Source of the DNA: Thermoplasmata archaeon
Lineage (GTDB): Archaea > Thermoplasmatota > Penumbrarchaeia > JAEHCK01
NCBI GenBank assembly: GCA_020696345.1
Contig: JAEHCK010000003.1
Span: 10,270-74,269 of the forward strand
Direction: 5' to 3'
DNA: 64,000 bases
Shown here: positions 1 to 64,000 of the stretch, one piece after another
How the letters are laid out: every line of letters begins with the position of its first letter
How positions within the stretch are numbered: position 1 is the stretch's first letter
Notes under the pieces: model-generated
The model's database searches: none
The model's input: the letters and a program-made list of their open reading frames with translations, nothing else
Told to the model about the DNA's origin: nothing
Translations under genes and position numbers: made by a program

Positions 1-3000
1 AAATTGTTTGTAACCTCTAAAGGTCCCCCAAACGGGTCCGTTAAATTCAGGGTCACATCATAATTTATCAATGCCGTTACATTGCTGATATTCGCTAACC
101 AATCAATCGCCTCATGACCGACCAGATACAGATCATAAGTATTATTGTAGAATGTCAGGTTTTCGAAGATTGGTGTCGAATTCTCTATATAAAATGCAAC
201 TTCGCAGTCAGAAAACGTCGTGTTAATGATAGTAGAATTTTTTAACCACCATAAATAGATCAACGAATTTTCAGATATTTTCGAATTCATTATTGTAAAA
301 TTCCAATACGAGTCCGAACAAAATACCTGAACTCCGGTCATCAGGCTATCATTTATTGTTACTTTAGCGTAACTAATTTCCAAATAAGTATTTAGTAGCT
401 CCACACTGTTGAATGATAGGTTTGAATAGGAAATTCCCAAGTATGAACCTTCAATTTGTGAATTATTAATTTGAACTTGATCATTTTGCATATTTAGATT
501 TTGGTACTTTTCTTCCCTATAAAAGGACATCATCATACGCCTAATCTTACAACCATCTATTATCATATCTGAATGGTAAGAATAAAATTCCCTACCCCAG
601 ATACCTGTATTATTCAAACTGGAATTGGAAAATAAGAAATCACAATTCATCATATGTATCGACGAATCATAAATTGATGAGTTAGTTATTATTACATAAC
701 TATTTTGAAATTGCATAAATGGTATTCTGGTTAAGGTAGAATCATATAATTCAAAATCACCATTACATTGGAAGGTTAAGCGATTTGAATATAGCTCTGA
801 ATATTTATCGAAAAGTTCAATGCTTGAATTCCGAATTTTCAATGCAGCATTTTCCGAAATGATCCAATGGAAAGTTTCTTCCTCATTTTCATTAACCAAG
901 ACAATTTGTTGATCATTAATTGTGGTTTCACCACTTTTTAAGTATACCAGTTCATGATCTAAAAGATCATGGTCAATGGTGTGATCATCATTGATATAGA
1001 GAATGTTTGCCTTTGCAAAATTATTCTCGGGTAAAATATCTCTTGAATCATCATCGGACTCCAATTTGAATTCAAGATTTCCATCAAAGGTGGGAAAAGT
1101 AATATTTTCCAGATAATATTTCAGAGAATATGCCTTTTTGTGCTTACACGATCCCACGGTCCAGTTCTCAACTGTTTTATCATTGATCAACACAGACACA
1201 TTCACCTGCGAAACATTATTACCTAAACATTTGTAAAGAAGCTGGTAGTATGGCACATCATACTCAGTATTTAAAAATAGACTTTCGACCCTTACATCAT
1301 AAAAATCGCCCACTGTGATATTTATTTCATTTTGTGGTGCGTCCAGTTTGGTTACGCCACACCCCTCCAGTTCGGTGAATGCATATATAGAGTATGGAAA
1401 CGGATCATATAAACTACCGTTCTGATAGATCCTGGTTTTAAGTATTCGAGCTTTCTCTTGCGGATACTTAAATTCATCACCATCATATTTACTATAATAG
1501 TAATCCGGATAAAACACTTCAACCATACCATAGTTGTCTATGGCCTCGAAAAATGCGTTCTGGCGAACCAATAGGAAATTTAGGCAGTTTATTAACAGAT
1601 CATAATATTTTTCCAATATCACCTCGTTCTTGCTGAAATGATTAGGCTCCAATAATGATTTTGTGCTTATTTCAAAATCTACGATTATTGCAATGCTGCA
1701 GTTATAGAAATAATTATTCAGGAGCTTGGAAGGCGGCAGGGCAAGCAATAGACCAGTACTGCAATTTTTGATCTCATTATTTACAAATGTTAAATCCAAT
1801 GGTAGATCCGGGTTCCGTTCTTCGACCTTAATCCCTTTCTTGAACCCTGACAACTGGTTGTTCTCTAATAGTATCTCTATTCCCTCTGCCCAGTAATCCT
1901 GTTTTTCAATTAGAATACCATTGGGCCGGTAATAATCGGAATAAGAATATCCCGCGTTAAAATCACAATTTTTTATCTGTCCTTCTGAATCAGTGATCTC
2001 AATCGGATCGTCACAAAACTTGAATTCCGTTGATTCGAGGCTAAAACTTGAATCAAATAGATCGATACAATTATCGCAATTATTGAAGTAAGAATTTTTC
2101 ACTTCCAGATATCCATTATGTACATTGATCACCGAGTTCAGGTGCTCGAGTTTGCTGTCTTGAATGCTCAGGCTTCCCTGGACTTCGATCTCAAAATCAT
2201 GTATGTATTCCCCCAGTTTTAAGTAACAGTTTTTCATGATCAATGTTGAGCTTTGACTTATGAATATCTTTATATCACTGAGACTAGAGTGAGAGTTTCC
2301 GTGTTGAAAAATTAATATTGTCGTATTCTCCATGGTGACCGTAGCACCGCGGCTAATAGTGATATTATCCTCCAGATATATGATCTCGTCCTGGAAGGTT
2401 GTATCTTCAATTAGAAAATACTGGTTCGACCCAGGAAAATCGTAAAGGTTTGTGGTGTATGGGTTTTTAAATATTATTGTATCATCTGAATCATCATAAA
2501 AAAGGATCTTTGGAAATACCAGTAAAATTATTATAAAAATTGAACTGAAATAAAGCGCTTTTGGAATTCTATAACCTTTTTTTGCGGTTTTTATGTTATT
2601 TAAATATTCGTTCATTCCATGTGGGCTGGAAAGGTCCATGATTCTTGCTGTTTTCTTATACCCGAGCAAAGTTTGTTTGATCTTAGATGGGATGGTAACC
2701 CCGTTGGCTTGGAGTGTTAATAATTTTTTTACTGAGTAATATTTTAATATCAATATTATTGATGAAGTTAAAATTAATAATAGGGTAAAAAAAATGATTT
2801 GTAATAAGACATAATTATTATCAGCGTGCATCCATTCGACTAAATACAATAAATTTGGAAATAGAATATACAAGTAGCTCATTAGCAGGATGGCAGAGAT
2901 CAATAATATAACTCCAACAGCACTGGAAGAATAATAATTTGATCTTCTTTGGCATTTTTTCCAGAACTTAATATCGGATTTCCACGCCTGGACGGGCTCG

Positions 3001-4985
3001 AAGTTTAATATATTATATAGTTGATTTCCCAACGCATCACTTAATCCAGGGAATAATTTTAGGAAAATATCACGAACCAAATATTCATTATTAATTTTAG
3101 AGTCCGTCTTGGGTGCGTCAGGATTTCTGAACTTCAAAATTGCAAAGGAATAAATAAATTTGATTTGTTCTTTATTTACAACCATTAGCCCCCTTGGTTT
3201 TACAATTTCATTCCGTTTTGCAAGGTCAAGAAATGGGTGTCGAATAGCCTGGAACTTTTCTACTCTTATTTGTAATCCTATTAGGTCGGCGAACCAATAA
3301 AAACGCGGTTTTTTGAAATATGGTATTGGCGCACCTGGGAAATCTAGGCCAAATTCAAAAATTCGCGGTGTGGGATTTTCCACAAACAATAATATTAATC
3401 CGGTCTCTAAACCAATTATTAATGCAAATATTAAAACCATCACAAGAAAGATTGTATTAAAAAAATAAAAGGGATAAAGAATTACTAATAATAAAGAAAT
3501 TGAGATTATTATTGTAATAGTAATAATTGTAAACCCAAGCCGTTTTCTGAATAGAACCGGATTCTCTTTTCCAAATAATAACCTGCCGCGATCGTTCCTC
3601 TCCTTAGCTTTTTTGAATTTTGTTTGGATAGTCTTTAAGGCCTCCTCCGGGATCTTATGTTTTTCTCCATCATCTTCGGCTAAAATCTTTTCAATGAGTT
3701 TCTCACGCCGTTTCAAGTTCTTTTTATAGATGGAACGAGAGAAATAGAGAATAATTAAGTACAGGGCACCAAGGCCAATTAGATATAATATCAAGGGTTG
3801 AAAATTATCTTCAATTTTAGAAAAATATATGAGCTCTCCAGCAAAAAAGTCGTTATAACTATATTCAATATTGTACATTGTTGAATCCAGATAGACGATC
3901 TCCAAATCACCATTATCGTGTATTCCCAAGGATGTAACAATATCATCCGGAAGTTCCACAGGATATTTCCTGGATAATAATAAATTCATATCTTTATCAT
4001 ATTTATTGACATATATCTCTTTCCCGTTGGAGACGAAAGTAAAGGTCAATTGGTCATCACTGATCCGACCTTTAAATAAAGTAGCAGCATCCGAAAAATC
4101 CCAATAAAGTGATCCATAAAAATCAGTATTTTCCAACTCGGCGGTCTTTATCACCTTAAAATTCTCATCTAAGAGCGAGTATTCATAATGTGAATTAGAA
4201 AAGGTTCCACGAACAATATTTAATAATAATAACTGTCCAGAATCAAAAATAAATATATCCTCAGGAAATATTATCTCATCAAGCAGAACGTGCTGTAAAA
4301 GTATACCTTGAGCATCAAATTTGTCCAAATAGCAAATGGTATCGGAATAATGGTTGGATGTGCTGTTATAGGAAAAAATAAATAACTGTCCATTTTGGCT
4401 CTCGATAATATTGTTGATATTTCGGTCATGTAATTCAGCTTCCACATTATAAGAGCCGTTTTGATAGATGGATACTACCTGGTTATCATCTGTTTTAGCT
4501 AGTATCCGACCGGCTCCCGGATAGATTTCCTCAATATCAAAACCAAGTTCTGTTCTTGGATTAACGGTTCGAGCTACAGCTAATTCTGCCAGATCTATTA
4601 TTATTAAAACGTTATCAAACCACCAATTCTGACCAGATACATGTATGTACCCGTAGCCGGAATTATCACCAACCACAGTTATATCATATATTGGTAGATC
4701 CTCATAACCTTGGAATAATACCCTTGTATCACCCACACCGCTATCCACTAATTGTGCTCCTTCAATGGTCCTGTTCGGTGTTAAGACTTTGCCTATCCAG
4801 AATACGAACGCCCCCTCCGAATCATCAATTAAGATCTCCGGGCTACCGCCAAGCTCGGTTATGGTTTGTTGTTCACTCCAACCCAGAGGGCCAATTGCCA
4901 CAGGGTACAGTAAATAAGAAAATACCATAAGGTAAACGAATGTACCTGTAATTAATATTCCATTCGTCCCCAAATGTGTCCTCAT
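1..4985 (-). CDS. Giant polytopic membrane protein with parallel beta-helix (PbH1/NosD-like) repeats. The first ~1,661 codons are present and the C-terminus lies beyond the window start.
   Basis: This gene is absent from the ORF track because it has no stop codon in the window. Manual minus-strand translation from ATG 4985 (MRTHLGTNGILITGTFVYLMVFSYLLYPVAIGPLGW...) stays open to position 1. No ORF of 60 aa or more is listed in any frame across 1-4690. The N-terminus is a hydrophobic anchor, and about 6 hydrophobic segments are encoded at ~3950-2520 (e.g. LILYLIGLGALYLIILYF, FTIITITIIISISLLLVILYPFYFF). The downstream part has beta-helix-like repeats (VKNSYFNNCDNCIDLFDSSFSLESTEFKFCDD, LTFVNNEIKNCSTGLLL, NNYFYNCSIAIIV). 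In-frame ATG 4928 and GTG 5054 are alternative starts. Confidence 0.7.
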   Translation of the reverse strand, partial: MRTHLGTNGILITGTFVYLMVFSYLLYPVAIGPLGWSEQQTITELGGSPEILIDDSEGAFVFWIGKVLTPNRTIEGAQLVDSGVGDTRVLFQGYEDLPIYDITVVGDNSGYGYIHVSGQNWWFDNVLIIIDLAELAVARTVNPRTELGFDIEEIYPGAGRILAKTDDNQVVSIYQNGSYNVEAELHDRNINNIIESQNGQLFIFSYNSTSNHYSDTICYLDKFDAQGILLQHVLLDEIIFPEDIFIFDSGQLLLLNIVRGTFSNSHYEYSLLDENFKVIKTAELENTDFYGSLYWDFSDAATLFKGRISDDQLTFTFVSNGKEIYVNKYDKDMNLLLSRKYPVELPDDIVTSLGIHDNGDLEIVYLDSTMYNIEYSYNDFFAGELIYFSKIEDNFQPLILYLIGLGALYLIILYFSRSIYKKNLKRREKLIEKILAEDDGEKHKIPEEALKTIQTKFKKAKERNDRGRLLFGKENPVLFRKRLGFTIITITIIISISLLLVILYPFYFFNTIFLVMVLIFALIIGLETGLILLFVENPTPRIFEFGLDFPGAPIPYFKKPRFYWFADLIGLQIRVEKFQAIRHPFLDLAKRNEIVKPRGLMVVNKEQIKFIYSFAILKFRNPDAPKTDSKINNEYLVRDIFLKLFPGLSDALGNQLYNILNFEPVQAWKSDIKFWKKCQRRSNYYSSSAVGVILLISAILLMSYLYILFPNLLYLVEWMHADNNYVLLQIIFFTLLLILTSSIILILKYYSVKKLLTLQANGVTIPSKIKQTLLGYKKTARIMDLSSPHGMNEYLNNIKTAKKGYRIPKALYFSSIFIIILLVFPKILFYDDSDDTIIFKNPYTTNLYDFPGSNQYFLIEDTTFQDEIIYLEDNITISRGATVTMENTTILIFQHGNSHSSLSDIKIFISQSSTLIMKNCYLKLGEYIHDFEIEVQGSLSIQDSKLEHLNSVINVHNGYLEVKNSYFNNCDNCIDLFDSSFSLESTEFKFCDDPIEITDSEGQIKNCDFNAGYSYSDYYRPNGILIEKQDYWAEGIEILLENNQLSGFKKGIKVEERNPDLPLDLTFVNNEIKNCSTGLLLALPPSKLLNNYFYNCSIAIIVDFEISTKSLLEPNHFSKNEVILEKYYDLLINCLNFLLVRQNAFFEAIDNYGMVEVFYPDYYYSKYDGDEFKYPQEKARILKTRIYQNGSLYDPFPYSIYAFTELEGCGVTKLDAPQNEINITVGDFYDVRVESLFLNTEYDVPYYQLLYKCLGNNVSQVNVSVLINDKTVENWTVGSCKHKKAYSLKYYLENITFPTFDGNLEFKLESDDDSRDILPENNFAKANILYINDDHTIDHDLLDHELVYLKSGETTINDQQIVLVNENEEETFHWIISENAALKIRNSSIELFDKYSELYSNRLTFQCNGDFELYDSTLTRIPFMQFQNSYVIITNSSIYDSSIHMMNCDFLFSNSSLNNTGIWGREFYSYHSDMIIDGCKIRRMMMSFYREEKYQNLNMQNDQVQINNSQIEGSYLGISYSNLSFNSVELLNTYLEISYAKVTINDSLMTGVQVFCSDSYWNFTIMNSKISENSLIYLWWLKNSTIINTTFSDCEVAFYIENSTPIFENLTFYNNTYDLYLVGHEAIDWLANISNVTALINYDVTLNLTDPFGGPLEVTNN

Positions 4986-5012
4986 TAATATCCTATAGTG
5001 ATATTTATTATA

Positions 5013-5020
5013 AATATAAA
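5013..5020 (-). promoter_or_regulatory. Putative archaeal TATA box (TTTATATT on the minus strand) for the giant beta-helix gene
   Basis: The box lies ~28 nt upstream of ATG 4985, which would give a leaderless or very short-leader mRNA. The call rests on sequence only. Confidence 0.35.
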
Positions 5021-5076
5021 GATTTTTCCAGTATCGCTTTTTTAATAATTTCACTTATAATAATGATAATTATCAA

Positions 5077-7407
5077 TTACCCTGCAGTACGTTCTCTGAT
5101 CGTTTTCTCGGTGTCCAGCTTCCTCGAGTACCGTATCGGAACGAATGACGAGAGCTCTACGAAAAGCATCCCCAATATGAGTATCATTATTGTTGAACTT
5201 ACTATGAATACGATTGGGAAGTAGAAGATCACGTCCTCCATGACCCTGGCCAGGACCTCGGCAAAGAGATATGCGAAGGGTATACTGACAATGGCTGAAA
5301 GAACCCCCAGGAACCCCATCTCGATCATTATGGATTTAGCAGTTTTCCACTTCGAAACACCCAGTGTATCGAGGGTTGCGTATTCTACGTCCCTTTCCAT
5401 GGTCGATATTATAACGGCCGACCCGGCCACTGCGATGGTTATGAGCAGTTGCATGAAGAAGAAAAAGAAAAGCATGCCCTCGGCCATGACAAGGAGCTCA
5501 TCATAGGTCTCGACAATATCCTTATGTACGACGACATAACCGACCGTGTTCATGGCCCTAATGTCATTTACCTTCTCGTCCACAAGATCCTCATTCTGTA
5601 ATTTGATGAATGCTCCGGAGGAGATGTTGGCTGGGAACAGTGGAGCTATCATCTCCCTGGAGGTGTAGACCGAATAAACAATCAAATCGTTGATGATTCC
5701 CTTGACTTTAAGGTCTGTGGAATTAGATCCAAAGGTTATTCTTATTGAGTCTCCGATATCGGCATTCAGGTCCAAGGAGAGCTTGTTGGAGATGACGGCA
5801 CCATCGTTAAACCCAAGTTTCCCTTCCTGTAGGTCAAAGTCCTTGATACGCTTGAGATCTTCACTAGCCATTATCACTGTACCCTTTCTCTCGCTTCCTT
5901 TACTGGCTTCGGCCTTCATATATGCGTAAGGGGCGATCCATTCAGTATCCCCTTGGTCCAGGCCAAGAAAGGACTCATTGACCGAGGTGGTTGGCATGGT
6001 GGACACGAAGTCGGCCCTGACGTCCCATTTCTCGGAGTCCAGCTGCTCCCTGACATAACCATAAGCCGAGTCGGCCATTATAAGCCAGCTACCGGCCGAG
6101 CCGATAGTTAAAGCGATCACGACGATGGTTATGGCCGTCCTCCTAGGATTGCGGACCGTGTTCCTAAGTCCCATGGTTGTGATCATGGACCTCCTGGTGG
6201 TGGACCCTTTGGTTTTTCTGACACTCGTCCTCGGTTTGTACTCGAGGGCGTCCCTAACAGTGGACCGAGTGATGAACCAGATAGGGACCCATACTGAAAT
6301 GAGCACAGTCGCCATTATCGTTATTATGGATATGGCGAATGGCATTATGGACAATGGATATACGGTCTCGTACGAGATGCCGAAAAAAGAGGTCTGGAAA
6401 TCGATTATCCCTGCCGCGAACCAGAGGCCGAATATGACTCCAAATACAACACCGATAGTCCCAATTATAAGGCCGAGGGCCATGTAGGCGCGGGTTATCT
6501 CCCTCTTGGTGTAACCCAGTGACATGAGCACTCCAATGTACCGGGAATCGCTCTGCACCAACCGTATCATGGTCATAAATATTGAGATGAAACCCACTAT
6601 CAGGAATATTATGCTCATGACCGGCATCATGTTCTTCATCTTGTTAGCACCGATCCTCATGAATTCACGTGACGGATGCCCGTCCTGATACGTGACTGAC
6701 TTAACGCCCACGCCCTGGAGCGAGGATATGACCGAATCATCGTCGCCATCGTCAGTAAGGAGCACCGTGACCTCGTTGACCTTCAGCCCCAAGCCCGTTA
6801 TGTTCTGCAACTCGTCCAGGGGCATTATAATGACCACTAGTGTCCCTGGCGCCGGGATCGTATAATCGCCGAAAGACGACGCGAACACGAATTCCGGTCC
6901 GGTGACGAGCCCTGATATGGTAAGGTTTAGGTCCTTACCCATGATCTGGAAATGTAGTACCTTGTCGACCTTGACGTTCTTTGCCTCCATGCCCCCTACC
7001 GCTACGGCCTCGCCAGGGGACTGGAAGAACCTACCTTTGGCGAGTTCGAGTACGTTGATTTCTTTCTGTTTCGGATCCTCGACTCCATAGAACTGGGTCG
7101 ATATTCTCTCGCCCTCATGGTCGTAGATACCCGTGAGCTTGAGGCGCGATTGATGTGCCTTAACGTCACCAGTGCTGCCGAGGGCAGAATCTATGTCTGA
7201 TTCATTGACCGGTGTGGTCATGTCTATGAAAAGGTCCGCCATGCGGCCATCCTCAAAATAGGTCTCGATGCTCGCATCCATCATGTCGCCGCTATAGAGC
7301 CCACCCAGGAATAAGGCCATGGCCAACGCGATGACAAGTACTATGGTGAATGTTCGCCCCTTCATGCGCTTAAATTTCCTCAAAACACTCTTGGTGATGG
7401 TTTTCAT
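5077..7407 (-). CDS. ABC transporter permease, FtsX/MacB-type, with two FtsX modules and large extracytoplasmic domains (776 aa)
   Basis: The ORF track protein has an N-terminal TM followed by a large soluble domain and then a cluster of TM helices, and this pattern occurs twice. It sits 20 nt downstream of a MacB/LolD-like ATPase gene on the same strand. Confidence 0.85.
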   Translation of the reverse strand: MKTITKSVLRKFKRMKGRTFTIVLVIALAMALFLGGLYSGDMMDASIETYFEDGRMADLFIDMTTPVNESDIDSALGSTGDVKAHQSRLKLTGIYDHEGERISTQFYGVEDPKQKEINVLELAKGRFFQSPGEAVAVGGMEAKNVKVDKVLHFQIMGKDLNLTISGLVTGPEFVFASSFGDYTIPAPGTLVVIIMPLDELQNITGLGLKVNEVTVLLTDDGDDDSVISSLQGVGVKSVTYQDGHPSREFMRIGANKMKNMMPVMSIIFLIVGFISIFMTMIRLVQSDSRYIGVLMSLGYTKREITRAYMALGLIIGTIGVVFGVIFGLWFAAGIIDFQTSFFGISYETVYPLSIMPFAISIITIMATVLISVWVPIWFITRSTVRDALEYKPRTSVRKTKGSTTRRSMITTMGLRNTVRNPRRTAITIVVIALTIGSAGSWLIMADSAYGYVREQLDSEKWDVRADFVSTMPTTSVNESFLGLDQGDTEWIAPYAYMKAEASKGSERKGTVIMASEDLKRIKDFDLQEGKLGFNDGAVISNKLSLDLNADIGDSIRITFGSNSTDLKVKGIINDLIVYSVYTSREMIAPLFPANISSGAFIKLQNEDLVDEKVNDIRAMNTVGYVVVHKDIVETYDELLVMAEGMLFFFFFMQLLITIAVAGSAVIISTMERDVEYATLDTLGVSKWKTAKSIMIEMGFLGVLSAIVSIPFAYLFAEVLARVMEDVIFYFPIVFIVSSTIMILILGMLFVELSSFVPIRYSRKLDTEKTIRERTAG

Positions 7408-7427
7408 ATCTTACACCTACCCTCACA

Positions 7428-8114
7428 TCAATTCAGTGCAAGTTGGCCCCTGCGTAAAAGCAATGTCCTGTCAGCGTATTTCTTGAGGCTTGAGTTGTGG
7501 GTTACTATCAAAAAGGTCATCTTGAGCTCTTCTTTCAGCTTCTGCATCAGAGCCATGATCTTCTCGCCCCTATCTTCGTCCAGATTACCGGTGGGTTCGT
7601 CGGCAAGAATGAGTTTTGGCTCTTTTGCCAGAGCCCTTGCGATAGCCACCCTCTGCTGTTCACCTGCCGACAGCTCCTGAGGGAGGTTATGCATTTTGTC
7701 CGAGAGACCTACCAGGTTCAGATACTTCTCGGCCTTCTTCCTAAGCTCGGTCTTGTCCTGGATGACGGCCTCAATGCCCAAGATTACATTCTCGAGCGCA
7801 GTAAGGGTTGGTATCAGGTTGTAGAACTGGAATATGAATCCTACTTCGGTTCTCCTAAACTTGTTCAGCTGTTTAGCATTGAGCTCGCCGAGGTTGTTAC
7901 CGGCGACCGTGATCGTTCCAGTGGTTGGTTTGTCGATGCCGCCAAGCAGGTTCAGGAGGGTAGTCTTACCGCACCCTGACGGGCCCATGACCATAACCAT
8001 CTCACCTGGATTAAATTTGAAATCTAAACCAGTCAAAACTTTGGTTTCCAATTTACCTATAAAATAACTTTTGTGTAAACCCGAGATATCAATTAATGCC
8101 ATTTTTATCACCAT
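7428..8114 (-). CDS. ABC transporter ATP-binding protein (MacB/LolD-like)
   Basis: It has Walker [10 protein letters not shown], the ABC signature LSAGEQQRVAIARAL, Walker [13 protein letters not shown] and an H-loop VTHN. Confidence 0.95.
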   Translation of the reverse strand: MVIKMALIDISGLHKSYFIGKLETKVLTGLDFKFNPGEMVMVMGPSGCGKTTLLNLLGGIDKPTTGTITVAGNNLGELNAKQLNKFRRTEVGFIFQFYNLIPTLTALENVILGIEAVIQDKTELRKKAEKYLNLVGLSDKMHNLPQELSAGEQQRVAIARALAKEPKLILADEPTGNLDEDRGEKIMALMQKLKEELKMTFLIVTHNSSLKKYADRTLLLRRGQLALN

Positions 8115-8239
8115 TTCATTTATTTCAGATTAGGGAGTATATATTTGGGATTTAGATTAATCATCTTATCATTAATTTAGGTTAATTACTCATAACTTGA
8201 TAACATTTTGGCCGTTCATGTACGGTAGTTTATATAATT

Positions 8240-8433
8240 GGTTCTTCTCCCGATTTAGGTAAAGAAGTGAAATTAAAATATTACAAATATATTCAGGGAT
8301 CAGGGGTTACAATTCAGGGGTCACAATTTAGATTTTATTTCTTTTAATTCAACATTATCCCACTAATGTCCTGACCCCAAAGTTGTGACCCCTGACTCCT
8401 AATATTGCCCAAATTCGGAGAAGAGTCAGAACC
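8240..8433. repeat. MITE-like, ~194-bp imperfect hairpin element with terminal inverted repeats and internal G-word/C-word arms
   Basis: The ends are GGTTCTTCTCCCGATTTAGG (8240-8259) and CCCAAATTCGGAGAAGAGTCAGAACC (8408-8433, approximately its reverse complement with a small indel). Internally, TCAGGGGTCACAA (8314-8326) and TTGTGACCCCTGA (8383-8395) form a perfect inverted pair. The tandem words are CAGGGA/CAGGGGTTACAATT/CAGGGGTCACAATT. Confidence 0.55.
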
Positions 8434-8556
8434 TTTTAACTTTTAAGATTTAACTTTTGAAATTTGACTTTAAAAAAAATGTATCAATCATTATTCTCTT
8501 CTGTGCAAAACATTTTTTTTAAAAATGATCAAGCCATCATCAATCTATCATAATTA

Positions 8557-8880
8557 CTAAACAGTATAATACCCACCCACGCTTTTCGTGAGTTCATCCA
8601 ACTCCTGAGGATGGGAGAATAGCGCACATGGCATGCCGTCCGTCTCCAGTAGATGCTCATTCTTTCTAATTGCCTCGAACAATGGGCTGGCCAACGCGTC
8701 TTTCAGAGTTGAGGTTTTCAGGTTATGTGTTGCAACATTCGAAACCGGGCATGGTGTAAGGTCACCACCTGGGGTCACATGCGCAAACCCGCGCCCTGCC
8801 GATACGCAGCCGCCAAAATATTCCTCGTCGCCGGGTGAATGGATAAGATAGATTGACTTTGTATTCCGCACTTCGAGCAT
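8557..8880 (-). pseudogene. C-terminal SPASM/twitch-domain remnant of a radical SAM enzyme; the radical SAM core is missing
   Basis: The 107-aa ORF contains GGCVSAGRGFAHVTPGGDLTPCP ... MPCALF, the Cys-rich pattern typical of SPASM domains. Only 236 nt of repeat-rich non-coding DNA separates it from the next gene, so there is no room for a CxxxCxxC core of ~250 aa. Confidence 0.55.
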
Positions 8881-9116
8881 TTTTTTCCTGAAAAAAGCAA
8901 TAATGTAATTTCAATTTTAACTTTTACAATTTGCCTTGGCAAATTTCTACAAGGGTAAAAATTCTGTTTTTAGTAATATATAATTATTAGGAATTTTTAG
9001 CCCAGGACAATTTGTCTCTACAAATTGTCTAAGTTTAACTTTTACAATTGCCAAAGCAATATATCAGCTTGCTTTAATACCCATTCCAACAACCCATGAT
9101 CGATAACCCTGCATCT

Positions 9117-12100
9117 TTATTCAATATACCTCAGCGCCTCTGCCGGTGGGATCTTGGAAGCTTTAAGACTGGGATAAAATGTGAATATCAAAGTAGCAAC
9201 ATACGCAATTATACAGATAGCCAGTAAATTCATCCATGGAATGACAAAACTGGCACCAAGCTCCCTGAAACCATCTAAATAAATCGTCCACCCGATACCG
9301 ATACCAAGAAGGATCCCGATAAGTATAGCCAAAATAGTAATGAATGATGTCTCGATGAGAAACGATTTAACGACCATGCTCTTTTTGAAACCGATCGCAC
9401 GCAGCATACCGATCTGCTGGCGGCGTTCGATCACGTTCCTATATGAAATGATGCCTATACCCGCAATCCCCACGAGCAGCCCGATGCCAAGAAACCCCTC
9501 CATCAGGTACATCATGTTATTTGTTAACTTTAGTATAGTATTGATGATACCCTTAATATCAAATGTTTGAACCCCGTGCTCGAGATAGGTTTTTTCGAAT
9601 TCCTTGGAATAGGCATCGGCATCGTCGCTGGACTTGAGTTTAATAACAACCATATTGTCAACGCCGCCATATTCGTTTTTAACCACTTCTTTTTTAACGA
9701 TGATGCCCTGGAAGAAGATCATCTGGTCCATTATTCCAATTACCGTCAGATTTCGTGTTCTTTTCTGGCCCATATAATCTGTGATCATTATATTAGCACC
9801 AACATACACTCCACCTTCCTCGGTGGGTGGCGGACCCATCATCATCATGTTTTCAATTCTTGAACCGTCCACTATACAAAATGAGCTTGAACTGTTTTTA
9901 AGTGCTTTCCAAGCCTCCTGATCTGTTTTGTATTTTTTGTCACGCTCTTTTAATGTGAAACCGTTGTTCTCAAGAAATGAATCGCTCATACCCAGTAAAT
10001 TGTATTGTTCTACATCGGTGAACGTACCTGAAGGTCCATAATCACTGATTTGACCTTTACGACTATCATAGTCGATAATTGTAACAAGAGCCGAAGAGAT
10101 CGTTTCCAGCCGGTCGGTTTTATTCATTAGGTCGGTTGGTAGACTTTCTTTGGTTAAATTCTGAAAAGGTGTTCTGGGATTAGTATAACCCATGACATCG
10201 TAACCACCGCTCTGTTCAATTAGCATGGCATCGCTTTGTGATGCCTGCATTGACGCGATCATAGCGATAACCGTAACTGTAAATATAATGAGTGCGAACA
10301 TACCCAGTGTCATGCCGGTCTTTAACTTGCTGTCCATTGGATATGATATGGCAGTTTTAAGCACAGCCCTTGTTGATTTACCCCTGCCAACCGTGCGTTG
10401 AAGTGCTTTTAATAACAGGTCTGAATTGAACATTACGATAAATATCCCGGCTAGAACGAGGAATATACCACTTAAGATGAACGATTCCGCACCGGAATAA
10501 TCCGCCTCTGACATTATCGGAATTTCAAAAGGTGGGATCATAAAAAATATAATTAAAATGCCTGCAGTGGTGATCGTGGCACGAAAGCTGACCCATTTTG
10601 ACAGAACCACGGCAGAACCAATGAAAAGGAAAGGCAGACCTATCATCCATCCGGCGCCTTCACTTGAGCTAAAACCCCAATAGCTGAAAAGTATACCAAA
10701 TACCACTAAAAGTGCACCAAAAAAGTGTTCACGCCTTTTTGTACCCGAGGTTCTTGGTTCCGGAATACGCCGGATCGCACGGATAATATTCAACTTGGTG
10801 ATCCTCGTACTGATAAAAAATATCGTAGCAAACGTTATGAGCAAACCTGCACAGAATGCAATAAAAACGCTTGTCCATGTAAAGTAAAATGGAATATCGA
10901 AGCCGCCGCCACCATCTTCCACCGCACCAAATATCATCTCAAAAGCTTGGATGATCCCCCAGCCGAAGACCAGGCCTAAAAGTGCGCCAACAATGGCGGC
11001 AACGAATGCATAAAGGCTGCCTTCGAACAAATACATCTGCACCAGATGCTTGCTCTTCATACCAACCGCTCTGGCCATGCCCATTTCACTCTTGCGTTCC
11101 TCGCCCATCATCACAAAGATGTTGATGATCAATACAATTCCGGCAATGATGGAGAACATACCGAAGATCAAGAACAAAGTTCCTATACCTTCACCGGCCT
11201 CACGACCAGCCTTCAACTGGTCGGCCTTGACATTGTGTACCTCGAGATTAAGATCAACAGCTCCGAAATCGTTGTTCATTTGCTCGATCACCGAAGTGCG
11301 TATTTGCTCTGCGGTAGCATTATTCAAACCAGTAACGAAGACAACGGACGTTATTTCATATTCGCCACTATGGAGCATGCTTTGACTTGTGGTGAAATCC
11401 ACATAACCCAATACGTCCATCTCGAACTCCTGTGGGACTGGTCCTTTAAAATCAAATGGTAAAACATAAACCTGGAGGTTTTTAACATTCAGTGTTCCAT
11501 CCATGCGTAAACTTCTTACTGTAACCATGGAATGGTTTGTGATACTCAAATTAGCCGCTACGAATGAGGATATGTAGATCATGTCAGGTTCTATCTCCAT
11601 TGCCCGAAAGGTCTCATCATCGGACTCACCACCCATGATCGCAAAACCATCTGTTGGTTTTTCATTTATAAATAGAGTTATGATAATCAAACCATAAGAT
11701 ATGCTGCCCCCTTTTTCTTTCGCCTTTTCGATCAAAGGTTCGGCATGTTCGAGCGTGAAATAGTTTTGATCTCTGGTAAGTATCAGACTACCGTTTTCAT
11801 TAATGAGCGAAAAACCAAGGTCACCCATACCAACGGCCTTATTCAGCTCGTCTTCGATCGTTTTGTTCACTTTACTTGTATATTTTTCACCCTCCCGATA
11901 ATCACCTTTGTTCGAGATCCAGATATGGTTGATCTCTCCCTCCCGATTGAACAGCTCTTGAAGTGTATCAAGCTCAAAAAATATTGTCTTACCCTGGTTA
12001 TAGTTAGCCTTTCCGTAGAGGTCCTTTTCATTGATGATCTTTACGATCGTGAAATTTCTTTTTGCGAGTTTGGTGCCAAACGGTGTAGACAGATCTTTTA

Positions 12101-12704
12101 CACCATACGCGAGTTGAATGGTATCTCCGAGCGAGGCTTCCAATTCATCCCCCAGCCTGGAGTTGATCGCCACCTCGCCAGCACCCAGTTCATTAGTGTA
12201 GTAGCCATGACCGTCCAGGTCGCCAAACACTGTATTACGCATGATATTCGAGTCAAGACCTAATATGTTCACTGACGGCTCACCCAGTTTGGTATCCAAG
12301 TCAAGAACCGCACCCAAATCGCTAATTAAAGGCACCACGGCTTCTATATCACGTACCGAAGTCAATTCTTTAGAAATAGAATCGTAGATAGATTCATTAT
12401 AATATATAACAGTACCAAACGCGTTCAAACCCCAGATATCCTCGTCAACTTCACCTAACGAATGGTATGTACTAACCTCGAAACCATACGTCATTGTGTC
12501 CTGGACAACAAGCGCACTGGAGATAATAGCGGTCCCGATCATCAATCCGCAAATTACTATCACACTTTGTGCTTTGCGACGTGCGAAGTTGCGGAACGCC
12601 ATTTTGAAAATTATTCTATTCATAACTGCCAGAACCGCAATTATCACAGTTATGATAATAACAAGGATTAATAAAATAAATAAGAAATCATCCATAATGG
12701 TCAC
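9117..12704 (-). CDS. ABC transporter permease, FtsX/MacB-type, oversized (1,195 aa, two FtsX modules, very large extracytoplasmic domains)
   Basis: The ORF track protein has TM clusters around aa 500-760 and 1060-1190, each preceded by a large soluble domain. It has a GTG start at 12704, 1 nt after the stop of the upstream ATPase gene. Confidence 0.85.
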   Translation of the reverse strand: MTIMDDFLFILLILVIIITVIIAVLAVMNRIIFKMAFRNFARRKAQSVIVICGLMIGTAIISSALVVQDTMTYGFEVSTYHSLGEVDEDIWGLNAFGTVIYYNESIYDSISKELTSVRDIEAVVPLISDLGAVLDLDTKLGEPSVNILGLDSNIMRNTVFGDLDGHGYYTNELGAGEVAINSRLGDELEASLGDTIQLAYGVKDLSTPFGTKLAKRNFTIVKIINEKDLYGKANYNQGKTIFFELDTLQELFNREGEINHIWISNKGDYREGEKYTSKVNKTIEDELNKAVGMGDLGFSLINENGSLILTRDQNYFTLEHAEPLIEKAKEKGGSISYGLIIITLFINEKPTDGFAIMGGESDDETFRAMEIEPDMIYISSFVAANLSITNHSMVTVRSLRMDGTLNVKNLQVYVLPFDFKGPVPQEFEMDVLGYVDFTTSQSMLHSGEYEITSVVFVTGLNNATAEQIRTSVIEQMNNDFGAVDLNLEVHNVKADQLKAGREAGEGIGTLFLIFGMFSIIAGIVLIINIFVMMGEERKSEMGMARAVGMKSKHLVQMYLFEGSLYAFVAAIVGALLGLVFGWGIIQAFEMIFGAVEDGGGGFDIPFYFTWTSVFIAFCAGLLITFATIFFISTRITKLNIIRAIRRIPEPRTSGTKRREHFFGALLVVFGILFSYWGFSSSEGAGWMIGLPFLFIGSAVVLSKWVSFRATITTAGILIIFFMIPPFEIPIMSEADYSGAESFILSGIFLVLAGIFIVMFNSDLLLKALQRTVGRGKSTRAVLKTAISYPMDSKLKTGMTLGMFALIIFTVTVIAMIASMQASQSDAMLIEQSGGYDVMGYTNPRTPFQNLTKESLPTDLMNKTDRLETISSALVTIIDYDSRKGQISDYGPSGTFTDVEQYNLLGMSDSFLENNGFTLKERDKKYKTDQEAWKALKNSSSSFCIVDGSRIENMMMMGPPPTEEGGVYVGANIMITDYMGQKRTRNLTVIGIMDQMIFFQGIIVKKEVVKNEYGGVDNMVVIKLKSSDDADAYSKEFEKTYLEHGVQTFDIKGIINTILKLTNNMMYLMEGFLGIGLLVGIAGIGIISYRNVIERRQQIGMLRAIGFKKSMVVKSFLIETSFITILAILIGILLGIGIGWTIYLDGFRELGASFVIPWMNLLAICIIAYVATLIFTFYPSLKASKIPPAEALRYIE

Positions 12705-12707
12705 AGC

Positions 12708-13394
12708 CTATTCGTTAATGTGCTCTTTATGAATAAGACCGCTGCGCATCTCCACCACACGCCCGCACACTTTTCCCACAGAAGGATCATGTGTGACTAT
12801 GACGAATGTCTGGTTATTCTCTTTATTCAATTTCATCAATAGTTTCATGATATCTTGAGAGTTTTTGGTGTCCAAGTTACCTGTGGGCTCATCGGCCCAG
12901 ACTATGATGGGTTGATTTACTAGACTTCTTGCAATGGTCACACGTTGTTGCTCGCCACCACTCAACTCGGCCGGTTTATGGTATTTCCATTCGGTCAGAC
13001 CCACCAGGCTAAGTGTCTTTTCTGCTTTTTCACGCGCTTCCTTGGACCGCATTCCGCTGACCAGCAGGGGAAGCTCAACATTTTCCACGGCGGTTAGTAC
13101 CGGCAATAAGTTAAAGCTCTGGAAGATGAAACCCATTTTCATGGCTCGATACTCGGTTCTCGCATTATCTGACATTGCATGTACATCATTACCTTCAAGC
13201 AGTACTTTTCCTTTGGTCAGGTCATCAAGACCGGACAAACAGTTCAGAAGTGTGGTCTTCCCGCACCCCGATGGACCCATGATCGCAACCATTTCTCCCT
13301 TTTTAACCTCAATATCGATGCCCTTGAGTGCTTTGACCTGGATCTTACCTGTATCGTATGTTTTGTATACATTTTTCGCTTTGATCATGCTCAT
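12708..13394 (-). CDS. ABC transporter ATP-binding protein (MacB/LolD-like)
   Basis: It has Walker [10 protein letters not shown], the signature [15 protein letters not shown], Walker [13 protein letters not shown] and an H-loop VTHD. Confidence 0.95.
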
Positions 13395-13515
13395 TGAACC
13401 ACCTGGTTTTTTTTAATTCCCTTTTGAAATAGATTTCTCATTATTAAATTGAACGATAAATATTGAATGAAATTAATGTTCATATATCTATTGAGATAAA
13501 GAATGTACTTATAAG

Positions 13516-13847
13516 TTAGGGATATGAGATGTGTACGCTTGGTGATTATCAACAAATTGTCAACGTCATTCATCACCGGGATTCGGGATTCGCACGCTAC
13601 AACGACTTTTTGATAATAACTGCTTGAGGGATTAGGGTTTTCACAATAATATGACAATCCGCCTCCCGCATTCCACATCTCAAATCCCTGACTCCTTATT
13701 AGGGATGCGAGATATGTACGCTACAAACTAAATACAATGTACATCGCTTGAGGGATGTGAGTCAATTCATTATTAATTTCCACATCCCACAAGTGGTTTA
13801 AATTATTAATGATTTATAACGTCCACATCCCAAATCCCTAATTATTT
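13516..13847. repeat. Patchwork of at least 8 degenerate ~24-nt GGGAT-word units in both orientations, in the divergent promoter region
   Basis: The units include TTAGGGATATGAGATGTGTACGCT (13516-13539), TTAGGGATGCGAGATATGTACGCT (13699-13722), GGGATTCGGGATTCGCACGCTACAAC (13577-13602) and GAGGGATGTGAG (~13751). Inverted copies are CCACATCTCAAATCCCTGA (~13672-13690), CCACATCCC (~13780) and CCACATCCCAAATCCCTAATTA (~13823-13845). Confidence 0.55.
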
Positions 13848-13941
13848 AATAATTAATTCAATTTCCATTACACTAATAATTTGAGAAAAGGCTTATAATT
13901 CAATACAAATGTTTATAACTATATTCGAGTTTTACTTGTTT

Positions 13942-14148
13942 ATGGGACAACAGGATGTATACAATTATCTTAAGGCTCATCCAAGTGATTGGTTCTCATC
14001 AAAAGAGATCAGTAAAGGAATGAACCAGTCGATCGGGTCGGTAACTGTTTGTTTAAAGAAACTAAGAAATAAAAACGAATTAAATTTTAAACCAACCGGA
14101 CTTCGGAAAGGTAAGAGAGCTCAATATTTGTATAAGTTCAAAATCTAA
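13942..14148 (+). CDS. Small winged-helix (wHTH) DNA-binding protein, putative transcription regulator
   Basis: The sequence MGQQDVYNYLKAHPSDWFSSKEISKGMNQSIGSVTVCLKKLRNKNEL has the helix-turn-helix-wing pattern of small archaeal wHTH proteins. The ORF track start at 13909 adds a hydrophobic, unlikely N-terminus. TTTATAAC lies ~25 nt upstream of ATG 13942. Confidence 0.55.
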   Translation: MGQQDVYNYLKAHPSDWFSSKEISKGMNQSIGSVTVCLKKLRNKNELNFKPTGLRKGKRAQYLYKFKI

Positions 14149-14498
14149 TGATATTGATATAATATATCATCGAAAGTGAAACCTGATGTTTTAGTTTTTT
14201 TTTATCAGTGATAACAAAATACTTAACAAACAAAATACCTGCAAATGCATTTTTTATTAATACATTGATAAAACAAGATCCACCAGACCCCTCATACTTT
14301 TAGTGCAAGGTGTTCACAGTAATAAAACTTCAAGTTGGCTTTCAAATACTACACTATTTCAATACATCAACCAATTTAAATATCCGATAATTTAATAAAT
14401 TACAACAACTATGTTGCGAGCCCTTATTCCTAATTGGAATTGCTTTAGATAAATTATTACCGATCACCTCAAAAGCTATTGCAGGGGAGGGTTAGTTC

Positions 14499-15476
14499 AT
14501 GACAGAAGATGAAAAGCAAACATCTGAGAAAAAAGTTGAGGATAAAGATGAATCGAAGGAACGATCTACTGAACAAGAAACAAAAGAAGAGCCAGAAATA
14601 CTTACAAAAGATGATTTAATCAATATCCTCAAGAGCATTCCTGGTGTTGGCCAGGTCATGGCTGAGCATATCTATGATGCTGGATATGACACGCAAGACA
14701 AGTTTAGATCATTAACCATGGACGACTTGAAAAAAGTAAAAGGCATTGGTCAGGCAATGGCGGAAAAAATTGTTGCAGGCATGGAGAATGCCATTAAACA
14801 GAGCAAAGTGGTGACTGAAGAAGAAAAAGAAGGGGCCAAAGGTCCAGGAATCGCCGCTAAAACCATGGGACTCATCACGGAAACGGTTTCTAAGATCAGA
14901 GGTTTTTTCAAGGGTAAATCACCCAACGCAAAGCCTAAAAGTAAGGATAATAGTACTGATGAAACGGGTTCGGTTTCTGTTAAAACAGGTGAACCAGAAG
15001 ATGAAGGTGAAGGCGCCAAGAAAGATGTAGACAATAAAGATACGTATTTTCCTGAGGTTGGTAAAGATACAGAGATCGTTGAAGATCCGCCAAAACATGA
15101 ACCTGTCACGGTTGAGCCGTCAGATACGGAACCTGGATATTCACCATTACATGCTCAGGATCTGCCCGAAGAAACCTCACCCGAGATCATACCAGAGTCT
15201 GAGCCAGAGCCAAAATATGAACAGGAACCAGAACAAAAAGCATCTGCACCAGAACCTGTACTTGAACCGGAAATTAATTTAATAGATCCTTCCGGATTAT
15301 TGAAGTGGTTCGAAATCTCGCAAAATCTAAATTCGCATACTGGCAAATTAATATTCAAGGCGGGATATAACAACCTTGAAGAACTGCAAGAAGCTGTGGT
15401 GGAAGACCTAATTCTTGTACAAGATATTACACGGCAAGAGGCAGAAAAGATCTGTGAAGAACTGAAAAAGTTATAA
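14499..15476 (+). CDS. Helix-hairpin-helix (HhH) repeat protein with K/E-rich N-terminus and an acidic, Pro/Glu-rich linker
   Basis: HhH-like motifs are IPGVGQVMAEHIYDAGY and VKGIGQAMAEKIV, with a third C-terminal one (FKAGYNNLEELQEAVVEDL). A GGGGAGGG Shine-Dalgarno sequence lies upstream of the ATG. Confidence 0.65.
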   Translation: MTEDEKQTSEKKVEDKDESKERSTEQETKEEPEILTKDDLINILKSIPGVGQVMAEHIYDAGYDTQDKFRSLTMDDLKKVKGIGQAMAEKIVAGMENAIKQSKVVTEEEKEGAKGPGIAAKTMGLITETVSKIRGFFKGKSPNAKPKSKDNSTDETGSVSVKTGEPEDEGEGAKKDVDNKDTYFPEVGKDTEIVEDPPKHEPVTVEPSDTEPGYSPLHAQDLPEETSPEIIPESEPEPKYEQEPEQKASAPEPVLEPEINLIDPSGLLKWFEISQNLNSHTGKLIFKAGYNNLEELQEAVVEDLILVQDITRQEAEKICEELKKL

Positions 15477-15941
15477 AAAACTTTTAAGATCTTCCAATTT
15501 TTTTTTGATTTTATCATAATGTGTTCCACGCCAATAATAACGATCACACCCGCTACAGAACCAAAATCGGTCCTGTCTCTCCTGCACACCTTTTGGAACC
15601 TTATCTTCTAGTTCTGATCTATCGATAGTTTCCAATAGGTTATTACATTCTGGGCACCGGGTGAACTCCAGGTTCAATCGGTTGGCCATTAGATCGAATT
15701 CGGCGATCACCTGGCTTAGCTGGTCATCCAACTTTTCGCTTTTTATGTACAATCCGTTGAAATCCTTGAATTTTGTGAGTTCTTTATCGCGAGTTAAAAG
15801 AAGGCGCCCATCAGAATTGGCCAGCTTGAGCAATTCACTATCATTCATGGTCTTTGGATATAGAACATCATACCCCATGAACCGCAACCATTTTACCAGT
15901 TTACCAACCATATTATCTGCAATAAAGCGCACGGGTACCAC
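15471..15941 (-). CDS. Mut7-C (DUF82) PIN-like RNase domain protein with C-terminal zinc ribbon
   Basis: The N-terminus FIADNMVGKLVKWLRFMGYDV and the C-terminal CPECN...FWFCSGCDRYYWRGTHY are typical of the Mut7-C family. Confidence 0.8.
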   Translation of the reverse strand: MVPVRFIADNMVGKLVKWLRFMGYDVLYPKTMNDSELLKLANSDGRLLLTRDKELTKFKDFNGLYIKSEKLDDQLSQVIAEFDLMANRLNLEFTRCPECNNLLETIDRSELEDKVPKGVQERQDRFWFCSGCDRYYWRGTHYDKIKKKLEDLKSFL

Positions 15942-16011
15942 GATTAAAGATTAGAATATTATAATTTTAAACCAGTTTTAATTAATTAATAGTTGAATAA
16001 TTAAGTAAATC

Positions 16012-16701
16012 TCATTTATTTGCCAAATATTTTAGTACCAGTCCATCACCTAATCTTTCATATTCGTATAAAGTTAGTTCCATAACATCATTAATGGTTT
16101 TTGCGCCTTCACCTGACGCTAATGTTGGTGTATTCATGCCACCTACGATCTTATTACTGATATACACAAACAACTCGTCAACCAAATGATCTTTGAGAAA
16201 ATTATAGATGACCGTGCTACCACCTTCTACCAGAAGATTTTCAATACCTTTCTCCTTAAAAATTGTAAGGAGTCCGGAAAGTTCGATATTGCCAGAGGTA
16301 TCGATAGAATGGTGAATTACTTCTACATTCGTAAATTTCGATGTTTGCTCTTTATATCTCTCTCCCATGACAATTATGGTTGGTGCTTTCCCATCCAAGA
16401 CCTGTGCGTACTTGGGTGTGCGGCCGCGAGTATCTAATATTATTCGAATAGGATTGTGTGGCTTGATCACGAACTCGGATTTAACTGTTAATTTTGGGTC
16501 ATCCATTAAAACCGCACCAATACCGACCAGAACGGCGTCGCAGTAGTTTCGAAGTTGATGAACACGTTTGAAATCTTCTAATGAAGATAATTTAATTGGT
16601 TTTTTTGAGGGTAGAGCAATTTTACCGTCAATCGACATGGCACAATTTATTATCACATATGGTCTTGAGCTTTGCTTATGCATTTTTGAACTACGGGTCA
16701 T
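16012..16701 (-). CDS. 2,5-diamino-6-ribosylamino-4(3H)-pyrimidinone 5'-phosphate reductase (RibD C-terminal domain family, riboflavin pathway)
   Basis: The N-terminus RPYVIINCAMSIDGKIA and the C-terminal LLVEGGSTVIYNFL motifs are characteristic of the family. Confidence 0.8.
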   Translation of the reverse strand: MTRSSKMHKQSSRPYVIINCAMSIDGKIALPSKKPIKLSSLEDFKRVHQLRNYCDAVLVGIGAVLMDDPKLTVKSEFVIKPHNPIRIILDTRGRTPKYAQVLDGKAPTIIVMGERYKEQTSKFTNVEVIHHSIDTSGNIELSGLLTIFKEKGIENLLVEGGSTVIYNFLKDHLVDELFVYISNKIVGGMNTPTLASGEGAKTINDVMELTLYEYERLGDGLVLKYLANK

Positions 16702-16835
16702 GCTAGGGAATCGTTATCGTTAATGATAAGATTTAGGGTAAATTCTATTTTTAACAAAAATATTTGGGAATAGACATTGGAGTTAAATACCAAAACAATA
16801 TTAAGGGAAAATTAGGTATTAAAGTTGTGATTTCA

Positions 16836-17627
16836 ATGGAAGAGATCAAGATCTATGAGCTAAAGAGATTAGATTTACGGGATTCGGCGGTGATTGATGG
16901 TTTCCCCAGTGTTGGTCTGGTAAGCACCATTACTGCAAATTACTTGATCGGAATATTACAATTGGAGCAGATCGGAATACTGGATTCGATTCATTTCCCA
17001 ACAGTATCGGTTGTACGTAATTCAGAACCATTGAACCCGGTTCGGATCTACGCAAAACCAAGCGTGAAAAAAAGTGAAAAACAGGTAGTGGTATTTATCT
17101 CGGAATTCCAACCACCACCAAATTTAATTAAATTGATCGCCGGAACCATTCTTGACTGGATGATGGAGCAGGGATGTAGATTATTGATATCGCCTGAAGG
17201 CTTAGTGATCGATCGCGGCGAAACTGAAAAAGAAGATGAACCCGAAGACTCGAAAGAAAATGAAGGGGCGCTGGAGTCATATGGAATAGGTAGTACGGAA
17301 AATGCACGAAAGATCCTAAAAGAATATAAAATTCAACAATTCCAGGAAGGCGTCATTTCCGGTGTGGCCGGCGTGTTATTAAATGAGGGTAAACGCCGTG
17401 AATTCGATGTGATAAGTCTACTGGCGGAAGCGCGACCAAATTACCCGGATGCACGCGCAGCTGCAAAAGTTATTGAAGCTATAGATAAGATCCTGTTACA
17501 TATAGACATCGATGTGAAACCATTATACCAAGAGGCCGAGGGTATCGAGGCACGTATTATGAGTATGCAGCAGAAGGCAAAGACGCCATCAAAAAAGAAA
17601 GCACCAATTCCACAAATGTATGGTTAA
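16836..17627 (+). CDS. PAC2/Pba-type proteasome assembly chaperone family protein
   Basis: The core VIDGFPSVGLVSTITANYLI is PAC2-family-like, and the C-terminus ends M-Y-G, a hydrophobic-Tyr-X (HbYX) tail. The ORF track begins at TTG 16764, but ATG 16836 (MEEIKIYEL) is the more likely start. Confidence 0.7.
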   Translation: MEEIKIYELKRLDLRDSAVIDGFPSVGLVSTITANYLIGILQLEQIGILDSIHFPTVSVVRNSEPLNPVRIYAKPSVKKSEKQVVVFISEFQPPPNLIKLIAGTILDWMMEQGCRLLISPEGLVIDRGETEKEDEPEDSKENEGALESYGIGSTENARKILKEYKIQQFQEGVISGVAGVLLNEGKRREFDVISLLAEARPNYPDARAAAKVIEAIDKILLHIDIDVKPLYQEAEGIEARIMSMQQKAKTPSKKKAPIPQMYG

Positions 17628-17649
17628 GTTCCACTGTTTTTTTTTGTTC

Positions 17650-17990
17650 GGATGTAATTTTGATATTTTTATGATGAGTTGTTGTCTAGATGGATTGATG
17701 CTGAGTTGTAGTCGAGATGAATTCATAATGAATCGCGATCAAGCTGAATTTATGTTGGATCGTAGTCGGGAGGAGTTGATGCTTAATCGTAATCGAGCAG
17801 GGTTGATAATGGGTTGTTGTCAGGCTAAATTTATGCTAAATTGTAATTTTCATCTTTACGATAATCCTACCCGATAACAATCCTACGATAATTCTACCAG
17901 ACTACAGTCAAGCAATAAATAATCACGATTACAGTCCAACAACAATACTACCCGACTACTATTTAGCAATAATTAGGCCTGATTACAATC
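17650..17990. repeat. Head-to-head array of degenerate 27-nt units (8 forward, ~5 inverted) filling the spacer between convergent genes
   Basis: Forward units include AGTTGTTGTCTAGATGGATTGATGCTG, AGTTGTAGTCGAGATGAATTCATAATG, GATCGTAGTCGGGAGGAGTTGATGCTT and GGTTGTTGTCAGGCTAAATTTATGCTA. Inverted units, read on the minus strand, include GATTGTAATCAGGCCTAATTATTGCTA and AATAGTAGTCGGGTAGTATTGTTGTTG. The symmetry centre is near 17850-17860. Confidence 0.7.
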
Positions 17991-17996
17991 GATAAT

Positions 17997-18650
17997 TTAA
18001 TCTTCTTTATATTCAGCAACTTCAATAATGTCATCAAGTCTAATTGCTTCTATTTTGGCAGGTTGAAACTTATTCAAATATTTTGTTAATATCTGGCTTT
18101 GGAATTGTTTTATCATAGGTTGACGGTTAGACCACCTTTGATTTAATTTATTAATTGAGCCTATTGCAGTCATATTAAAATAAGTCTCTAACATATAATT
18201 GAAGAAAACATTTCTGGCCATATTTAGATCGAGCTTATCGAAATCACCATCATTCTCGAGATATTTTTTGCCCAGATGATATGCCATCTCCTCAATATCT
18301 ACTTCATATAAGAAAAAATCTTTCTCGTTTTGTTCCACATCTCCAAATATCTCCCAAAATGGCTTTTTTAGGTTCTTATCCAGCATTAGATTAACGAAAT
18401 CTTCGATTATTGGTAAAGTATTGGCAGATAACGGCCTACTGGTTAGCATCACATCATTCAGCCCTGATATTTTGGAAGAATTTCGCAGGTCGATCTTATA
18501 CAATAGGATCAAACCGAGCCTTTTGAAAATTGCCTCCTGGAGTGGTTTGTAGAACATTTTGGATAATGTATTATTAGTAATATTCGATATATAATCCATT
18601 GCGATCTTTTCATTTTCGGGAATTTTAATAGCAAACAGTTTTGTATCCAT
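17997..18650 (-). CDS. Hypothetical protein (217 aa), no motif recognised
   Basis: This is a clean ORF with no competing frame. It is divergent from the first giant surface-protein gene. Confidence 0.5.
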   Translation of the reverse strand: MDTKLFAIKIPENEKIAMDYISNITNNTLSKMFYKPLQEAIFKRLGLILLYKIDLRNSSKISGLNDVMLTSRPLSANTLPIIEDFVNLMLDKNLKKPFWEIFGDVEQNEKDFFLYEVDIEEMAYHLGKKYLENDGDFDKLDLNMARNVFFNYMLETYFNMTAIGSINKLNQRWSNRQPMIKQFQSQILTKYLNKFQPAKIEAIRLDDIIEVAEYKED

Positions 18651-18835
18651 ATAAGTTTCACCTCGTGTATTTTTACCCAGGCACGCCGGTAAGAGGGATG
18701 TAAAACAATTATCTTACTATTATTTAAATCTTTTTGTACTTTTTGTTAACTACCATTTTATTAACGTTAAACTCCAACTCCATAAACTTAATAAAGAAGT
18801 TCAAACATGAAGAATAAAGACTTGGAGGTTTTTGA

Positions 18836-21800
18836 ATGGTTTTTAACGCTAATCTCAAAAATAAAGATAGAATAAAAACGAATAAGAGAGTCATTAGGAT
18901 TTTGATCGCAATTATGATGATAATAAGTACGCTAGCCATCATATCGTTAGTATCGTTCAATGCTTCGGCTACGGCGATTCTATCTATAGAGATAAACCCC
19001 TCTGATACTAGCTCGAAAACAATTTATCCGAATGGTCCATCGGTCACTTATCAGATCGATATTACAAATTATGGCCAGGGCGGAAACATCAATGTTACCA
19101 ATTCAACACCACCGACTGGCTGGACATGTTTCCTAGACCAAACACTGGTTTATTTGGATGGTACTGGTGGTTCTACAACAGTCACATTGACCGTGGACTG
19201 CCCAAACACTGCAACCTCGATTTCTAAAGAAGGGCAATACGCCCAGATCATTGTAACTGCAAATGAAGTTGGTGCAGGTCCGGAAAATGCCAAACAAATA
19301 ACGACAACAAGTACAATAGGACAGGAATATAGTCTTAGCCTGGTAAACAAAACTGGAGATCCGTATACCAAATCTCCTGACGAGTTCGGAAAAGCAGAGT
19401 TCGATCTAACCGTTAACAATACTGGAAATGGAAAAGAATATATTACTTGGCAAACAACTGATGCACCAGGCACCGTTGTGATAAGCCCGGGTTATGTCAA
19501 TGCTTTCACAGAAAAGGATTTCAATTTGCGAATAAGTAATATCCCTGAAGATATTACAAAAGGTATTCATTCTACAAAAGTTGTAGCACTTTCAGAAAAT
19601 ACAACCATTTCAGCTGAATTCAATGTTGAGGTATATGTAGAGGCAATATATGACCTTACATTGAATTTGAATGAAACAAAGGCGTATAAAGATGTATTAC
19701 CAGGAGAATCCAATACATTTAATTTTACAGTGACGAACGATGGTAATACCAAGGATAACATGAAAGTGACTACAGGATTTAAATCTGCGGCAGCAGGCTG
19801 GTCGCTATTACTGAATACGCAAAATGAATTTTCTATTAATCAGGATGAAACCAAAGGTATTCAAATTGAAGTAAGCGCCCCATCAAACCAGAGTTATCCA
19901 TTTACTGTGCCTATTTTTGTCAATTGTGGCTCAAAAAGTAACACCAGCATTTTTAAGAATACTACGGTAAATGCAAAAATAGAACAGATCAATAAAATAA
20001 AATTGGACATGCCATTGGTAAAGACGTTAGATATAGATACATTTACTGCCATCTTTCTAATGAATGTTTCGAATACCGGTAATGGTATGGACACTATTAA
20101 TTTCGATCCAATACCGTCTGAACTCTTTCCCGATGATGAGATATGGTCATATGATTTTATATATGATGACACATCTATTTCATCAATCACCATACCTTCA
20201 GACGAAAGTAGGGAAGTTCTTTTAAATTTCACCAGCCCGGAAAACCCGAAAAAGGGCAGTTTTCAGCTGTATATAAACGCGTCTTCAGATAACGACGAAT
20301 CTCAGAAAGTCTCCAAAAAAATTACGATCTCGGTCAAGGACAGGTTTAATATCGAACTGATTTCTATCAGCGGCACTCAACACTCAGCATATCCTGGAGA
20401 AACCATTCCCATACAAATCCAGGGTAAGAACATCGGTAATGTGGAGGGGACTTTTAATCTAAATATAAAAAAGCCCTTTAATGCAATTGAGTGGGAAACA
20501 CCTGTGTTTGAACCCCCAGTATTTTTAAGTATGTCTGTTGATGAGGTCAGACTTTCCTATTTGAACATAACAGTGGATAACGATGCTCAAAAAGGATTCT
20601 ATTTATTTATAGTAAATGCTACTCGGGGTAGTGGACAAGACCTGGAAATATATGACTCATTTGTATTGAATATTTCAGTCAAACGTAAATATGAAGTACA
20701 GTTATCAGTGGATGATCCGGTGTTAAACGCGGTTCCTGGAACCCCTGCAAGTTTTGAATTCACTATTCAAAATAAGGGCACGGGCAGTTGTAATGTGACC
20801 ATGGAAGCCACCATGGGCACTGAAGAGGCAACATGGTTGAATGTCAAGATCTCACCGTCGTCATTCGAACTGCCAACTGCATTGGCCAGTCAAACCGTTT
20901 GGGTAAATGTGACACCATCCGCGTCAAGTCCGTTGGCACCAATGAACCTTTCGGGTGTACAAGTTACTATAACCGCAGATATTACAGAAAAAATCGGTAC
21001 ACCAGATGCTTCAAAAGAAATTAACATTAAGATCAATCAAACATATAGTGTTGAAACCTACGCTGAAACTTTACACATTACTATAAATCCAGGAGAAACA
21101 ACAAATTTCAATGTTACTATTACTAACAAAGGTAACGGTCAGGATTCGTATGGTGTTTATGCCGCGGCAACTCGCTCGGGTTGGGTGGTCACGCCGACGA
21201 AACCAAATACTGAAAAATTAAACCAGGATGATGAAGAAAAGATAATGATCACATTTGAAGTACCAACAAATGAAGTTCCAATTTCTGATACTATCTCGGT
21301 AGAAGTGGTTTCACGGGGAGACGCAACAAAATCTATTATTGAAAATATAACTGTAAAAATCAATATAATCAAAGGCGTAAAACTAACCACTTTGAATAAC
21401 CGCAAAGCTTGTGCACCAGGTAAATTTGTTGTTTTCAATATCACCGTGGAAAATACAGGTACGGTAAATGACACATACAAACTAACCATTTCAGATGCGG
21501 AAAGCTTCATTGATATTCTGGATATGACCTCCGAGATCTATGTTGTAAAGGGTTCTCAAGATTGGGTTGATGTAAAAGTCAGCATTAACGGAAGTGATGT
21601 ATATAAACCATTACCATCTAATACGAATATCACTTTGGAAGCAACCTCGAAAACCAATATAGATATAACCTATGATTTTGTATTATCTCTTACCATCATT
21701 CCTGAAAGAGATGTTGACCTTTCAAGCACCGATCTGGAAAAAGAGGGCGAACCACAAGATATACTGACATTTAATTTTACGGTTACGAACACTGGCACGG

Positions 21801-24800
21801 ACAACGATCTATTCAAAATCAAAGTGATACCCGGTGGGTACTCGCAATATGCAACATTAAGTACCGATAAAACCAGAATGCTCGAATCTAATGAATTCGA
21901 ATATATAGAACTACAAGTTAAAATACCAAAAAGCGCGGCACCAACAGAGCCCACCACGGGAAGAAGCGTGATAGTATACGTATGGTCAGATGAGGACGAA
22001 ACGGCAAATGAGACCATCACTTTAATAACTCATGTCGAACAGGTCTTTAAACTTAAACTCACGACAGTTATTACCACCCAGACACTAGATCCCGGGGAAA
22101 ATACCACTTATCAGGTCAATGTAAAAAATGAAGGTACTGGTATAGATAATATTGAACTTGATTATCAAAAGACCCAACATCCGGAAAATATAAAATCCAT
22201 TTCCTTCAACAAATATTTCTTGACATTATTACCTGGTCAGACAGAATCTGTTATTGTCACCGTTGAGATTGTCAAAGAACCCGAGGAGGGAAAATTATTA
22301 CCAAAGATCGATATTACCGTAACCTCACTGAACGACACTACGGATACACCGGAAACAGATTCAAAAGAGATTCAGGTAGAGATCAATCCAACAGTGGACA
22401 TTGAACTTCAAGTGGACAAGATCAAAAAGGATATAGTACCGAACCTGAGCGGGACTAAGGCAGAAGTAGAGTATACTGTAACGGTCTGGAACCGTGGTCT
22501 AGGCAGTGATTCTTTTGATATCACGGAATATAACAACCACGGATATTTGGTGGAAATAAGCCCGACTACAACTAACAAGATAGACCCGGATCAATCAGCA
22601 GTTGTAACTGTGAAGATCAAAATCGATAACAAAGCATCAATGTCACTTTTAGACTATAACACTACGATAACAGTCACATCCAGGACAAATGATGAAAAAT
22701 CGGATATAATAACATTAAAGACCAAGATAAAACAGGCATATGGTGTAGAACTGCAAGTTCTGGATGATTCGGTGGAGACCGATGATATATTTGTGGGAAA
22801 TAACAGAATAGTGACTTTCTATGTGGATGTTCAGAATATCGGTACTGGTGATGATACATTCAAATTGGAATTGAGCGGTACAAAAGAAAGTTGGGCATCA
22901 CTAAGCAAGAGTTATTTGACCTTAGACTCCAAGGATAACCAAACCGTAACCGTGCGTGTCAAGATACCGCGAGAGAGTGCAATTGGAGATATTTCCATAG
23001 ATTTGAAGGCGATCTCGCGTGGTGATGATGATAAATACGATTCCAGTGATGCATTTGATGAAGATACATTAAAAGTTGAAGTAACCCAGTTCTTCGAAGT
23101 CTCATTAACCACACCAGAAACTTTAATATCAGGGTTGCCGGGTGATAATATTGATTTTACGGTAACCATAACCAATCGTGGTAATGGAGACGACAGCATT
23201 GAAGTGAGGAAGAAGTTATTCGACCCCGATTGGGTGTGGACGATCAGCCCGAGCAAGTTCTCACTTAAAGCCACCGGCGATGGGGATGGTGGCGATATCA
23301 AGGAGATAACCCTGTCCGTGGATATACCCACAGATAAACATGGAAAGAGTGGCTATTACAATATCTCCATATTTGTATATTCCGTTGATACGCCGGAAGG
23401 TCAAATGCTGCAAAATAATGGTGAACCATTGCTCTTCACGGTCAAGGTCGACCCCGAATACGAAGTGGATATGATCTTAGATTATCCGACAACATCAACC
23501 GAAGAGAAAGCCGACCCGGGTAGATCGATTGAATACCAGTTCACGATCAAAAATAAGGGAAATACAGTGGATACTTACACGATCACCGTTAGCGGCGCAA
23601 AATCGGGTTGGGTAAATCTGCCAACCAGATCATTAACCATACAACCATTCAAATCTACAAAATTAAATCTCACGGTTGACATTCCGGCTCTGGGTGATGT
23701 AGATGCGGATGAGATCGAAGCAGACAAATATACAATTACATTCAAGGTAACCTCCGAAGGCGACTCCGATGTTAAGGATGAACAAGATATTCAGCCAAGT
23801 GTGAACAAGAAATATGATATAGTGCTCGAGACTGACGAGTTACAACTCGATGCAAGTGATGCGGGATTGATAACGGTCGATCCTAACATCGAACCCGGTT
23901 ACGAGAGATTCACTCTAACCTTGAAAAATTATGGCAATACCAGGGATACGGTATCACTTTCCACGAGGTCTTCGGATTGGACAGTTAAATTCGATAATCA
24001 GATCTCCAAATCGGTAATTGTTGATCTGGATGCAACAGTATCAATTACCGTAGAGATCTCAGCGCCGGATGATGTGAGTAATGGCGAGACCGAAAAACTC
24101 ACCATCACCGCAAAGTCAGCAGACGGGAAGACCAAAGAGACATTTATTGTAAAGCCAACGATAGAGACCGCAGAGATCAAATTTGGAGAATTAACGATCA
24201 TAGGAGACAAAACGGCCGGTTCAAAAGTAACGGTTAAGCTGATCGTTAGGAATATTGGTGATGTCGACGCTGAAGATGTGGAAATTAAATTCTATGACAA
24301 GGACAAATCAAATGTAATACATACCGAGCTAATTGATAAAATTTCCAAGGAAGGTGAAGAAGTGGTACAATTCACATATGAGATCAAAGAAGGTGACCAT
24401 GATATAAAGGCAGAGAGTGAATGGTTAGGTGAAACCGTCAAACAAAACAATGTATTCTCTGCTGAAAAAGAGCTTCTATCACAAAATACACTTCTTATGA
24501 TCATGATCGTTGGCTTGGTAGTGGTATTTATCGTTGGTGTAATAATTGCTTCAATGTCATATTCACGAGGCATACCGCCGGACCTGAAAGAAGAGATAGC
24601 ATTGGCCAAACAGGCAAAACGCATGGGCAAATCGGAGGAAGAGATCCAGGATATGAGGCGGAAGAGAATGGGGAAAATGGGTGCGGACAAGAAAAAGCCG
24701 GGAATGGGAACGGCGTCTGGATTCGATAAAGAAGTCCCACTACTCCCACCAGGAGAAGAAGAGGAAAAAGAAGCCCCACGCAAAAAAGGCAAAGGTAAAG

Positions 24801-24913
24801 TAATGCGGATCAAGTGCCCAAAATGTGATAAGATACAAACAGTAACTTCTGCTAAACGGCCAATTGAATTTCCATGCACTAACTGCGGTATGAAACTGGT
24901 ATTGAAAAAATAA
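18836..24913 (+). CDS. Giant single-pass surface protein (2,025 aa) with at least 16 CARDB/NEW3-like beta-sandwich repeats, a C-terminal TM helix and a cytoplasmic tail bearing one zinc ribbon
   Basis: A GGAGGT Shine-Dalgarno sequence lies 6 nt upstream of the ATG. The signal/anchor is RILIAIMMIISTLAIISLVSFNASA. The repeat motif PGE-x3-F-x-[FV]-T-[VI]-x-N-x-G-x-x-x-D recurs (VTNDGNTKD, ITNKGNGQD, VENTGTVND, ITNRGNGDD and others). The TM helix LLMIMIVGLVVVFIVGVIIASM is encoded at 24491-24556. The tail ends IKCPKCDKIQTV...FPCTNCGMKL. Confidence 0.85.
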   Translation: MVFNANLKNKDRIKTNKRVIRILIAIMMIISTLAIISLVSFNASATAILSIEINPSDTSSKTIYPNGPSVTYQIDITNYGQGGNINVTNSTPPTGWTCFLDQTLVYLDGTGGSTTVTLTVDCPNTATSISKEGQYAQIIVTANEVGAGPENAKQITTTSTIGQEYSLSLVNKTGDPYTKSPDEFGKAEFDLTVNNTGNGKEYITWQTTDAPGTVVISPGYVNAFTEKDFNLRISNIPEDITKGIHSTKVVALSENTTISAEFNVEVYVEAIYDLTLNLNETKAYKDVLPGESNTFNFTVTNDGNTKDNMKVTTGFKSAAAGWSLLLNTQNEFSINQDETKGIQIEVSAPSNQSYPFTVPIFVNCGSKSNTSIFKNTTVNAKIEQINKIKLDMPLVKTLDIDTFTAIFLMNVSNTGNGMDTINFDPIPSELFPDDEIWSYDFIYDDTSISSITIPSDESREVLLNFTSPENPKKGSFQLYINASSDNDESQKVSKKITISVKDRFNIELISISGTQHSAYPGETIPIQIQGKNIGNVEGTFNLNIKKPFNAIEWETPVFEPPVFLSMSVDEVRLSYLNITVDNDAQKGFYLFIVNATRGSGQDLEIYDSFVLNISVKRKYEVQLSVDDPVLNAVPGTPASFEFTIQNKGTGSCNVTMEATMGTEEATWLNVKISPSSFELPTALASQTVWVNVTPSASSPLAPMNLSGVQVTITADITEKIGTPDASKEINIKINQTYSVETYAETLHITINPGETTNFNVTITNKGNGQDSYGVYAAATRSGWVVTPTKPNTEKLNQDDEEKIMITFEVPTNEVPISDTISVEVVSRGDATKSIIENITVKINIIKGVKLTTLNNRKACAPGKFVVFNITVENTGTVNDTYKLTISDAESFIDILDMTSEIYVVKGSQDWVDVKVSINGSDVYKPLPSNTNITLEATSKTNIDITYDFVLSLTIIPERDVDLSSTDLEKEGEPQDILTFNFTVTNTGTDNDLFKIKVIPGGYSQYATLSTDKTRMLESNEFEYIELQVKIPKSAAPTEPTTGRSVIVYVWSDEDETANETITLITHVEQVFKLKLTTVITTQTLDPGENTTYQVNVKNEGTGIDNIELDYQKTQHPENIKSISFNKYFLTLLPGQTESVIVTVEIVKEPEEGKLLPKIDITVTSLNDTTDTPETDSKEIQVEINPTVDIELQVDKIKKDIVPNLSGTKAEVEYTVTVWNRGLGSDSFDITEYNNHGYLVEISPTTTNKIDPDQSAVVTVKIKIDNKASMSLLDYNTTITVTSRTNDEKSDIITLKTKIKQAYGVELQVLDDSVETDDIFVGNNRIVTFYVDVQNIGTGDDTFKLELSGTKESWASLSKSYLTLDSKDNQTVTVRVKIPRESAIGDISIDLKAISRGDDDKYDSSDAFDEDTLKVEVTQFFEVSLTTPETLISGLPGDNIDFTVTITNRGNGDDSIEVRKKLFDPDWVWTISPSKFSLKATGDGDGGDIKEITLSVDIPTDKHGKSGYYNISIFVYSVDTPEGQMLQNNGEPLLFTVKVDPEYEVDMILDYPTTSTEEKADPGRSIEYQFTIKNKGNTVDTYTITVSGAKSGWVNLPTRSLTIQPFKSTKLNLTVDIPALGDVDADEIEADKYTITFKVTSEGDSDVKDEQDIQPSVNKKYDIVLETDELQLDASDAGLITVDPNIEPGYERFTLTLKNYGNTRDTVSLSTRSSDWTVKFDNQISKSVIVDLDATVSITVEISAPDDVSNGETEKLTITAKSADGKTKETFIVKPTIETAEIKFGELTIIGDKTAGSKVTVKLIVRNIGDVDAEDVEIKFYDKDKSNVIHTELIDKISKEGEEVVQFTYEIKEGDHDIKAESEWLGETVKQNNVFSAEKELLSQNTLLMIMIVGLVVVFIVGVIIASMSYSRGIPPDLKEEIALAKQAKRMGKSEEEIQDMRRKRMGKMGADKKKPGMGTASGFDKEVPLLPPGEEEEKEAPRKKGKGKVMRIKCPKCDKIQTVTSAKRPIEFPCTNCGMKLVLKK

Positions 24914-24993
24914 GATCGTATTCCCAAAAGATATATATTATAGAACAAGTATTTGAGGGAAAGAGAGAATTATTCCGTTCAGGAGGAAGATTA

Positions 24994-27900
24994 TTGACTT
25001 TTTATGGGCCTATTTTTCTTTCGAGTTCTTACAAATTTAGATCACGAAAAAATAACCGGGTTAGACGCAAATTATCCTCGTCATTGGTAATTATTTTACT
25101 ATTTTTTTCGATGATAACGCTGGTTCTACCAAGTTCAAATGTCGCCGCTCAGCGTGATGGGTTCGAATATTTCGTGCCAGTGCCGTATATACAAAGAATA
25201 GACGACGATATGGATGGTTACTTTGAAACTGCCAGGATCCATTATGACGTGGATACCAATGTGGCATATGCTGAGATCAAGGTTGTGTGCTCGGTATACG
25301 ATGACGAGACTGATCAATTAGTAAAAGAGATCTCGGAAACGTATACGATATTTTGGCGGGTGGAGGTCACGGATACGTATATTGATTACAAAACCAGCTA
25401 CTCAGGGACTTTCAATTTTACCTTGGCAGTGTACGATGTTATACACAATAAAAAAGAAAATGGAGGTAATGACTATCCTGTGGAAAATACTACATTAAAA
25501 GTAAACCCATATGGTTACCGCATTGTACCTGATGCCATCGGTTATGATGCAGATGCTGATGGGTATAACGACGACGTGAAGATCATTGTTCGAGATTCTT
25601 ATAATTATACACTTCAAGATGTAGAGATATACATTGACGGTGAATATAAAGGTAAGACCGCTCAAGATGGTACGTTTTTGAAATTCAATTACCCCCGCGG
25701 CGTCCACGAGGTTGATGCATTTTACCATGGCGAACACGGCAATACCGACTTCAAATCGGAGGGTACGGGACAGGAGCTCTCAATTTACGCAGATGCCGAT
25801 CCATTCGATGACGATGGAGATGGGTACATTGATGATGTATTAATTCGCGCCTACGCGTATAATTTCTACCCGCTGCCGAATGCGCAAGTCTACATCGACT
25901 ATTACTATTACGGCACAACTAACCAGGATGGTCTACTTTATGCTTATAATTTTGAGCGTGGATTCCATTATGTGGACATTTATATGCGCAACTTCTGGAC
26001 CAGCACGACCTTCTATGCTGAAGGGCTGAATCAATCGAATGTACAAGAATATTTTGCATGGGTTGAGGCAAGTGTAGTATCCCTGGACAATGGCAATCTC
26101 GCTAATGATATTGATATTTATCTTGATGTGGATGTAGAGGGTGGCAAGACATCAAATGTAACTGTTAATGCAACATTATTTTACGAAAATCGCACGGTTG
26201 CTGCGGAGAGTTCTACGAACTATACGGCTATCGGTTATGAGATCGAAGATGAACATATTTATTTCCATAATGTAACTGCAAATCTTACATATAACCTAAG
26301 GTGCGAGCTATTTGATGATTTTGGGAACTTGGAGGATGTGTGGTATATTTGGGATATTGTTATCCAGATATCGTATGGAATGGTCAATGTTGACAAATTC
26401 GTTTTTGACCTTGATGACGATAATCATCTCAATGATGTGATCTTCTGGGCGCATATTAAAGATGAAGGCTATACCGATGCAAACATCAAAGTGTATTGGG
26501 AAAGTAATAGTACCATGGCACACAATGTTAACACATCACTTGAAAGAGGTTATGCAGTTATAGAAAACATGCAATATTCAAATTATACCTGGGTAGCATA
26601 TGATGGGGATAGTATTGAGATCGACAACGGCACCTTTCGGCTATATGACCGCAACCCATTACGAACGGTTCAGATACGAGTGCAATTACACGACGCCGAT
26701 CGAGATAACTTCTATGATGACTTTAGTATCAGAGCATACGATGAACGAGATGTTCCAGATAATACTGTTTCAGTTATGATAATTGATGCTAAAAATAACC
26801 AGACCGTTGCCCTGGGATTCACATCAGCCCAGACCCCTGGCGGCCCGGGTAGATTTATGGTAGAGGACCTGCAGGAAGGATATTATAGATTTACCGCAAC
26901 TATTTTATTTGGCACATCAGAGTCTTATATCATAAGCACGGGATGGTTTTATTCATATGGTAACAGCACGGAATCAACACATAATTTGAACGCATTTGCA
27001 GTTGGTCTTGACCTGGATAGTGATGGCTATAAGAACGATGTGGAGATTACCATCACCGACCGTAACGGCCAGCCGGTTATGAATGCAATTGTTTATTTCG
27101 ATAATGATTATCAAAACAGCAAAACTACCGATCAAAATGGTATAACATATCGCACGAATTTCACTTTTGGCTGGCATGATGTAAATGTAGTCTTTTTGGG
27201 AATATCCTCGAGTGTCCCAACCGGTGCACAGGCGCACACCAGGTTCTTCTCTGAAGGTCTTAATTATGATGAATATTTCTTTTGGGTTAATTTTAGAACA
27301 ATAAACCTTGATAATGATGACCATTGGAATGATTTAGAAATTTTTATGGATGTGGATGTTGACGAGGATGTTACTGTTGAGGTTAGTGTCGAAGTTGAAA
27401 TCCATTATTCATCTAATGATACCCTATTTGCTCAAGAAATGATTGAATTTGAAATCTTTAGCGCAGTCGGGGAGAGTAATTATGTTTTCATTAATAATCT
27501 AACTTATAACGAATATTTTCATGCAAATTTGACATTGAAGGATAAAGATGGAAATATCGAAGATTATTGGAATAAATCAAAAATTCTTGTTATACCTATT
27601 ACTCCACTTGTAAATATTGATGTATTCTTAGATCAATATAATGACCAGAGTGTGACTACTAATTTCTTATCATTTAATGCCCATATACTAGACATGGGAA
27701 TAGAAAATATTACAATCAGAATTTATTATTTAAGTAATGACACGGAAGTAGCGGAGGTAACTACAAATATTTATGGAGATGCCTGGGTTGGCCAACAGTT
27801 GGAGGATGGTGACTATTATTATATAGCAACCAATAGCACTAATCATACAGCCGAGTATGGAGAAATCAATATTGGCAATCACTCAGCTAGTATTTATGAA

Positions 27901-30900
27901 CTTCTAAGGGACTGGGATAACGATAATTTCCATGATGATTTTTCATATACAGGAAAATATTATAATGTCACACCTATTGGGATAATCCAGGAACACATTA
28001 ACATAACTATCTCTATTTATGATTTACAAGATAATTTGCTGGATCAGGGAAATACTGAAACAGTTTGGCATTTTTATAGTTATAATTATACTGAAGGTTA
28101 TTATAAATTTATAGCTACTTACGAGAGCCAGCGAGTCACCAATGGTACATTTTATTCATATGGCAACGGTTTTAGTAACCGGGCACCCACGGCCATTATT
28201 TCAAAACCGGTTAATAACTCTGAATGGTTAACCACCGAATATATTAATTTCGACGGCTCAACAAGTTCTGACCCTGACTTGGACGTTATTGATTTTTATT
28301 GGACATCTAATATTTCTGGTCCACTTGCTTATAAAGCAACATCTACGCAGAAATTACCTGAAGGCATTCATAAGATCACATTATTTGTTGACGACGACCA
28401 TGGACATAATGTTACCGATTCGGTGACCATAAGAGTAAATTCTCCGGTAATAAACGTGACAAATCAACTGCCAACTGCAAATGCCGGACCTGACCAAGAC
28501 AATGTACCTGTAAATACCAAAGTGACACTTGACGGCTCAGGTTCCTCGGACCCGGATGGGTATATAACGGAGTATAATTGGACATTTGTGTCAGGACCAT
28601 CGACACCGGCACTTAATGATAGTACTTATGTAAAACCCACATTCACCCCAACCACCATAGGAACCTACAAGTGGGAGTTGGGTGTCAAGGATAACAATAG
28701 TGAATGGAGTGTTACTGAAGATGAAGTTATTATTGAAGTGATCGAGAATCAACTACCTATCGTGAATATATCGCTGCCTATTGACATGGCGAAATTCAAC
28801 ACTACCGACACAATCTTCTTCGAGAGCAACGGTACATACGACCCCGATGACGATACAAACGGCAACGGCACCATCGATGGCTCGGAGATAGATAATCTTA
28901 CCTATAGTTGGATTGCAGCGCAGGGTAATGCTACCCCGGTGGAAATCAGCACAAAAGCTTACTTCAATATTTCAGATGTCAATACTCTCCTGGGTACTGG
29001 TGCATTTATTATCAATCTTACGATCTTGGATACATTAGGCGCAAATGCAGGCACCGAGATAGAGATCAATATCTCAAATGTTCCACCGGTTGCGAATATC
29101 ACAACCCCCGAAGAGGGCGAGGTATTCAATAAATTCACACCAATTTATTTGGACGGCACTGCCTCCGAGGATGCGGATAACGATACAACCCAATTGTATT
29201 ATTATTGGCTCGTGGAAAAAGATGGTGTTACGAAATTCACATTTGCAAACACATCAAACCCGGTCATCCAAGAGGGCCTGGAGGAAGGCGATTATACGAT
29301 CACACTCTGGGTGGACGACAGTGTTGAAACCGACCTAGACCTGTTTGATAGAGTACATAATGTTTCTACAATCGTCAACATCTCGGTTGAGAACCGGGCG
29401 CCAGTGCCGAAGTTCAGCATGTATTACCCCGATGATGCCTACCCAAATACGATCAATCTTGGTGAATTAGCATTTTTCAATGCCTCCAAATCAAGTGACC
29501 CGGACGGCGAGCGTGATGAGGCGAACTTCACGTATGCCTGGGACTTCGGTGACGGTATGACCGGATCGGGTATGGTGGTGAATAACAGCTATTCCGGTGA
29601 CGGAGAATTTGATGTTCCCCTAACATACGTTGTCAATTTAACAATAAAAGATTCCGGGAGCGTGCACAATAAAACTGCTTGGACCAACTTGACCATCCGG
29701 ATCAATCGTATCCCGGAGGCGCGTGCGGGTGACGATATCGATGATGCGAGCGCTGGTGAAGATATCTTGCTTGATGGTTCGGGTTCATATGATGAGGATG
29801 GAGACATATTAGACTACCAATGGACATTTGATGAGGAGAATTCCGATAAAGATACGATTTGGAGCACCAGCCCTTATACGAATGTGACTTTTGATGATGC
29901 TGGTGATTATATCGTAATTTTAAATGTATCTGATGGCCTTGGCTGGGCACTTCAGTCGATCACAATTACGGTGACCAAAGCAAATTCAGCACCAATCTGT
30001 GTTGCAGGGGGAGATATCAAAGATGTCGAGATCGATGAAGCAATATTCTTCAGCGGTATCAATTGTTCCGACCTGGATACTGGTGATGTTCTGACATTTA
30101 CCTGGGATTTCGGCGACGACTCATTAACCAAAGAAGGGATCAATGTAACGCACATATATTCGGAGAATGGTGAATATACTGTAACCTTGAACGTAACTGA
30201 CGACCATGGTGCCTGGGCCAATGATACATTGATCGTGACCGTTCGCCCGCCGCCAGCAGTGATCGAGCTGCCATACGATGGCGAAACACTGGAGAAGATC
30301 GTATATATAACTGGAACGACCGGTGGAAATGATATCGACGCCGTGGAAGTACGGATAGGTAAATATGTAACTGAAAACAAAAATAGTTTTGTGGCCGGGC
30401 CATGGCGAATGGCCACACCAATCGATATCGATGACTGGTCAGAATGGAGCTTTGAATGGGACACTACAAAAGATGATGATGCGGAGTATATAATCTCGGT
30501 TCGGGTTACCACTACTTATGGATCTACTTCTCAAATGACCGAAATAGATGTAATCGTGGCAAACGGACCCGAAACAACCGAGCTGAAGGTCACAATAACA
30601 AATCCCGGAAATAGTCAGACCGTGAAAAAGACAGTAACTATCAGCGGCACCACAGAAGGCGACAATATCGTCAAAGTCGAAGTGCAAATAGGCAATGATC
30701 AGTGGGAGCTGGCAAATAACGATGGTGGTGACTGGTCGGCCTGGAGCTATGATTGGGACACAACAAAAGAGATTGATAATAGGAACTATCAGATCACGGT
30801 ACAGGTCACCGATGGTGACGGCAATTACAAAACCGAAATAATTACCGTAAAGGTCCTCAACGCGGCAGCAACCGAACCAGATGAAGATGAAGAAGCCGAA

Positions 30901-31581
30901 AGTATATTGGATACGCTGTTTCCCGGGATGGCTACGAATGCTCAATATGGCATTTTAGGAGGAATCGTATTATTGATCCTCATAATTTTATTATTGGTTG
31001 TTCGCAGCAAAAAGAAACGAACGCGATCGGAAAAAGATGAAGAGATCTTCAAAGCTACAGAAGAAGAGCGTATCGAGAAAGAGAAACTCAAAACCGAGGA
31101 AGAAGAGAAGAAATTGGAAATGGTATCCAAACAGCCGGTTCGATGCCCCACATGCAAGGAATATTCGGTGATCGAGGATGATGGCACGCGACCGTTGATG
31201 ATCGAGTGTGTGCACTGCGGCGCCAAGGGCTTTATCAGCCTGAAATCAAAGGGCTTGGGCGCACCAAAACTGCCCAAGGATGAAGAAGAAGAGAAACCGA
31301 TCATACGGTGCCCCAAGTGCGACGAGATGTTCACGGTGGACGATGAGGGTGGGGCGATCGAGTGCCCGAACTGCGGTGCAAAGGGTCAACTGAACGAGAA
31401 AACCTTGGAAGAATTAAAAAAGAAACAAAAAAAGGAGAAAGCAAAGCCATCTCCATCAAGGTTTATATCGACACAACCAAAGAAAAATATCAAATGCCCG
31501 AGCTGTAGTAATCAATTCTCTATACCGGCAGATGCAAAAAAGATAGAATGTCCGAGTTGTGGGGTAACAGGTAGTTTGTAG
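24994..31581 (+). CDS. Giant single-pass surface protein (2,195 aa) with Ca-binding-like DxDxDG modules, ~8 PKD domains, Ig-like domains, a C-terminal TM helix and a cytoplasmic tail bearing three zinc ribbons
   Basis: The start is TTG, preceded by AGGAGGA 6 nt upstream, and the only nearby ATG is out of frame. The signal/anchor is LVIILLFFSMITLVLPSSNVAAQ. PKD signatures are present (ANAGPDQ...VTLDGSGSSDPDG...YNWTF; FDGSTSSDPD). The TM helix YGILGGIVLLILIILLLVV is encoded at 30946-31002. There are three CPxC...CPxCG ribbons at 31138-31578. Confidence 0.85.
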   Translation: MTFYGPIFLSSSYKFRSRKNNRVRRKLSSSLVIILLFFSMITLVLPSSNVAAQRDGFEYFVPVPYIQRIDDDMDGYFETARIHYDVDTNVAYAEIKVVCSVYDDETDQLVKEISETYTIFWRVEVTDTYIDYKTSYSGTFNFTLAVYDVIHNKKENGGNDYPVENTTLKVNPYGYRIVPDAIGYDADADGYNDDVKIIVRDSYNYTLQDVEIYIDGEYKGKTAQDGTFLKFNYPRGVHEVDAFYHGEHGNTDFKSEGTGQELSIYADADPFDDDGDGYIDDVLIRAYAYNFYPLPNAQVYIDYYYYGTTNQDGLLYAYNFERGFHYVDIYMRNFWTSTTFYAEGLNQSNVQEYFAWVEASVVSLDNGNLANDIDIYLDVDVEGGKTSNVTVNATLFYENRTVAAESSTNYTAIGYEIEDEHIYFHNVTANLTYNLRCELFDDFGNLEDVWYIWDIVIQISYGMVNVDKFVFDLDDDNHLNDVIFWAHIKDEGYTDANIKVYWESNSTMAHNVNTSLERGYAVIENMQYSNYTWVAYDGDSIEIDNGTFRLYDRNPLRTVQIRVQLHDADRDNFYDDFSIRAYDERDVPDNTVSVMIIDAKNNQTVALGFTSAQTPGGPGRFMVEDLQEGYYRFTATILFGTSESYIISTGWFYSYGNSTESTHNLNAFAVGLDLDSDGYKNDVEITITDRNGQPVMNAIVYFDNDYQNSKTTDQNGITYRTNFTFGWHDVNVVFLGISSSVPTGAQAHTRFFSEGLNYDEYFFWVNFRTINLDNDDHWNDLEIFMDVDVDEDVTVEVSVEVEIHYSSNDTLFAQEMIEFEIFSAVGESNYVFINNLTYNEYFHANLTLKDKDGNIEDYWNKSKILVIPITPLVNIDVFLDQYNDQSVTTNFLSFNAHILDMGIENITIRIYYLSNDTEVAEVTTNIYGDAWVGQQLEDGDYYYIATNSTNHTAEYGEINIGNHSASIYELLRDWDNDNFHDDFSYTGKYYNVTPIGIIQEHINITISIYDLQDNLLDQGNTETVWHFYSYNYTEGYYKFIATYESQRVTNGTFYSYGNGFSNRAPTAIISKPVNNSEWLTTEYINFDGSTSSDPDLDVIDFYWTSNISGPLAYKATSTQKLPEGIHKITLFVDDDHGHNVTDSVTIRVNSPVINVTNQLPTANAGPDQDNVPVNTKVTLDGSGSSDPDGYITEYNWTFVSGPSTPALNDSTYVKPTFTPTTIGTYKWELGVKDNNSEWSVTEDEVIIEVIENQLPIVNISLPIDMAKFNTTDTIFFESNGTYDPDDDTNGNGTIDGSEIDNLTYSWIAAQGNATPVEISTKAYFNISDVNTLLGTGAFIINLTILDTLGANAGTEIEINISNVPPVANITTPEEGEVFNKFTPIYLDGTASEDADNDTTQLYYYWLVEKDGVTKFTFANTSNPVIQEGLEEGDYTITLWVDDSVETDLDLFDRVHNVSTIVNISVENRAPVPKFSMYYPDDAYPNTINLGELAFFNASKSSDPDGERDEANFTYAWDFGDGMTGSGMVVNNSYSGDGEFDVPLTYVVNLTIKDSGSVHNKTAWTNLTIRINRIPEARAGDDIDDASAGEDILLDGSGSYDEDGDILDYQWTFDEENSDKDTIWSTSPYTNVTFDDAGDYIVILNVSDGLGWALQSITITVTKANSAPICVAGGDIKDVEIDEAIFFSGINCSDLDTGDVLTFTWDFGDDSLTKEGINVTHIYSENGEYTVTLNVTDDHGAWANDTLIVTVRPPPAVIELPYDGETLEKIVYITGTTGGNDIDAVEVRIGKYVTENKNSFVAGPWRMATPIDIDDWSEWSFEWDTTKDDDAEYIISVRVTTTYGSTSQMTEIDVIVANGPETTELKVTITNPGNSQTVKKTVTISGTTEGDNIVKVEVQIGNDQWELANNDGGDWSAWSYDWDTTKEIDNRNYQITVQVTDGDGNYKTEIITVKVLNAAATEPDEDEEAESILDTLFPGMATNAQYGILGGIVLLILIILLLVVRSKKKRTRSEKDEEIFKATEEERIEKEKLKTEEEEKKLEMVSKQPVRCPTCKEYSVIEDDGTRPLMIECVHCGAKGFISLKSKGLGAPKLPKDEEEEKPIIRCPKCDEMFTVDDEGGAIECPNCGAKGQLNEKTLEELKKKQKKEKAKPSPSRFISTQPKKNIKCPSCSNQFSIPADAKKIECPSCGVTGSL

Positions 31582-31823
31582 AGTTATTGCTGGGTAAAAA
31601 TCCAAGTACCAAGCTCCAATAACCAAATAAATCCCAAGTTCCAAATAAAAAATAAATATAAAGATTTTCTTTTGCCATATGTAGCATTGAATTGCTTTCT
31701 TAGCTCTTTTTCGAACATGATCATACGCTTATCCAGCTCTACCTTATCATCGGCTTCCACGGTGAGCCTGGTCACCAGGGAACTTAAACATACAAATATG
31801 AATCGGATAAGTTAGATCAATTA

Positions 31824-33077
31824 TTATCGTCCATATACTCTCCTCAAATTTTTATCCTCTACAGGAAACTCTTCATAAACTCTATAAATCGCCTCAAGAG
31901 TTTTTATAGAATGCTCAAAACTAGTTCTTGGATGTATGTTTTCTTCAATTGCAATGTAAAAATCTTTGAGAATGTTCACATATTCATATTGCGAAGCTCC
32001 ACAATGCCATTCAATGGTTTTACCATCATCTTTATATTCAATTACCGTACCTTCAATAAAATCTATTGTCAAAACCGTTGAATTAACGGTTTTACCACTC
32101 TCATCCCTGTTTTCAAAAGTCACCTCAACTTTTTTGTTATCTTCTTTTGGTAATTTATCGGATTTGTTAATAAATTTTGCGAAAGTAAATTCTCCTTCTG
32201 TATTCTCCCAAAATAAATTACCACTAATTTCAAATTTAGTTTTTACATAAGTTTCAACATCATAGCGTTTGCATTTTTTATGTCCTGGGTATATATCATA
32301 TTCCGCACTTAAAATTTTACCGATTTCACCTTCTATGTTGGTTATTATACCGAATAAATGTACACCCATATCAAGAAGAAGGCCCGTTCTATTTTTTCTG
32401 CATAATAGATCCCTGGTTCTTTGTTTTTCTGGATCATCTTTTTCATACGTATATCCTTTTATCCCAGATATCTTGCCATAGATTTTTGCTGTCTTTTCTA
32501 TGTTTTCATAAAAAGCCATGGATGCTTTTTTAGCAGAATAATGCTCGGCATCCATCATAATACACTTAGATTTGTGATCCTTGACAAGTTCTTTGAGTTT
32601 TTTAAGATATGTTTCGTTACCTTCGTCAGCTTTGTGATTCTCATCGGTAACAGTAACTAATGGTTTTTCGCATAAGACATGTTTATTATTTTTTAATAAC
32701 AATTCAATATAATCTAAGTGAGTTGTGTTTGAAGTATGAATAACTGCAGCATCATAACCCTCTTTGGGTATTTTTCCATTTATAACTGAATAATAATCTA
32801 TTTTTTTGCTCTCCAAATCCTCTTTAAGTCGTTTTGCGCTTTCTATTTCTGCATTTGTATTCTCCTCTCTCCATTTTTTCCCTTTTTCTAAAGCTATTTC
32901 TCTCTTTCCTATTTCACTAGATAATTTATCTATTACATCTGTTTTTATTGGTTCTAGACCACAAATTCCAACTAAATCGAAATACTCAGAAAGTCCATAT
33001 TTAAAAATAGCCGGAAAGAATTTTGCAAGTGCCCACTCTGAGATACACCCAATTTGAAGTAGGTTTATTTTTTTCAT
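31824..33077 (-). CDS. Gfo/Idh/MocA-family NAD(P)-dependent sugar oxidoreductase
   Basis: It has an N-terminal Rossmann-like start (INLLQIGCISEWA), the family motif VLCEKPL, and a C-terminal alpha/beta dimerisation region. The length is 417 aa with insertions. Confidence 0.75.
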   Translation of the reverse strand: MKKINLLQIGCISEWALAKFFPAIFKYGLSEYFDLVGICGLEPIKTDVIDKLSSEIGKREIALEKGKKWREENTNAEIESAKRLKEDLESKKIDYYSVINGKIPKEGYDAAVIHTSNTTHLDYIELLLKNNKHVLCEKPLVTVTDENHKADEGNETYLKKLKELVKDHKSKCIMMDAEHYSAKKASMAFYENIEKTAKIYGKISGIKGYTYEKDDPEKQRTRDLLCRKNRTGLLLDMGVHLFGIITNIEGEIGKILSAEYDIYPGHKKCKRYDVETYVKTKFEISGNLFWENTEGEFTFAKFINKSDKLPKEDNKKVEVTFENRDESGKTVNSTVLTIDFIEGTVIEYKDDGKTIEWHCGASQYEYVNILKDFYIAIEENIHPRTSFEHSIKTLEAIYRVYEEFPVEDKNLRRVYGR

Positions 33078-33365
33078 TTTGAAGCCTCAAAGTTTTATCT
33101 TCATTTGAATACCCCGTAACTTGGTGCGATTGGGAGCTACATTTATGATAATGTGATACCCCTAAAAATATTTTTTCTAATAAATCAGGCGATAAAACGA
33201 CCTTTGGTTTTAACAATTCAAAGAGGTGCAAAGATCGAGGAAAAAAGATGATTTAATTGTTATACGAACATATTTTACAAACAACTCTTGACCTTCAACC
33301 CCCATTCTTCCATCCTTCAATTATTTACTTAATTTTAAATATCTTCTTGCATTTAACATGCCTCA

Positions 33366-34472
33366 ATGCACCCTTCAATTATTCGTATCGGAACCTCAAA
33401 CATACGCACGGGCAAAGACGGTTATACCTGGGGAAGACCGGCCAAAGATTCACACATACTTCGGTTATTAGATATTAAGCCTGAGGACATTGATATAGCT
33501 GAAGACGAGCCTGTAGGTGAACTTTGGCTTGCCTCGGATGATAAGACCTATCCTTCATTAGTACACTTAGATGGCGGCTCAACCATTACCCTTACCGAAC
33601 TTCTTGTAAAAGATGGAAGATCCATCCTAGGAGAAAAACATTTTTCACTCTACGGGCCGCATATTGCTACAATAATGAAATTGATCGATGCTGGCCAACC
33701 ATTATCCGTTCAAGTTCACCCGGCCATGGGCCATCCTTCACGGCCGGCAAAACCGGAGATGTGGATGATCGTAAGGTCAGGTGCACGATTTTATATTGGT
33801 TTTAACCGGGATATTTCTATCGAGATGTTAAAAAAAGCATATGAGGATGGTACTCTTGAAGGTCTACTGTATCAATTAGAAGCCGGACCTGAAGAGCTTT
33901 TTATTGTGAGTGGTGGATTGATCCATGCTTTGAGAGCAGAAACAACACTCTGGGAATGGTCACATGCTCTTACTGGCAAGGAACTCGAACGAGGCGACCT
34001 CAAGGGCGCCACCGTTGCTCTGTGGGATAGAACGGACGGTAAGGAGCCGCGGCCCGACAAAGAAGATCTGGAGGGAACTATAGAGGTATTGGACGATGCC
34101 GCCGAAAGAGCACGAATACCCGTGTATAATAAAGTAGTATTAGATAAAATACGAAGCCAGAGAAACACTATTTATTCGGATCTGAGGAAAAACAAAATTG
34201 ATAGACTCTTCACCACTGATGAGGTCATTGTAGATGAGATCATTTTAGATAATACGTTGCCGCAAGATACCGACGATCACGGCTATCCTATTTTTATATT
34301 GGAGGGCACTGTAGAGATCCAGGCACCGGATGGTGCAATGCTTGATAAATTAACCACAAACGATTGTGCAATAATTCCCGCCTATTTGGGTAAACATACG
34401 CTCGTTAACAGATCCACCGAACCATCCAAGATCATCAGATGGTATGCACCGATCGATAAGATGTTTTGCTAG
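33366..34472 (+). CDS. Type I phosphomannose isomerase-like cupin (mannose-6-phosphate isomerase)
   Basis: It has LSVQVHP, the metal-binding signature of class I PMI, followed by a C-terminal cupin half. Confidence 0.7.
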   Translation: MHPSIIRIGTSNIRTGKDGYTWGRPAKDSHILRLLDIKPEDIDIAEDEPVGELWLASDDKTYPSLVHLDGGSTITLTELLVKDGRSILGEKHFSLYGPHIATIMKLIDAGQPLSVQVHPAMGHPSRPAKPEMWMIVRSGARFYIGFNRDISIEMLKKAYEDGTLEGLLYQLEAGPEELFIVSGGLIHALRAETTLWEWSHALTGKELERGDLKGATVALWDRTDGKEPRPDKEDLEGTIEVLDDAAERARIPVYNKVVLDKIRSQRNTIYSDLRKNKIDRLFTTDEVIVDEIILDNTLPQDTDDHGYPIFILEGTVEIQAPDGAMLDKLTTNDCAIIPAYLGKHTLVNRSTEPSKIIRWYAPIDKMFC

Positions 34473-34550
34473 GGTCAACCCCGACTACCGCAACAACAAC
34501 CTCGGCTTGCGCCTCGTGAGGTTATTATAATGTTACCACTTACAACTTTA

Positions 34551-34628
34551 CAACAACGAATCGAACGAATTAACGAATAGACGAATATCATCTGTTTATT
34601 CGAACATTCGTGCCATTCGTTGTAAAAC
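34551..34628. repeat. AACGAAT-word tandem repeat plus its inverted complement (hairpin) immediately upstream of the GxxExxY gene
   Basis: CAACAACGAATCGAACGAATTAACGAATAGACGAATA (34551-34587) is followed by TTTATTCGAACATTCGTGCCATTCGTTGTAAAAC (34595-34628). Confidence 0.7.
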
Positions 34629-34637
34629 GTGATAAAA

Positions 34638-35036
34638 ATGGATGACGAGAAGATATTATATAAAGACTTATCGTATAAAATCATGAATTCTGCTTTCGAA
34701 GTCCAAAATATTTTAAGCTCTGGTTTAACAGAAAATATATATGAAGAGGCACTATGTCATGAATTTGATTTACAAGAAATAAAGTATAGAAGACAAGTCC
34801 CAGTAGATATCTTTTATAAAAACAAGCAAATAGGAAGATATGTAATTGATTTGGTTATTGAAAATAAAATTGTGTTAGAATTAAAATCGGTTTCAGCGTT
34901 GCATGAAAGTCACGAAGCTCAAATAATATCCTATATAAAGGCTACAAAATTAAAATTGGGAATCTTGATCAATTTTGGACAAGCTAAGGTTGAATATAAA
35001 AGGATATTAAATTCAGATCTAGTAGACCTACCCTAA
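34638..35036 (+). CDS. GxxExxY protein (PDDEXK_3 / PD-(D/E)xK nuclease-fold family)
   Basis: It has the GLTENIYEEAL (GxxExxY) motif, the D..VIENKIVLELK (D-x(n)-E-x-K) core, and a C-terminal GILINFG. The ORF track start is GTG 34629, with an ATG at 34638. Confidence 0.8.
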   Translation: MDDEKILYKDLSYKIMNSAFEVQNILSSGLTENIYEEALCHEFDLQEIKYRRQVPVDIFYKNKQIGRYVIDLVIENKIVLELKSVSALHESHEAQIISYIKATKLKLGILINFGQAKVEYKRILNSDLVDLP

Positions 35037-35040
35037 AAAT

Positions 35041-35159
35041 CTCATTCGTGTATTCGAACATTCGAATTATTCGTTGTAAAAAATATTAAAAGAGTGGTCT
35101 TATATTGACTTCCTATTCCTCACCCATATAACGAATCAACGAATGGACGAATAATAATC
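35041..35159. repeat. Downstream copy of the ATTCG/CGAAT-word hairpin element
   Basis: TATTCGAACATTCGAATTATTCGTTGTAAAAA (35051-35082) matches the 32 nt at 34597-34628 with ~4 mismatches. ATAACGAATCAACGAATGGACGAATAATAATC lies at 35128-35159. Confidence 0.7.
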
Positions 35160-35261
35160 ATTTAGATATAATTAAATTGAATTTAAATCCTTTCAGGGAT
35201 ACTGGCCGTATCTAGCTGTATCCAAAAAATTTAATTTGTAGCTCCACATACGGCCACAACA

Positions 35262-38200
35262 ATGAAGCTTATTGATGTTTTAAACCTCCCCCTGGAGCTA
35301 GAGCCTGTCTTAGCCCAGTTAAAAGGCTTGGAAGAACTGGTTAATGGCGCTTTATCTAACTTAGAGGTAGTTGATTATACAATTGGCACTCAAAGCACAA
35401 CCGAGGACCTTAAAGCAATGATCGGCACTGAGAGTTTAAGTCTATTATCAACCGGTTATCTTGCCCAGAGATTGTTCAAGGCTGAACAGGATGTCAAGAC
35501 AATTTCTTACCTATATATGCTCTCATATTTCAGAAGCCTTCCACATGAAAAACGCCACCAGGCAAAAGGCGAACTGAATGAATTAACCAGCGGCAACGAA
35601 AGCCATTTGGGAGATAAACTATTCATGGAGATAAACCTGGACCTGGATGATGTCATCAATAACAAAGATCTGAAGGCTCTAATAATTCTAAGGGACCAGG
35701 TAGTAAGCCGCACAAGAGCCTTACGTATCGCCTTTGAGACCTCTGGTCTTAATATGAACGATCTGGAATTAATTACACGGAACCCTAAGTTACTGCACAC
35801 TGTGCTGGGCTTGCGTACCGCAGCGGCTATAGAGAACAACTACACCAACAATGAACTTTCACGACTGAAAACACTACTCAATGTCTTTGACCATGTTGAA
35901 GGGGCGGCAATAAATTTAACACATTTGGCAGATGGTCAGATCTATATTTACGACGAATACCTCGTTAAACTAATTGTATTTGATCAGAATAACCATAAAA
36001 AATCCTCACTTTCTTTACATAATGAGGGGGTTGAACATTTGATCGGCCTCGATATGGCCAAACGTTCAGGCGAACTCTATCATCTGACCGAGGCATCATG
36101 CATAATTAACGATAGATCTTTGAACCTGTTGATCAAGTCCATTGCAGGACCATTATTGACCGATCGTAAAGATGATCGATTTACCAGTTGGGATAGTGAG
36201 AGATATATCTGGCGATCAGCAGGTTTGGGCAGTCGTTTCTATGAGCTAGAACGTCCCAATGTTGATGTCGTTGCCATGGCAACCATCGACCGTGAAGTGG
36301 CAACCTACAACCAGATAGAAACCGAATTGGAAAACTGGCGGATCTTTAACCGCAGACCCATCTTCATGTTGATCGATGATTCAGGAGTAACGCGCGATGG
36401 AAAGCCCGATTCACCAAATCCGATCTTGGATGCTAATATTCGCAACCTGGAGCGTCTCCATAAAAAATTTGGAGACCGGTTCATTCATCTGACCTACGAA
36501 AACAGGGATAGCGACCAGGCTGCATGGGCAGAGGCCACATTTAATAGACTGGAGGCAAAGCTGAAGAACAACAATCTTGAACCCGTGCTAATGACGATAT
36601 TAAAGGAATACAGAGAGGGTAATATTCTCCTGAACGAAGATGGATGTTCAATCAATAAAACAGCATTTACAAAATATATATCCAGCAACATTTTTAGACA
36701 CATTTCCGGCGTTCGTAATTACACATTCTTAAAAGCACTGGGTTATCGCGTAATGAGCGAAGACGATGATGCACCGCCTGAAACCTATGTGGTCTTGCCA
36801 AAAGACCTGGAGCAGATCAGAAATAGACGTGAAACCGCCCGTAACAACGTGATGAAAGAACTATTTAGCGAATCATCAAAGATATTAGGAAAGCAGATAA
36901 CCTCAGAGGAACAGCTTTATCAATTCTGGGTAAATGAAACAAATCCTGAAAAACTCACCCAGCTAGATAAATTGGAGGATATTTATTTCGGGTATAGTAA
37001 GGATGGCGACTGCGGCCTTATTCCTCAGGCAGTAGAGCAGATACGTACCTATTCCAGCCACTATATGGATCCTCGGTATAAACGCACCCACCAGCGCTAT
37101 GAAGGCCTCAGCAGGCCGCAAGCTGGACATGATCAAGATGGCCGGATCATTTATGAGGACCTGCCGGAATATCTGATAACAATAAATGACTTCTATTATC
37201 GGCCTGGCCGCATAGAAAAGGATGATAACCAATGCTCGGTCTTTCCCGTAAATATCATCGGTAGCACGAGAGATCTGGGTAAAAAGGTAAAGGATACTAA
37301 TTTAATGGTATTCTCCAATAACCTGCGTCATACTGTTGCTATGCCGGCAGATGCAACTACGATTGAAGAAACCCAGGAAAAGATCATCGAATATATTGCC
37401 TTTCCATTTATTAATGACCATGACACCTCGGGCATGGCACAGTTCATCAGGTATCTATTAAGTAAAACCAAGTTCTGGTATGATCTGCAGCACACCCATC
37501 AATCTTCATTGATCGTTAATTCAGTGCGGGGTTATGTTACCTTTGGCTATGCAATATTCAACCGCTCTGCATTTCGCAATTTTATCCCGGGTGTATCTAT
37601 TGGACGCGAACTGCGCCTGGAAGAGCCGCCGTATATACCGTGGGTCAAGTCTCCGCTCTTTAAGGGCGAGCTGGTAGTCTCCTCTGGCAAGGTTGGAGGC
37701 GGTCAGCAGCGCCAGCCAAATGAACGCAACTATTGTATCAGTCAGCAAGATAACACAGAGGTACTGGGAACAACCGCGCGGCGCATATATGAAAAAGCAG
37801 TGGAAAACTACTATGAACATATTAATAAATTACCTGAAGACGATCTCCTTAAGCAAGAGGACAATCATTACGGCCGCTCTCTTCTTCTTGGTAATTATTA
37901 TATCGATGAAGCCAAGGCATTTAAGCTCAATGACTTGGAAATTGAACAGCTCAAGAGTGAGCGCAACTTCCGGAGTCAAATGGCCACTACCCTGGGTATT
38001 CAGATCGTTCAAATGGAGGAGAAGTTATTAAACGTTCAAAACACAGGTGAAGTATCAAATTCAGGAAAAGATGCATTACAACCTCAATTACAGGATATGT
38101 GCCTTATCTTGGTCCAGATGGCTGATGATTTTGATCTATATAATGCCCTGGACCGCAGGAAAAATGATTACTCGCCCAAAGACCCAACAAATGATTATTT

Positions 38201-38684
38201 CTATCGTTTAAGGATGCAAGGGGCCACCCTATTTTATAAAAAAGTAAGTCCACAACTCACAGTTGAAAATGTCAAGGGCATTATGATCGCCACTAAAGCC
38301 GGTTGGGTAGAACTGGAAGCCGAAAAGCAGTTGGAGCTGGATGAGACGAACCGTACATCGGTGAAGGATGAACTTTGTGATGCTATCCGTATCGAGATCG
38401 AACCCGGACGGTTCGTGTTTATGGAAAAAGATAGATTGCCAGAAGACGGACAAGAATTTTACGTCACTGCCGCCTCTCAAGATCATGAAAAAGATTTTAT
38501 TATCGGAGTAGAGAAACATATAATGGACTATGTTCAACACGATGGTGAGGCAATAGCTTTATGGGCAATACTTACCAATGAAGCCCAGAAGCTGGATTCT
38601 TCACACGAGATGGATGAGTTATTAGGAATAGAGGCCAATCGAGCGCCAAAGGAAGTTTATAGGGAGATTAAAAAAGATGGGTGA
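35262..38684 (+). CDS. Large cytoplasmic protein of unknown function (1,140 aa) with a possible GT-A-like core
   Basis: This is a long clean ORF with no TM segment, signal peptide or P-loop. MLIDDSGVTRDG (nt ~36368-36400) resembles the GT2 'DDGSTD' motif, and SEDDDAPP (nt ~36756-36779) could be a DxD motif. The stop overlaps the start of the next gene (ATGGGTGA). Confidence 0.7.
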   Translation: MKLIDVLNLPLELEPVLAQLKGLEELVNGALSNLEVVDYTIGTQSTTEDLKAMIGTESLSLLSTGYLAQRLFKAEQDVKTISYLYMLSYFRSLPHEKRHQAKGELNELTSGNESHLGDKLFMEINLDLDDVINNKDLKALIILRDQVVSRTRALRIAFETSGLNMNDLELITRNPKLLHTVLGLRTAAAIENNYTNNELSRLKTLLNVFDHVEGAAINLTHLADGQIYIYDEYLVKLIVFDQNNHKKSSLSLHNEGVEHLIGLDMAKRSGELYHLTEASCIINDRSLNLLIKSIAGPLLTDRKDDRFTSWDSERYIWRSAGLGSRFYELERPNVDVVAMATIDREVATYNQIETELENWRIFNRRPIFMLIDDSGVTRDGKPDSPNPILDANIRNLERLHKKFGDRFIHLTYENRDSDQAAWAEATFNRLEAKLKNNNLEPVLMTILKEYREGNILLNEDGCSINKTAFTKYISSNIFRHISGVRNYTFLKALGYRVMSEDDDAPPETYVVLPKDLEQIRNRRETARNNVMKELFSESSKILGKQITSEEQLYQFWVNETNPEKLTQLDKLEDIYFGYSKDGDCGLIPQAVEQIRTYSSHYMDPRYKRTHQRYEGLSRPQAGHDQDGRIIYEDLPEYLITINDFYYRPGRIEKDDNQCSVFPVNIIGSTRDLGKKVKDTNLMVFSNNLRHTVAMPADATTIEETQEKIIEYIAFPFINDHDTSGMAQFIRYLLSKTKFWYDLQHTHQSSLIVNSVRGYVTFGYAIFNRSAFRNFIPGVSIGRELRLEEPPYIPWVKSPLFKGELVVSSGKVGGGQQRQPNERNYCISQQDNTEVLGTTARRIYEKAVENYYEHINKLPEDDLLKQEDNHYGRSLLLGNYYIDEAKAFKLNDLEIEQLKSERNFRSQMATTLGIQIVQMEEKLLNVQNTGEVSNSGKDALQPQLQDMCLILVQMADDFDLYNALDRRKNDYSPKDPTNDYFYRLRMQGATLFYKKVSPQLTVENVKGIMIATKAGWVELEAEKQLELDETNRTSVKDELCDAIRIEIEPGRFVFMEKDRLPEDGQEFYVTAASQDHEKDFIIGVEKHIMDYVQHDGEAIALWAILTNEAQKLDSSHEMDELLGIEANRAPKEVYREIKKDG

Positions 38685-40368
38685 TCCTGGTTTATCATTC
38701 TTAAACAAAGAACCGGCCCCCTTAAGATTTGGCACCAGCGGCTTGAGAGGGTTAGTTGAGGATATGACCGATCTCGAGTGTTACATCAACGTAAAAGGAT
38801 ATGTAGAATATCTGAAGAGTATCGGCATCGAAAAGGGTGGTATCGAAGAGGGTGATATTCTCGACATTGCTGGCGACCTGCGTTCCAGTACACGAAGGAT
38901 CATAGCTACAGTAGCACGTGCAATAGAGGATTCAGGTTCAATAGCCAATAACTGCGGTGAGATCCCCACCCCGGCTCTTGCCTATTATGCCATGCAAAAT
39001 CATCGTGCTAGCATTATGGTTACGGGTAGTCATATACCTGACGAGCCCCCTCGAAACGGTATAAAACCATACAAAACCAACGGAGAGGTCCTTAAATCCG
39101 ATGAGGACGGGATCTTTGAATGTGTGGCAAGGGTAAGAAGGGAAGAATACGCCAAATTAGGCACAGCTGAATCTCTTTTCACTCATGATGCATTGTTCAA
39201 AACAAAAAAAGCTCTGCCCGAAATAGATGAACAAGCGGAGGATTTGTATATTCACCGATATCTGGACGTTTTCCCTCAAAATTGCCTAAAAGATCAAACT
39301 CTTGTGGTCTATGAGCATTCAGCAGTGGGCAGGGATGTATTGGTAAAGATCCTTGAAGGTTTGGGCGCCAATGTAATAAGGGTGGGTAGAAGCGATAATA
39401 CATTTATTCCCGTAGATACAGAGGCAATTAGAAAGGAAGATGAAAGACGAATCAAGCAGTGGGCTAAGGAGTATATGCCCTTTGCGGTATTATCTACTGA
39501 TGGTGATAGTGACCGTCCATGGCTCTCTGATGAGAATGGTGAATTTTTAAGGGGGGATAAGCTGGGAATATTAGCGGCAAAGTACTTGAGAGCCGATTTC
39601 GCTGCTGTTCCTATAAGCTCAAATGATGCAGTTGACCGTTTCTTAAAAGATGAGCTTCAGTTAAAAAAGGCAAGAATTGGCAGTCCGTATGTGATCAAAG
39701 AAATGCTGGATGCAGTTAGCGAAGGGTTTAATAGAGTTGTCAGTTGGGAAGTTAATGGTGGATTTCTTACTCAGACAGAGCTCACCATCGATAATGATAA
39801 TAAGACATTAAAAGCTCTGCCGACAAGAGATGCAGTTCTTCCTCTTCTATGCACCATGCTTTTGGCTATAAAAGAAGGAAGGACGATTTCATCACTCATT
39901 GATACACTTCCAAAACGGTTTACACAAGCCGGAAAGAAAGAGTTCTCCATGGCAATGGACCAATACCTGGATATAAGCAGCCAGATCATCAAAGAGTTTT
40001 CCTTCGAGGATGTTAATATTGATAAGGTTAATTTTGGCGAAAAGATTACTATTTTCTACAAAGATATGAGTAAAAAAGAAATTGACCGCAGCGGCCCGTT
40101 GGGCGAAGTGTTGTTGAGAAAGAAGGATGGCCTAGAGAACGATCTTCCACAAGAGTTCGATGAGATAGCCGCCATGATCTTCACCGATGGAGTAAGGATC
40201 ATTTTGACTAATGATGATATCATCCATTTCCGACCCTCGGGCAATGCTCCTGAATTCAGATGCTATTCCAATGCAAATTCACAAGAGCGAGCTGATCGGA
40301 TCGTGGAAATCGGCATGGATCACATTCTGCCGGATATAATTAAAAAAATTGCTATGCAAAAAAGATAA
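38677..40368 (+). CDS. Alpha-D-phosphohexomutase superfamily enzyme (phosphomannomutase/phosphoglucomutase-like) with atypical motifs
   Basis: It has FGTSGLRG, the catalytic-Ser loop TGSHIPDE..NGIK (SHIP instead of the usual SHNP), the metal loop DGDSDR and the phosphate-binding loop RPSGNAPE. Confidence 0.8.
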   Translation: MGDPGLSFLNKEPAPLRFGTSGLRGLVEDMTDLECYINVKGYVEYLKSIGIEKGGIEEGDILDIAGDLRSSTRRIIATVARAIEDSGSIANNCGEIPTPALAYYAMQNHRASIMVTGSHIPDEPPRNGIKPYKTNGEVLKSDEDGIFECVARVRREEYAKLGTAESLFTHDALFKTKKALPEIDEQAEDLYIHRYLDVFPQNCLKDQTLVVYEHSAVGRDVLVKILEGLGANVIRVGRSDNTFIPVDTEAIRKEDERRIKQWAKEYMPFAVLSTDGDSDRPWLSDENGEFLRGDKLGILAAKYLRADFAAVPISSNDAVDRFLKDELQLKKARIGSPYVIKEMLDAVSEGFNRVVSWEVNGGFLTQTELTIDNDNKTLKALPTRDAVLPLLCTMLLAIKEGRTISSLIDTLPKRFTQAGKKEFSMAMDQYLDISSQIIKEFSFEDVNIDKVNFGEKITIFYKDMSKKEIDRSGPLGEVLLRKKDGLENDLPQEFDEIAAMIFTDGVRIILTNDDIIHFRPSGNAPEFRCYSNANSQERADRIVEIGMDHILPDIIKKIAMQKR

Positions 40369-40420
40369 TGGTTGAGGCAATTTTTTTAAAGTCAAATTTT
40401 AAAATCGAATATTTCAAGAT

Positions 40421-42199
40421 CTACGGCTCGGATCTCTTCGAGAGCTTCTCTTGCCAGATGTCAATTGGTTTTTTACCTTTTCCTTTTATCTCCGGATCAT
40501 CATATACCACTTGTGCGATCTTATATGCTGTTTCTTCAACTTTGTAGCTATCCGTACCTTGCACCTGGACCCTTATAATAGGTTCTGTGCCGGAGGGGCG
40601 GGTCACATGTTCGTAGCCACCTTCCAGGTCTTCCATGATCTTGGATATTTTTTCTTTAACTACCAAAGGTTCAATGACTTCCAGGCCAAGATCGTTCTTT
40701 GTTTTTAATGCGTTTTTATTTTCTATAGATATATATACCAGAATTTTCGGATAATCTTCGTAGAGACCATCTATATCTTCTATATTCCAACCTTCCAGCT
40801 CCATTAATGCTTTGACCAATAAGGAATTTCTTATGCCATCACCACATGCCTCATTCTGCATATTCATAATCGCAAGTAATATTATTTTAGCTCGCTCTTC
40901 CGCACCGGTTGTGGTGGTTGCATTCTTGATAAGTCCTTTGGCTTTATCACTAAAGTGAACTGCCCCATGACCCGATGCCTCATAGTAAACTCCAATATCG
41001 AATCTCTCAGCACCGGCACGGGTGTATTTATCACCCACCTTTGTCCTTTCAACAGGTAATTTCAATTCTTTCTCCACATACTTTTCTGCTGATTTATTAG
41101 CCAATACTGTCATAATATAACCGATATCGAGCTTCAGATCCAGTTCCTCAATATTCTTTTTAACGCATCTTATAATGTACGCGGCGATCTTATTACCATC
41201 GATCAGGTTCAAGTTACCATTTCCATCGAAATAACAACCAATATTTCTGTCATTATCACCATCGATGGACCAAAGTTCCATATTATTCCAAGGCTGGGCT
41301 CCGTATCCTTCTATTTTGATCAATGAATTCTTTGTCTTTGGATCTTTGATCATTTCCACACCTTTTGGCAATTCATTCTTGGTAAAAACATAATTGGCAC
41401 CGCATTTTTTGTTGATCGTGCCTTCACCGGTATTGACTAATGTTATATTCAATTCAGAAAGTTGTTCAGCCACCCTTTTGGCAAATTTTGAACCCGATCC
41501 GTTAGCAGCATCAAATATGGTCAGAGTTTCACTTAAATTCTCATCTTTTTTAAGAGATAATATTTCTTTCACATTCTCCACGGTATCTTTGACATAATCA
41601 TCGTCTATATCGGGCTGCTCGATAGTCTTACCCATCTTTATATCCGAGAGGTTAATACCAACTTCTCCGGCAATTTTTACGATCTCTTTTCTTAGGTCCT
41701 TTGCATTTACTATTCTGTTGGTTATCTTTTCCCATTTGGGCGAGATCTTTTTGCCGTTCTTATCAAATAGTTTCAAACCGTTTTGGTGCTCTGGGTTGTG
41801 CGAGCCTGTAATTACGATTGCAGCGCCTGCCGATCGATCGGTCCGTGCGTAAGTTCCACATTGAGGTGTAGTGGAGATACCGTTTTCACCATCTATTTTC
41901 ACATCAATACCCAATTCCAATGCGCCATTGACAGCCGCAGCCATTAAAGAAGGACCTGATGCTCGGTTATCTCTGGCAATATGAACATTTGTTTTGGATT
42001 CTGCTAATGTTAAAATTGCACAGGCAATTCCAAATCTATAAGCCGTAGAGGTTGAGACCTTACCGTTTTGGATCACATGATCTTCGGTAGTCTCACCGCG
42101 AATGCCATCGGTTTCCATTACCGAATCGCCGGTATTTACTTTAGGAATGTAATTTTTGTTCTCATGCCAATTATATAATAAGTTTTTTGCTCGCGACAT
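40421..42199 (-). CDS. Alpha-D-phosphohexomutase, AGM1/PGM3-like (phosphoacetylglucosamine mutase type)
   Basis: It has the catalytic loop TGSHNPEHQNGLK, the metal loop DGDNDRNIGCYF...LIDGNKIAAY, the sugar loop EASGHG (AGM1-style E-A-x-G-H-G rather than the bacterial GlmM GEQSGH), and the phosphate loop RPSGTEP. The length is 592 aa. Confidence 0.75.
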   Translation of the reverse strand: MSRAKNLLYNWHENKNYIPKVNTGDSVMETDGIRGETTEDHVIQNGKVSTSTAYRFGIACAILTLAESKTNVHIARDNRASGPSLMAAAVNGALELGIDVKIDGENGISTTPQCGTYARTDRSAGAAIVITGSHNPEHQNGLKLFDKNGKKISPKWEKITNRIVNAKDLRKEIVKIAGEVGINLSDIKMGKTIEQPDIDDDYVKDTVENVKEILSLKKDENLSETLTIFDAANGSGSKFAKRVAEQLSELNITLVNTGEGTINKKCGANYVFTKNELPKGVEMIKDPKTKNSLIKIEGYGAQPWNNMELWSIDGDNDRNIGCYFDGNGNLNLIDGNKIAAYIIRCVKKNIEELDLKLDIGYIMTVLANKSAEKYVEKELKLPVERTKVGDKYTRAGAERFDIGVYYEASGHGAVHFSDKAKGLIKNATTTTGAEERAKIILLAIMNMQNEACGDGIRNSLLVKALMELEGWNIEDIDGLYEDYPKILVYISIENKNALKTKNDLGLEVIEPLVVKEKISKIMEDLEGGYEHVTRPSGTEPIIRVQVQGTDSYKVEETAYKIAQVVYDDPEIKGKGKKPIDIWQEKLSKRSEP

Positions 42200-42296
42200 T
42201 TCGAATCACCAATTGATGGCTCTACTTATTTTCAATGGGTTTGAGGTAAATATACCCTGATATTAAGCACTTTTGTAATACTGCTTTATACTGTAT

Positions 42297-43277
42297 TCAA
42301 TTAGTTTTTTTTCCTAAGATCTTGAATTCCAGATCTTTTATCATATTTTCCTTCAAACCGATCAATGGATAATATATTGGTAAAGTACCGGTATGGCTAT
42401 TAGTAAATTTTTTGAAGTTCTCCAGGTCAATACCGATACAGATACCTTTCACTCGAACATAGCGCATGTAGTTCAGAAATTCTTCATTATTTAGATCTAT
42501 AATATCATAATTATTAGTCATATCCGCAGATCGTTCCTCCGTGGTTGATACCTCAATTATTTTTAACCCAATATTCGGCGTCCATGTCCTCAATGCTTCG
42601 ATCTGGTCCGTGATAAGGGCATCCTCCTCTTGTCGGTTCTCACCATTCTTGGAATTGGCCCGGAAATATACGGGGTATGTCCTGCACCCGCGTTTCATCA
42701 TCAACCATGCTGCAATGTATGAGTATTGGTCGGTAAAAATACTGACCACCTTACCCTGCGTACTCAATGGCAGTCCACCTGGGCCGGGGTATGATTCAGA
42801 AAAAACGAATGCGCGATTATTTCTTACTTCAACAAATATCTCAACATCTGGTGCGGAAAGATCTACCTTCAGCTCGAGATCGTTGAACCGGTCCAGAATA
42901 ACCGATCCCAAATGCCTGGCCAGGTCCATGCTTGTATATTTGTGTGTACCGGTACGGCGTGTCCGCAATGCAAAGGTCTGCTTTGAGGTCAATAAGGTCT
43001 TACCATATTCAACGACCTTCTGAGTAATTTCCGATATATCGGAACTTGTAGTTATAACCGGGCTAACCGAAATTATACCGAATATTGTGGTGAGCAGTCT
43101 TATCCCCAGACCTTCGTCATCGGTATGAAGATAGATCCTGCCCCAATCCGACTCGATAATACAATCGGTCCCGGCCCGTAAGAATTTATCCTCAATGTTT
43201 CTTATCATCTGTTTCTGGAACCTCTGGCGTACTCTCGGGCTTTTCAAGCCGAGTTCATTATATCTAATCAAAAGCAT
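42297..43277 (-). CDS. ThiI-like THUMP-domain protein with a degenerate PP-loop
   Basis: The N-terminus MLLIRYNELGLKS... and THUMP region are ThiI-like. In place of the expected SGGxDS PP-loop the sequence reads VVSIFTDQYSYIAAWLMMKRGC. Confidence 0.65.
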   Translation of the reverse strand: MLLIRYNELGLKSPRVRQRFQKQMIRNIEDKFLRAGTDCIIESDWGRIYLHTDDEGLGIRLLTTIFGIISVSPVITTSSDISEITQKVVEYGKTLLTSKQTFALRTRRTGTHKYTSMDLARHLGSVILDRFNDLELKVDLSAPDVEIFVEVRNNRAFVFSESYPGPGGLPLSTQGKVVSIFTDQYSYIAAWLMMKRGCRTYPVYFRANSKNGENRQEEDALITDQIEALRTWTPNIGLKIIEVSTTEERSADMTNNYDIIDLNNEEFLNYMRYVRVKGICIGIDLENFKKFTNSHTGTLPIYYPLIGLKENMIKDLEFKILGKKTN

Positions 43278-43332
43278 TATTGGTCGTATTTACATTGTAT
43301 TATTAATAATTTCAGGATTTGATAACAAGTCT

Positions 43333-43405
43333 AGGGAGTCGAGAGTCAAGGGTCGAGAGTCATGAGTCGAGTATGTGAGTGTGGGGGTATGTGGGTTTGG
43401 GAGTT
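43333..43405. repeat. G-rich degenerate word repeat (GAGTCGA / GTATGTGAGT / TTTGGGAGT)
   Basis: The sequence is AGGGAGTCGAGAGTCAAGGGTCGAGAGTCATGAGTCGAGTATGTGAGTGTGGGGGTATGTGGGTTTGGGAGTT. The words GAGTATGTGAGT and GTTTGGGAGT recur in inverted orientation at 49841-49890. Confidence 0.6.
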
Positions 43406-43657
43406 ATTATATTAAATGTAATTTTACTTTTGACTTTTTCTAACTATATTTCCATCCTCTACTCTATATCACCTCGACAGATTTTTATAACGGAAAATAT
43501 ATTCTCTGAAAGATAATAGGATCTCCAACAGGTAAAAGTGAAACATCGATCCTTTAGTTGTCGGGGTTTTATTATCGAGGTAGGCTGGCAAATAAGCAAA
43601 TAGGGCGATGTGCCAGAGAAATTCAAAAATGTATACAAATGAGAGGAGGCAGGTTAA

Positions 43658-46600
43658 ATGAAAAACAAAATGTTCAGATCATTGTTCGTTGTGAGTTTGT
43701 TAATAACTGGAATGTTCGTGGGTTTGATCGGGTTTGATGATGAGTTTGTTGGTGAAGTTTCAGCTTTTGCAGGCGGTGACGGTTCACCTGGGAATCCATT
43801 CAAGATCTCCAATGTGACCCATCTGCAGAACATGAGCGCTAATCTGAGTGCACATTATATTTTAATTAATGACATCGATGCTTCGAATACAACGACCTGG
43901 AACTGGAATGGTACAATTTATAATGGTTTTAATCCGATTGCCAATGATATAGACTCAGGAGCTGATGGTTTCCAAGGTAACAATTTCTCTGGCTCTTTAG
44001 ATGGTCAGGGCTACAATATCACTGGGCTTTTCATTAATCGCTCATCCGAAGATTACGTTGGACTTTTTGGGCGAATAAATTCCAGCGCGGTAATTAAAAA
44101 TGTTAATTTGGTAAATTTTAGTGTTTATGGAGATGAAGAAGTTGCCGGTTTGATTGGGTACAATGATGGTGGAACGGTCACAAATTGCAGTGCAGACGGC
44201 AATACAAATGTACCCGGAATTTATAATGACTATGGTTATAACATCGGCGGCATGATTGGGCATAATACGGGAACTGTTAAAGACTGTTACGTATATGGTA
44301 ATGTAAACGGAACTGCTGACGATACAGGTGGTTTGATCGGATACAATGAGGGAATTGTGATTAACTGCACTTCCTACGCTAATGCAACTGGAGACATTGA
44401 AGGAGGCGGTGATAAAGGCAGCCTGATTGGATTTAATGGTGGAGGTACTGTCATAAACTGTACAGCATACGGTTATGCATTTGGATACTATGATATTGGT
44501 GGTCTAATTGGATTGAATTGGCTCGGAACTATCATAAACTGTACTTCTTACGGCAACGTAACTGGAGGTTTACAGTTTGGCGGCCTTATAGGCGATAGCT
44601 ATGGAGATGTGACTAACTGCAAAGCATATGGTAATATCATCCCCAGTGGAATAGGATCCGAATGGAGCGTGGGCGGTCTGATTGGAAGCAATGATGGACC
44701 GGTCACAAACTGTACTGCATATGGTAACACAAAAAGCAACCAAATGGTAGGTGGCCTGATTGGAAATAATGGTGGGGTAGTGACAAACTGTACTGTATAT
44801 GGTAACACCACAGGAACTTATGGTGATTGCTGGGCGGTAGGTGGTTTGATTGGATATAATGATTGGGTGGTGACGAACTGTACTGCATTTGGCAATGTAA
44901 ATGGAACCGGAATTTTTAGTGAGGATGTAGGTGGCTTGATTGGATGGAACGAGGATGATGGTATGGTCACAGACTGTAGTGCATACGGCAATACAACCGG
45001 GAATAATAATACAGGTGGCCTGATGGGATATAATGAAGGTGGGGGGACAAACTGTACATCATATGGCAATACAACTGGGAATATCAATGTAGGCGGACTG
45101 ATTGGAAACAATTCTGAAATAGTGATAAACTGCACATCATATGGTGATACCACCGGGAATTGGTATGTCGGCGGTGTGACTGGATATAATACAGGAACAG
45201 TAAAAAACTGTACTGCCTACGGCAACACGAGCAGTAAGAATAGTGATTATATAGGTGGCCTAATAGGATATAATAATGGAACAGTCACAAACAGTAGCGC
45301 GTACGGCAATACAACCGGTGATGTTGCTATTGGCGGCCTGATTGGCTTAAATCTAAATACAGGAACAGTGATAAACTGTACTGCATATGGCAATGTAATT
45401 GGACTTAGTCAAGTGGGCGGCTTATTTGGTAACAATTCAGGAACAGTGAATAAATGCGGTTCAACAGGTAATGCTACCGGAACTGGTGATTATGTAGGGG
45501 GCCTGATAGGTAACAATTCAGGAACAGTAACGAATTGCTTTAGCCATAGCAATGCAACTGGAGATGATAATGTTGGTGGCCTGATTGGCAACAATGTTGG
45601 AGGGACAGTCACAAACTGCTATAGTATAGGATACGTAACCGGTAATTCCAATATCGGTGGACTAATAGGAAGTAGTTCAGGCACTGTTACAGGTTGTTTT
45701 TGGGATAATGAGACTTCAGGTCAAACTACTTCTGCTGGTGGTTTGGGGGTTCAAGGTAAGAACACTACAGAGATGATTATGGAAATTACATTTACCAGTG
45801 AAGGCTGGGATTTTGTCGATGTCTGGGGAATAGATAATGGTGAATTATATCCATTTTTTATGTTCTGGTACAATCCCCCAATGATTATTACACCAGATGT
45901 AGAAATTACATTTGAAGATTCTTTATATATTGTTGATTATGATGCATACTATTCAACTCATTCACCTGATAATGACATTGATACCTGGAAATTAACTACA
46001 AATGCTAGTAGCTGGCTGTCCATTGATGCAAATGGCGTCCTATCAGGTACACCAACAAACGATGATTTTGGTAGTTATTGGGTTAATGTTACAGTTACTG
46101 ATCTTGTTAGTGGCAATGACTCACATAACTTCACACTTACTGTATTTAATGTTAATGATCCTCCAATAATAACCACTCTTGACAATACTACAGCCATTGA
46201 GGATGTTTTTTACAGCGTCGATTACGATGCTGTTGATATTGATCCTACAATGGATACGTTCACTTGGAAGCTAGCTACTACTGCTTCTATTTGGCTGAAC
46301 ATCAATGGCCTCACAGGCGTCCTCTCGGGAACTCCGATAAATTCTGATATCGGGACCTTCTGGGTGAATATAACAGTTAATGACGGCAATGGTGGTACGA
46401 ACTCAACGAACTTTACATTAAAAGTAGACAATACCAACGACCCGCCGACGATAACGACAACGGATGAAAAAATGACCGTCGAGGATGTTCTCTATAGTGT
46501 TGATTACGAAGCAACAGACATCGATCCTACTGGAGATACGCTCACTTGGACCCTAACCTCAAACGCTAGCTGGCTGGATATTGATGAAACCACTGGAGTA

Positions 46601-48625
46601 CTATCCGGAACACCTAATAATACACATATGGGCTCTTATTGGGTCAATGTTACGGTTTCCGATGGCAATGGAGGAACAAACTCTACAAACTTTACCATAA
46701 CTGTGCAAAATGTCAATGATGATCCGATTATTACTACCACACAGGTTCTGGATTCTGCCACACAGGATCTGGAATATTATTTTAATTTCAGTGCGTCTGA
46801 TATTGATCCAACGGGTGATATCCTCACCTGGAATTTAACAACAGACGCGGGTTGGCTGGAGATCAACGGATCAACAGGCAATCTAACGGGAACTCCTGCA
46901 AACGCAGATGTGGGTTCCTGCTGGGTCAATGTGACGGTATCCGATGGCAATGGAGGAACAAATTCTACAAACTTCACAATAACTGTACAAAACGTCAACG
47001 ATGATCCAACTATCATATTACCTACAATACCATCTGCCATGGAAGATGACCTTTACACATTAGATTTCGATGCGGTTGATATAGACCCCACAGGTGATAC
47101 ACTATCTTGGAGCCTTGCCACTGATGCGGACTGGTTAGGAGATATCAACGTCTTAGGTGTGATCTCTGGTACACCGATTAATGCCCATGTTGGCTCGTAC
47201 TGGGTGAACGTTACGGTTTCCGACGGCATTGACGGCACTGCCTCGCATAATTTCTCGCTTGAAGTGACCAATGTGAACGATGATCCGGGCATCACCACCA
47301 GTGATGTTCTGAACGCCACTGAGGATGTTCATTACTATGTAAATTACAGTGCGATAGACATCGACCCCACGGGCGATACACTAACATGGGCTCTTAATAC
47401 TAAGGCAGACTGGCTTAAGATCAACAGCTCAACCGGCAATCTCACCGGGACACCCACCAATGCCCATATAGGGGAATATTGGGTAAATGTAACAGTTTCC
47501 GATGGAAACAGCGGCGTTGCCTGGCATAATTTCACTTTTACGGTAGAAAATGTAAACGACAAACCCGACATCACAACTGATAATGTGATCACCGCCAAGG
47601 TCGGCGAGTTATACTCGGTAGTTTATACCGCAACAGATATCGACCCAACTAATGATATCCTAACCTGGTCCTTGGCGACCAACGCTTCCAGCTGGTTGAA
47701 TATTAATGCCAGTACAGGTGTATTGTCCGGCACACCCACCGTGGTAGATGTTGGCATATACTGGGTAAATGTAACGGTCTCTGACGGCCATGGCGGGCGT
47801 TCTTGGCATAATTTCACATTGACCGTGAGTTCAGATATTGTCCCGAACAATGATCCAGAGATCACCACGAACAATATCCTTAAAGCAACTGTTGGCGAGA
47901 AATATTCAATTGGTTACACGGCCACGGACGACCACACGAATGTCGCCCTGCTTATCTGGAACATGAAAACCAATGCCACATGGTTAAGCTTCGGATCAAC
48001 CACCGGCATACTTAGCGGCACACCACTAGAGAGCGATCTTGGCAGCTATTGGGTGAACATCACGGTTGGCGACGGCGAGGACGGTTTTGCTTTTACTAAT
48101 TTTACAATTATGGTTACCAAGGCCGTTTTGGAAAATACGGAACCGGAATTAACCGACGGTGAAATGACACCTGAAACGGGTGATACAGATACCGAGTTTA
48201 CGTTCTCAGTACATTATTCAGATCCGGACGGCGACCCACCCGAGGTCATTGAGGTAGTGATCGATGGGGAAAATTATACAATGACCTTGAAACCCGGTGA
48301 AAATGCCTCGAATGGCATATATGAGAAAAAGATGAAATTGCCTAAGGGCGACCACAAATACTATTTCAAGGCCAGTGACGACCAGGCACCAGCTAAACCA
48401 GGTGACGATAACACGCCTACAAGTAGTGAAGAAGCCAAGAGCACACCGAAAGTCACGGAAGCTGAAGCCAAGGAAGAAGCAGCCGATAATTCTGTGACAT
48501 ACATACTGATAATAATCGTAGTAATAATTATTTTAGCGATTTTAGGTTTTATAATGAGCCGTCGCAAGCCAACACAAGGACCAACACCACACGAAGTTGA
48601 AGAGGAGGCTGAAGAAGAGGAGTAA
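43658..48625 (+). CDS. Giant single-pass surface protein (1,655 aa) with GLUG-motif repeats, 8 cadherin-like/He_PIG Ig repeats, a C-terminal TM helix and a short acidic tail
   Basis: A GGAGG Shine-Dalgarno sequence precedes the ATG. The signal/anchor is LFVVSLLITGMFVGLIGF. About 20 repeats of VTNCTAYGN.TG...VGGLIG.N.G occur at nt ~44050-45730. Eight ~94-aa repeats of WL.I...TGVLSGTP.N..VGSYWVNVTVSDGNGG.NS.NFT.TV.NVNDDP.ITT occur at nt ~45880-48125. The TM helix is VTYILIIIVVIIILAILGFIM and the tail ends EVEEEAEEEE. Confidence 0.85.
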   Translation: MKNKMFRSLFVVSLLITGMFVGLIGFDDEFVGEVSAFAGGDGSPGNPFKISNVTHLQNMSANLSAHYILINDIDASNTTTWNWNGTIYNGFNPIANDIDSGADGFQGNNFSGSLDGQGYNITGLFINRSSEDYVGLFGRINSSAVIKNVNLVNFSVYGDEEVAGLIGYNDGGTVTNCSADGNTNVPGIYNDYGYNIGGMIGHNTGTVKDCYVYGNVNGTADDTGGLIGYNEGIVINCTSYANATGDIEGGGDKGSLIGFNGGGTVINCTAYGYAFGYYDIGGLIGLNWLGTIINCTSYGNVTGGLQFGGLIGDSYGDVTNCKAYGNIIPSGIGSEWSVGGLIGSNDGPVTNCTAYGNTKSNQMVGGLIGNNGGVVTNCTVYGNTTGTYGDCWAVGGLIGYNDWVVTNCTAFGNVNGTGIFSEDVGGLIGWNEDDGMVTDCSAYGNTTGNNNTGGLMGYNEGGGTNCTSYGNTTGNINVGGLIGNNSEIVINCTSYGDTTGNWYVGGVTGYNTGTVKNCTAYGNTSSKNSDYIGGLIGYNNGTVTNSSAYGNTTGDVAIGGLIGLNLNTGTVINCTAYGNVIGLSQVGGLFGNNSGTVNKCGSTGNATGTGDYVGGLIGNNSGTVTNCFSHSNATGDDNVGGLIGNNVGGTVTNCYSIGYVTGNSNIGGLIGSSSGTVTGCFWDNETSGQTTSAGGLGVQGKNTTEMIMEITFTSEGWDFVDVWGIDNGELYPFFMFWYNPPMIITPDVEITFEDSLYIVDYDAYYSTHSPDNDIDTWKLTTNASSWLSIDANGVLSGTPTNDDFGSYWVNVTVTDLVSGNDSHNFTLTVFNVNDPPIITTLDNTTAIEDVFYSVDYDAVDIDPTMDTFTWKLATTASIWLNINGLTGVLSGTPINSDIGTFWVNITVNDGNGGTNSTNFTLKVDNTNDPPTITTTDEKMTVEDVLYSVDYEATDIDPTGDTLTWTLTSNASWLDIDETTGVLSGTPNNTHMGSYWVNVTVSDGNGGTNSTNFTITVQNVNDDPIITTTQVLDSATQDLEYYFNFSASDIDPTGDILTWNLTTDAGWLEINGSTGNLTGTPANADVGSCWVNVTVSDGNGGTNSTNFTITVQNVNDDPTIILPTIPSAMEDDLYTLDFDAVDIDPTGDTLSWSLATDADWLGDINVLGVISGTPINAHVGSYWVNVTVSDGIDGTASHNFSLEVTNVNDDPGITTSDVLNATEDVHYYVNYSAIDIDPTGDTLTWALNTKADWLKINSSTGNLTGTPTNAHIGEYWVNVTVSDGNSGVAWHNFTFTVENVNDKPDITTDNVITAKVGELYSVVYTATDIDPTNDILTWSLATNASSWLNINASTGVLSGTPTVVDVGIYWVNVTVSDGHGGRSWHNFTLTVSSDIVPNNDPEITTNNILKATVGEKYSIGYTATDDHTNVALLIWNMKTNATWLSFGSTTGILSGTPLESDLGSYWVNITVGDGEDGFAFTNFTIMVTKAVLENTEPELTDGEMTPETGDTDTEFTFSVHYSDPDGDPPEVIEVVIDGENYTMTLKPGENASNGIYEKKMKLPKGDHKYYFKASDDQAPAKPGDDNTPTSSEEAKSTPKVTEAEAKEEAADNSVTYILIIIVVIIILAILGFIMSRRKPTQGPTPHEVEEEAEEEE
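45880..48125 (+). repeat. Intragenic tandem repeats, period 279-282 nt (He_PIG-like domains); the central copies share long near-identical stretches
   Basis: The NVNDPP/NTNDPP/NVNDDP boundaries at 46148, 46430 and ~46712 are spaced 282 nt apart. The 46640-46740 and 46921-47020 segments align with mostly third-codon-position differences. Confidence 0.85.
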
Positions 48626-48670
48626 TTGGCGCTGAGGTTCATTGGAAATTTGAAATTGGAAAGTCAAAAG

Positions 48671-48725
48671 TAGTTATCAGAACCCTGACCCTTAATTGTA
48701 ACCCCTGATCCCTAATTACAACACC
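48671..48725. repeat. C-rich arm of the GGGGTYACAATT word family (inverted orientation)
   Basis: AATTGTAACCCCTGATCCC (48694-48712) is the exact reverse complement of GGGATCAGGGGTTACAATT at 8296-8314. Confidence 0.75.
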
Positions 48726-48830
48726 CGCAACTCCTTCATCTTTCACTCATTGTATTATTAATCAACAATAAATCAACTTTAATCAATAATATTTAATTAT
48801 AAGAGCACATTATCATCAGCAGTGATCATT

Positions 48831-49610
48831 ATGGCTTCATTAGAAAATTTAGATGTAACTGACAGTATGAAAGATAATATCAAGATTTTTCAGAACATTA
48901 TCGACGACCTAAGTGTGGATTGGAACTCGCCAGGAAACATCTCCAACGATAAAAAAGAGCTGGTATTGAATACGTTGAATGATATGGATAAGAAGATCGA
49001 CGAGATCGAAGATTACTTTTGGCGGCCGCTGGATTCACCAGAGATCTACGAACAGCTGAAGAAAATGGCTGTGGCATTGGGTGAAGAAGGCAAGATAAAA
49101 AAATTCGATACAAAACTGAACAGGATAGCGGCGAATGACCTGGAATTCAAAGGCAGGGTCCAGAATTTCTATGGAAACAACACCGTGGCTCTGAAATATT
49201 ACGAGCAGGCCCTCGATCTGTCACCCGACCACGAGCTATCCGGTGCCGGGCGTGAGAAGGCGACTAAAAGTTTGGCAAGAGCCCGCGAAGATCTGCCCAA
49301 ACTGGAGAAAAAGCTCATTGATAAACCTGGTGATACCAAGGCATTGCTGAAATACGGCCAGGCATTATTGAACCTTGACCGCGCAAAAGAGGCAATTGAA
49401 ATGTTTGATAAATTGATCGAGCGCGAGCCCGATAATCCTGATGGTTGGGCACGGCGCGGAAACGCAATGTTAAGCCTGGGCCAATACGAGGAGTCCAAGA
49501 AGTACTTCAATAAAGCTCTTGAGATCAGGCCAACGGGCACCACTGCAAAACGCGGAAAGAATTACGCGCTCTATTTCCTCGGCGAGCTGGATGCTGGGCA
49601 GCTGGAGTAA
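48831..49610 (+). CDS. TPR-repeat protein
   Basis: TPR-like helical pairs are present (ALKYYEQALDLSPDH; ALLKYGQALLNLDRAKEAIEMFDKLIEREPDNPDGWARRGNAMLSLGQYEESKKYFNKALEIRP). The ORF track start is GTG 48822, with an ATG at 48831. Confidence 0.75.
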   Translation: MASLENLDVTDSMKDNIKIFQNIIDDLSVDWNSPGNISNDKKELVLNTLNDMDKKIDEIEDYFWRPLDSPEIYEQLKKMAVALGEEGKIKKFDTKLNRIAANDLEFKGRVQNFYGNNTVALKYYEQALDLSPDHELSGAGREKATKSLARAREDLPKLEKKLIDKPGDTKALLKYGQALLNLDRAKEAIEMFDKLIEREPDNPDGWARRGNAMLSLGQYEESKKYFNKALEIRPTGTTAKRGKNYALYFLGELDAGQLE

Positions 49611-49804
49611 TGGTCGTTTGGTCATGTCAGTTGTCAGTGGCCAGTGTGAATTTATTACACTGAAAACGGACAACTCAACAAAAATAAGTTTTATTAAAGA
49701 TTAATTTTAATTTTTGTCTGAACTTAGAATTCTTTAAAATCAATAATGTTCTAGCCAGAATTCTAACACCTGTAAACTGAAAACTAATTTTAACTCCCAC
49801 ACTC

Positions 49805-49890
49805 CAAAATCAGGGGTTTGGGGTCACAATTCGGGGGTCAGGCACCTTTAACTCACATACTCTTACACTCACACACTCCCAAACTTTTTC
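49805..49890. repeat. G-rich arm (ATCAGGGGTTTGGGGTCACAATTCGGGGGTCAGG) followed by a C-rich ACTCACA-word block
   Basis: GGGGTCACAATT (49820-49831) is identical to 8317-8328, and ATCAGGGGTT (49809-49818) is identical to 8299-8308. The 49841-49890 block is the inverted counterpart of the words at 43366-43405. Confidence 0.7.
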
Positions 49891-49904
49891 CTTGATAAAA
49901 ATGC

Positions 49905-50948
49905 TTATTTCTGCGGCTCAATGATCACCTTAATAGTATACTGCTTCCAGGGCTGGCTCACCATTTGAAAGCCTTTACCTATCTCGGCCAATGGAAACCG
50001 ATGCGATATCATATCTTTTACCTGCACGGCACCATCACGTATTAGTTCCAGTGCATTTTTACAATCGGCCGGGCCGCCGGCATATGAGCTGGTTAATGTA
50101 ACCTCACGGCGCCAGAATAGGTCGTTAATGGTCATTGGTATTGTCTGGCCTTCTCGTGCACCAGCGAAGAACAGCACGGTGCCACCGCTCTCCACGGATT
50201 CCAATGCGGGTTCAATAAACCCATCAAAACAAATTATCACAATATCAACCAGGTTACCGTCATTGAGTTTGCGCATCTGGTTTGGTAGATCCTCGGCATT
50301 TGATATTACGTGATCAGCCCCGAGCTTTTTTGCAACTTCCAACCGGTAATCGATGGTATCCATTGCAATGATTCGGCCAGCACCACGGCTTTTAGCCAAA
50401 TTTATATGCATCAACCCGGAAATGCCACTCCCGGCAACCAATACCGTCTGCCCGGCGGAAACTCCGGCTCTGTTCTGGCCGCGTAATACACAGGCCAACG
50501 GCTCGGTGAACGAGGCATTCTCGAATGACACACCATCAGGGATGGGGAATGTACCGCGGTCTACATTTATTGCAGGTACACGCACGTATTCCGCAAACCC
50601 GCCAGGATAGAAATGTGTATTCTTCTGCAAGGTTTCGCACACGGTCTCATGACCGGTCTCACAGTAATGGCAAGAAAAACACGGAACATGATGGGTCACT
50701 GCCACGCGGTCGCCAACTGCGAATTTTGTTACCTCACTGCCCGTTTTCTCGATCACCCCTGCCACTTCATGCCCCAGCACCAGCGGTACCTTATCTTTGC
50801 GGTACCATTCCATGACATCGCTGCCGCAGATACCGCTGGCCTCTACGCGTAGTAGAAACTCGTCCGCACCGATCTCCGGTACTGGCTGTTCCTCAATACG
50901 TACATCGGAATTGCTGTAATACATCGCGACTCGCATAGTTTTCACCAT
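49905..50948 (-). CDS. Zinc-dependent medium-chain alcohol/polyol dehydrogenase (threonine/sorbitol dehydrogenase-like)
   Basis: It has the GICGSDVMEW and VLGHEVAGVI zinc-ligand motifs, a structural-zinc Cys cluster CFSCHYCETG, and a Rossmann motif VAGSGISG. Confidence 0.85.
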   Translation of the reverse strand: MVKTMRVAMYYSNSDVRIEEQPVPEIGADEFLLRVEASGICGSDVMEWYRKDKVPLVLGHEVAGVIEKTGSEVTKFAVGDRVAVTHHVPCFSCHYCETGHETVCETLQKNTHFYPGGFAEYVRVPAINVDRGTFPIPDGVSFENASFTEPLACVLRGQNRAGVSAGQTVLVAGSGISGLMHINLAKSRGAGRIIAMDTIDYRLEVAKKLGADHVISNAEDLPNQMRKLNDGNLVDIVIICFDGFIEPALESVESGGTVLFFAGAREGQTIPMTINDLFWRREVTLTSSYAGGPADCKNALELIRDGAVQVKDMISHRFPLAEIGKGFQMVSQPWKQYTIKVIIEPQK

Positions 50949-50970
50949 TTTGAGAATAAAGAATTGTTTA

Positions 50971-51121
50971 TGATTTTAAATCCCAAATCCAAATACTACA
51001 AAATCCCAAGAAAATCCTAATCCCAAAAATTAAAATTGGAATTTAGAATTTAAATTTTTTTTTGGAATTTGGTGTTTGGAACTTATTTGGAATTTAGAAC
51101 TTGGTTCTTGTGATTTAAATC
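50971..51121. repeat. ~150-bp hairpin element with a CCCAAATCC-word arm and a GGAATTT/GGAACTT-word arm, bounded by TGATTT(T)AAATC direct repeats
   Basis: The C/A-rich arm is at 50981-51028 and the G/T-rich arm at 51037-51104. TGATTTTAAATC lies at 50971-50982 and TGATTTAAATC at 51111-51121. Confidence 0.6.
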
Positions 51122-51133
51122 TTTGATATAGAA

Positions 51134-51925
51134 TCATTTCGTTTGCTTTTTCAGCTCATTAAACTTATCAAAAGCCTCTTGTGGTGTATGATTTTCATGG
51201 ACCACGGCACGCACGGCCTGGATCATAGCTACAGGGTCCTCCGATTGGAAAATGTTTCGACCCATATCCACACCTATTGCACCTGCGGAAAGTGCATCAT
51301 GCGCCATCTTCAATGCATCCAGCTCAGGTTGTTTTTTCCCGCCTGCGATGACCACAGGTACCGGGCAGGTCTCGATGACCTGTTCGAAATTTTCCACAAA
51401 GTAAGTTTTTACAATATTTGCTCCTAGCTCTGCCGCGATCCGTGATGCCAGGCTCATATACCGCGCATCGCGTGCCATCTCCTTACCAACTGCGGTCACT
51501 GCTATCGTTGGCACGCCGTACCTATTTGAATCATCGATCAATTTTGAAAAATGTAAAAGTGTATCTCGCTCGAAATCCGCGCCAACCATGATGGAAAATG
51601 CCACACCTGCTGCATTCAATCTTATGGCTTCTTCCATGTTGGCAATCATACCCTCACGCAACAGTTCTTTGCTGAGTATACTGGTTCCACCGGAGACCCG
51701 CAGCACAATAGGTATATCAACATCAGGTGAGATATAGTTCCTAAGTCCACCGCGGGTAAGCATCAAGGTATCTGCATACGGTAACAAAGGATTTACCATC
51801 TTGCCAAGATCTTCCAGCCCGGTTGTCGGTCCCATAAAATAACCATGGTCGACTGCTAACATTACGGTTCTGCCATCTTTCGGTTTTATAATCTTAGATA
51901 ATCTATTTTGCATGCCCCAGTCCAT
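51134..51925 (-). CDS. Class I aldolase of the DhnA/LsrF/ADH-synthase (AroA') family
   Basis: The 263-aa protein has TVMLAVDHGYFMGP near the N-terminus and a conserved Lys in NIVKTYF, as in DhnA-type Schiff-base aldolases. Confidence 0.75.
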   Translation of the reverse strand: MDWGMQNRLSKIIKPKDGRTVMLAVDHGYFMGPTTGLEDLGKMVNPLLPYADTLMLTRGGLRNYISPDVDIPIVLRVSGGTSILSKELLREGMIANMEEAIRLNAAGVAFSIMVGADFERDTLLHFSKLIDDSNRYGVPTIAVTAVGKEMARDARYMSLASRIAAELGANIVKTYFVENFEQVIETCPVPVVIAGGKKQPELDALKMAHDALSAGAIGVDMGRNIFQSEDPVAMIQAVRAVVHENHTPQEAFDKFNELKKQTK

Positions 51926-52020
51926 AACAGGATCCCCCCTAGGTAGGGTTTAAATTATTAATTATATGTTATCACTGAATTTTAGCACAACTATATATTG
52001 TTTTCGTATTGTATTATAAA

Positions 52021-52163
52021 TAACCAATAACCAACCAACAATAACCAAATAATTTTCAATAACCAATCACAAAATCACCAAACACGGATCAATTTACGTT
52101 TGGATAATTGAGTTTTGGAACTTGGAGCTTATTTGGTTATTGGAACTTGGTGATTGGTTATTG
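52021..52163. repeat. ~140-bp imperfect hairpin made of AACCAAT words (left arm) and TTGGAACTTGG/ATTGGTT words (right arm)
   Basis: CAATAACCAATCAC...CACCAAAC (left) pairs with GTTTGG...GGTGATTGGTTATTG (right). The right arm TTTGGAACTTGGAGCTTATTTGGTTATTGGAACTTGGT closely matches the reverse complement of 31601-31645. Confidence 0.7.
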
Positions 52164-52165
52164 CC

Positions 52166-53494
52166 CTACGCTGGGATCAGCCAGTATGCTTTAATGAACT
52201 CATCCCATTGTGTGTCCTTGGCAAAATCTATGGTATCATAAATATCATTATATTCGGAAATGCGCTGGGGCATATATATTGCCAACCCGTGGGCGTTTGG
52301 GTGATCACCTTGTGTGGGGTCAGAACCGTGACACTCGATTATTACCGCATTGTCTACTGCGCGCTTCACCGCCGCTGCTGAACTTCGAACATCATTCAAT
52401 GCTATTATATTTGAAACTTTATCTGCAAAATCCCAAAGATCTATGTTTGAAAAGAATGAAATACCTATAAAATCAAACTCGCCGCTGAATTGTTCGGTAA
52501 CCTGTAGTGCGGAGGTGACACGCTCTCGGCGTACAGGAAATATAGATTTCAATGCAGTTGCGAACCTATCCACTTCGATCACAACATTTCTGACCTGTGA
52601 AGTATCGATCACACTTAATGTATCGCTGGCCTCCTGTTTTGGAATAGTTGGTGGTGCACGCCATGGGCCGTATGGATGAAAATTCTCCACGATGACCTCA
52701 CAAAACTGTTTTGGCGTCATGTCCGGCTTTTCGATCAACTCGCCCCACATAAGGTCGTATTGCCAGTTGCCAACCACAAATCCTCCTTCCGTGGTGTTCT
52801 CAGCACCGAACGAGAACGCTTCCGAGCCGATAAAATAGTCGATATATTCTCGCAGTGGATACACGAACTCGATCATACCAACCAAGCATGCTTCCGTGGC
52901 TAGAATATCTATTTTACGGCCAAAATGTTTGTTCAGTTCGGCCATGGACATTTTTAGATCTTCCAGATCCAGTTTATCACCATCCGATGTATCGTCCCAG
53001 CAGATGCCTCGCCAACCACCACCGTGATTGCTTAATAAGATCAATTGGTGTTCGGCGGGGTATTGGGTAAATGTCCATTTAGCCATATTTGTTAAGATCT
53101 CCGGGTCACCCGTGTTCACCTCAGAGGCCCAACTCGAATTTACATCTGATAAGGGTATCTCATCCGATCCACCTTTTCTGATATATAGAACCTTAGAATC
53201 ATCAGCACCGTTCCGGTCCAATAAACAAACCATGTGTACCTGCTCGGTAGACCCCACGCGCTGCAAGAACTCAAGATTGGTCAACATTTCATTATAATCT
53301 GCTAAGTTATTATCACCGGCAAAATAAAATAAACAGCTCCAAGCGGCAATCGGTCTATCACCAGTCCCGGGTTCGTTATGAGAATAAGATAAATTCTGTG
53401 ACCACCCCAGGGCAAATAGTGCAAAAAGTATGATACTTATAATAATAAATGTTTTAAGTTTATTTGAATGCTTTTTAAAACCTGTAAATTGCAT
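52166..53494 (-). CDS. Clostripain-like (peptidase family C11) cysteine protease with an N-terminal membrane anchor
   Basis: It has the anchor FIIISIILFALFALGW, then YFAGDNNLADY, the His-containing LLSNHGGGW and the Cys-containing LATEACLVG, the order expected for a C11 His/Cys dyad. Confidence 0.7.
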   Translation of the reverse strand: MQFTGFKKHSNKLKTFIIISIILFALFALGWSQNLSYSHNEPGTGDRPIAAWSCLFYFAGDNNLADYNEMLTNLEFLQRVGSTEQVHMVCLLDRNGADDSKVLYIRKGGSDEIPLSDVNSSWASEVNTGDPEILTNMAKWTFTQYPAEHQLILLSNHGGGWRGICWDDTSDGDKLDLEDLKMSMAELNKHFGRKIDILATEACLVGMIEFVYPLREYIDYFIGSEAFSFGAENTTEGGFVVGNWQYDLMWGELIEKPDMTPKQFCEVIVENFHPYGPWRAPPTIPKQEASDTLSVIDTSQVRNVVIEVDRFATALKSIFPVRRERVTSALQVTEQFSGEFDFIGISFFSNIDLWDFADKVSNIIALNDVRSSAAAVKRAVDNAVIIECHGSDPTQGDHPNAHGLAIYMPQRISEYNDIYDTIDFAKDTQWDEFIKAYWLIPA

Positions 53495-53756
53495 ATTACT
53501 TAATCTTTTTCAATTTTATTTAATGATTTTGGTATAATTGTATTATATTAACTGTTGAATATAAATTGTAGGTGGATAGTTATTGTGATGGATTTGAGTT
53601 GATAGATTATCATCCTCAGCAATAATTATTCTTTTATCTAAAACTATTTATACCACGATGACTTTCCAAACTTTGATACAAAATATTTAACATAATCTAT
53701 TTGTATGAAAACTACCTATGGGATTACCAATGGTATGACCAGTGGAGGAATACAAT

Positions 53757-54887
53757 ATGAAATCGATCGTAAGAGAGGTTCTTTCACGGGAAAGTGGCAC
53801 AGATGCCTCCGGAATTAGAGGAATTGAAGATCCAAGAAATGTAAAATTAAAAAGTGCGAATCAAGAGGATGAGGAATTAAAGCGCGTATTAGCTGGGCTG
53901 AAAACCAACATTAAGATTTGTGGCTGCGGTGGTGCAGGATGTAATACCATAAATCGTATTGTTGAAGAAGGCATAGCTGGTGCAGATATGTATGCATTAA
54001 ATAGTGATGCACAGCATTTATTGTCAATTCATTCACCTCATAAGATCCTACTTGGCCGCCGAGCCACTCGTGGACTTGGTGCGGGTTCGATACCGCAGGT
54101 CGGTGAGGAAGCCGCAATTGAAGCCGAGGAAGAGATTAGAGCTGCACTGCAAGGAGCAGACATTGTTTTTGTTACATGTGGATTAGGTGGAGGTACAGGT
54201 ACCGGCAGTGGACCCGTGATCGCCAGGATCGCCCGTGAAATGGGTGCTCTATCAATTGCAATTGTAACAAAGCCATTCGAAGCAGAGGGTATTGTACGGA
54301 TGCAGAATGCCGAGTATGGATTGGACAGATTAATCGATGTTGTAGATACAGTGATCGTTGTCCCGAACGATAAATTATTAGAGATCGTACCGAGACTTGC
54401 ACTCAACGCTGCATTTAAGGTCGCTGATGAAATACTAATGAGGTCGATTAAAGGTATAATTGAAATTATTACAAAAGTAGGATTAGTTAATTTGGATTTT
54501 GCCGATTTGAAGACCATCATGAAAGGCGGTGGTGTAGCTATGATCGGGCTTGGTGAAGCTGATGCAGAGGACCGGGCAATCGAAGCTGTTAACGAGGCTT
54601 TGAACTCGCCATTATTAGAAGTAGATGTAAGCGAGGCGACTGGTGCACTGGTCAATGTAAGCGGTGGCGAGGATATGACGGTCACGGAGGCCGAGAAGGT
54701 CGCATCCGAGATACACAGCAGGATCAACCCACAGGCAAAGATCATCTGGGGTGCCCAAATCGACCCGTCGCTCGAGCATACTATTCGTGTCATGTTGGTC
54801 GTTACAGGCGTAAAATCGAAACAGATATTTGGTCCCTCGGAAGGACGTAGAGTGGAAAGCAGTTTTGGCATAGATTTTATCCGATAG
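53757..54887 (+). CDS. ftsZ: Cell division protein FtsZ
   Basis: It has the tubulin signature GLGGGTGTGSGPVIA, NTDAQ-like LNSDAQHL and a T7 loop region. GGAGGA lies 7 nt upstream of ATG 53757, whereas the ORF track uses GTG 53742. Confidence 0.95.
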   Translation: MKSIVREVLSRESGTDASGIRGIEDPRNVKLKSANQEDEELKRVLAGLKTNIKICGCGGAGCNTINRIVEEGIAGADMYALNSDAQHLLSIHSPHKILLGRRATRGLGAGSIPQVGEEAAIEAEEEIRAALQGADIVFVTCGLGGGTGTGSGPVIARIAREMGALSIAIVTKPFEAEGIVRMQNAEYGLDRLIDVVDTVIVVPNDKLLEIVPRLALNAAFKVADEILMRSIKGIIEIITKVGLVNLDFADLKTIMKGGGVAMIGLGEADAEDRAIEAVNEALNSPLLEVDVSEATGALVNVSGGEDMTVTEAEKVASEIHSRINPQAKIIWGAQIDPSLEHTIRVMLVVTGVKSKQIFGPSEGRRVESSFGIDFIR

Positions 54888-55073
54888 ATCAAAGAGCCTT
54901 TAACACTCTTACCCAAAAAATAAATAATAAAATTCATAACCTCTATAATTTATATTATATTAATATTGCTAAATAACGCATTGGAGATAAAAATAAATAG
55001 TATAAAGAATAATCATGGAAACCTTCTAACGAACTGATCAGAGAGTAAAATTTGAGATTACAGGTGATATTAA

Positions 55074-55313
55074 GTGGATGTTGTAAAAGGTTCATGGTCG
55101 ATTCAACATAAGGTCGAAGAAAAAGTTAGACGGATAGGTAAAGGTAAATACGGCCGTGTACTTAAAATGGCACGTAAACCAGATAGTGAAGAGTTTATGA
55201 AGATAGTTCAGGTTACGGGTATTGGAATGATATTGATCGGGGCATTAGGGTTTCTTATATATTTACTCTGGAATTATCTGCCACCAATATTATATGACTT
55301 CCTGTTTAAATAA
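55074..55313 (+). CDS. secE: Protein translocase subunit SecE / Sec61-gamma
   Basis: KMARKPDSEEFMKIVQVTGIGMILIGALGFLIYLL is a tail-anchored single TM. The gene sits immediately upstream of spt5/nusG and rpl11, the conserved gene order. It has a GTG start with AGGTGA 6 nt upstream. Confidence 0.85.
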   Translation: MDVVKGSWSIQHKVEEKVRRIGKGKYGRVLKMARKPDSEEFMKIVQVTGIGMILIGALGFLIYLLWNYLPPILYDFLFK

Positions 55314-55496
55314 TGATATCATATTGTCTCTTTTTATAACTTTATGAAAAAATAATCGGTTTTATATTGCTTATCAACATAAAATGTTATAAAGTATGAT
55401 TGAATTATGGTTTTTACAAAACCAAAATAAATTCCCTACCAGTTTGTTTTGGGGGTTTATTTAGGTATTGATCAAATCTGCCTATTAGGTGACAAT

Positions 55497-56264
55497 ATGG
55501 CTGAATCGGACGATTCAAATAACCAAAAAAGAATATCTAAACATGAGAATGAGGAATCACCAGTTGACACCTCGACAACCACAACCCAAGAAGGAGATCA
55601 AAAAATGGAACAAGGGCCAGAAACTGACACAAAAGTTGAAACTGATCAAACAGTTGAAAAAACCACCGAGCCCGCAATAGATGCTGGTGCTTCTGGTACT
55701 TCCGATAGTAGCTTTTTGGAATTGGACCCGGAAACCGAACGACGTATGAAAAAGATTGCAGAACAAGATGCACGTGAAGCTGAGGCCGAAGAAGAGTTGA
55801 AATCTAAAGAAGTTGGAATATTTGCAGTTAAAACATCAATAGGTCATGAAAAGATGGTGGCTAATTGGCTGCAAATGCGGGCTCATAAACGTAAATTAGA
55901 GATATATGCCATACTTTCCCCTCCAAAGTTACGTGGATATTTATTATTGGAGGGTGTGGATAATAGAGAGGCACTGCAGGATCTCATTAAGGGTGTACAA
56001 CATGCAAGAAGTGTGGTTGATGGAGTATCCTCAATAGAAGAGATCGAACATTTCTTAACACCAAAGCCGTTAGTCTCTGGAATAGAAGAGGGCGATGTAG
56101 TCGAGATCATTGCCGGACCATTCAAGGGTGAAAAAGCCAAAGTTACCCAGATCGATGAGGGCAAAGAAGAAATCACGGTTGAACTGTTCGAAGCTATGGT
56201 ATCAATTCCAGTAACTATCCGTGGTGATCATGTGCGGATTCTAGAAAAGGAGCGCAGATCGTAA
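55497..56264 (+). CDS. spt5: Transcription elongation factor Spt5 (NusG) with a ~115-aa acidic N-terminal extension
   Basis: The NGN domain begins at GIFAVKTSIGHEKMVANWL. The KOW motif is GDVVEIIAGPFKGEKAKV. The preceding ~115 residues are D/E/T-rich low complexity. An AGGTGA Shine-Dalgarno sequence precedes ATG 55497. Confidence 0.9.
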   Translation: MAESDDSNNQKRISKHENEESPVDTSTTTTQEGDQKMEQGPETDTKVETDQTVEKTTEPAIDAGASGTSDSSFLELDPETERRMKKIAEQDAREAEAEEELKSKEVGIFAVKTSIGHEKMVANWLQMRAHKRKLEIYAILSPPKLRGYLLLEGVDNREALQDLIKGVQHARSVVDGVSSIEEIEHFLTPKPLVSGIEEGDVVEIIAGPFKGEKAKVTQIDEGKEEITVELFEAMVSIPVTIRGDHVRILEKERRS

Positions 56265-56292
56265 ATAGAGTAATAATAATGGAGGTAACAAC

Positions 56293-56760
56293 TTGGTTGA
56301 AACAATTGAAGCATTGGTTGATGGTGGCATGGCTACTGGCGGACCGCCGTTGGGGCCCGCACTAGGTCCTATGGGCATTAATATCAAGGACGTTATCGAT
56401 AAGATCAACGAACAGACTAAAGTATTTGAAGGTATGAAAGTTCCGGTAAAAGTGCATATAAATACAACCGACAAGACATTCGACATCGAGGTGGGCACTC
56501 CACCTACATCTTCATTGATCAAAAAAGAATTAAATATTGAAAAGGGATCATCATCTTCAAAAACAGAAAAGGTTGGCGATCTTACCATGGATCAGGTCAA
56601 ACGAATTGTGGAGATGAAGGGCGATAATATACTCGGCAATACGATTGAAAATGCAGTGAAAGAGATATTAGGTACCTGCGTTTCTATGGGCGTTACCGTT
56701 GAGGGTGAAAATCCACAAGATCTTCAAAGAATGATCGATGAAGGTAAAATTAATTTATAA
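56293..56760 (+). CDS. rpl11: 50S ribosomal protein uL11
   Basis: VDGGMATGGPPLGPALGPMGINI is the classic uL11 N-terminal motif. It has a TTG start with GGAGGT 6 nt upstream. Confidence 0.95.
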   Translation: MVETIEALVDGGMATGGPPLGPALGPMGINIKDVIDKINEQTKVFEGMKVPVKVHINTTDKTFDIEVGTPPTSSLIKKELNIEKGSSSSKTEKVGDLTMDQVKRIVEMKGDNILGNTIENAVKEILGTCVSMGVTVEGENPQDLQRMIDEGKINL

Positions 56761-56912
56761 AAATGATCTTTTTACAATAATTCAACTCACATATTAAAAT
56801 ACAGCATTTGAGCGTTGGGTCTTAATTATTTTGTTTTCAATTCAAAGGATTATCCCAAAATCTTTATATAAATGGATTGCGATGTTATAAGAGAAGAGAA
56901 TATAGAGAGGTA

Positions 56913-57386
56913 ATGGTGAAAAATATGACAAATAAGAAAGTAAAAAAGAAAAAAGCCGTTGTTAAACCCTCATCCAAGGGGAAAAAAGAGCTGCGTGTAT
57001 CTGATTTAGAGATAACAGATGAATTTAAAACAATTTCAAGTGGAGAAGATGGTCGAGCCGCTGCTGAGATGTTAATGAAGATCCCTCATGGGATAGTCTT
57101 AGTGGTTGGAACCGAGAATAAACCGGAAGGTGTAATTACAGCCAGAGAATTTCTTACTAAGATAATCGATGGTGTGAATCCGGTCGATCTAAATGTTGGA
57201 GCGATTATGAACAAGGATATAATGGAAATTAAATATAATGCTCTATTAGATCTCATAGTTCCGAAAGTGACAGAAAAAGACCCTTATGCCGTGATCGTTA
57301 CAGATAATAGTGGGTCGTTCAAAGGTTACTTTTCACCCAAGGACTACCAAGAAGCACTGACACGGATCAATTACTTAACAAAATAA
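56913..57386 (+). CDS. CBS-domain pair protein with a Lys-rich N-terminus
   Basis: Two CBS-like units are present (GVITAREFLTKII...; AVIVTDNSGSFKGYFSPKDYQEAL). The ORF track start is TTG 56877, and ATG 56913 is preceded by GAGAGG. Confidence 0.7.
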   Translation: MVKNMTNKKVKKKKAVVKPSSKGKKELRVSDLEITDEFKTISSGEDGRAAAEMLMKIPHGIVLVVGTENKPEGVITAREFLTKIIDGVNPVDLNVGAIMNKDIMEIKYNALLDLIVPKVTEKDPYAVIVTDNSGSFKGYFSPKDYQEALTRINYLTK

Positions 57387-57458
57387 TTTTGTAACCAACA
57401 ATAACTAATATCATTATTCTGATATTTTTTCCTAAATCGAGAGTGTAAAACTTATTAC

Positions 57459-58655
57459 TTAAGCAAACATCGCACCCGTTTCTTTAATGTGGCTTATGTT
57501 TTCACTTTTTTTCACTTTCACGATAGCTTGGTCGAAATTATTTTTTGATACTGAGAATTGATTTTCACGGATCGCAAACATACCTGCTTCGGTACAAATT
57601 GCTTTTAGATCTGCACCAGATAGGCCTTCGGTCTTTTGTGCGAGTTCTTCGATCTCCACATCCTTGAGAAGGTTCATACGGCGTAAATGTATATTTAAAA
57701 TTTCAAGTCGACCTTCATATGATGGCAGCGGCACTTCAATGATCCTGTCAAATCGACCGGGACGCAATAGTGCCTTATCGAGTATATCTGGTCTATTAGA
57801 AGCGCCAATTATACGGACATCTTTCAACACATCAAATCCATCAAGCTCTGCCAATAGCTGCATCAATGTTCGTTGGACCTCACGATCTGCCGAGGTACCC
57901 GAGTCTAGACGTTTTGCACCAATTGCATCTAACTCATCAATGAAGATAATGCTTGGTGCTTTATCCTTTGCCAGTGCGAATAATTCACGTACGAGTCTTC
58001 CACCTTCACCAATGTATTTCTGAACCAATTCTGAACCTACTAGTCGAATGAACACCGCTTTTGTCTCGTGTGCAACTGCCTGGGCCAGGAGCGTTTTGCC
58101 CGTACCTGGTAGACCTATCAATAATACGCCAGTAGGTGGATCAATACCCACTTTTCGAAATAGCTCGGGTTTGGTTAATGGTAATTCTACTGCCTCTTTT
58201 ATCTCGTTGATCTGGATTTCCAACCCACCAATGTCCTTATAAGTGATCTGTGGTTTTTCTATTATTTCTGCTTCACTTATGATCGGGTCCTTTGATGGAC
58301 CTAAAATACCAATTACTGATAATGAATCACGATTTAACGAAACACGTGTCCCGATCAAGATTTTGGACCTATCTACAAAATTTGCAACTTGTACAACAAA
58401 ATTTGGACCGGTGGTACTTTTTACCACAACACGGTCATCACTCATGATGTCTATGACCTCGCCAATAATCAGAGGTGGTGATTTCAATTTCTTTAATTCT
58501 GAATAAAGCTGCTGGACCTCTTTTTGTAATTTGATCAGTTCATTCTCCATATATCTTCGTTCACTCTCTGCCCTAATTGCTATTTCTTTCCATGGATTGT
58601 AAGGTGTTTTTGTTTTTGCATCTTTTTTTTCAGCATTATCAGTGTTCTTTGACAT
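57459..58655 (-). CDS. pan: Proteasome-activating nucleotidase (PAN), AAA+ ATPase
   Basis: It has an N-terminal coiled coil, an OB region, Walker A GLPGTGKTLLA, Walker B IIFIDELDA and the second region of homology, at the typical length of 398 aa. The C-terminus is ...GAMFA. Confidence 0.95.
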   Translation of the reverse strand: MSKNTDNAEKKDAKTKTPYNPWKEIAIRAESERRYMENELIKLQKEVQQLYSELKKLKSPPLIIGEVIDIMSDDRVVVKSTTGPNFVVQVANFVDRSKILIGTRVSLNRDSLSVIGILGPSKDPIISEAEIIEKPQITYKDIGGLEIQINEIKEAVELPLTKPELFRKVGIDPPTGVLLIGLPGTGKTLLAQAVAHETKAVFIRLVGSELVQKYIGEGGRLVRELFALAKDKAPSIIFIDELDAIGAKRLDSGTSADREVQRTLMQLLAELDGFDVLKDVRIIGASNRPDILDKALLRPGRFDRIIEVPLPSYEGRLEILNIHLRRMNLLKDVEIEELAQKTEGLSGADLKAICTEAGMFAIRENQFSVSKNNFDQAIVKVKKSENISHIKETGAMFA

Positions 58656-59101
58656 TCGAATTCCAACTGGTTCTAGATATAATTATCTTTACCTAAACAG
58701 TACGTTATACTTATCTCGTGATTCATATTTAGAGTTTACTGTAACCATATCAATTGATGTTTAAACAAAAATTTCAAATACTTTGAGTATATATATGCAT
58801 TTACCATAAGAATATCATATAAGAGAACTCTATATGGTAAATCTTGTGTTGCTTTTTGCTTCACAGATTGTCTGTAGTGCACTCAATAATTTTTAGATTA
58901 TTGGGGAAGAGATATAGGTCGAGTCAATACAATATCGACCATGATCAGGGGTTATCAGTTGGAATCCCCAAGTAAGTTTCTTTAACTCATGAAAACTTAC
59001 AGATTCTTCTATCCGATAAGATAGAGTAATCTATCTATAATAGGATTGAAAATATTATGTAGATCATGTCGATTAATATTGACTTGCCAATGATTATCTA
59101 A

Positions 59102-59137
59102 CCATATGCAATCTGGACGCCTGTAGAGTCAAATACT
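59102..59137 (+). other. 5' strand of the 23S pre-rRNA processing stem (bulge-helix-bulge-like)
   Basis: CCATATGCAATCTG (59102-59115) pairs with CAGATTGCGTATGG (62136-62149). GTAGAGTCAAATACT (59123-59137) pairs with AGTATTGACTCTAC (62115-62128). The unpaired 7-nt segments between these helices form an internal loop. Confidence 0.7.
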
Positions 59138-62114
<2,977 letters not shown>

Positions 62115-62149
62115 AGTATTGACTCTACCGTTTGACAGATTGCGTATGG
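62115..62149 (+). other. 3' strand of the 23S pre-rRNA processing stem
   Basis: It is complementary to 59102-59137, as described for the 5' strand. Confidence 0.7.
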
Positions 62150-62189
62150 ATTTCTATATCTTATTTGCAAATAATTGATACTCAGCGTT

Positions 62190-62700
62190 AGCTATCGTTC
62201 GAAATCCGATCGCTTCGATGTGAAAATAAATTAAAACGCTTGGGGAAGGGGGATCATTACAATGAATTATTGTTGGAAAACATTTGGTGAGGGGGGATAT
62301 AATTAATATTTATGATTAGGTTATTTGAAAAGGTAAATTGAAAAATGCAAAAGTCAAAATTGTGATTATATTTTGGTATTGGGATTTTACCCACAACCCT
62401 CATATGCGCTAACTTAAGTTTTTCTGGTTCTTCCCATGATTTAGGTAGAAAGTAAAATATTAGACAGAGGGAGGAGGAAAGTGGAAAGAGGGTTGATAAT
62501 TTGACGATAAGACCCTATTTCCTCTAACGATTCATATCACCAATTCTACATAGTGTCCTCTGCCCTCTTTCCTGTTTGGGATTTTACCCACCACCCCTCC
62601 CCCAACGATCGTAAACAATAATTCATTGAAGTGATCTCCCAACGATTCCAAGCGATCATTACTTACAGTGGTCACCCCTCCCCAAACGATCTTGTTTTTT
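62190..62700. repeat. ~500-bp composite of nested inverted repeats (G-rich left half, C-rich right half) downstream of the 23S rRNA
   Basis: GGGGAAGGGGGATCATTACAATGAATTATTGTTGG (62242-62276) pairs with CCCAACGATCGTAAACAATAATTCATTGAAGTGATCTCCC (62601-62640). GAGGGAGGAGGAAAGTGGAAAGAGGG (62468-62493) pairs with TCCTCTGCCCTCTTTCC (62556-62572). TTGGGATTTTACCCAC occurs as a direct repeat at 62379 and 62576. Confidence 0.65.
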
Positions 62701-62763
62701 AAATAATCATAGTGGTCGGCCGAAGGCTTGGCCGAAGGCCTAACGGTCGGTCGATTGTATTTA

Positions 62764-64000
62764 TCAATCAAGCGAAGACACCTTGGTGATTTTTAGAAGA
62801 ATGAGTGCCAACCCTGCCGCAATGAATGTAAATATCATCGCCAATTGAAATACAGTCTCATAAGATACGAATGATAACAGAAATCCGCCGCTGATCGAGC
62901 CGATAACGATCCCGATGCCTAATGCAAGTCTGATAGATGTTATCCCACGGACACGTTCGTTTCTGGGTGTCAGGTCCGCCACAAACATTTTAAAACCGAT
63001 CCATAGAAACGGCCAGACCGGGAAAATAAATACGATCATGATCATAACATTGCTTGTGAACAATGGAATCGTCAGATTGAAGATACCCCAGAGGCCTATA
63101 TATGCGAAGATTGCACCAATGTATACTTTTCTCGCAGTATATCTATCACAACACCAGCCCGCTAGCATTTGATTGATCGGTAAGAATAATGCTACACCAA
63201 ATACGGTATAAACGATCCCTAATGTGGTTGCCGACTCGCCCCTGGCTTCGCTTAAGAATACCATAATAAATGGTACGATCATGCCATAGGCGATTAAAGT
63301 GAAAAGTGTAGTGTAGAATAAAAAGAGCATTTGTTTTCTATTTTTGAACCCGAAAAGGTATTCGTCGATCATCTTGAGACTAAGGTTGGCCAAAACATTT
63401 CCAAACCAAGCACTCATTTTACCGCCGAGTTGAGCCACACCCTTCACCATATTTCGAAGCCAAGCATTCACACTTATTTCCTCTTCGACAACACCAACAT
63501 CCTTAAGCCTGAACATAACGAAAAATGACAATAACATTGCGAACCCGGCCAACAGGAAACAGAACCAGAAGCCCACTACATCGAATAGTAATCCGCTTAG
63601 GACCCCGCCAACCAGACCACCGATATTTCCTACCGCTTTCATCAAACCAAACGCCTTTCCCCTGTAGTTCTCAGGGAAATATTCGGTAACCAGTACAAGC
63701 TCCAGATTCTCGGAGCCGTAATAACACAGGACAAAAATGGTGAATAATATGATAATGATAAGTAGAATATATGGATTTGTGGCTAATAATGCTGATAGCC
63801 AGGCCATAATGAATAATATTACTGCACCAATTAGTACTAGTGATAGCAGCATATTTTTCCTTTTACCCCGCACATCCGACCCTTTTGCCAAGATTAAGAA
63901 CAGTAGTATGGGTACGATTTGATATGCCCCGTAATTTACCCCTACGAGAAAATCACCCCATCCTGTCCAGGCTGCCTGAAAAATGAATAATGAAATCACA
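62764..64000 (-). CDS. Major facilitator superfamily (MFS) transporter; the N-terminus lies beyond the window end
   Basis: The ~411 aa in the window are almost entirely hydrophobic helices. MFS loop motifs are GSDVRGKRK and DRYTARKVY (D-R-x-x-R-K-like). The ORF is open to the window edge. Confidence 0.8.
   Translation of the reverse strand, partial: VISLFIFQAAWTGWGDFLVGVNYGAYQIVPILLFLILAKGSDVRGKRKNMLLSLVLIGAVILFIMAWLSALLATNPYILLIIIILFTIFVLCYYGSENLELVLVTEYFPENYRGKAFGLMKAVGNIGGLVGGVLSGLLFDVVGFWFCFLLAGFAMLLSFFVMFRLKDVGVVEEEISVNAWLRNMVKGVAQLGGKMSAWFGNVLANLSLKMIDEYLFGFKNRKQMLFLFYTTLFTLIAYGMIVPFIMVFLSEARGESATTLGIVYTVFGVALFLPINQMLAGWCCDRYTARKVYIGAIFAYIGLWGIFNLTIPLFTSNVMIMIVFIFPVWPFLWIGFKMFVADLTPRNERVRGITSIRLALGIGIVIGSISGGFLLSFVSYETVFQLAMIFTFIAAGLALILLKITKVSSLD

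Follow-up and report, generated by a model that had tools for sequence, protein, structure and literature searches.

Results

The window, that is, the 64-kb stretch of DNA analysed here, carries at 16764-17627 on the + strand a gene of the PAC2 (proteasome assembly chaperone) family, which probably has its true start at the ATG at 16836 and which ends with a TAA stop codon at 17625-17627. Facing it at 17997-18650 on the - strand is a gene whose stop codon lies at 17997-17999 and whose product is a clade-specific protein of 217 amino acids with no match in Pfam, NCBIfam, PHROG or PDB sequences. The chromosomal context is ordinary. The neighbourhood encodes an HhH protein, a Mut7-C RNase, a RibD_C protein, PAC2, the 217-aa protein and a CARDB surface protein. 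The scan of window ORFs turned up no transposase, Orc1/Cdc6, ParA/ParB-type or recombinase genes, and no peptide-maturation genes lie near the spacer between the two convergent genes. This spacer of 369 bp (17628-17996) is taken up entirely, as the initial annotation had claimed, by degenerate repeats of 27 nt in two opposed arms, with 7-8 units on the + strand and 4-5 on the - strand, and the ends of the array abut both stop codons. Right behind the PAC2 stop, at the outer end of the first arm (arm A), is a T9 run at 17637-17645 on the + strand. Oligo-T runs serve as terminators in archaea, and by this general rule the T9 run looks like a terminator for PAC2. Head-to-head arrays are present in several further spacers of the source genome, in which TRF finds 2.36 arrays per kb of intergenic DNA versus 0.30 per kb in genes.

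Each 27-nt unit is built as an 11+11+5 sub-repeat, and the array as a whole has a super-period of 54 nt. The A arm (17668-17856, + strand) has seven units with the consensus TTGATGCTGAGTTGTAGTCGAGCTGAA, which start at 17668, 17695, 17722, 17749, 17776, 17803 and 17830; the first six are clear and the innermost is degenerate. A further degenerate unit at 17641-17667 (+ strand; TTTTTGTTCGGATGTAATTTTGATATT) lies outermost and is identical to the innermost unit at 19 of 27 positions. Our repeat search returned seven copies at a spacing of exactly 27 nt (17641-17845 register). The B arm (17865-17972, - strand; consensus TTATTGnTGAAnTGTAGTCGGGTAGAA) has four clear units, which start at 17865, 17892, 17919 and 17946 and in which two sub-types alternate to give the 54-nt period, and a truncated outermost unit at about 17973-17996 on the - strand abuts the stop codon of the 217-aa gene. 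The A+T-rich centre at 17833-17864 forms the foldback turn, in which the two arms overlap through their innermost, degenerate units. The head-to-head layout described previously is correct, but the counts of eight forward and about five inverted units are not, since the A arm has six clear units, one degenerate unit and a weak outer one, and the B arm four clear units and a truncated outer one.

The 27-nt periodicity is far above chance expectation. The lag-27 match is 0.59 in the A arm and 0.61 in the B arm, versus maxima of 0.45 and 0.49, respectively, in 2000 shuffles scored by the best of all lags from 9 to 60, and versus a window-wide mean of 0.28 (sd 0.04). All 190-nt segments with a lag-27 score above 0.45 start within 17532-17900. 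By local alignment the A arm and the reverse complement of the B arm score 24, compared with 10.9 +/- 1.8 and a maximum of 19 in shuffles, so that the inverted arms, compared as terminal inverted repeats, are copies of one unit family. Unit against unit they are only about 55-65% alike, and the best 40-nt stretch is 75% complementary. The most conserved positions of the unit form a short core, G14-TAGTC-19, G22, T1T2 and T5G6. There is no second copy of the array within the window.

The orthologous spacer was compared in nine relatives, in which PAC2 is 83-88% identical to that of the window and 85-92% identical among themselves. Its length ranges from 16 to 636 bp. Both empty and filled sites are found, and one is inverted. 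No array is present in the spacers of L007 (16 bp), L006 (71 bp) and L047 (118 bp), the spacer of L046 (319 bp) has a 14-nt period, those of L049 (505 bp) and L009 (636 bp) have a 28-nt period, and L011 has a 27-nt-period array in which the contig ends. The centre of the L009 spacer holds a separate insert of 150 nt bounded by terminal inverted repeats. A period of 27-28 nt is usually kept in the spacers of the relatives, with unit sequences differing, and its persistence despite the turnover of units could reflect selection for an unseen function. Even in a strain from run X3, whose flanks are 96-99% identical to those of the window, the sequence diverges from 17992 inward. Over short evolutionary times arrays disappear, give way to others or are turned round, and the intergenic spacers of this lineage are largely made of fast-turning tandem and inverted repeats. 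Such repeat-rich spacers break short-read assemblies, and they may mark recombination-prone or mobile DNA. A VNTR downstream of PAC2 was also observed in L064 and L065.

L012, which was found through a metagenome scan with PAC2 and whose PAC2 is 85% identical to that of the window, is the only relative with the window's repeat family. Its orthologous spacer of 490 bp has a 27-nt period, and the array is inverted relative to the flanking genes. Aligned locally, the two arrays reach a score of 132 when one is reverse-complemented, compared with 41 when both are read in the same direction, and a position weight matrix of the unit has 16 matches in L012 and finds nothing at the other loci fetched. 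A T5 run is found at the outer end of the L012 A arm, there behind the other gene. The distinction between A and B arms persists in both genomes, which again could be due to selection for an unseen function.

Sequence resembling the array is present at a depth about 5-18 times that of the flanking genes in X1, the source run, and up to about 100 times in X2. In X1 the contig depth is 14-15 for the flanks, 83 for the A arm and 264 for the B arm; in X2 it is about 6 for the flanks and 679 for the array. Orthologous arrays of related species do not account for the excess, as they have become unrecognisable through divergence, in contrast to PAC2. Array-like sequence also lies at, or close to, the ends of contigs of genome-like depth (12.6-18.4), at least one of which continues into an unrelated flank. 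Contigs at the depth of the source genome with other flanks carry units that are at least 80% alike, and length variants differ by multiples of 27 nt (net +/-54, 81 or 108). Depth and 30-nt loose ends suggest that further arrays of the family lie scattered through the same genome or genomes. No second copy was found in the approximately 5-9 kb fetched around the locus of each relative. Pattern scans of GTDB representative genomes gave, among the matches listed, chance matches or unrelated 27-nt tandem repeats, and the family was not found in IMG/VR or in phage or plasmid collections.

Discussion

The spacer between PAC2 and the 217-aa gene is probably a lineage-restricted, multi-copy, non-coding foldback-type tandem-repeat element that occupies a promoter-free gap. 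Such an element would comprise two opposed arrays of one 27-nt family, whose A and B types occupy opposite strands, and the family would be confined to a narrow lineage of marine-sediment Thermoplasmatota, with many copies in the source community. Whole units would be gained and lost, presumably via slippage or unequal exchange, and the array sits between convergent genes, where it disturbs no promoter. Read-through RNA from either gene may fold into one long, imperfect hairpin, which would probably do no more than insulate or stabilise 3' ends, and the element itself may well be selfish or neutral. The previous suggestion of a structured or MITE-like element is thus upheld insofar as the element is real, homologous between genomes, apparently multi-copy and fast-changing, while the proposed terminator or protein-binding role is at most conjectural, and PAC2 already has its T9 run.

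Several known classes of repeats share features with this array. Foldback elements of the FB type and MITEs, which include eukaryotic foldback transposons and the MITEs of archaea and bacteria, have inverted arms built of tandem sub-repeats. The array resembles them in its long imperfect inverted arms of short tandem units with little or nothing between, in its variable unit number, in the differences in presence and orientation at the orthologous site, in the multi-copy signal and, in L009, in the central insert with its terminal inverted repeats. It differs from them in that no target-site duplication is seen, as no direct repeat flanks the array at the junctions inspected in the window and in L012, in that no cognate transposase is found among the window ORFs scanned, and in that its arms are two consistently distinct unit types and not mutual copies. 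BOX elements of Streptococcus pneumoniae and the BIME/REP sequences of enterobacteria are likewise intergenic, often at gene 3' ends, and they are modular, lineage-restricted and multi-copy, with variable tandem sub-units and a long potential RNA hairpin. However, the units of the array are non-palindromic, unlike REP units, there are no unique end modules of the boxA/boxC type, the host is an archaeon and no RAYT-type gene is seen. We reject a REP/BIME assignment, because each unit contains a direct sub-repeat of 11 nt without any internal dyad, and pairing occurs between arms only. Prokaryotic minisatellites (VNTR) share the degenerate tandem units, the whole-unit copy variants and the rapid strain turnover (cf. 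L064 and L065), but not the head-to-head double array, the two arm types, the opposite orientation between genomes or the multi-copy depth. A CRISPR array is rejected, as the units are contiguous and degenerate and have no spacers.

It is also possible, though we regard it as doubtful, that the spacer is one copy of a discrete, multi-copy archaeal foldback element of an uncultured marine-sediment Thermoplasmatota lineage, with two different arms and defined ends (at the A end the T run and GGATGTAAT), which moves or flips between the promoter-free gaps of convergent genes and whose 27/54-nt core TGTAGTCG is kept for a host or element protein or for a read-through hairpin. As far as our literature search shows, a foldback-type repeat family of this kind is undescribed in Archaea; neither archaeal foldback elements nor repeats of this sort from the lineage came up. 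Should the family prove to be multi-copy and to flip its orientation, it would join the short list of archaeal non-autonomous elements.

Another explanation would be that the array is a local minisatellite, which arose in place by slippage and inverted duplication in a spacer free to vary, and that the excess depth comes from unrelated, similar low-complexity arrays of other organisms, so that there is no mobile or dispersed family. Only one copy is present in the DNA examined from this lineage, spacers rich in repeats of many unit types are a general feature of these genomes, and neither a target-site duplication nor a transposase is seen. Nevertheless, we consider this explanation unlikely. 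The window and L012 have the same family, although the flanks of L012 are closer to those of L046 and L049, which carry different units, and the array has opposite orientations in the two genomes. Neither the similar units on contigs of source-genome depth with other flanks, nor a depth that the diverged orthologous arrays of related species cannot supply, agrees with a purely local origin.

Instead of a foldback-type element of no particular use to its host, the array might act through its RNA. The initial annotation predicted a long imperfect hairpin near 17855, and in the MFE fold the arms do pair around position ~17850, with -92.4 kcal/mol on the + strand (z -2.5) and -80.4 kcal/mol on the - strand (z -3.0); the hairpin is therefore real, but only moderately better than in shuffles. 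The + strand of L012 folds with a z of -6.6, and in both genomes the PAC2-sense strand folds about 12 kcal/mol better than the other, despite the flip of the array, which could point to selection for an unseen function. Together with the site between convergent genes, these results would fit a read-through RNA that folds into the A/B hairpin and acts as a bidirectional insulator or stabiliser of 3' ends or is processed to a non-coding RNA, or, in a variant, forms a chain of C/D-box-like K-turns. We hold such a role to be improbable. No excess folding is seen in L049, L046, L047 or L006, whose orthologous spacers have z values from -0.95 to +1.0, and the arms in the window are, as described, of limited likeness. 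Mirror-image units are no more complementary than other A/B pairs, and a recent palindromic duplication is rejected for the same reason, since mirror units show no special likeness to each other. PAC2 is followed by a T9 run of its own ahead of the array, and archaeal termination does not need hairpins. The array locus is present in no RNA run searched. The central hairpin at 17811-17883 gives a match to a miRNA precursor, which is spurious.

The C/D-box variant arises from the geometry of the units, in which 7+12+4+4 nt add up to 27, so that 27 and 54 nt correspond to half and full archaeal C/D sRNAs, and from the order AUGAUGA, 12 nt and CUGA in some units. Weak Rfam matches were obtained to sR5 (15.9 bits; threshold 40), sR49 (15.3; 50) and sR30 (11.4; 38), with E values of 0.35-3.2; these scores are far below threshold, and the number of matches is what chance predicts. 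Geometry is the sole C/D feature that fits. When the units are parsed as 3+7+12+4+1, a perfect C box (RUGAUGA) is found in one of eight window units and CUGA in one of eight, or in three of nine A-arm units of L012, so that the boxes fit only 1-4 units per arm. Moreover, the putative D-box positions are the most variable in the unit and the putative guide is the most conserved, and the 12-nt guides match the 23S rRNA in the window at best at 8-10 of 12 positions, equal to shuffled guides. The C/D-box sRNA chain therefore fails on box conservation, conservation pattern, complementarity to the 23S rRNA and scores.

Another role that can be considered is that the units are iterated binding sites of a protein, which would make the array an origin with ORB-like repeats, a site that organises the chromosome or serves as a centromere, or a polar roadblock to convergent transcription or replication. 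The conserved core of the unit and its 11-nt sub-repeat, which is close to one helical turn, would suit such sites, as would the 27-28-nt period that orthologous spacers keep while their sequence changes. The opposed polarity of the arms is like that of fork-trap or terminator arrays, and the inverted repeats enclose an A+T-rich centre. On the other hand, close relatives have spacers of 16, 71 and 118 bp without the array and L012 has it flipped, and therefore the array is not essential, nor does it matter which way it faces between the flanking genes. Throughout the window the GC skew follows gene strand, including at its minimum near 14 kb. Orc1/Cdc6, ParA/ParB-type and recombinase genes are missing from the ORFs scanned, no candidate binding protein emerged, and the neighbouring 217-aa protein has no recognisable domain. 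We thus give a protein-binding array only a small chance. In particular, a replication origin, a centromere or a recombinase-linked switch is rejected, because the relevant genes are absent among the ORFs scanned and close relatives do not have the array. Unlike archaeal origins with ORB repeats, the array is neither conserved in close relatives nor located beside orc1/cdc6.

Finally, the A arm contains an 85-codon ORF at 17620-17877 on the + strand, whose ATG overlaps the PAC2 stop via ATGGTTAA, and both the ORF and the overlap are present as first described. As one of two options it was proposed to encode a small Cys/Met nonapeptide-repeat peptide, coupled to PAC2 and reminiscent of multi-core peptide precursors. 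Apart from the open frame and the overlap, this proposal could draw on the A-arm frame of L012, which stays open over 64 codons with a comparable LMxxCSRAE repeat, and on the slightly greater variability of third codon positions among A units (entropy 1.01 versus 0.75 and 0.73). The following results speak against it. No homologue of the 85-aa product was found among 5.8 billion proteins searched as clusters, a collection that does not contain the ORF as a called gene either. A search with all open frames joined end to end gave no match at E <= 0.001, and Pfam, NCBIfam and PHROG had none. The array is inverted in L012, and therefore PAC2 there precedes only four codons and a stop (MVEY*), while the A-arm frame sits behind the other gene and contains an internal stop. 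Substitutions between the arrays of the window and L012, the comparison suggested at the outset, show no coding signal, as pN/pS in the ORF frame is 1.26 and control frames are as good. The non-coding B arm also has a slight third-position excess, and three or four other frames are equally open, reaching 49-51 codons in the window and as many as 103 in L012. The T9 run falls inside the ORF. In RiPP-like precursor genes one would see a frame conserved under purifying selection, homologous proteins and adjoining maturation or export genes, all of which are absent here. The peptide reading is thus close to refuted and very improbable, and we judge the 85-codon ORF to be a non-coding by-product of the 27-nt period. 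The frame is open because the consensus of the 27-nt (9-codon) unit has no stop in it, and the removal of this false gene illustrates that a repeat length divisible by three yields long open frames with a peptide-like periodicity. Start-stop overlaps, too, can arise free from the conserved C-terminus of a neighbour: the ATG of the ORF is the overlap of the conserved C-terminal Tyr-Gly codons of PAC2 (TAT GGT), which is lost in relatives that encode the Tyr by TAC and is kept in relatives without any array.

Anatomy and setting of the array

The spacer between the PAC2 gene (16764-17627, + strand) and the convergent gene for an unknown 217-aa protein (17997-18650, - strand) holds a genuine non-coding repeat element with solid statistical support; most likely it is one member of a multi-copy tandem-repeat family of the foldback type that is restricted to this lineage. 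All of its 369 bp, from stop codon to stop codon, consist of degenerate 27-nt units, as the initial annotation had claimed, with a self-match at lag 27 of 0.59-0.61; over all lags between 9 and 60, 2000 shuffles reached at most 0.45-0.49. The two opposed arrays described there are present, but the proposed eight forward and about five inverted units become seven A-arm units on the + strand (17668-17856), with a weaker outer unit at 17641, and four B-arm units on the - strand (17865-17972), with a truncated outer unit. The arms represent two unit types, A (TTGATGCTGAGTTGTAGTCGAGCTGAA) and B (TTATTGnTGAAnTGTAGTCGGGTAGAA), and the unit is built internally of an 11-nt direct sub-repeat, TTGATGCTGAG / TTGTAGTCGAG, plus CTGAA. 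Because the units alternate, the self-match at lag 54 is equal to or slightly stronger than that at lag 27 (0.61-0.66 versus 0.58-0.64). The long imperfect hairpin suggested near 17855 is also recovered in the predicted RNA fold of the spacer, centred near 17850 with a z of roughly -2.5 to -3.0 for both strands. Elsewhere in the 64-kb window we found neither a 27-nt period nor, by scanning with a position matrix derived from these units, a further copy of the array.

The neighbourhood of the array is ordinary chromosome of an uncultured Thermoplasmatota archaeon, with an archaeal 23S rRNA gene at 59134-62114 and a G+C content of 41% over the window. The closest named relatives of PAC2 are from Thermoplasmatota/Thermoplasmata MAGs, and 99% of the locus is present in one run only, a marine-sediment metagenome. 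Other genes in the window encode an HhH protein, a Mut7-C RNase, RibD_C, two surface proteins of more than 2000 aa, FtsZ, Spt5, L11 and PAN. The listed PAC2 ORF begins at TTG 16764; since the PAC2 proteins of relatives are 262-264 aa long and can be aligned from MEEIKIYE, ATG 16836 is the likely start. No 16S or 5S rRNA gene was detected by Rfam in the entire 64 kb, including the region 59134-62763 that spans the 23S rRNA gene, whose 649-bp downstream spacer carries a 47-nt inverted repeat (62248-62294 / 62594-62640, 77% complementary).

Copy number and turnover of the array

When contigs of the source-sample run were placed on the locus, depth was 14-15 over the flanks and rose to 83 over the A arm and 264 over the B arm, while another run with matching sequence gave about 6 over the flanks and 679 over the B arm. 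Orthologous arrays of related species are not the source of this excess, because they have diverged beyond recognition and the PAC2 genes expected to accompany them did not. In three other source-run contigs (737-3934 nt), whose depth of 12.6-18.4 resembles that of the source genome, units 80-90% alike lie at the ends or close to them, and at least one of these contigs extends into unrelated flanking sequence. At their loose ends the many short contigs continue with more units on both sides, and the joints between contigs and window differ in net length by 54, 81 or 108 nt, that is, by whole units. Contig depth over the array and the units on further contigs make it most likely that the family is multi-copy. 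It was not found among the matches listed from GTDB representative genomes, nor in IMG/VR, phage and plasmid collections.

PAC2 homologues 83-88% identical to that of the window occur in many metagenomes, and in the nine syntenic loci read the gene order RibD_C / PAC2 followed by the convergent 216-236-aa protein / CARDB protein is conserved, whereas the spacer is not. It measures 16 bp (L007/L008) or 71 bp (L006) without an array, 118 bp of A+T-rich sequence without a repeat (L047/L048), 319 bp with a 14-nt period (L046), 505 bp with a 28-nt period in both orientations (L049-51), 636 bp with a 28-nt period in both arms and a 150-nt central insert (L009/L010), and 490 bp with a 27-nt period (L012); the L011 contig terminates within an array of 27-nt period. 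Distant relatives, with PAC2 56-66% identical, have another downstream gene and a spacer that is nearly absent or filled with a tandem repeat of another type. Even a strain in a third run, both flanking genes of which are 96-99% identical, ceases to match the window at 17992, a few bases short of the stop codon of the 217-aa gene. The relatives' spacers and this strain therefore indicate very fast turnover of the spacer, with the 27-28-nt period usually kept. The array is most likely tolerated in a promoter-free gap with convergent genes on either side, and is rapidly reshaped by gain and loss of whole units, replacement and inversion.

Several minor features were observed in relatives. The central piece in L009 (5118-5268) lies exactly at the array centre, is about 150 nt long, richer in G+C, has inverted terminal ends of about 20 nt (AATCATTGGtaGGA...tCCgGCCAATGATT) and a fold z of -3.5, and matches no Rfam family and no tRNA; it resembles a small MITE or else a structured RNA of unknown kind. 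Two contigs of a more distant relative, L064 and L065, encode identical PAC2 proteins, 66% identical to that of the window; immediately behind PAC2 they have a tandem repeat of 26-nt (12+14) units (L064:3377-3566 and L065:3377-3618) whose length differs between them by 52 bp, a VNTR in the analogous position. In L060-L063 (PAC2 72% identity group) the 216-aa gene and the CARDB surface-protein gene form a block that is found on the upstream side of PAC2, in opposite orientation, a rearrangement with its breakpoint at the spacer between PAC2 and the 217-aa gene.

The unit family itself was recognized in one relative: the position matrix gave 16 matches in the L012 spacer and 0 in every other locus. 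About 305 nt of the window spacer align with the L012 spacer once the latter is reverse-complemented (score 132, against 41 in the same orientation), and the A arm, which stands behind PAC2 in the window, stands behind the other gene in L012. The L012 spacer is thus inverted as a whole. Both arm types have been retained: across the two genomes, A-A and B-B pairs of units share 17.3 and 16.9 of 27 positions and A-B pairs 15.0-15.6, and the same two sub-types alternate in both B arms. The flanking genes of L012 are nearer to those of L046 and L049, two loci with other units, than to those of the window; simple vertical descent with divergence does not explain this pattern well.

Functional and coding readings

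Mobility, an RNA role and a protein-binding role of the array are all putative. A protein-binding array, an origin or a centromere gains some support from the conservation of a short core and of the period, but the array is absent in close relatives, is independent of orientation and has no relevant gene nearby. The initial annotation had also proposed a structured DNA/RNA element, of which the non-coding repeat and a moderate hairpin stand, while a predicted RNA hairpin or a bidirectional terminator is possible, with weak support. The excess in folding, moderate in the window, is strong for the L012 + strand only (z -6.6); four other orthologous spacers show none, and the mirror units have no specific complementarity. 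The PAC2-sense strand is about 12 kcal/mol more stable in both the window (17628-17996) and L012 (3451-3940) despite the flipped array, for which selection or strand-biased C>T change may be responsible. Oligo-T runs, such as the T9 at 17637-17645, are a typical archaeal termination signal, and PAC2 already has its own T run. A chain of C/D-box sRNAs, attractive because 27 = 7+12+4+4 and because of weak Rfam matches to sR5, sR49 and sR30, was rejected: conservation is lowest at the box positions, the core that is conserved is the 'guide', shuffled 'guides' match the 23S rRNA just as well as the real ones, and the scores are far under threshold.

The 85-codon ORF (17620-17877, + strand), previously read as a possible Cys/Met repeat peptide, does exist, as does its ATGGTTAA overlap with the PAC2 stop, but as a gene it was rejected. 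It has no homologue among 5.8 billion protein clusters, and, being absent from the protein record, it was not called as a gene on any assembly that the collection covers; joining all open frames of the window and L012 arrays into one query gave no protein match either. The frame is not conserved in the homologous array, since in L012 the PAC2-overlapping ATG reads MVEY and then a stop, and the A-arm frame lies behind the other gene with an internal stop. Nor is the substitution pattern of coding type: between the A arms of the window and L012 (68.5% identical), pS is 0.26 and pN 0.33 in the ORF frame, a pN/pS of 1.26, no better than control frames. Open frames are usual in these arrays, which are crossed by other stop-free stretches, three of 49-51 codons in the window and up to 103 codons in L012. 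The start itself is T-ATG-G from the conserved Tyr-Gly codons of the PAC2 C-terminus (...QMYG*), present also in array-less relatives and absent where Tyr is TAC, and the T9 run falls inside the ORF. The ORF is an artefact of a unit period equal to nine codons.

Repeats in other spacers of the window

Repeat-bearing spacers are general in this genome, and the 27-nt array is the largest case. Tandem Repeats Finder arrays over the whole window are eightfold denser in intergenic than in genic sequence (2.36 versus 0.30 per kb), and 12 of the 18 spacers longer than 100 bp have at least one tandem repeat. Head-to-head arrays of shorter units lie in the spacers at 52019-52163, 13698-13842, 34553-34623 and 8307-8402. 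The first, between two same-strand genes, consists of 7-nt units, AATAACC x4 facing TTGGTTA x4, with 65-nt arms 71% complementary. The region 13500-13850, upstream of a small winged-helix-like ORF (~13945-14150), has GGGATG / CCACATCC motifs in both orientations, with inverted arms of 62 nt at 13698-13842. This is another break in the short-read assembly, since the PAC2-carrying contig of the source run begins near 13835. CAGGGGTCACAAT is a second dispersed intergenic motif, occurring as a tandem and inverted pair at 8300-8402 and again in a distant spacer near 49815 (49810-49840). The 789-bp spacer upstream of a 1140-aa gene contains, at 34553-34623, a 30-nt inverted repeat of ACGAAT / ATTCGT units that looks like a putative operator.

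Follow-up and report, generated by a model that had tools for sequence, protein, structure and literature searches.

How the cell interior positions or communicates with archaeal surface proteins is, to our knowledge, largely unknown, especially in the uncultured Thermoplasmatota, archaea that are abundant in marine sediments and belong to a phylum often lacking a rigid cell wall. One gene in the window, the whole 64 kb stretch of DNA analyzed here, raises this question directly. Its product carries three tandem zinc ribbons in a tail behind its only transmembrane (TM) helix. What is such a tail for?

The gene occupies positions 24994-31581 of the forward strand, on which its parts and the C-terminus of the neighboring giant also lie, and encodes 2195 amino acids before a stop codon at 31579-31581. 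A TTG start, 8 nt downstream of GGAGG, opens a segment that contains the N-terminal signal peptide (...RKLSSSLVIILLFFSMITLVLPSSNVAAQ, 24994..25152); the orthologue L001 has an equivalent signal peptide preceded by an ATG start. The ectodomain of 1930 residues (amino acids 54-1983, 25153..30942) consists of Ig-like, PKD, and Big_7 repeats that match PKD_4 (4.9e-46, five stretches), PKD (2.5e-32), K319L-like_PKD (1.8e-29), Big_7 (4.9e-11), and Y_Y_Y. It is acidic, with only four cysteines and 63 N-x-S/T sequons, and the protein is probably glycosylated. A single TM helix follows (QYGILGGIVLLILIILLLVV, 30943..31002), which AF2 also models as a helix with a pLDDT of ∼90. A signal peptide, PKD/Ig-like repeats, and a C-terminal membrane anchor are the marks of PKD-repeat archaeal surface proteins, and the 2195-residue protein is a type I single-pass giant PKD/Ig-repeat surface protein of an uncultured marine-sediment Thermoplasmatota archaeon.

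The side of the membrane on which the tail lies is indicated by several features. The TM helix runs directly into RSKKKRTR, and basic residues after a TM helix mark the cytoplasmic side according to the positive-inside rule. The N-glycosylation sequons are confined to the ectodomain (63 versus 0 in the tail), while 12 of the 16 cysteines outside the signal peptide and TM helix belong to the tail and the other four to the ectodomain. Together with the signal peptide and the putative Cys4 zinc sites, these features make the tail cytoplasmic by every sequence criterion, and an extracellular prediction, which would have undone the preliminary description of this locus, is not obtained.

The tail comprises 192 residues (31003-31578; 17% K, 15% E) and consists of a K/E-rich helix followed by three C4 zinc ribbons. 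The first linker of 43 residues (31003..31131) is modeled as one helix continuous with the TM helix (residues 4-68 of the 221-residue AF2 query) and is predicted to serve as a spacer, a stiff continuation of the membrane helix. Ribbon 1, or the 'type 1' ribbon (QPVRCPTCKEYSVIEDDGTRPLMIECVHCGAKGFI, 31132..31236) carries an F-x-[VI]-x-D-x-G-x-RPL signature. A second linker of 20 residues (31237..31296), predicted to be disordered with pLDDT values <50 over model residues 109-124, leads to ribbon 2 (PIIRCPKCDEMFTVDDEGGAIECPNCGAKGQL, 31297..31392), which passes Pfam gathering scores alone. A short conserved helix (NEKTLEELKKKQKK, AF2 helix 161-176) and the basic third linker, with a net charge of +7, together span 31393..31485, and ribbon 3 (NIKCPSCSNQFSIPADAKKIECPSCGVTGSL, 31486..31578), placed by translation and orthologue alignment, forms the extreme C-terminus. 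The net charges of ribbons 1, 2, and 3 are -1, -3, and +1.

Each of the three units, like a single unit in the neighboring giant protein, combines two CxxC knuckles with a short spacer, the arrangement of a C4 zinc ribbon, and we infer that each tail ribbon binds zinc at a putative Cys4 site. Translation of 31003-31578 reproduces exactly the tail given in the preliminary description, with the ribbon peptides where it had located them, at 31138-31236, 31300-31392, and 31489-31578. The nearly uniform spacing that it had assigned to them (CPxC-x15-19-CPxCG-x-x-G) needs correction, as the inter-knuckle spacers are 17, 14, and 14 residues and ribbon 1 has CVHCG, not CPxCG, in second place. A six-frame scan of the whole 64 kb detected only five CxxC-x8-28-CxxC motifs, four of which are the tail and neighbor ribbons; the fifth sits in a 67-codon frame. 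Shuffling the tail 20,000 times never produced three motifs, and shuffling the entire protein 2,000 times never produced a single one. The ribbon motifs are therefore not a product of chance.

Comparison with orthologues sets the ribbons apart as the best-conserved part of the C-terminal region. Between the window protein and the Thermoplasmata orthologue L001, identity reaches 89% in ribbon 1, compared with 60% over the whole protein, 37% in the K/E linker, and 30% in the TM helix, the reverse of the poor conservation on which the preliminary description could have foundered. In the distant relatives P0005, L002, and L003, a Pro-rich linker replaces the K/E helix, and all three ribbons keep their order and position-specific residues. 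Ribbon 2 is retained in all orthologues of alignment A1, as is ribbon 3 as the terminal element, and a threonine and a leucine of the linker-3 helix are invariant in the same alignment. Judged from these alignments, selection is acting on the ribbons and not on the linkers.

AF2 models the tail as a long helix and three separate four-stranded ribbons (whole-tail pLDDT 73.5) that are independent of each other and make no contacts (pTM 0.25). These models bear on the idea that the ribbons bind one another, within or between molecules, and, without a further partner, gather the giants from inside into a lattice or patches. Zinc ribbons can mediate oligomerization, the number of ribbons per tail is variable and often high (1, 2, 3, 5, 7, or 10 among relatives), and two adjoining giants of the window both have the module, all of which would suit such homotypic clustering. 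It is nonetheless unlikely given the non-contacting ribbons of the model and the position-specific sequences of the ribbons, which persist across long evolutionary distances and are better explained by distinct ligands or sites than by a general tendency to self-associate.

Searches with the models and profiles return known folds and generic families. Modeled with its family alignment, ribbon 1 has four strands (pLDDT 84.4), and its top Foldseek match in the PDB is the zinc ribbon (ZnR) of ZitP (2nb9; probability 0.99, TM-score 0.59-0.68, rmsd 2.5 Å over 40 columns), with a non-significant E of 0.12 as expected for a 41-residue domain. The whole-tail model matched nothing significant in the PDB, only RBR/IBR and C2H2 arrays with TM-scores <0.2, as can be expected of domains strung together like beads. 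Except for low-complexity CxxC matches to designed C2H2 fingers, sequence profile searches of the PDB with the tail (A2) and type-1 (A6) alignments yielded no significant match. Among Pfam families, there is none dedicated to the tail, only generic ribbon families, with Zn_ribbon_4 (PF13717) at the top for the whole tail (43.0 bits against a gathering score of 30.3). Ribbon 2 alone passes both Zn_ribbon_4 (34.6 versus 30.3 bits) and Zn_ribbon_5 (PF13719; 30.8 versus 29.3), whereas ribbon 1 alone (13.5) and ribbon 3 alone (23.5) fall below the gathering score of the MJ0042-type ZnR. The matches to Zn_ribbon_Brz, HVO_2753_ZBP, and CPxCG_zf are all below gathering scores, and DUF5817 was rejected because its 40.8 bits are summed over three ribbons, none of which passes singly.

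A more specific definition is provided by the type-1 signature, CxxC-x3-[FY]-x-[VI]-x-D-x-G-x-RP[LI]-x3-4-CxxCG-xx-G, which ribbon 1 matches as CPTC-KEY-S-V-I-E-D-D-G-T-RPL-MIE-CVHCG-AK-G; the RPL element is missing from ribbons 2 and 3. Besides the four cysteines, D, G, R, P, and G are invariant across 48 type-1 family members. The invariance of residues other than cysteine (D, G, R-P-L, G) suggests a specific surface, although some conserved residues, such as the D-x-G turn and the proline, could be purely structural. By its sequence, ribbon 1 defines a phylum-wide, so far undescribed zinc-ribbon signature family in Thermoplasmatota, and literature searches returned no account of archaeal surface proteins with zinc-ribbon tails.

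The profile search with the tail, proposed in the preliminary description, bore fruit: the module lies behind the TM helix of many ectodomains and, in other lineages, in a separate adjacent gene. The search detected 382 clusters among 1.84 billion representatives. In the best 153 of the 382 clusters, TM helices are found only before the ribbons in 98 and only after them in four; 119 of these 153 relatives end ≤12 residues after the last ribbon, and 53 carry the type-1 signature. Some representative matches, the DUF4379 treble-clef array P0024 among them, are unrelated arrays rich in cysteine and were treated as noise. Fusion of the ribbon behind a TM helix is seen in the window protein, in L001-L003, and in the proteins of alignment A5. 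The fused ectodomains are diverse, with PKD in 14 out of 21, and also Big_7, REJ, Big_9, NosD/beta-helix, CARDB, Peptidase_C11, FG-GAP, and BNR.

The separate form is a stand-alone protein with two TM helices and two ribbons, represented by 97 clusters. In all 10 independent loci examined, its gene lies directly downstream of a surface-protein gene on the same strand, at a gap of ≤45 nt or, in several of the loci, with an overlap, and the small gene is translationally coupled to that of the giant. The upstream surface protein measures 1903-2444 residues in the eight complete loci, the gene being cut by the contig in L006 and L007. At its C-terminus, where this was read (L004-L007, L009, L010, L012, and L014), the upstream giant has only a TM anchor and a stub resembling ...AAYGAFVRWK. 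The pairs occur in related high-GC lineages that also have the flanking genes in common, so part of the adjacency could be inherited synteny. Genes of ∼650 and ∼150 codons follow the pair, and tblastn found no homologues of either in the window.

The paired arrangement also weighs on another account of the tail, a passive anchor, in which a folded, charged, ligand-free stopper fixes the type I orientation and blocks extraction of the TM helix. The specific occurrence of the module on very large single-pass proteins and the strong charge of the tail are consistent with such a role. The giants of the paired loci, in contrast, are held by a TM helix and an RWK-type stub alone, and ribbons that reside on a different polypeptide are not needed as a stopper. 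Within the window itself, a 1655-residue He_PIG protein lacks any ribbon and is anchored in the membrane with a short acidic tail. Ribbon 1, with its 89% identity and invariant surface-type residues, is also conserved beyond what a stopper needs, and the passive role is improbable.

The recurrence of the ribbons on or beside many giant surface proteins suggests that they probably link the giants to a partner inside the cell, and their occurrence both in cis and in trans supports the view that a cytoplasmic adaptor is dedicated to these proteins. The reading favored here, held with moderate confidence, is that the ribbon tail belongs to a family of multivalent cytoplasmic protein-protein adaptors of giant surface proteins, either fused to the giant or supplied in trans. 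In the proposed mechanism, the three Cys4 ribbons would fold independently, joined by flexible linkers behind a stiff helical spacer, and would dock onto a partner in the cytoplasm that is probably oligomeric or polymeric. Where the surface protein is placed, clustered, or anchored would thereby be coupled to the cell interior. A tail-less giant would receive its ribbons in trans, from the protein with two TM helices and two ribbons.

The preliminary description had imagined a docking platform at the membrane for partners that included nucleic acid. Its platform survives as the putative adaptor, whereas docking to nucleic acid is disfavored, as the ribbons are acidic to neutral. A tether that binds DNA or RNA and links the chromosome or transcripts to the membrane could be expected from the many zinc ribbons that bind nucleic acids, and two stand-alone members (P0035 and P0051) contain a helix-hairpin-helix/DUF4332 insert between their two ribbons. 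Names assigned automatically at JGI, 'nucleic acid-binding Zn-ribbon' for instance, point the same way and are uninformative. The type-1 signature, however, is built around acidic residues (E/D-D-x-G-E), and no nucleic-acid-binding ribbon family scores above threshold, S27e, TFIIB, and RpoP being sub-threshold or generic; this tether is thus very unlikely.

Characterized systems provide precedents for an adaptor function, contrary to the earlier statement that none of this kind was known, and docking by the window ribbons may be proposed by analogy with ZitP-PopZ, GltJ ZnR-MglB, and CdpC-FtsZ1. The ZnR of ZitP in Caulobacter crescentus binds the cytoplasmic oligomeric scaffold PopZ with a KD of 700 nM through W35 and a basic patch (PMC5182065). 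Like each ribbon of the tail, it belongs to a bitopic membrane protein, faces the cytoplasm, and is a small Cys4 unit built from two beta-hairpins. The one ribbon of ZitP is N-terminal and precedes its TM helix, in contrast with three C-terminal ribbons after the TM helix in the window protein; indeed, the MJ0042-type ZnR usually precedes the TM helix, which is the case neither here nor in the 98 relatives counted above. W35 lies four residues after the last cysteine, an offset at which the type-1 family has an invariant glycine, and the acidic to neutral window ribbons differ from the basic patch of ZitP. Sequence similarity between ZitP and the type-1 ribbon is not significant (E 0.17), the ZitP/GltJ ZnR fold has two two-stranded sheets with no central third strand, and PopZ is not known from archaea.

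In the gliding machinery of Myxococcus xanthus, the ZnR of GltJ (AgmX) binds GltJ's own linker and also recruits MglB (PMC11135422). Like those of the tail, this zinc ribbon lies in the cytoplasm and belongs to a transmembrane protein, in this case one of an envelope machine, and its protein contacts connect an adhesion complex that spans the envelope with regulators in the cytoplasm. It differs in being bacterial, in having a single N-terminal ribbon with a GYF domain, and in acting as a switch. The GltJ chain 7zok matches the type-1 profile with an E of 0.044 at partial coverage. The archaeal small CPxCG-type proteins of the HVO_2753 and Brz families share with the tail the CPxC/CPxCG knuckles that typify zinc ribbons in archaea; these are free small cytoplasmic proteins, unlike the ribbons described here, which are domains of a 2195-residue membrane protein.

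The third precedent, CdpC (HVO_0399, DUF7093), is the FtsZ1 membrane anchor of Haloferax volcanii, and its C-terminal C4 ribbon binds FtsZ1 directly with a KD of ∼0.1 μM, for which the four zinc ligands are needed (bioRxiv 10.64898/2026.07.16.738847). It raises the alternative that the window ribbons bind FtsZ or another filament and tie the giants to the division ring, an alternative encouraged by the distant multi-zinc-ribbon relatives of CdpC that its authors report in all Thermoplasmatota classes (bioRxiv 10.64898/2026.07.16.738847). CdpC and the window protein both have a long, fast-evolving linker between the membrane-binding end and conserved ribbons, and multivalency suits a polymeric partner. 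CdpC, on the other hand, is a peripheral protein with an amphipathic helix, no TM helix, and no ectodomain, whose two ribbons (N-terminal C3H and C-terminal C4) are separated by a long disordered linker; the window protein has a signal peptide, a 1930-residue ectodomain, a TM helix, and three C4 ribbons. DUF7093 is absent from the 20 Pfam matches of ribbon 1 (E ≤10), from the top 25 of ribbon 2, ribbon 3, and the tail, and from those, scanned here or precomputed, of relatives, a comparison made through the DUF7093 family rather than the CdpC sequence itself. The organism does encode FtsZ (53742-54887), though the gene lies 22 kb away in the window, in the common ftsZ-nusG-L11 order, and its occurrence there is probably a coincidence. 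Anchoring to FtsZ is accordingly a doubtful proposition.

Equally doubtful is a broader conjecture, that the ribbon family forms the cytoplasmic half of an unrecognized transmembrane coupling system of Thermoplasmatota in which glycosylated giants are wired, in cis or through an adaptor with two TM helices, to an FtsZ, cytoskeletal, or ESCRT-like filament. If true, envelope organization would be mechanically linked to division or shape, a prokaryotic counterpart of integrin-like outside-in coupling.

The compact signature identifies both the cytoplasmic ends of many adhesin-like giants and a separate coupled adaptor gene, which in annotation turns ∼100 'hypothetical / zinc ribbon domain-containing' clusters and dozens of giants into members of one system. 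It also offers a handle on the intracellular partner, with the soluble tail of ∼150 residues or a ribbon of 35 residues usable as bait. With the CdpC-FtsZ1 result, the tying of envelope giants to the cytoskeleton becomes testable.

The genes around the fused form vary. No neighbor is common to the window, L002/L003, and L017, and among these genomes the fused form has no conserved cytoplasmic companion gene. The window contains no tRNA genes. The adjoining of two ribbon-bearing giants is not seen upstream of the L001 and L017 orthologues, where 190-590 nt are non-coding. In the window, the neighboring giant (18836-24913, 2025 residues) is an ORF with CARDB/NPCBM_assoc/FixG_C repeats in Pfam, and its C-terminus (24491..24910) comprises a TM helix (24491-24556), an 83-residue linker, and a single ribbon (RIKCPKCDKIQTVTSAKRPIEFPCTNCGMKLVLKK, 24806-24910), in agreement with the one copy attributed to it earlier. 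An 'RP[IL]' element precedes knuckle 2 of this ribbon, which is similar to repeats in P0019, P0032, and P0042.

The 2195-aa surface protein is encoded on the forward strand at 24994-31581, with a TTG start located 8 nt 3' of GGAGG. A signal peptide ending in ...LVIILLFFSMITLVLPSSNVAAQ is followed by an ectodomain of ~1930 aa, in which Pfam detects PKD_4 (4.9e-46, five stretches), PKD, K319L-like_PKD, Big_7, and Y_Y_Y domains. A single hydrophobic helix (TM; aa 1984-2003, 30943-31002, forward strand) then leads through RSKKKRTR into the 192-aa tail. The peptide that the preliminary description assigned to 31003-31578 is an exact match to the translation, and its three zinc ribbons are found where it placed them. 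Their two-knuckle pattern also stands, but not its details: the spacers are 17, 14, and 14 residues rather than 15-19, and ribbon 1 has CVHCG rather than CPxCG as its second knuckle. A six-frame scan of the 64 kb for CxxC-type ribbon motifs returns four ribbons and one motif in a frame of only 67 codons, and the pattern is absent from shuffles of the tail (0/20,000) and of the whole protein (0/2,000). The three-ribbon tail is a real and precise observation. Upstream of the gene, an AT-rich promoter-like block (~24921-24985; ATATTCCCAAAAGAT.TATATTATAGAACAAGTATTTGA...AATTATTCC) is common to the orthologous locus L001 (~150-215), which suggests that the gene is driven by a promoter of its own rather than by that of the upstream giant gene.

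Four features of the sequence predict that the tail is cytoplasmic, as the docking platform originally proposed demands, and not extracellular. The protein has an N-terminal signal peptide and one TM followed by a basic cluster, which by the positive-inside rule marks the cytoplasmic side. The ectodomain carries 63 N-x-S/T sequons, or 3.3 per 100 aa, and the tail carries none, while cysteines account for 4 of 1931 ectodomain residues versus 12 of 192 tail residues. Finally, the ectodomain is acidic and N/T-rich, while the tail is K/E-rich. The same sequon split is displayed by the neighbouring 2025-aa giant (18836-24913; Pfam CARDB, NPCBM_assoc, FixG_C, and Ig_VWA7 repeats), with 36 in the ectodomain versus none in the tail. 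Its TM (24491-24556) is followed by an 83-aa linker and a single ribbon (24806-24910), the one copy of the module that had been attributed to this protein. This ribbon has the RP[IL] element in common with ribbon 1 and is similar to the repeats found in three representative relatives, P0019, P0032, and P0042, the first of which harbors seven 'KRPL' ribbons in 715 aa.

Conservation is concentrated in the ribbons. Locus L001, from an uncultured Thermoplasmata MAG, encodes a complete orthologue (2187 aa) with 60% identity across the whole protein; identity is 89%, 66%, and 61% in ribbons 1, 2, and 3, and 30%, 37%, and 35% in the TM, K/E linker, and third linker, respectively. The TM and all three ribbons are kept in the metagenomic fragments P0001-P0004. 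More distant relatives from Thermoplasmatales MAGs with a GC of ~50% (P0005, L002/L003) carry PKD/REJ/Big_7 in an ectodomain of only ~1060 aa, and a proline-rich linker stands in for the K/E helix, yet they retain three ribbons in unchanged order with their position-specific residues. Because the linker is exchanged while the ribbons and their order persist, the ribbons are under selection and the linkers are selected only as spacers. Poor conservation in orthologues, which would have refuted the original proposal, is thus not what is found.

An AF2 model of the TM and tail built from six sequences (pLDDT 73.5) shows the TM and 43 K/E-rich residues as one continuous helix and the ribbons as three separate four-stranded units. 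Ribbons 1 and 2 are connected by a disordered linker of 20 aa, and ribbons 2 and 3 by a short helix and linker; the pTM of 0.25 for the TM and tail means beads on a string in this model. When ribbon 1 is modeled with a 48-sequence family alignment (pLDDT 84.4), the closest fold in the PDB is that of the ZitP zinc finger, 2nb9 (TM-score 0.59-0.68, probability 0.99, rmsd 2.5 Å over 40 columns); its E-value of 0.12 is not significant, as expected for 41 residues, and the LysW, Tim15, and HOIP ribbons come next. Comparison of the whole-tail model with PDB structures yielded no meaningful match, and sequence searches of the PDB returned nothing significant.

The profile search of the tail that the preliminary description called for covered 1.84 billion representative proteins and yielded 382 matches with E<=1e-3, of which 56 reach <=1e-10 and 10 reach <=1e-30. 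Unrelated cysteine-rich arrays among the matches were treated as noise. In the best 153 of the 382 matches, the TM lies only before the ribbons in 98 and only after them in 4, and is absent in 51, which are fragments or soluble arrays; in 119 of the 153 proteins, the last ribbon is followed by no more than 12 residues. The relatives comprise giant type-I proteins (800-3100 aa) carrying 2-10 ribbons, a PKD set of ~1050 aa, small proteins of ~200 aa that combine two TMs with two ribbons, and proteins of ~400-640 aa that combine four TMs with 2-3 ribbons. In P0037 (2731 aa), 10 ribbons lie behind the TM. The module is attached to many different adhesin-like ectodomains, since the 21 fused giants differ in their ectodomain content: PKD occurs in 14, Big_7 in 11, REJ and Big_9 in 7 each, NosD/beta-helix in 5, and CARDB/NPCBM_assoc, Peptidase_C11, FG-GAP, and BNR in one each. 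The signature of ribbon 1, [ILV]x[ILV][KR]-CxxC-x3-F-x-[VI]-x-D-x-G-x-RPL-x3-4-CxxCG-xx-G, is present in 53 of the best 153 matches and defines the type-1 ribbon, whose invariant positions are the cysteines together with D, G, R, P, and G. A Pfam search for this signature found generic ribbon models only and no dedicated family. In P0035 and P0051, a DUF4332/HhH_5 domain is located between two type-1 ribbons.

The ~200-aa class displays a conserved N-terminal W-x-P-x2-RR-x-(A/G)-S-L, two TMs, and two type-1 ribbons. This family consists of at least 97 clusters, all metagenomic, with source names of only 'hypothetical' or 'zinc ribbon domain-containing'; labelled members belong to Thermoplasmatota or Thermoplasmata MAGs and one 'Halobacteriales' MAG. 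In 10 of 10 independent loci examined (L004, L005, L006, L007, L009, L010, L012, L014, L015, and L016), the small gene lies directly 3' of a same-strand surface-protein gene with a gap of at most 45 nt. The upstream gene encodes 1903-2444 aa in the eight loci that contain it whole and is cut by the contig in L006 and L007. The two genes share one base in L004 (TGATG), L007, and L009 and overlap by 4 nt in L012 and L016, which suggests translational coupling. These giants are orthologous and deeply diverged (28-45% identity), and in the 8 of 10 loci in which the C-terminus was read they end in a TM anchor and a conserved stub only, such as ...AAYGAFVRWK. This conserved anchor motif at the C-terminus, ...(L/V)A(A/L)A(A/G)YGAF(V/G)RW(K/R/P), is located at ~7830-7910 in L004, ~9570-9653 in L005, ~1300-1380 in L006, ~110-191 in L007, and ~560-641 in L009, and is reminiscent of sorting signals such as PGF-CTERM.

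The type-1 ribbon is therefore fused to giants in some lineages (in cis) and is a separate, co-encoded membrane adaptor for tail-less giants in others (in trans), which is the most telling finding of the analysis. As the same ribbon type occurs in both arrangements, a Rosetta-stone argument holds that the module and the giant surface proteins would work jointly. Inherited synteny may account for part of the adjacency, because the trans loci represent related lineages with common flanking genes (DUF7557, PurS/PurL). In high-GC Thermoplasmatota, the conserved locus consists of DUF7557 (49-70 aa, divergent strand), the giant, and the two-TM, two-ribbon protein (L010 3134-13850; L012 3908-13094; L014 901-12040; L015 585-8609; L016 466-10195). 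The next downstream genes in L010, L012, L014, and L016 encode secreted or anchored proteins of ~610-695 and ~137-189 aa with no Pfam match, and may belong to the same system. The notion that ribbons are a purely passive 'stopper' for the anchor of the giant is argued against by the trans form, in which the giant is anchored without ribbons.

Characterised zinc-ribbon systems comparable to the one proposed do exist, although the preliminary description knew of none. In Caulobacter, the bitopic ZitP uses an N-terminal MJ0042-type ribbon to bind oligomeric PopZ with a KD of 700 nM, an interaction that depends on W35 and a basic patch as well as on the zinc ligands (PMC5182065). The cytoplasmic ribbon of Myxococcus GltJ/AgmX contacts its own linker, recruits MglB, and regulates focal-adhesion complexes (PMC11135422). 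Haloferax CdpC binds FtsZ1 through its C-terminal C4 ribbon (KD ~0.1 uM); the linker of CdpC evolves fast, in contrast to its conserved ribbons, and the authors of that study describe relatives with multiple zinc ribbons in every class of Thermoplasmatota (bioRxiv 10.64898/2026.07.16.738847). The whole tail and ribbon 2 alone pass the Pfam Zn_ribbon_4 threshold, while ribbons 1 and 3 fall below it singly. The tail differs from ZitP and GltJ in position (C-terminal, behind the TM), copy number, and surface chemistry, and matches CdpC in neither architecture nor family. It is therefore provisionally filed as MJ0042-like zinc ribbons in a new architectural and phylogenetic setting rather than placed in any of the three families. 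A literature search found no paper on zinc-ribbon tails of archaeal giant surface proteins.

The best-supported reading of the tail is a multivalent cytoplasmic protein-protein adaptor, based on the ribbon-specific conservation, the invariant non-ligand residues, a valency ranging from 1 to 10, the cis/trans association, and these precedents. A stiff or extended spacer would hold the ribbons several nanometres off the membrane, where they would bind a putative cytoplasmic partner. The cytoplasmic, multivalent platform first proposed, with its putative docking role, is thus the best explanation at hand and gains strength from the conservation and the cis/trans association. Binding of nucleic acid, for which the HhH/DUF4332 insert of a few stand-alone family members could speak, is unlikely because ribbons 1-3 are acidic or neutral (net charge -1, -3, and +1). 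The ribbons may also cluster homotypically. By analogy with CdpC, an FtsZ-type partner is attractive, and the organism encodes FtsZ (53742-54887, forward strand; Tubulin 1.9e-47, FtsZ_C 3.5e-36). However, Pfam detects no similarity to the CdpC family DUF7093, and ftsZ lies 22 kb away, followed downstream by NusG/Spt5 (55449-56264) and ribosomal protein L11 (56293-56760) on the same strand, and is probably unrelated to the ribbon locus.

A genome scan with the tail alignment recovers Thermoplasmatota MAGs only, and the exact sequence is present in a marine sediment metagenome. The window encodes PAC2 and PAN besides FtsZ, and harbors a complete archaeal 23S rRNA gene (59134-62114, forward strand; 2766.7 bits) but neither a 16S nor a 5S rRNA gene; unlinked rRNA genes are typical of Thermoplasmata. 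The module is not present on every giant protein of this genome, since a He_PIG/Big_9/GLUG/cadherin-like surface protein of 1655 aa (43658-48625, forward strand) ends in a TM followed by a short, ribbon-free acidic tail (MSRRKPTQGPTPHEVEEEAEEEE). A further giant open reading frame (3-5054, reverse strand; at least 1684 codons) runs past the window start, which places its C-terminus outside the window; it displays a signal-anchor-like N-terminus and N-x-S/T-rich, beta-helix-like repeats.

Sugar-metabolism genes located by the giants encode a GFO_IDH_MocA oxidoreductase (31824-33077, reverse), a type I phosphomannose isomerase (33366-34472, forward), and two phosphoglucomutase/phosphomannomutase-family proteins, one AMG1-like (38677-40368, forward; 40421-42199, reverse), and could supply sugars to glycosylate the sequon-rich ectodomains. 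An ORF of 1140 aa (35262-38684, forward) has no obvious signal peptide and no Pfam match at E<=1e-3. Two tandem pairs of ABC ATPase and FtsX/MacB-type permease (5077-8114 and 9117-13394, reverse) consist of ATPases of 228 aa each and permeases of 776 and 1195 aa. A clostripain-family peptidase gene is located at 52166-53494 on the reverse strand (Peptidase_C11 3.9e-41); extracellular clostripains are characteristic of Thermoplasmatota from sediments, MBG-D among them, and Peptidase_C11 also forms the ectodomain of one fused ribbon-tail relative.

What the first reader, a model, noticed from the sequence alone, without database searches (positions are those of the whole stretch)
35262..38684. 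1,140-aa cytoplasmic orphan protein translationally coupled to a phosphohexomutase: candidate novel sugar-transfer enzyme
This is the largest non-envelope ORF in the window, and I cannot assign it to a family. It has no TM segment, signal peptide, Walker A motif or obvious repeats. The only hints are a GT2-like MLIDDSGVTRDG segment and an SEDDDAPP acidic motif ~130 residues later, which could be the nucleotide-sugar and DxD sites of a GT-A fold embedded between large helical regions. Its stop overlaps the start of the mutase gene (ATGGGTGA at 38677-38684), which implies stoichiometric co-expression. The neighbours supply hexose-1-phosphates (PMI and two mutases) and a sugar oxidoreductase. The locus may therefore encode an undescribed pathway for a glycoside, compatible solute or glycan primer.
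Basis: inference. Interest (0 to 1): 0.7.

Follow-up and report, generated by a model that had tools for sequence, protein, structure and literature searches.

The report
Unannotated glycosyltransferase-like module beside a phosphomannomutase
The 1,140-aa protein is not an orphan: it is a free-standing archaeal copy of an unannotated ~1,000-residue module, probably built around a sugar-transferring (GT-A) core, that in Omnitrophota bacteria is fused into giant sugar-metabolism proteins, repeatedly with the same mannose-supply enzymes that flank it here.

Summary
The ORF (35262-38684, +), its motifs and its 8-nt ATGGGTGA overlap with a phosphohexomutase gene are all real.

"Orphan" holds only for annotation libraries: Pfam, NCBIfam, PDB sequences and a k-mer search found nothing. 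An exhaustive HMMER search found 57 relatives, and 19 genome loci carry the module.
- Most are Omnitrophota/PVC-labelled MAGs, where the ~1,000-aa module sits inside giant ORFs (2,800 to more than 6,300 aa).
- Two are Woesearchaeota.
- The window's host is a Thermoplasmata-like archaeon.

The gene pair is conserved in the strongest way. The same mutase type is fused to the module in P0008, P0036 and L012, and a 65%-identical PMI shares the module's ORF in L017. Other fusion partners are GT4, GT5, mannose-1-P guanylyltransferase-like, fucose-pyrophosphorylase-like, UDPGP, DUF4922, an NDP-sugar epimerase and GDPD.

A GT-A (GT2-like) core is supported by several lines of evidence, none decisive:
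- an invariant DDD, plus TxxRP, IDDS and SGxRN motifs in GT2 order;
- PF00535 hits in 4 of 23 members;
- hhalign P=3.6e-4;
- an AF2 beta/alpha pattern;
- weak Foldseek hits dominated by GT-A enzymes.

Best reading: a metal-dependent NDP-hexose (probably GDP-mannose) glycosyltransferase of a new family. Donor, acceptor and product are unknown.

The parts
35262..38684 (+). Target gene: 1,140-aa cytoplasmic protein, a stand-alone copy of a conserved ~1,000-aa module (conserved from about residue 55 to 1120)
   Evidence: ORF. 57 homologues. No Pfam or NCBIfam hit. AF2 model with MSA: pLDDT 76.7, pTM 0.78.
35403..36251 (+). N-terminal, mostly helical region (residues ~48-330) with small beta elements. 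Conserved in the family (Y230, E258, G270). Function unknown.
   Evidence: AF2 secondary structure; conservation.
36267..36794 (+). Putative GT-A (GT2-like) nucleotide-sugar-binding half, residues 336-511. It contains beta1 VVAMATIDRE, FMLIDDS, HISGVRN and SEDDDAPP.
   Evidence: Beta/alpha/beta pattern. PF00535 hits in 4/23 members covering profile positions 1-70. hhalign register and P=3.6e-4.
36366..36401 (+). MLIDDSGVTRDG (residues 369-380): GT2-type 'xxDDxS' strand. D372 is conserved in 42/43 sequences.
   Evidence: Aligns to SpsA 'FIMDDNS'.
36495..36689 (+). Family-specific helical insertion (residues ~412-476) between the third strand and the SGxRN motif. It explains why profile methods miss GT2.
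   Evidence: Helices H412-435, H441-449 and H466-476. Excising it raises the hhalign score from 17.2 to 27.5.
36699..36779 (+). HISGVRN (480-486), then 12 residues, then SEDDDAPP (499-506): the candidate DxD metal/diphosphate site. I481, G483 and R485 are 46/46; D501, D502 and D503 are 48/48 across the family.
37059..37751 (+). Second conserved block (residues ~600-830) with THQRY, DLR(G/H)T, PFxxD(Q/H)DTS, LQHT, IFNR, LRLEEPPY and GGGQQR. It may be the acceptor/catalytic half or a second active site. Model confidence is lower here.
   Evidence: Invariant residues. pLDDT 38-84.
37737..38129 (+). Long helical hairpins (residues 826-956)
   Evidence: AF2 helices H826-856, H869-886, H891-927 and H933-956, pLDDT ~85-93.
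38139..38624 (+). C-terminal all-beta domain (residues ~960-1070), then helices 1073-1121 with an invariant DGE...W motif (D1094, G1095, W1101)
38677..38684 (+). ATGGGTGA: 8-nt overlap of the target's stop codon with the mutase start codon. A GGGAG lies 12-17 nt upstream of the ATG.
38677..40368 (+). Phosphohexomutase (563 aa, four PGM/PMM domains, active-site MVTGSHIP). Closest solved relative is a phosphomannomutase. It is fused to the module in other genomes.
   Evidence: Pfam. PDB 4hjh, E=6.5e-83. Fusions in P0008, P0036 and L012. Sequence.
33366..34472 (+). Type I phosphomannose isomerase. A 65%-identical homologue lies in the same giant ORF as the module in Omnitrophota locus L017.
31824..33077 (-). 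GFO/IDH/MocA-type sugar oxidoreductase. A 27%-identical homologue lies directly downstream of the module gene in Woesearchaeota locus L020.
40421..42199 (-). Second, convergent phosphohexomutase (AMG1/GlmM-like)
35037..35261 (+). 225-bp AT-rich intergenic region upstream of the target. A TTTAATTT element lies ~30 nt before the ATG and could be an archaeal TATA box (read by eye, not tested).
   Evidence: Sequence. The promoter reading is inference only.

Best explanation
The gene encodes a stand-alone copy of an unannotated, ~1,000-residue multidomain module. Its catalytic core is a divergent GT-A-fold (GT2-like), DxD/metal-dependent glycosyltransferase.

Proposed pathway:
1. PMI (33366-34472) converts fructose-6-P to mannose-6-P.
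2. The translationally coupled phosphomannomutase (38677-40368) makes mannose-1-P.
3. A guanylyltransferase activates it to GDP-mannose or a related GDP/NDP-hexose. This enzyme is not in the 64-kb window, but it is fused to the module elsewhere.
4. The module binds the NDP-sugar through the IDDS strand, SGxRN and the invariant D501-D503 with a divalent cation, and transfers the hexose to an unidentified acceptor. The acceptor is most likely a growing cytoplasmic glycan or glycoconjugate.

What is shown:
- the family exists;
- it is fused and neighboured with sugar-activation enzymes and other glycosyltransferases;
- it has GT2-type motifs in GT2 order.

What is inferred:
- the GT-A fold (moderate evidence);
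- glycosyltransferase activity;
- GDP-mannose as donor;
- the nature of the acceptor;
- co-translation with the mutase.
For: Family:
- 57 homologues, 31 with E<1e-30; 19 genome loci.

Fusions with the NDP-hexose supply line:
- P0008 = module + isochorismatase-like + NTP_transferase + PGM/PMM. Its mutase part matches the window mutase at E=1e-181. Its NTP_transferase part is closest to mannose-1-P guanylyltransferase 2x5s, E=8.7e-32.
- P0036 = module tail + linker + mutase, in the window's gene order.
- L012 = PGM/PMM + module in one 2,806-aa ORF.
- L017 = GT5 + GT1 + fucose-pyrophosphorylase-like + module + PMI, the PMI 65% identical to the window's.
- L018 has a ManC-like domain in the same ORF.
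- L020 = module + UDPGP.
- P0021 = module + NDP-sugar epimerase/dehydratase.
- P0002 carries DUF4922, the GDPGP1 domain (PMC7041677).
- P0007, P0014 and L019 fuse it to GT4.
- L019 neighbours are two GH130 mannoside phosphorylases, GT4s and a PMM.
- The window mutase is closest to phosphomannomutase 4hjh, E=6.5e-83.

GT-A core:
- Invariant DDD 48/48, I/G/R of ISGxR 46/46, D372 42/43, R344 42/42.
- PF00535 is the only Pfam family hit by more than two of the 23 members scanned (4 members). The best hit is E=4.4e-5 at 23.9 bits (cut-off 23.3), over profile positions 1-70.
- hhalign against a small GT2 profile gives the motif-predicted register, with P=0.044 for the full region. With the helical insertion removed it gives P=3.6e-4 and score 27.5, against a maximum of 19.8 for 30 shuffles.
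- The AF2 model (pLDDT 76.7) shows beta-alpha-beta-alpha-beta with DDD at a strand end.
- The best Foldseek hits in two libraries are GT-A enzymes: TcdB GT44, CmsA/Ktr4 GT15, GlcAT-P GT43 and a viral GT8.

Location:
- No TM segment, consistent with a cytoplasmic enzyme.
Against: - No structural match is significant: best Foldseek E=0.09 (PDB) and 0.19 (BFVD).
- The target itself has no Pfam hit even at E<=10.
- The module profile finds no GT in the PDB by sequence.
- The significant hhalign result needed manual excision of an insertion and used a five-sequence GT2 profile.
- PF00535 matches cover only the first ~70 profile positions, which is a generic Rossmann-like part.
- The spacing from IDDS to DDD is ~130 residues, more than twice that in the GT2 sequences used for comparison (about 60 in SpsA).
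- The 600-830 block, which holds most invariant polar residues, is modelled with low confidence and has no assigned fold.
- No nucleotidyltransferase gene is present in the window.
- The closest relative (L003) has no mutase within 8 kb.
- No experiment exists.
Confidence: 0.6

Rival explanations
1. Compatible-solute synthase. The GT-A core transfers mannose from GDP-mannose to a small acid acceptor such as D-glycerate or 3-phosphoglycerate, working like mannosylglycerate or mannosyl-3-phosphoglycerate synthases (both GT-A enzymes, from general knowledge).
For: - Mannose supply enzymes surround or are fused to the module.
- P0023 fuses it to a glycerate kinase (DUF4147/MOFRL) and P0029 to a pyruvate kinase.
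- The protein is cytoplasmic and soluble.
Against: - Fusions to polymer-type transferases are more frequent: GT5 starch-synthase-like and GT4.
- At least three tandem module copies occur in one ORF on contig CAWHFJ010000013.1 (loci L008/L018).
- A 1,000-residue module is far larger than known solute synthases.
- No Pfam hit to Osmo_MPGsynth or related families was reported in any scan.
Confidence: 0.1
2. Self-glycosylating primer or initiator (glycogenin-like). It would seed a glucan or mannan that the co-fused GT5/GT4 domains extend.
For: - It is fused with complete GT5+GT1 glycogen/starch-synthase-like units in P0002 and L017.
- GT5 is the most common glycosyltransferase domain in Archaeovorin-type Omnitrophota giant proteins (10.1101/2023.11.21.568195), and PF08323 is the top Pfam of the sugar-metabolism domain module in 10.64898/2026.06.07.730766.
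- The best BFVD Foldseek hit is a GT8 protein, the glycogenin family (E=0.19).
Against: - The Foldseek hit is not significant.
- The window has no GT5 or GT4 gene near the target.
- Many family members lack GT5.
- No conserved Tyr or Ser acceptor site has been identified.
Confidence: 0.1
3. Protein-glycosylating effector of the large-clostridial-toxin type (GT44-like), used by predatory Omnitrophota and acquired secondarily by archaea.
For: - The top PDB Foldseek hit is the TcdB glucosyltransferase domain, with 432 aligned columns.
- TcdB-type domains are likewise GT-A cores decorated with helical subdomains (general knowledge).
- Omnitrophota giant proteins have been proposed to act in predation on archaea (10.1101/2023.11.21.568195).
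Against: - E=0.09, probability 0.15, rmsd 29 A, so the match is not significant.
- The consistent fusion to sugar-supply and polymerising enzymes, and the presence as a housekeeping-looking operon in an archaeon, fit biosynthesis better.
- There is no secretion signal.
Confidence: 0.05
4. Not a glycosyltransferase. The Rossmann-like, DDD-containing region has another phospho- or nucleotidyl-transfer chemistry (for example a sugar-phosphate or glycerophosphate transferase or polymerase), or the module is mainly a structural scaffold of the giant proteins.
For: - All GT-A evidence is sub-threshold or borderline.
- There are fusions to GDPD, CofD (a phosphotransferase), kinases and HIT-like domains.
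- The large 600-830 block, with many invariant Arg, Asp, Gln and His residues, is unassigned.
Against: - Four GT2-type motifs occur in the correct order and register.
- PF00535 is the only recurrent Pfam hit.
- About 60 family-wide conserved, mostly polar residues argue against a pure scaffold.
Confidence: 0.15

Closest known systems
GT2-type GT-A glycosyltransferases (Pfam PF00535; e.g. B. subtilis SpsA, PDB 1H7L/1QGQ)
   Same: - Same order of landmarks: beta1 + (T/N)xxRP-type turn, 'xxDDxS' strand, G/A-x-R/N-N helix start, then a DxD (here DDD) 15 residues later.
- PF00535 hits in four family members, and an hhalign register identical to SpsA.
   Different: - A ~65-residue helical insertion lies inside the nucleotide-binding half.
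- About 90 residues of helices follow DDD.
- About 280 extra N-terminal and 300 extra C-terminal conserved residues.
- The target itself scores below every Pfam threshold.
- There is no QxxRW motif and no membrane domain.
'Multi-enzyme metabolic' / sugar-metabolism giant proteins of Omnitrophota, and Archaeovorins (bioRxiv 10.64898/2026.06.07.730766; 10.1101/2023.11.21.568195)
   Same: - Homologues of the target, of its mutase and of its PMI are domains of these giant ORFs.
- The same co-occurring Pfam set is reported in the preprints: PF08323, PF00534, PGM/PMM.
   Different: - Here the parts are separate genes (1,140 aa, 563 aa, 368 aa) in an archaeon.
- The module matches no Pfam model in the copy used here.
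- In the passages I searched, neither preprint describes such a module, but I did not read them in full.
GDP-mannose-dependent GT-A mannosyltransferases (e.g. CmsA/Ktr4, GT15, PDB 7BOO) and mannosylglycerate-type synthases
   Same: - Mannose-supply context.
- DxD/Mn-type motif.
- CmsA is the second-best PDB Foldseek hit.
   Different: - The Foldseek E of 0.1 is not significant.
- No sequence similarity is detectable.
- Size and architecture are completely different.
Large clostridial toxin glucosyltransferase domain (GT44, TcdB, PDB 5UQT)
   Same: - A GT-A core elaborated with helical subdomains.
- It is the best PDB Foldseek hit.
   Different: - The match is not significant (E=0.09, probability 0.15).
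- The biological context here is biosynthetic, not that of a secreted toxin.

Membership tests
GT-A fold glycosyltransferases (GT2-like, PF00535 / clan GT-A) | Acidic DxD-type motif at the end of a beta strand that binds the divalent cation and NDP diphosphate | tested here: met
   D501-D502-D503 are invariant in 48/48 family sequences. In the AF2 model they lie at the end of strand E496-501. Whether they actually bind metal was not tested.
GT-A fold glycosyltransferases (GT2-like, PF00535 / clan GT-A) | Significant profile match to a GT-A family model | tested here: inconclusive
   - The target has no Pfam hit at E<=10.
- 4 of 23 family members hit PF00535; the best is E=4.4e-5 at 23.9 bits against a cut-off of 23.3.
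- hhalign gives P=0.044 for the full region, and P=3.6e-4 after excising the insertion, against a shuffle maximum score of 19.8.
GT-A fold glycosyltransferases (GT2-like, PF00535 / clan GT-A) | Three-dimensional GT-A fold (mixed beta sheet flanked by helices, Rossmann-like N-half) | tested here: inconclusive
   - The AF2 model (pLDDT 76.7) has the expected beta/alpha alternation over residues 336-511.
- Whole-chain Foldseek gives only sub-threshold hits, although these are enriched in GT-A enzymes.
GT-A fold glycosyltransferases (GT2-like, PF00535 / clan GT-A) | NDP-sugar-dependent glycosyl transfer | not testable with these tools
   This needs biochemistry.
Processive GT2 synthases (cellulose, chitin or hyaluronan synthase type) | D,D,D,Q(Q/R)xRW signature plus a membrane channel domain | tested here: not met
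   - A GGxQxR motif is conserved (G813, Q815, R817), but no Trp follows it.
- There is no TM segment.
- BcsA appears only at Foldseek rank 41, E=0.88.
GT44 large clostridial toxin glucosyltransferases | Significant structural or sequence similarity to the TcdA/TcdB catalytic domain | tested here: not met
   Foldseek E=0.09, probability 0.15, rmsd 29 A. No TcdA_TcdB Pfam hit.
Omnitrophota giant multi-enzyme proteins / Archaeovorins | A single ORF of many thousands of residues tiling many enzyme domains | tested here: not met
   - The target is a separate 1,140-aa gene in an archaeal contig.
- Its homologues are domains of such ORFs: L003 5,239 aa, and L008 and L017 more than 6,300 aa with open ends.
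alpha-D-phosphohexomutase superfamily (the coupled downstream gene) | Four PGM/PMM domains and an active-site Ser loop (T/G-S-H-x-P) | tested here: met
   - PF02878, PF02879 and PF02880 are above threshold. PF00408 is at 20.9 bits, below its 23.1 cut-off.
- The MVTGSHIP loop is present.
- The best PDB relative is phosphomannomutase 4hjh, E=6.5e-83.

The most novel reading that the evidence does not exclude
The module founds a new glycosyltransferase family: a ~1,000-residue, GT-A-cored, GDP-hexose-dependent synthase with a second conserved catalytic block. On this reading:
- It is a hitherto unannotated catalytic component of the sugar-metabolism class of Omnitrophota giant proteins, with at least three tandem copies in one polypeptide.
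- It has crossed between these archaea-associated bacteria and archaea at least twice.
- The Thermoplasmata copy is a naturally 'unbundled' three-gene version (PMI, module, mutase), which would make the product of the giant proteins experimentally accessible for the first time.
Probability: 0.3. Interest if true: 0.75.

Novelty: new variant of a known kind. Interest (0 to 1): 0.55.

Why it matters
- The giant ORFs of Omnitrophota are a current puzzle, and much of their length has no annotation. This work defines one large recurrent piece of that unannotated sequence and gives it a testable function: a DxD glycosyltransferase fed by a PMI, PMM and guanylyltransferase line.
- It identifies a small, soluble, single-gene archaeal version that can be expressed and assayed, which the giant ORFs (thousands to more than 100,000 residues) cannot easily be.
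- If glycosyltransferase activity is confirmed, the family would merit a new CAZy GT family and a Pfam entry.
- The 59-61% identity between an archaeal gene and domains of bacterial giant ORFs documents inter-domain exchange of enzyme modules, by fusion or by fission.
- If it proves to be just another GT2-like enzyme making a cell-envelope or storage mannan, the biological interest is modest.

Tried and rejected
- **Single-sequence AF2:** useless (pLDDT 31.7).
- **k-mer-indexed homology search:** with the sequence it found only the protein itself. With profile A1 it added only three proteins.
- **The look-up of encoding contigs:** the protein is not on record.
- **PDB sequence searches:** the protein, the whole-module profile and the GT-A-half profile gave only noise.
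- **Whole-chain Foldseek:** nothing below E=0.09 against PDB or BFVD. A domain-only search could not be run.
- **hhalign of A3 against the single SpsA sequence:** no meaningful alignment.
- **Mining GT2 genes from held loci:** only two found, so the GT2 profile is thin (five sequences).
- **The search for related loci with A1:** failed because the alignment was too divergent. It was repeated with A2.
- **First NJ tree:** wrong because of a parsing error (identities of ~6%). It is superseded.
- **Working guess of a DPANN host:** rejected, because PAN is 80% identical to that of a Thermoplasmata MAG.
- **PF26216:** listed in precomputed Pfam hits for P0002 but absent from the Pfam copy available, so I cannot say whether it covers the module. 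It is probably not the module, because the target and P0020 have no precomputed Pfam hit. However, the window's own entry is masked.
- **Compositional evidence for recent transfer:** none. Target GC is 0.431 against 0.408 for the window.
- **Sigma-70 promoter scan:** not used, because the host is archaeal.

Full report
**Observation.** The ORF at 35262-38684 (+) exists, starts with ATG and encodes 1,140 aa.
- The stop codon overlaps the ATG of the next gene within ATGGGTGA at 38677-38684.
- The protein has no TM-like segment (maximum Kyte-Doolittle 19-mer 0.96), no Walker A motif, no DNA tandem repeats and no internal protein repeat.
- Neighbours are a type I phosphomannose isomerase, a four-domain PGM/PMM mutase, a second AMG1/GlmM-like mutase on the opposite strand, and a GFO/IDH/MocA oxidoreductase.
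- The only larger ORFs are PKD, He_PIG or Ig surface proteins and an FtsX/MacB permease.

**Host.** The window is archaeal.
- It carries a full archaeal 23S rRNA, plus PAN, PAC2, Spt5/NusG, L11 and FtsZ.
- PAN is 80% identical to that of an uncultured Thermoplasmata MAG. The next hits, at ~62%, are also Thermoplasmata or Methanomassiliicoccales.
- My earlier guess of a DPANN host was wrong.

**Not an orphan.** Pfam, NCBIfam, PDB sequences and the k-mer-indexed protein search give nothing.
- The exhaustive HMMER search of 1.84 billion representatives finds 57 relatives, 31 with E<1e-30.
- A scan of reference genomes finds 19 loci.
- Most are Omnitrophota or PVC-labelled MAGs. Single loci are labelled Myxococcota, Proteobacteria or Bacteroidales, and two are Woesearchaeota.
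- The conserved unit spans roughly residues 55-1120 of the target.
- In bacteria it is almost always a domain of much larger ORFs: 5,239 aa in L003, 2,806 aa in L012, and more than 6,300 aa (open at both ends of the 19-kb locus) in L008 and L017.
- One contig (L008/L018) has at least three module copies in one reading frame.
- Stand-alone or near-stand-alone versions occur in the window, L015, L016 and some database proteins.
- In a distance tree the window protein groups with L003 and the NCBI protein P0002 ('Candidatus Omnitrophica') at 59-61% identity. It does not group with the Woesearchaeota copies at ~31% (one search was a parsing error and is void).
- Composition gives no sign of recent import: GC is 0.431 against 0.408 for the window.

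**Gene context.**
- P0008 contains the module, an isochorismatase-like domain, an NTP_transferase and a PGM/PMM. Its mutase part matches the window's mutase at E=1e-181.
- P0036 joins the module's C-terminal tail (58% identical to the target's) through a ~75-residue Ser-rich linker to the same mutase, in the same order as in the window.
- The L012 ORF contains a 49%-identical mutase upstream of the module.
- In L017 a PMI 65% identical to the window's lies in the same open frame as the module, together with a GT5+GT1 starch-synthase-like unit and a fucose-pyrophosphorylase-like domain.
- Further partners:
  - GT4 (P0007, and P0014, which is the L019 protein);
  - GT5+GT1+DUF4922+GDPD (P0002);
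  - GDPD (P0010);
  - UDPGP (L020);
  - an NDP-sugar epimerase/dehydratase (P0021);
  - CofD (P0016);
  - a glycerate kinase (P0023);
  - a pyruvate kinase (P0029);
  - a methyltransferase with a cytidylate kinase (P0005);
  - a weak PRK/uridine kinase hit (P0004).
- In Woesearchaeota L019 the GT4-module gene is flanked by two GH130 mannoside phosphorylases, two more GT4 genes and a PMM. In L020 a GFO/IDH/MocA oxidoreductase follows it, as in the window's neighbourhood.
- Two preprints on Omnitrophota giant proteins report the co-occurring set of starch-synthase GT5, GT1 and, in the 2026 preprint, PGM/PMM. In the passages I searched they do not describe this module.

**Mannose signature.**
- The window's mutase is far closer to a solved phosphomannomutase (4hjh, E=6.5e-83) than to any other solved mutase; the next is at 1e-16.
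- P0008's nucleotidyltransferase is closest to mannose-1-phosphate guanylyltransferase (2x5s, E=8.7e-32).
- A ManC-like domain is in the L008/L018 giant ORF, and a ManC-like gene sits next to the mutase homologue in a Saccharimonadales genome.
- The upstream gene matches mannose-6-P isomerases.
- DUF4922 is the domain of GDP-hexose phosphorylases such as GDPGP1 (PMC7041677).
- No guanylyltransferase gene lies in the 64-kb window.

**Fold.** An AF2 model with a 15-sequence MSA reached pLDDT 76.7 and pTM 0.78.
- Predicted layout:
  - a helical N-region (48-330);
  - an alternating beta/alpha segment (336-511);
  - helices (513-600);
  - a mixed, lower-confidence block (600-830);
  - long helical hairpins (826-956);
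  - an all-beta domain (960-1070);
  - terminal helices.
- Whole-chain Foldseek found nothing significant. The best hits are nevertheless GT-A enzymes: TcdB GT44 (E=0.09), CmsA/Ktr4 GT15 and GlcAT-P GT43 in the PDB, and a GT8 protein (E=0.19) with several GT2, GT8 and GT32 proteins in BFVD.
- I scanned region 328-520 of 23 family members against Pfam. PF00535 (Glycos_transf_2) was the only family hit by more than two members (4 members). The best hit was E=4.4e-5 at 23.9 bits, just above the 23.3 cut-off. It covered profile positions 1-70, the first strand through the 'VVIDDS' strand.
- I built a five-sequence GT2 profile from SpsA (my recalled sequence, validated at 580 bits against 1H7L), chondroitin synthase and heparosan synthase segments printed by the PDB search, and two GT2 genes from L001.
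  - hhalign reproduced the register predicted from motifs: VVAMATIDRE~VSVIMTSYNKS, FMLIDDS~LFIMDDNS, SGVRN~AALIN, SEDDD~ATDD. The P-value was 0.044.
  - After excising the family-specific helical insertion (target residues 415-475, within the ~412-476 insertion) it gave P=3.6e-4 and score 27.5, against 7.4-19.8 for 30 column-shuffled controls and 11.7 for the reversed profile.
- Across the family D501-D503 are 48/48, I481/G483/R485 are 46/46, R344 is 42/42 and D372 is 42/43 (printed numbers plus 11).
- Taken together this is moderate, convergent support for a GT2-like GT-A nucleotide-sugar-binding half. It is not proof.
- The second block (600-830) contains many more near-invariant polar residues: R612, R689, D719/D721, Q743, N767, R785, E787, E788, Q829 and E833. 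Its fold and role are unassigned.

**Mechanism proposed (confidence 0.6).** The protein is a cytoplasmic, metal-dependent NDP-hexose glycosyltransferase.
- It acts downstream of PMI, phosphomannomutase and a guanylyltransferase encoded elsewhere, most likely using GDP-mannose or a related GDP-hexose.
- The acceptor is unknown, but is probably a glycan that GT4 or GT5 partners also act on.
- Shown: the family, the fusions, the motif order and conservation.
- Inferred: the fold, the activity, the donor, the acceptor, and co-translation with the mutase.
- Rivals not excluded:
  - a mannosylglycerate-type solute synthase, suggested by the glycerate-kinase and pyruvate-kinase fusions;
  - a glycogenin-like primer for GT5;
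  - a TcdB-like protein glycosyltransferase;
  - a non-GT phosphotransfer enzyme or scaffold.

**Comparison and novelty.**
- Functionally it most resembles GT2-type GT-A transferases.
- Membership of PF00535 is not established for the target, and its architecture has no described counterpart that I could find.
- It fails the tests for processive GT2 synthases (no W in the QxxRW position, no membrane domain) and for GT44 toxins.
- It is related to, but is not itself, an Omnitrophota giant protein.
- I rate it a new variant of a known kind: a candidate new GT family.
- Its main value is as a tractable, naturally unbundled handle on the sugar-metabolism giant proteins of Omnitrophota, and as a case of inter-domain module exchange.

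Noticed in passing
window 18836-24913, 24994-31581, 43658-48625: Three giant ORFs (2,025, 2,195 and 1,655 aa) made of Ig-like, PKD, He_PIG, CARDB, GLUG and cadherin-like domains, presumably surface proteins. The 2,195-aa one ends in zinc-ribbon-like motifs.
   Followed up: partly
window 34629-35036: A GxxExxY / PDDEXK_3 nuclease-family gene (E=5e-39) sits between PMI and the target. Its GC is very low (0.284 against 0.41 for the window), so it looks like an inserted or foreign gene splitting the PMI-module cluster.
   Followed up: partly
window 59134-62114: A complete archaeal 23S rRNA gene with no 16S gene beside it. A PAN ATPase gene lies immediately upstream on the opposite strand and an MFS transporter gene downstream. 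No tRNA gene is found anywhere in the 64 kb.
   Followed up: no
window 42297-43277 (-): A ThiI-like protein of only 326 aa. It has ferredoxin-like and THUMP domains and just the first ~50 residues of the ThiI PP-loop domain, so it may be truncated or a different THUMP enzyme.
   Followed up: no
window 31824-33077 (-): The GFO/IDH/MocA oxidoreductase gene has unusually low GC (0.314, GC3 0.225) compared with its neighbours. A homologue follows the module gene in Woesearchaeota L020.
   Followed up: partly
window 5077-13394 (-): Two consecutive pairs of a 228-aa ORF and a large FtsX/MacB-type permease (776 aa and 1,195 aa), probably duplicated ABC export systems. The 6-8 kb bin has raised GC (0.514). 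The 228-aa ORFs were not annotated.
   Followed up: no
L008 8001-11033 and 13965-17009; L018 1977-5021 and 11721-12959 (contig CAWHFJ010000013.1): At least three copies of the ~1,000-aa module lie in tandem within one uninterrupted Omnitrophota reading frame, together with a ManC-like domain.
   Followed up: partly
P0002-P0036 sequences: Domains of the Omnitrophota giant proteins are often joined by short Ser-rich linkers (SSSP[ILV], SSPV, VSSS). P0003 and P0052 share a conserved ~230-aa C-terminal extension beginning 'KSSSAGH'. Read by eye only.
   Followed up: no
P0058: A 2,291-aa protein from a 'candidate division Kazan' MAG is a distant relative of the module (25% identity over 38% of the query) and carries a PHP domain. 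This extends the family to a CPR bacterium.
   Followed up: no
L001 8904-11485 (Saccharimonadales MAG): The closest genome-collection relatives of the window's mutase outside Omnitrophota are in Saccharibacteria (45-46% identity). In L001 a ManC-like gene lies directly upstream, which supports a phosphomannomutase role for this mutase subfamily.
   Followed up: partly
window 52166-53494 (-): A clostripain-family (C11) peptidase gene lies in an archaeal contig next to FtsZ.
   Followed up: no
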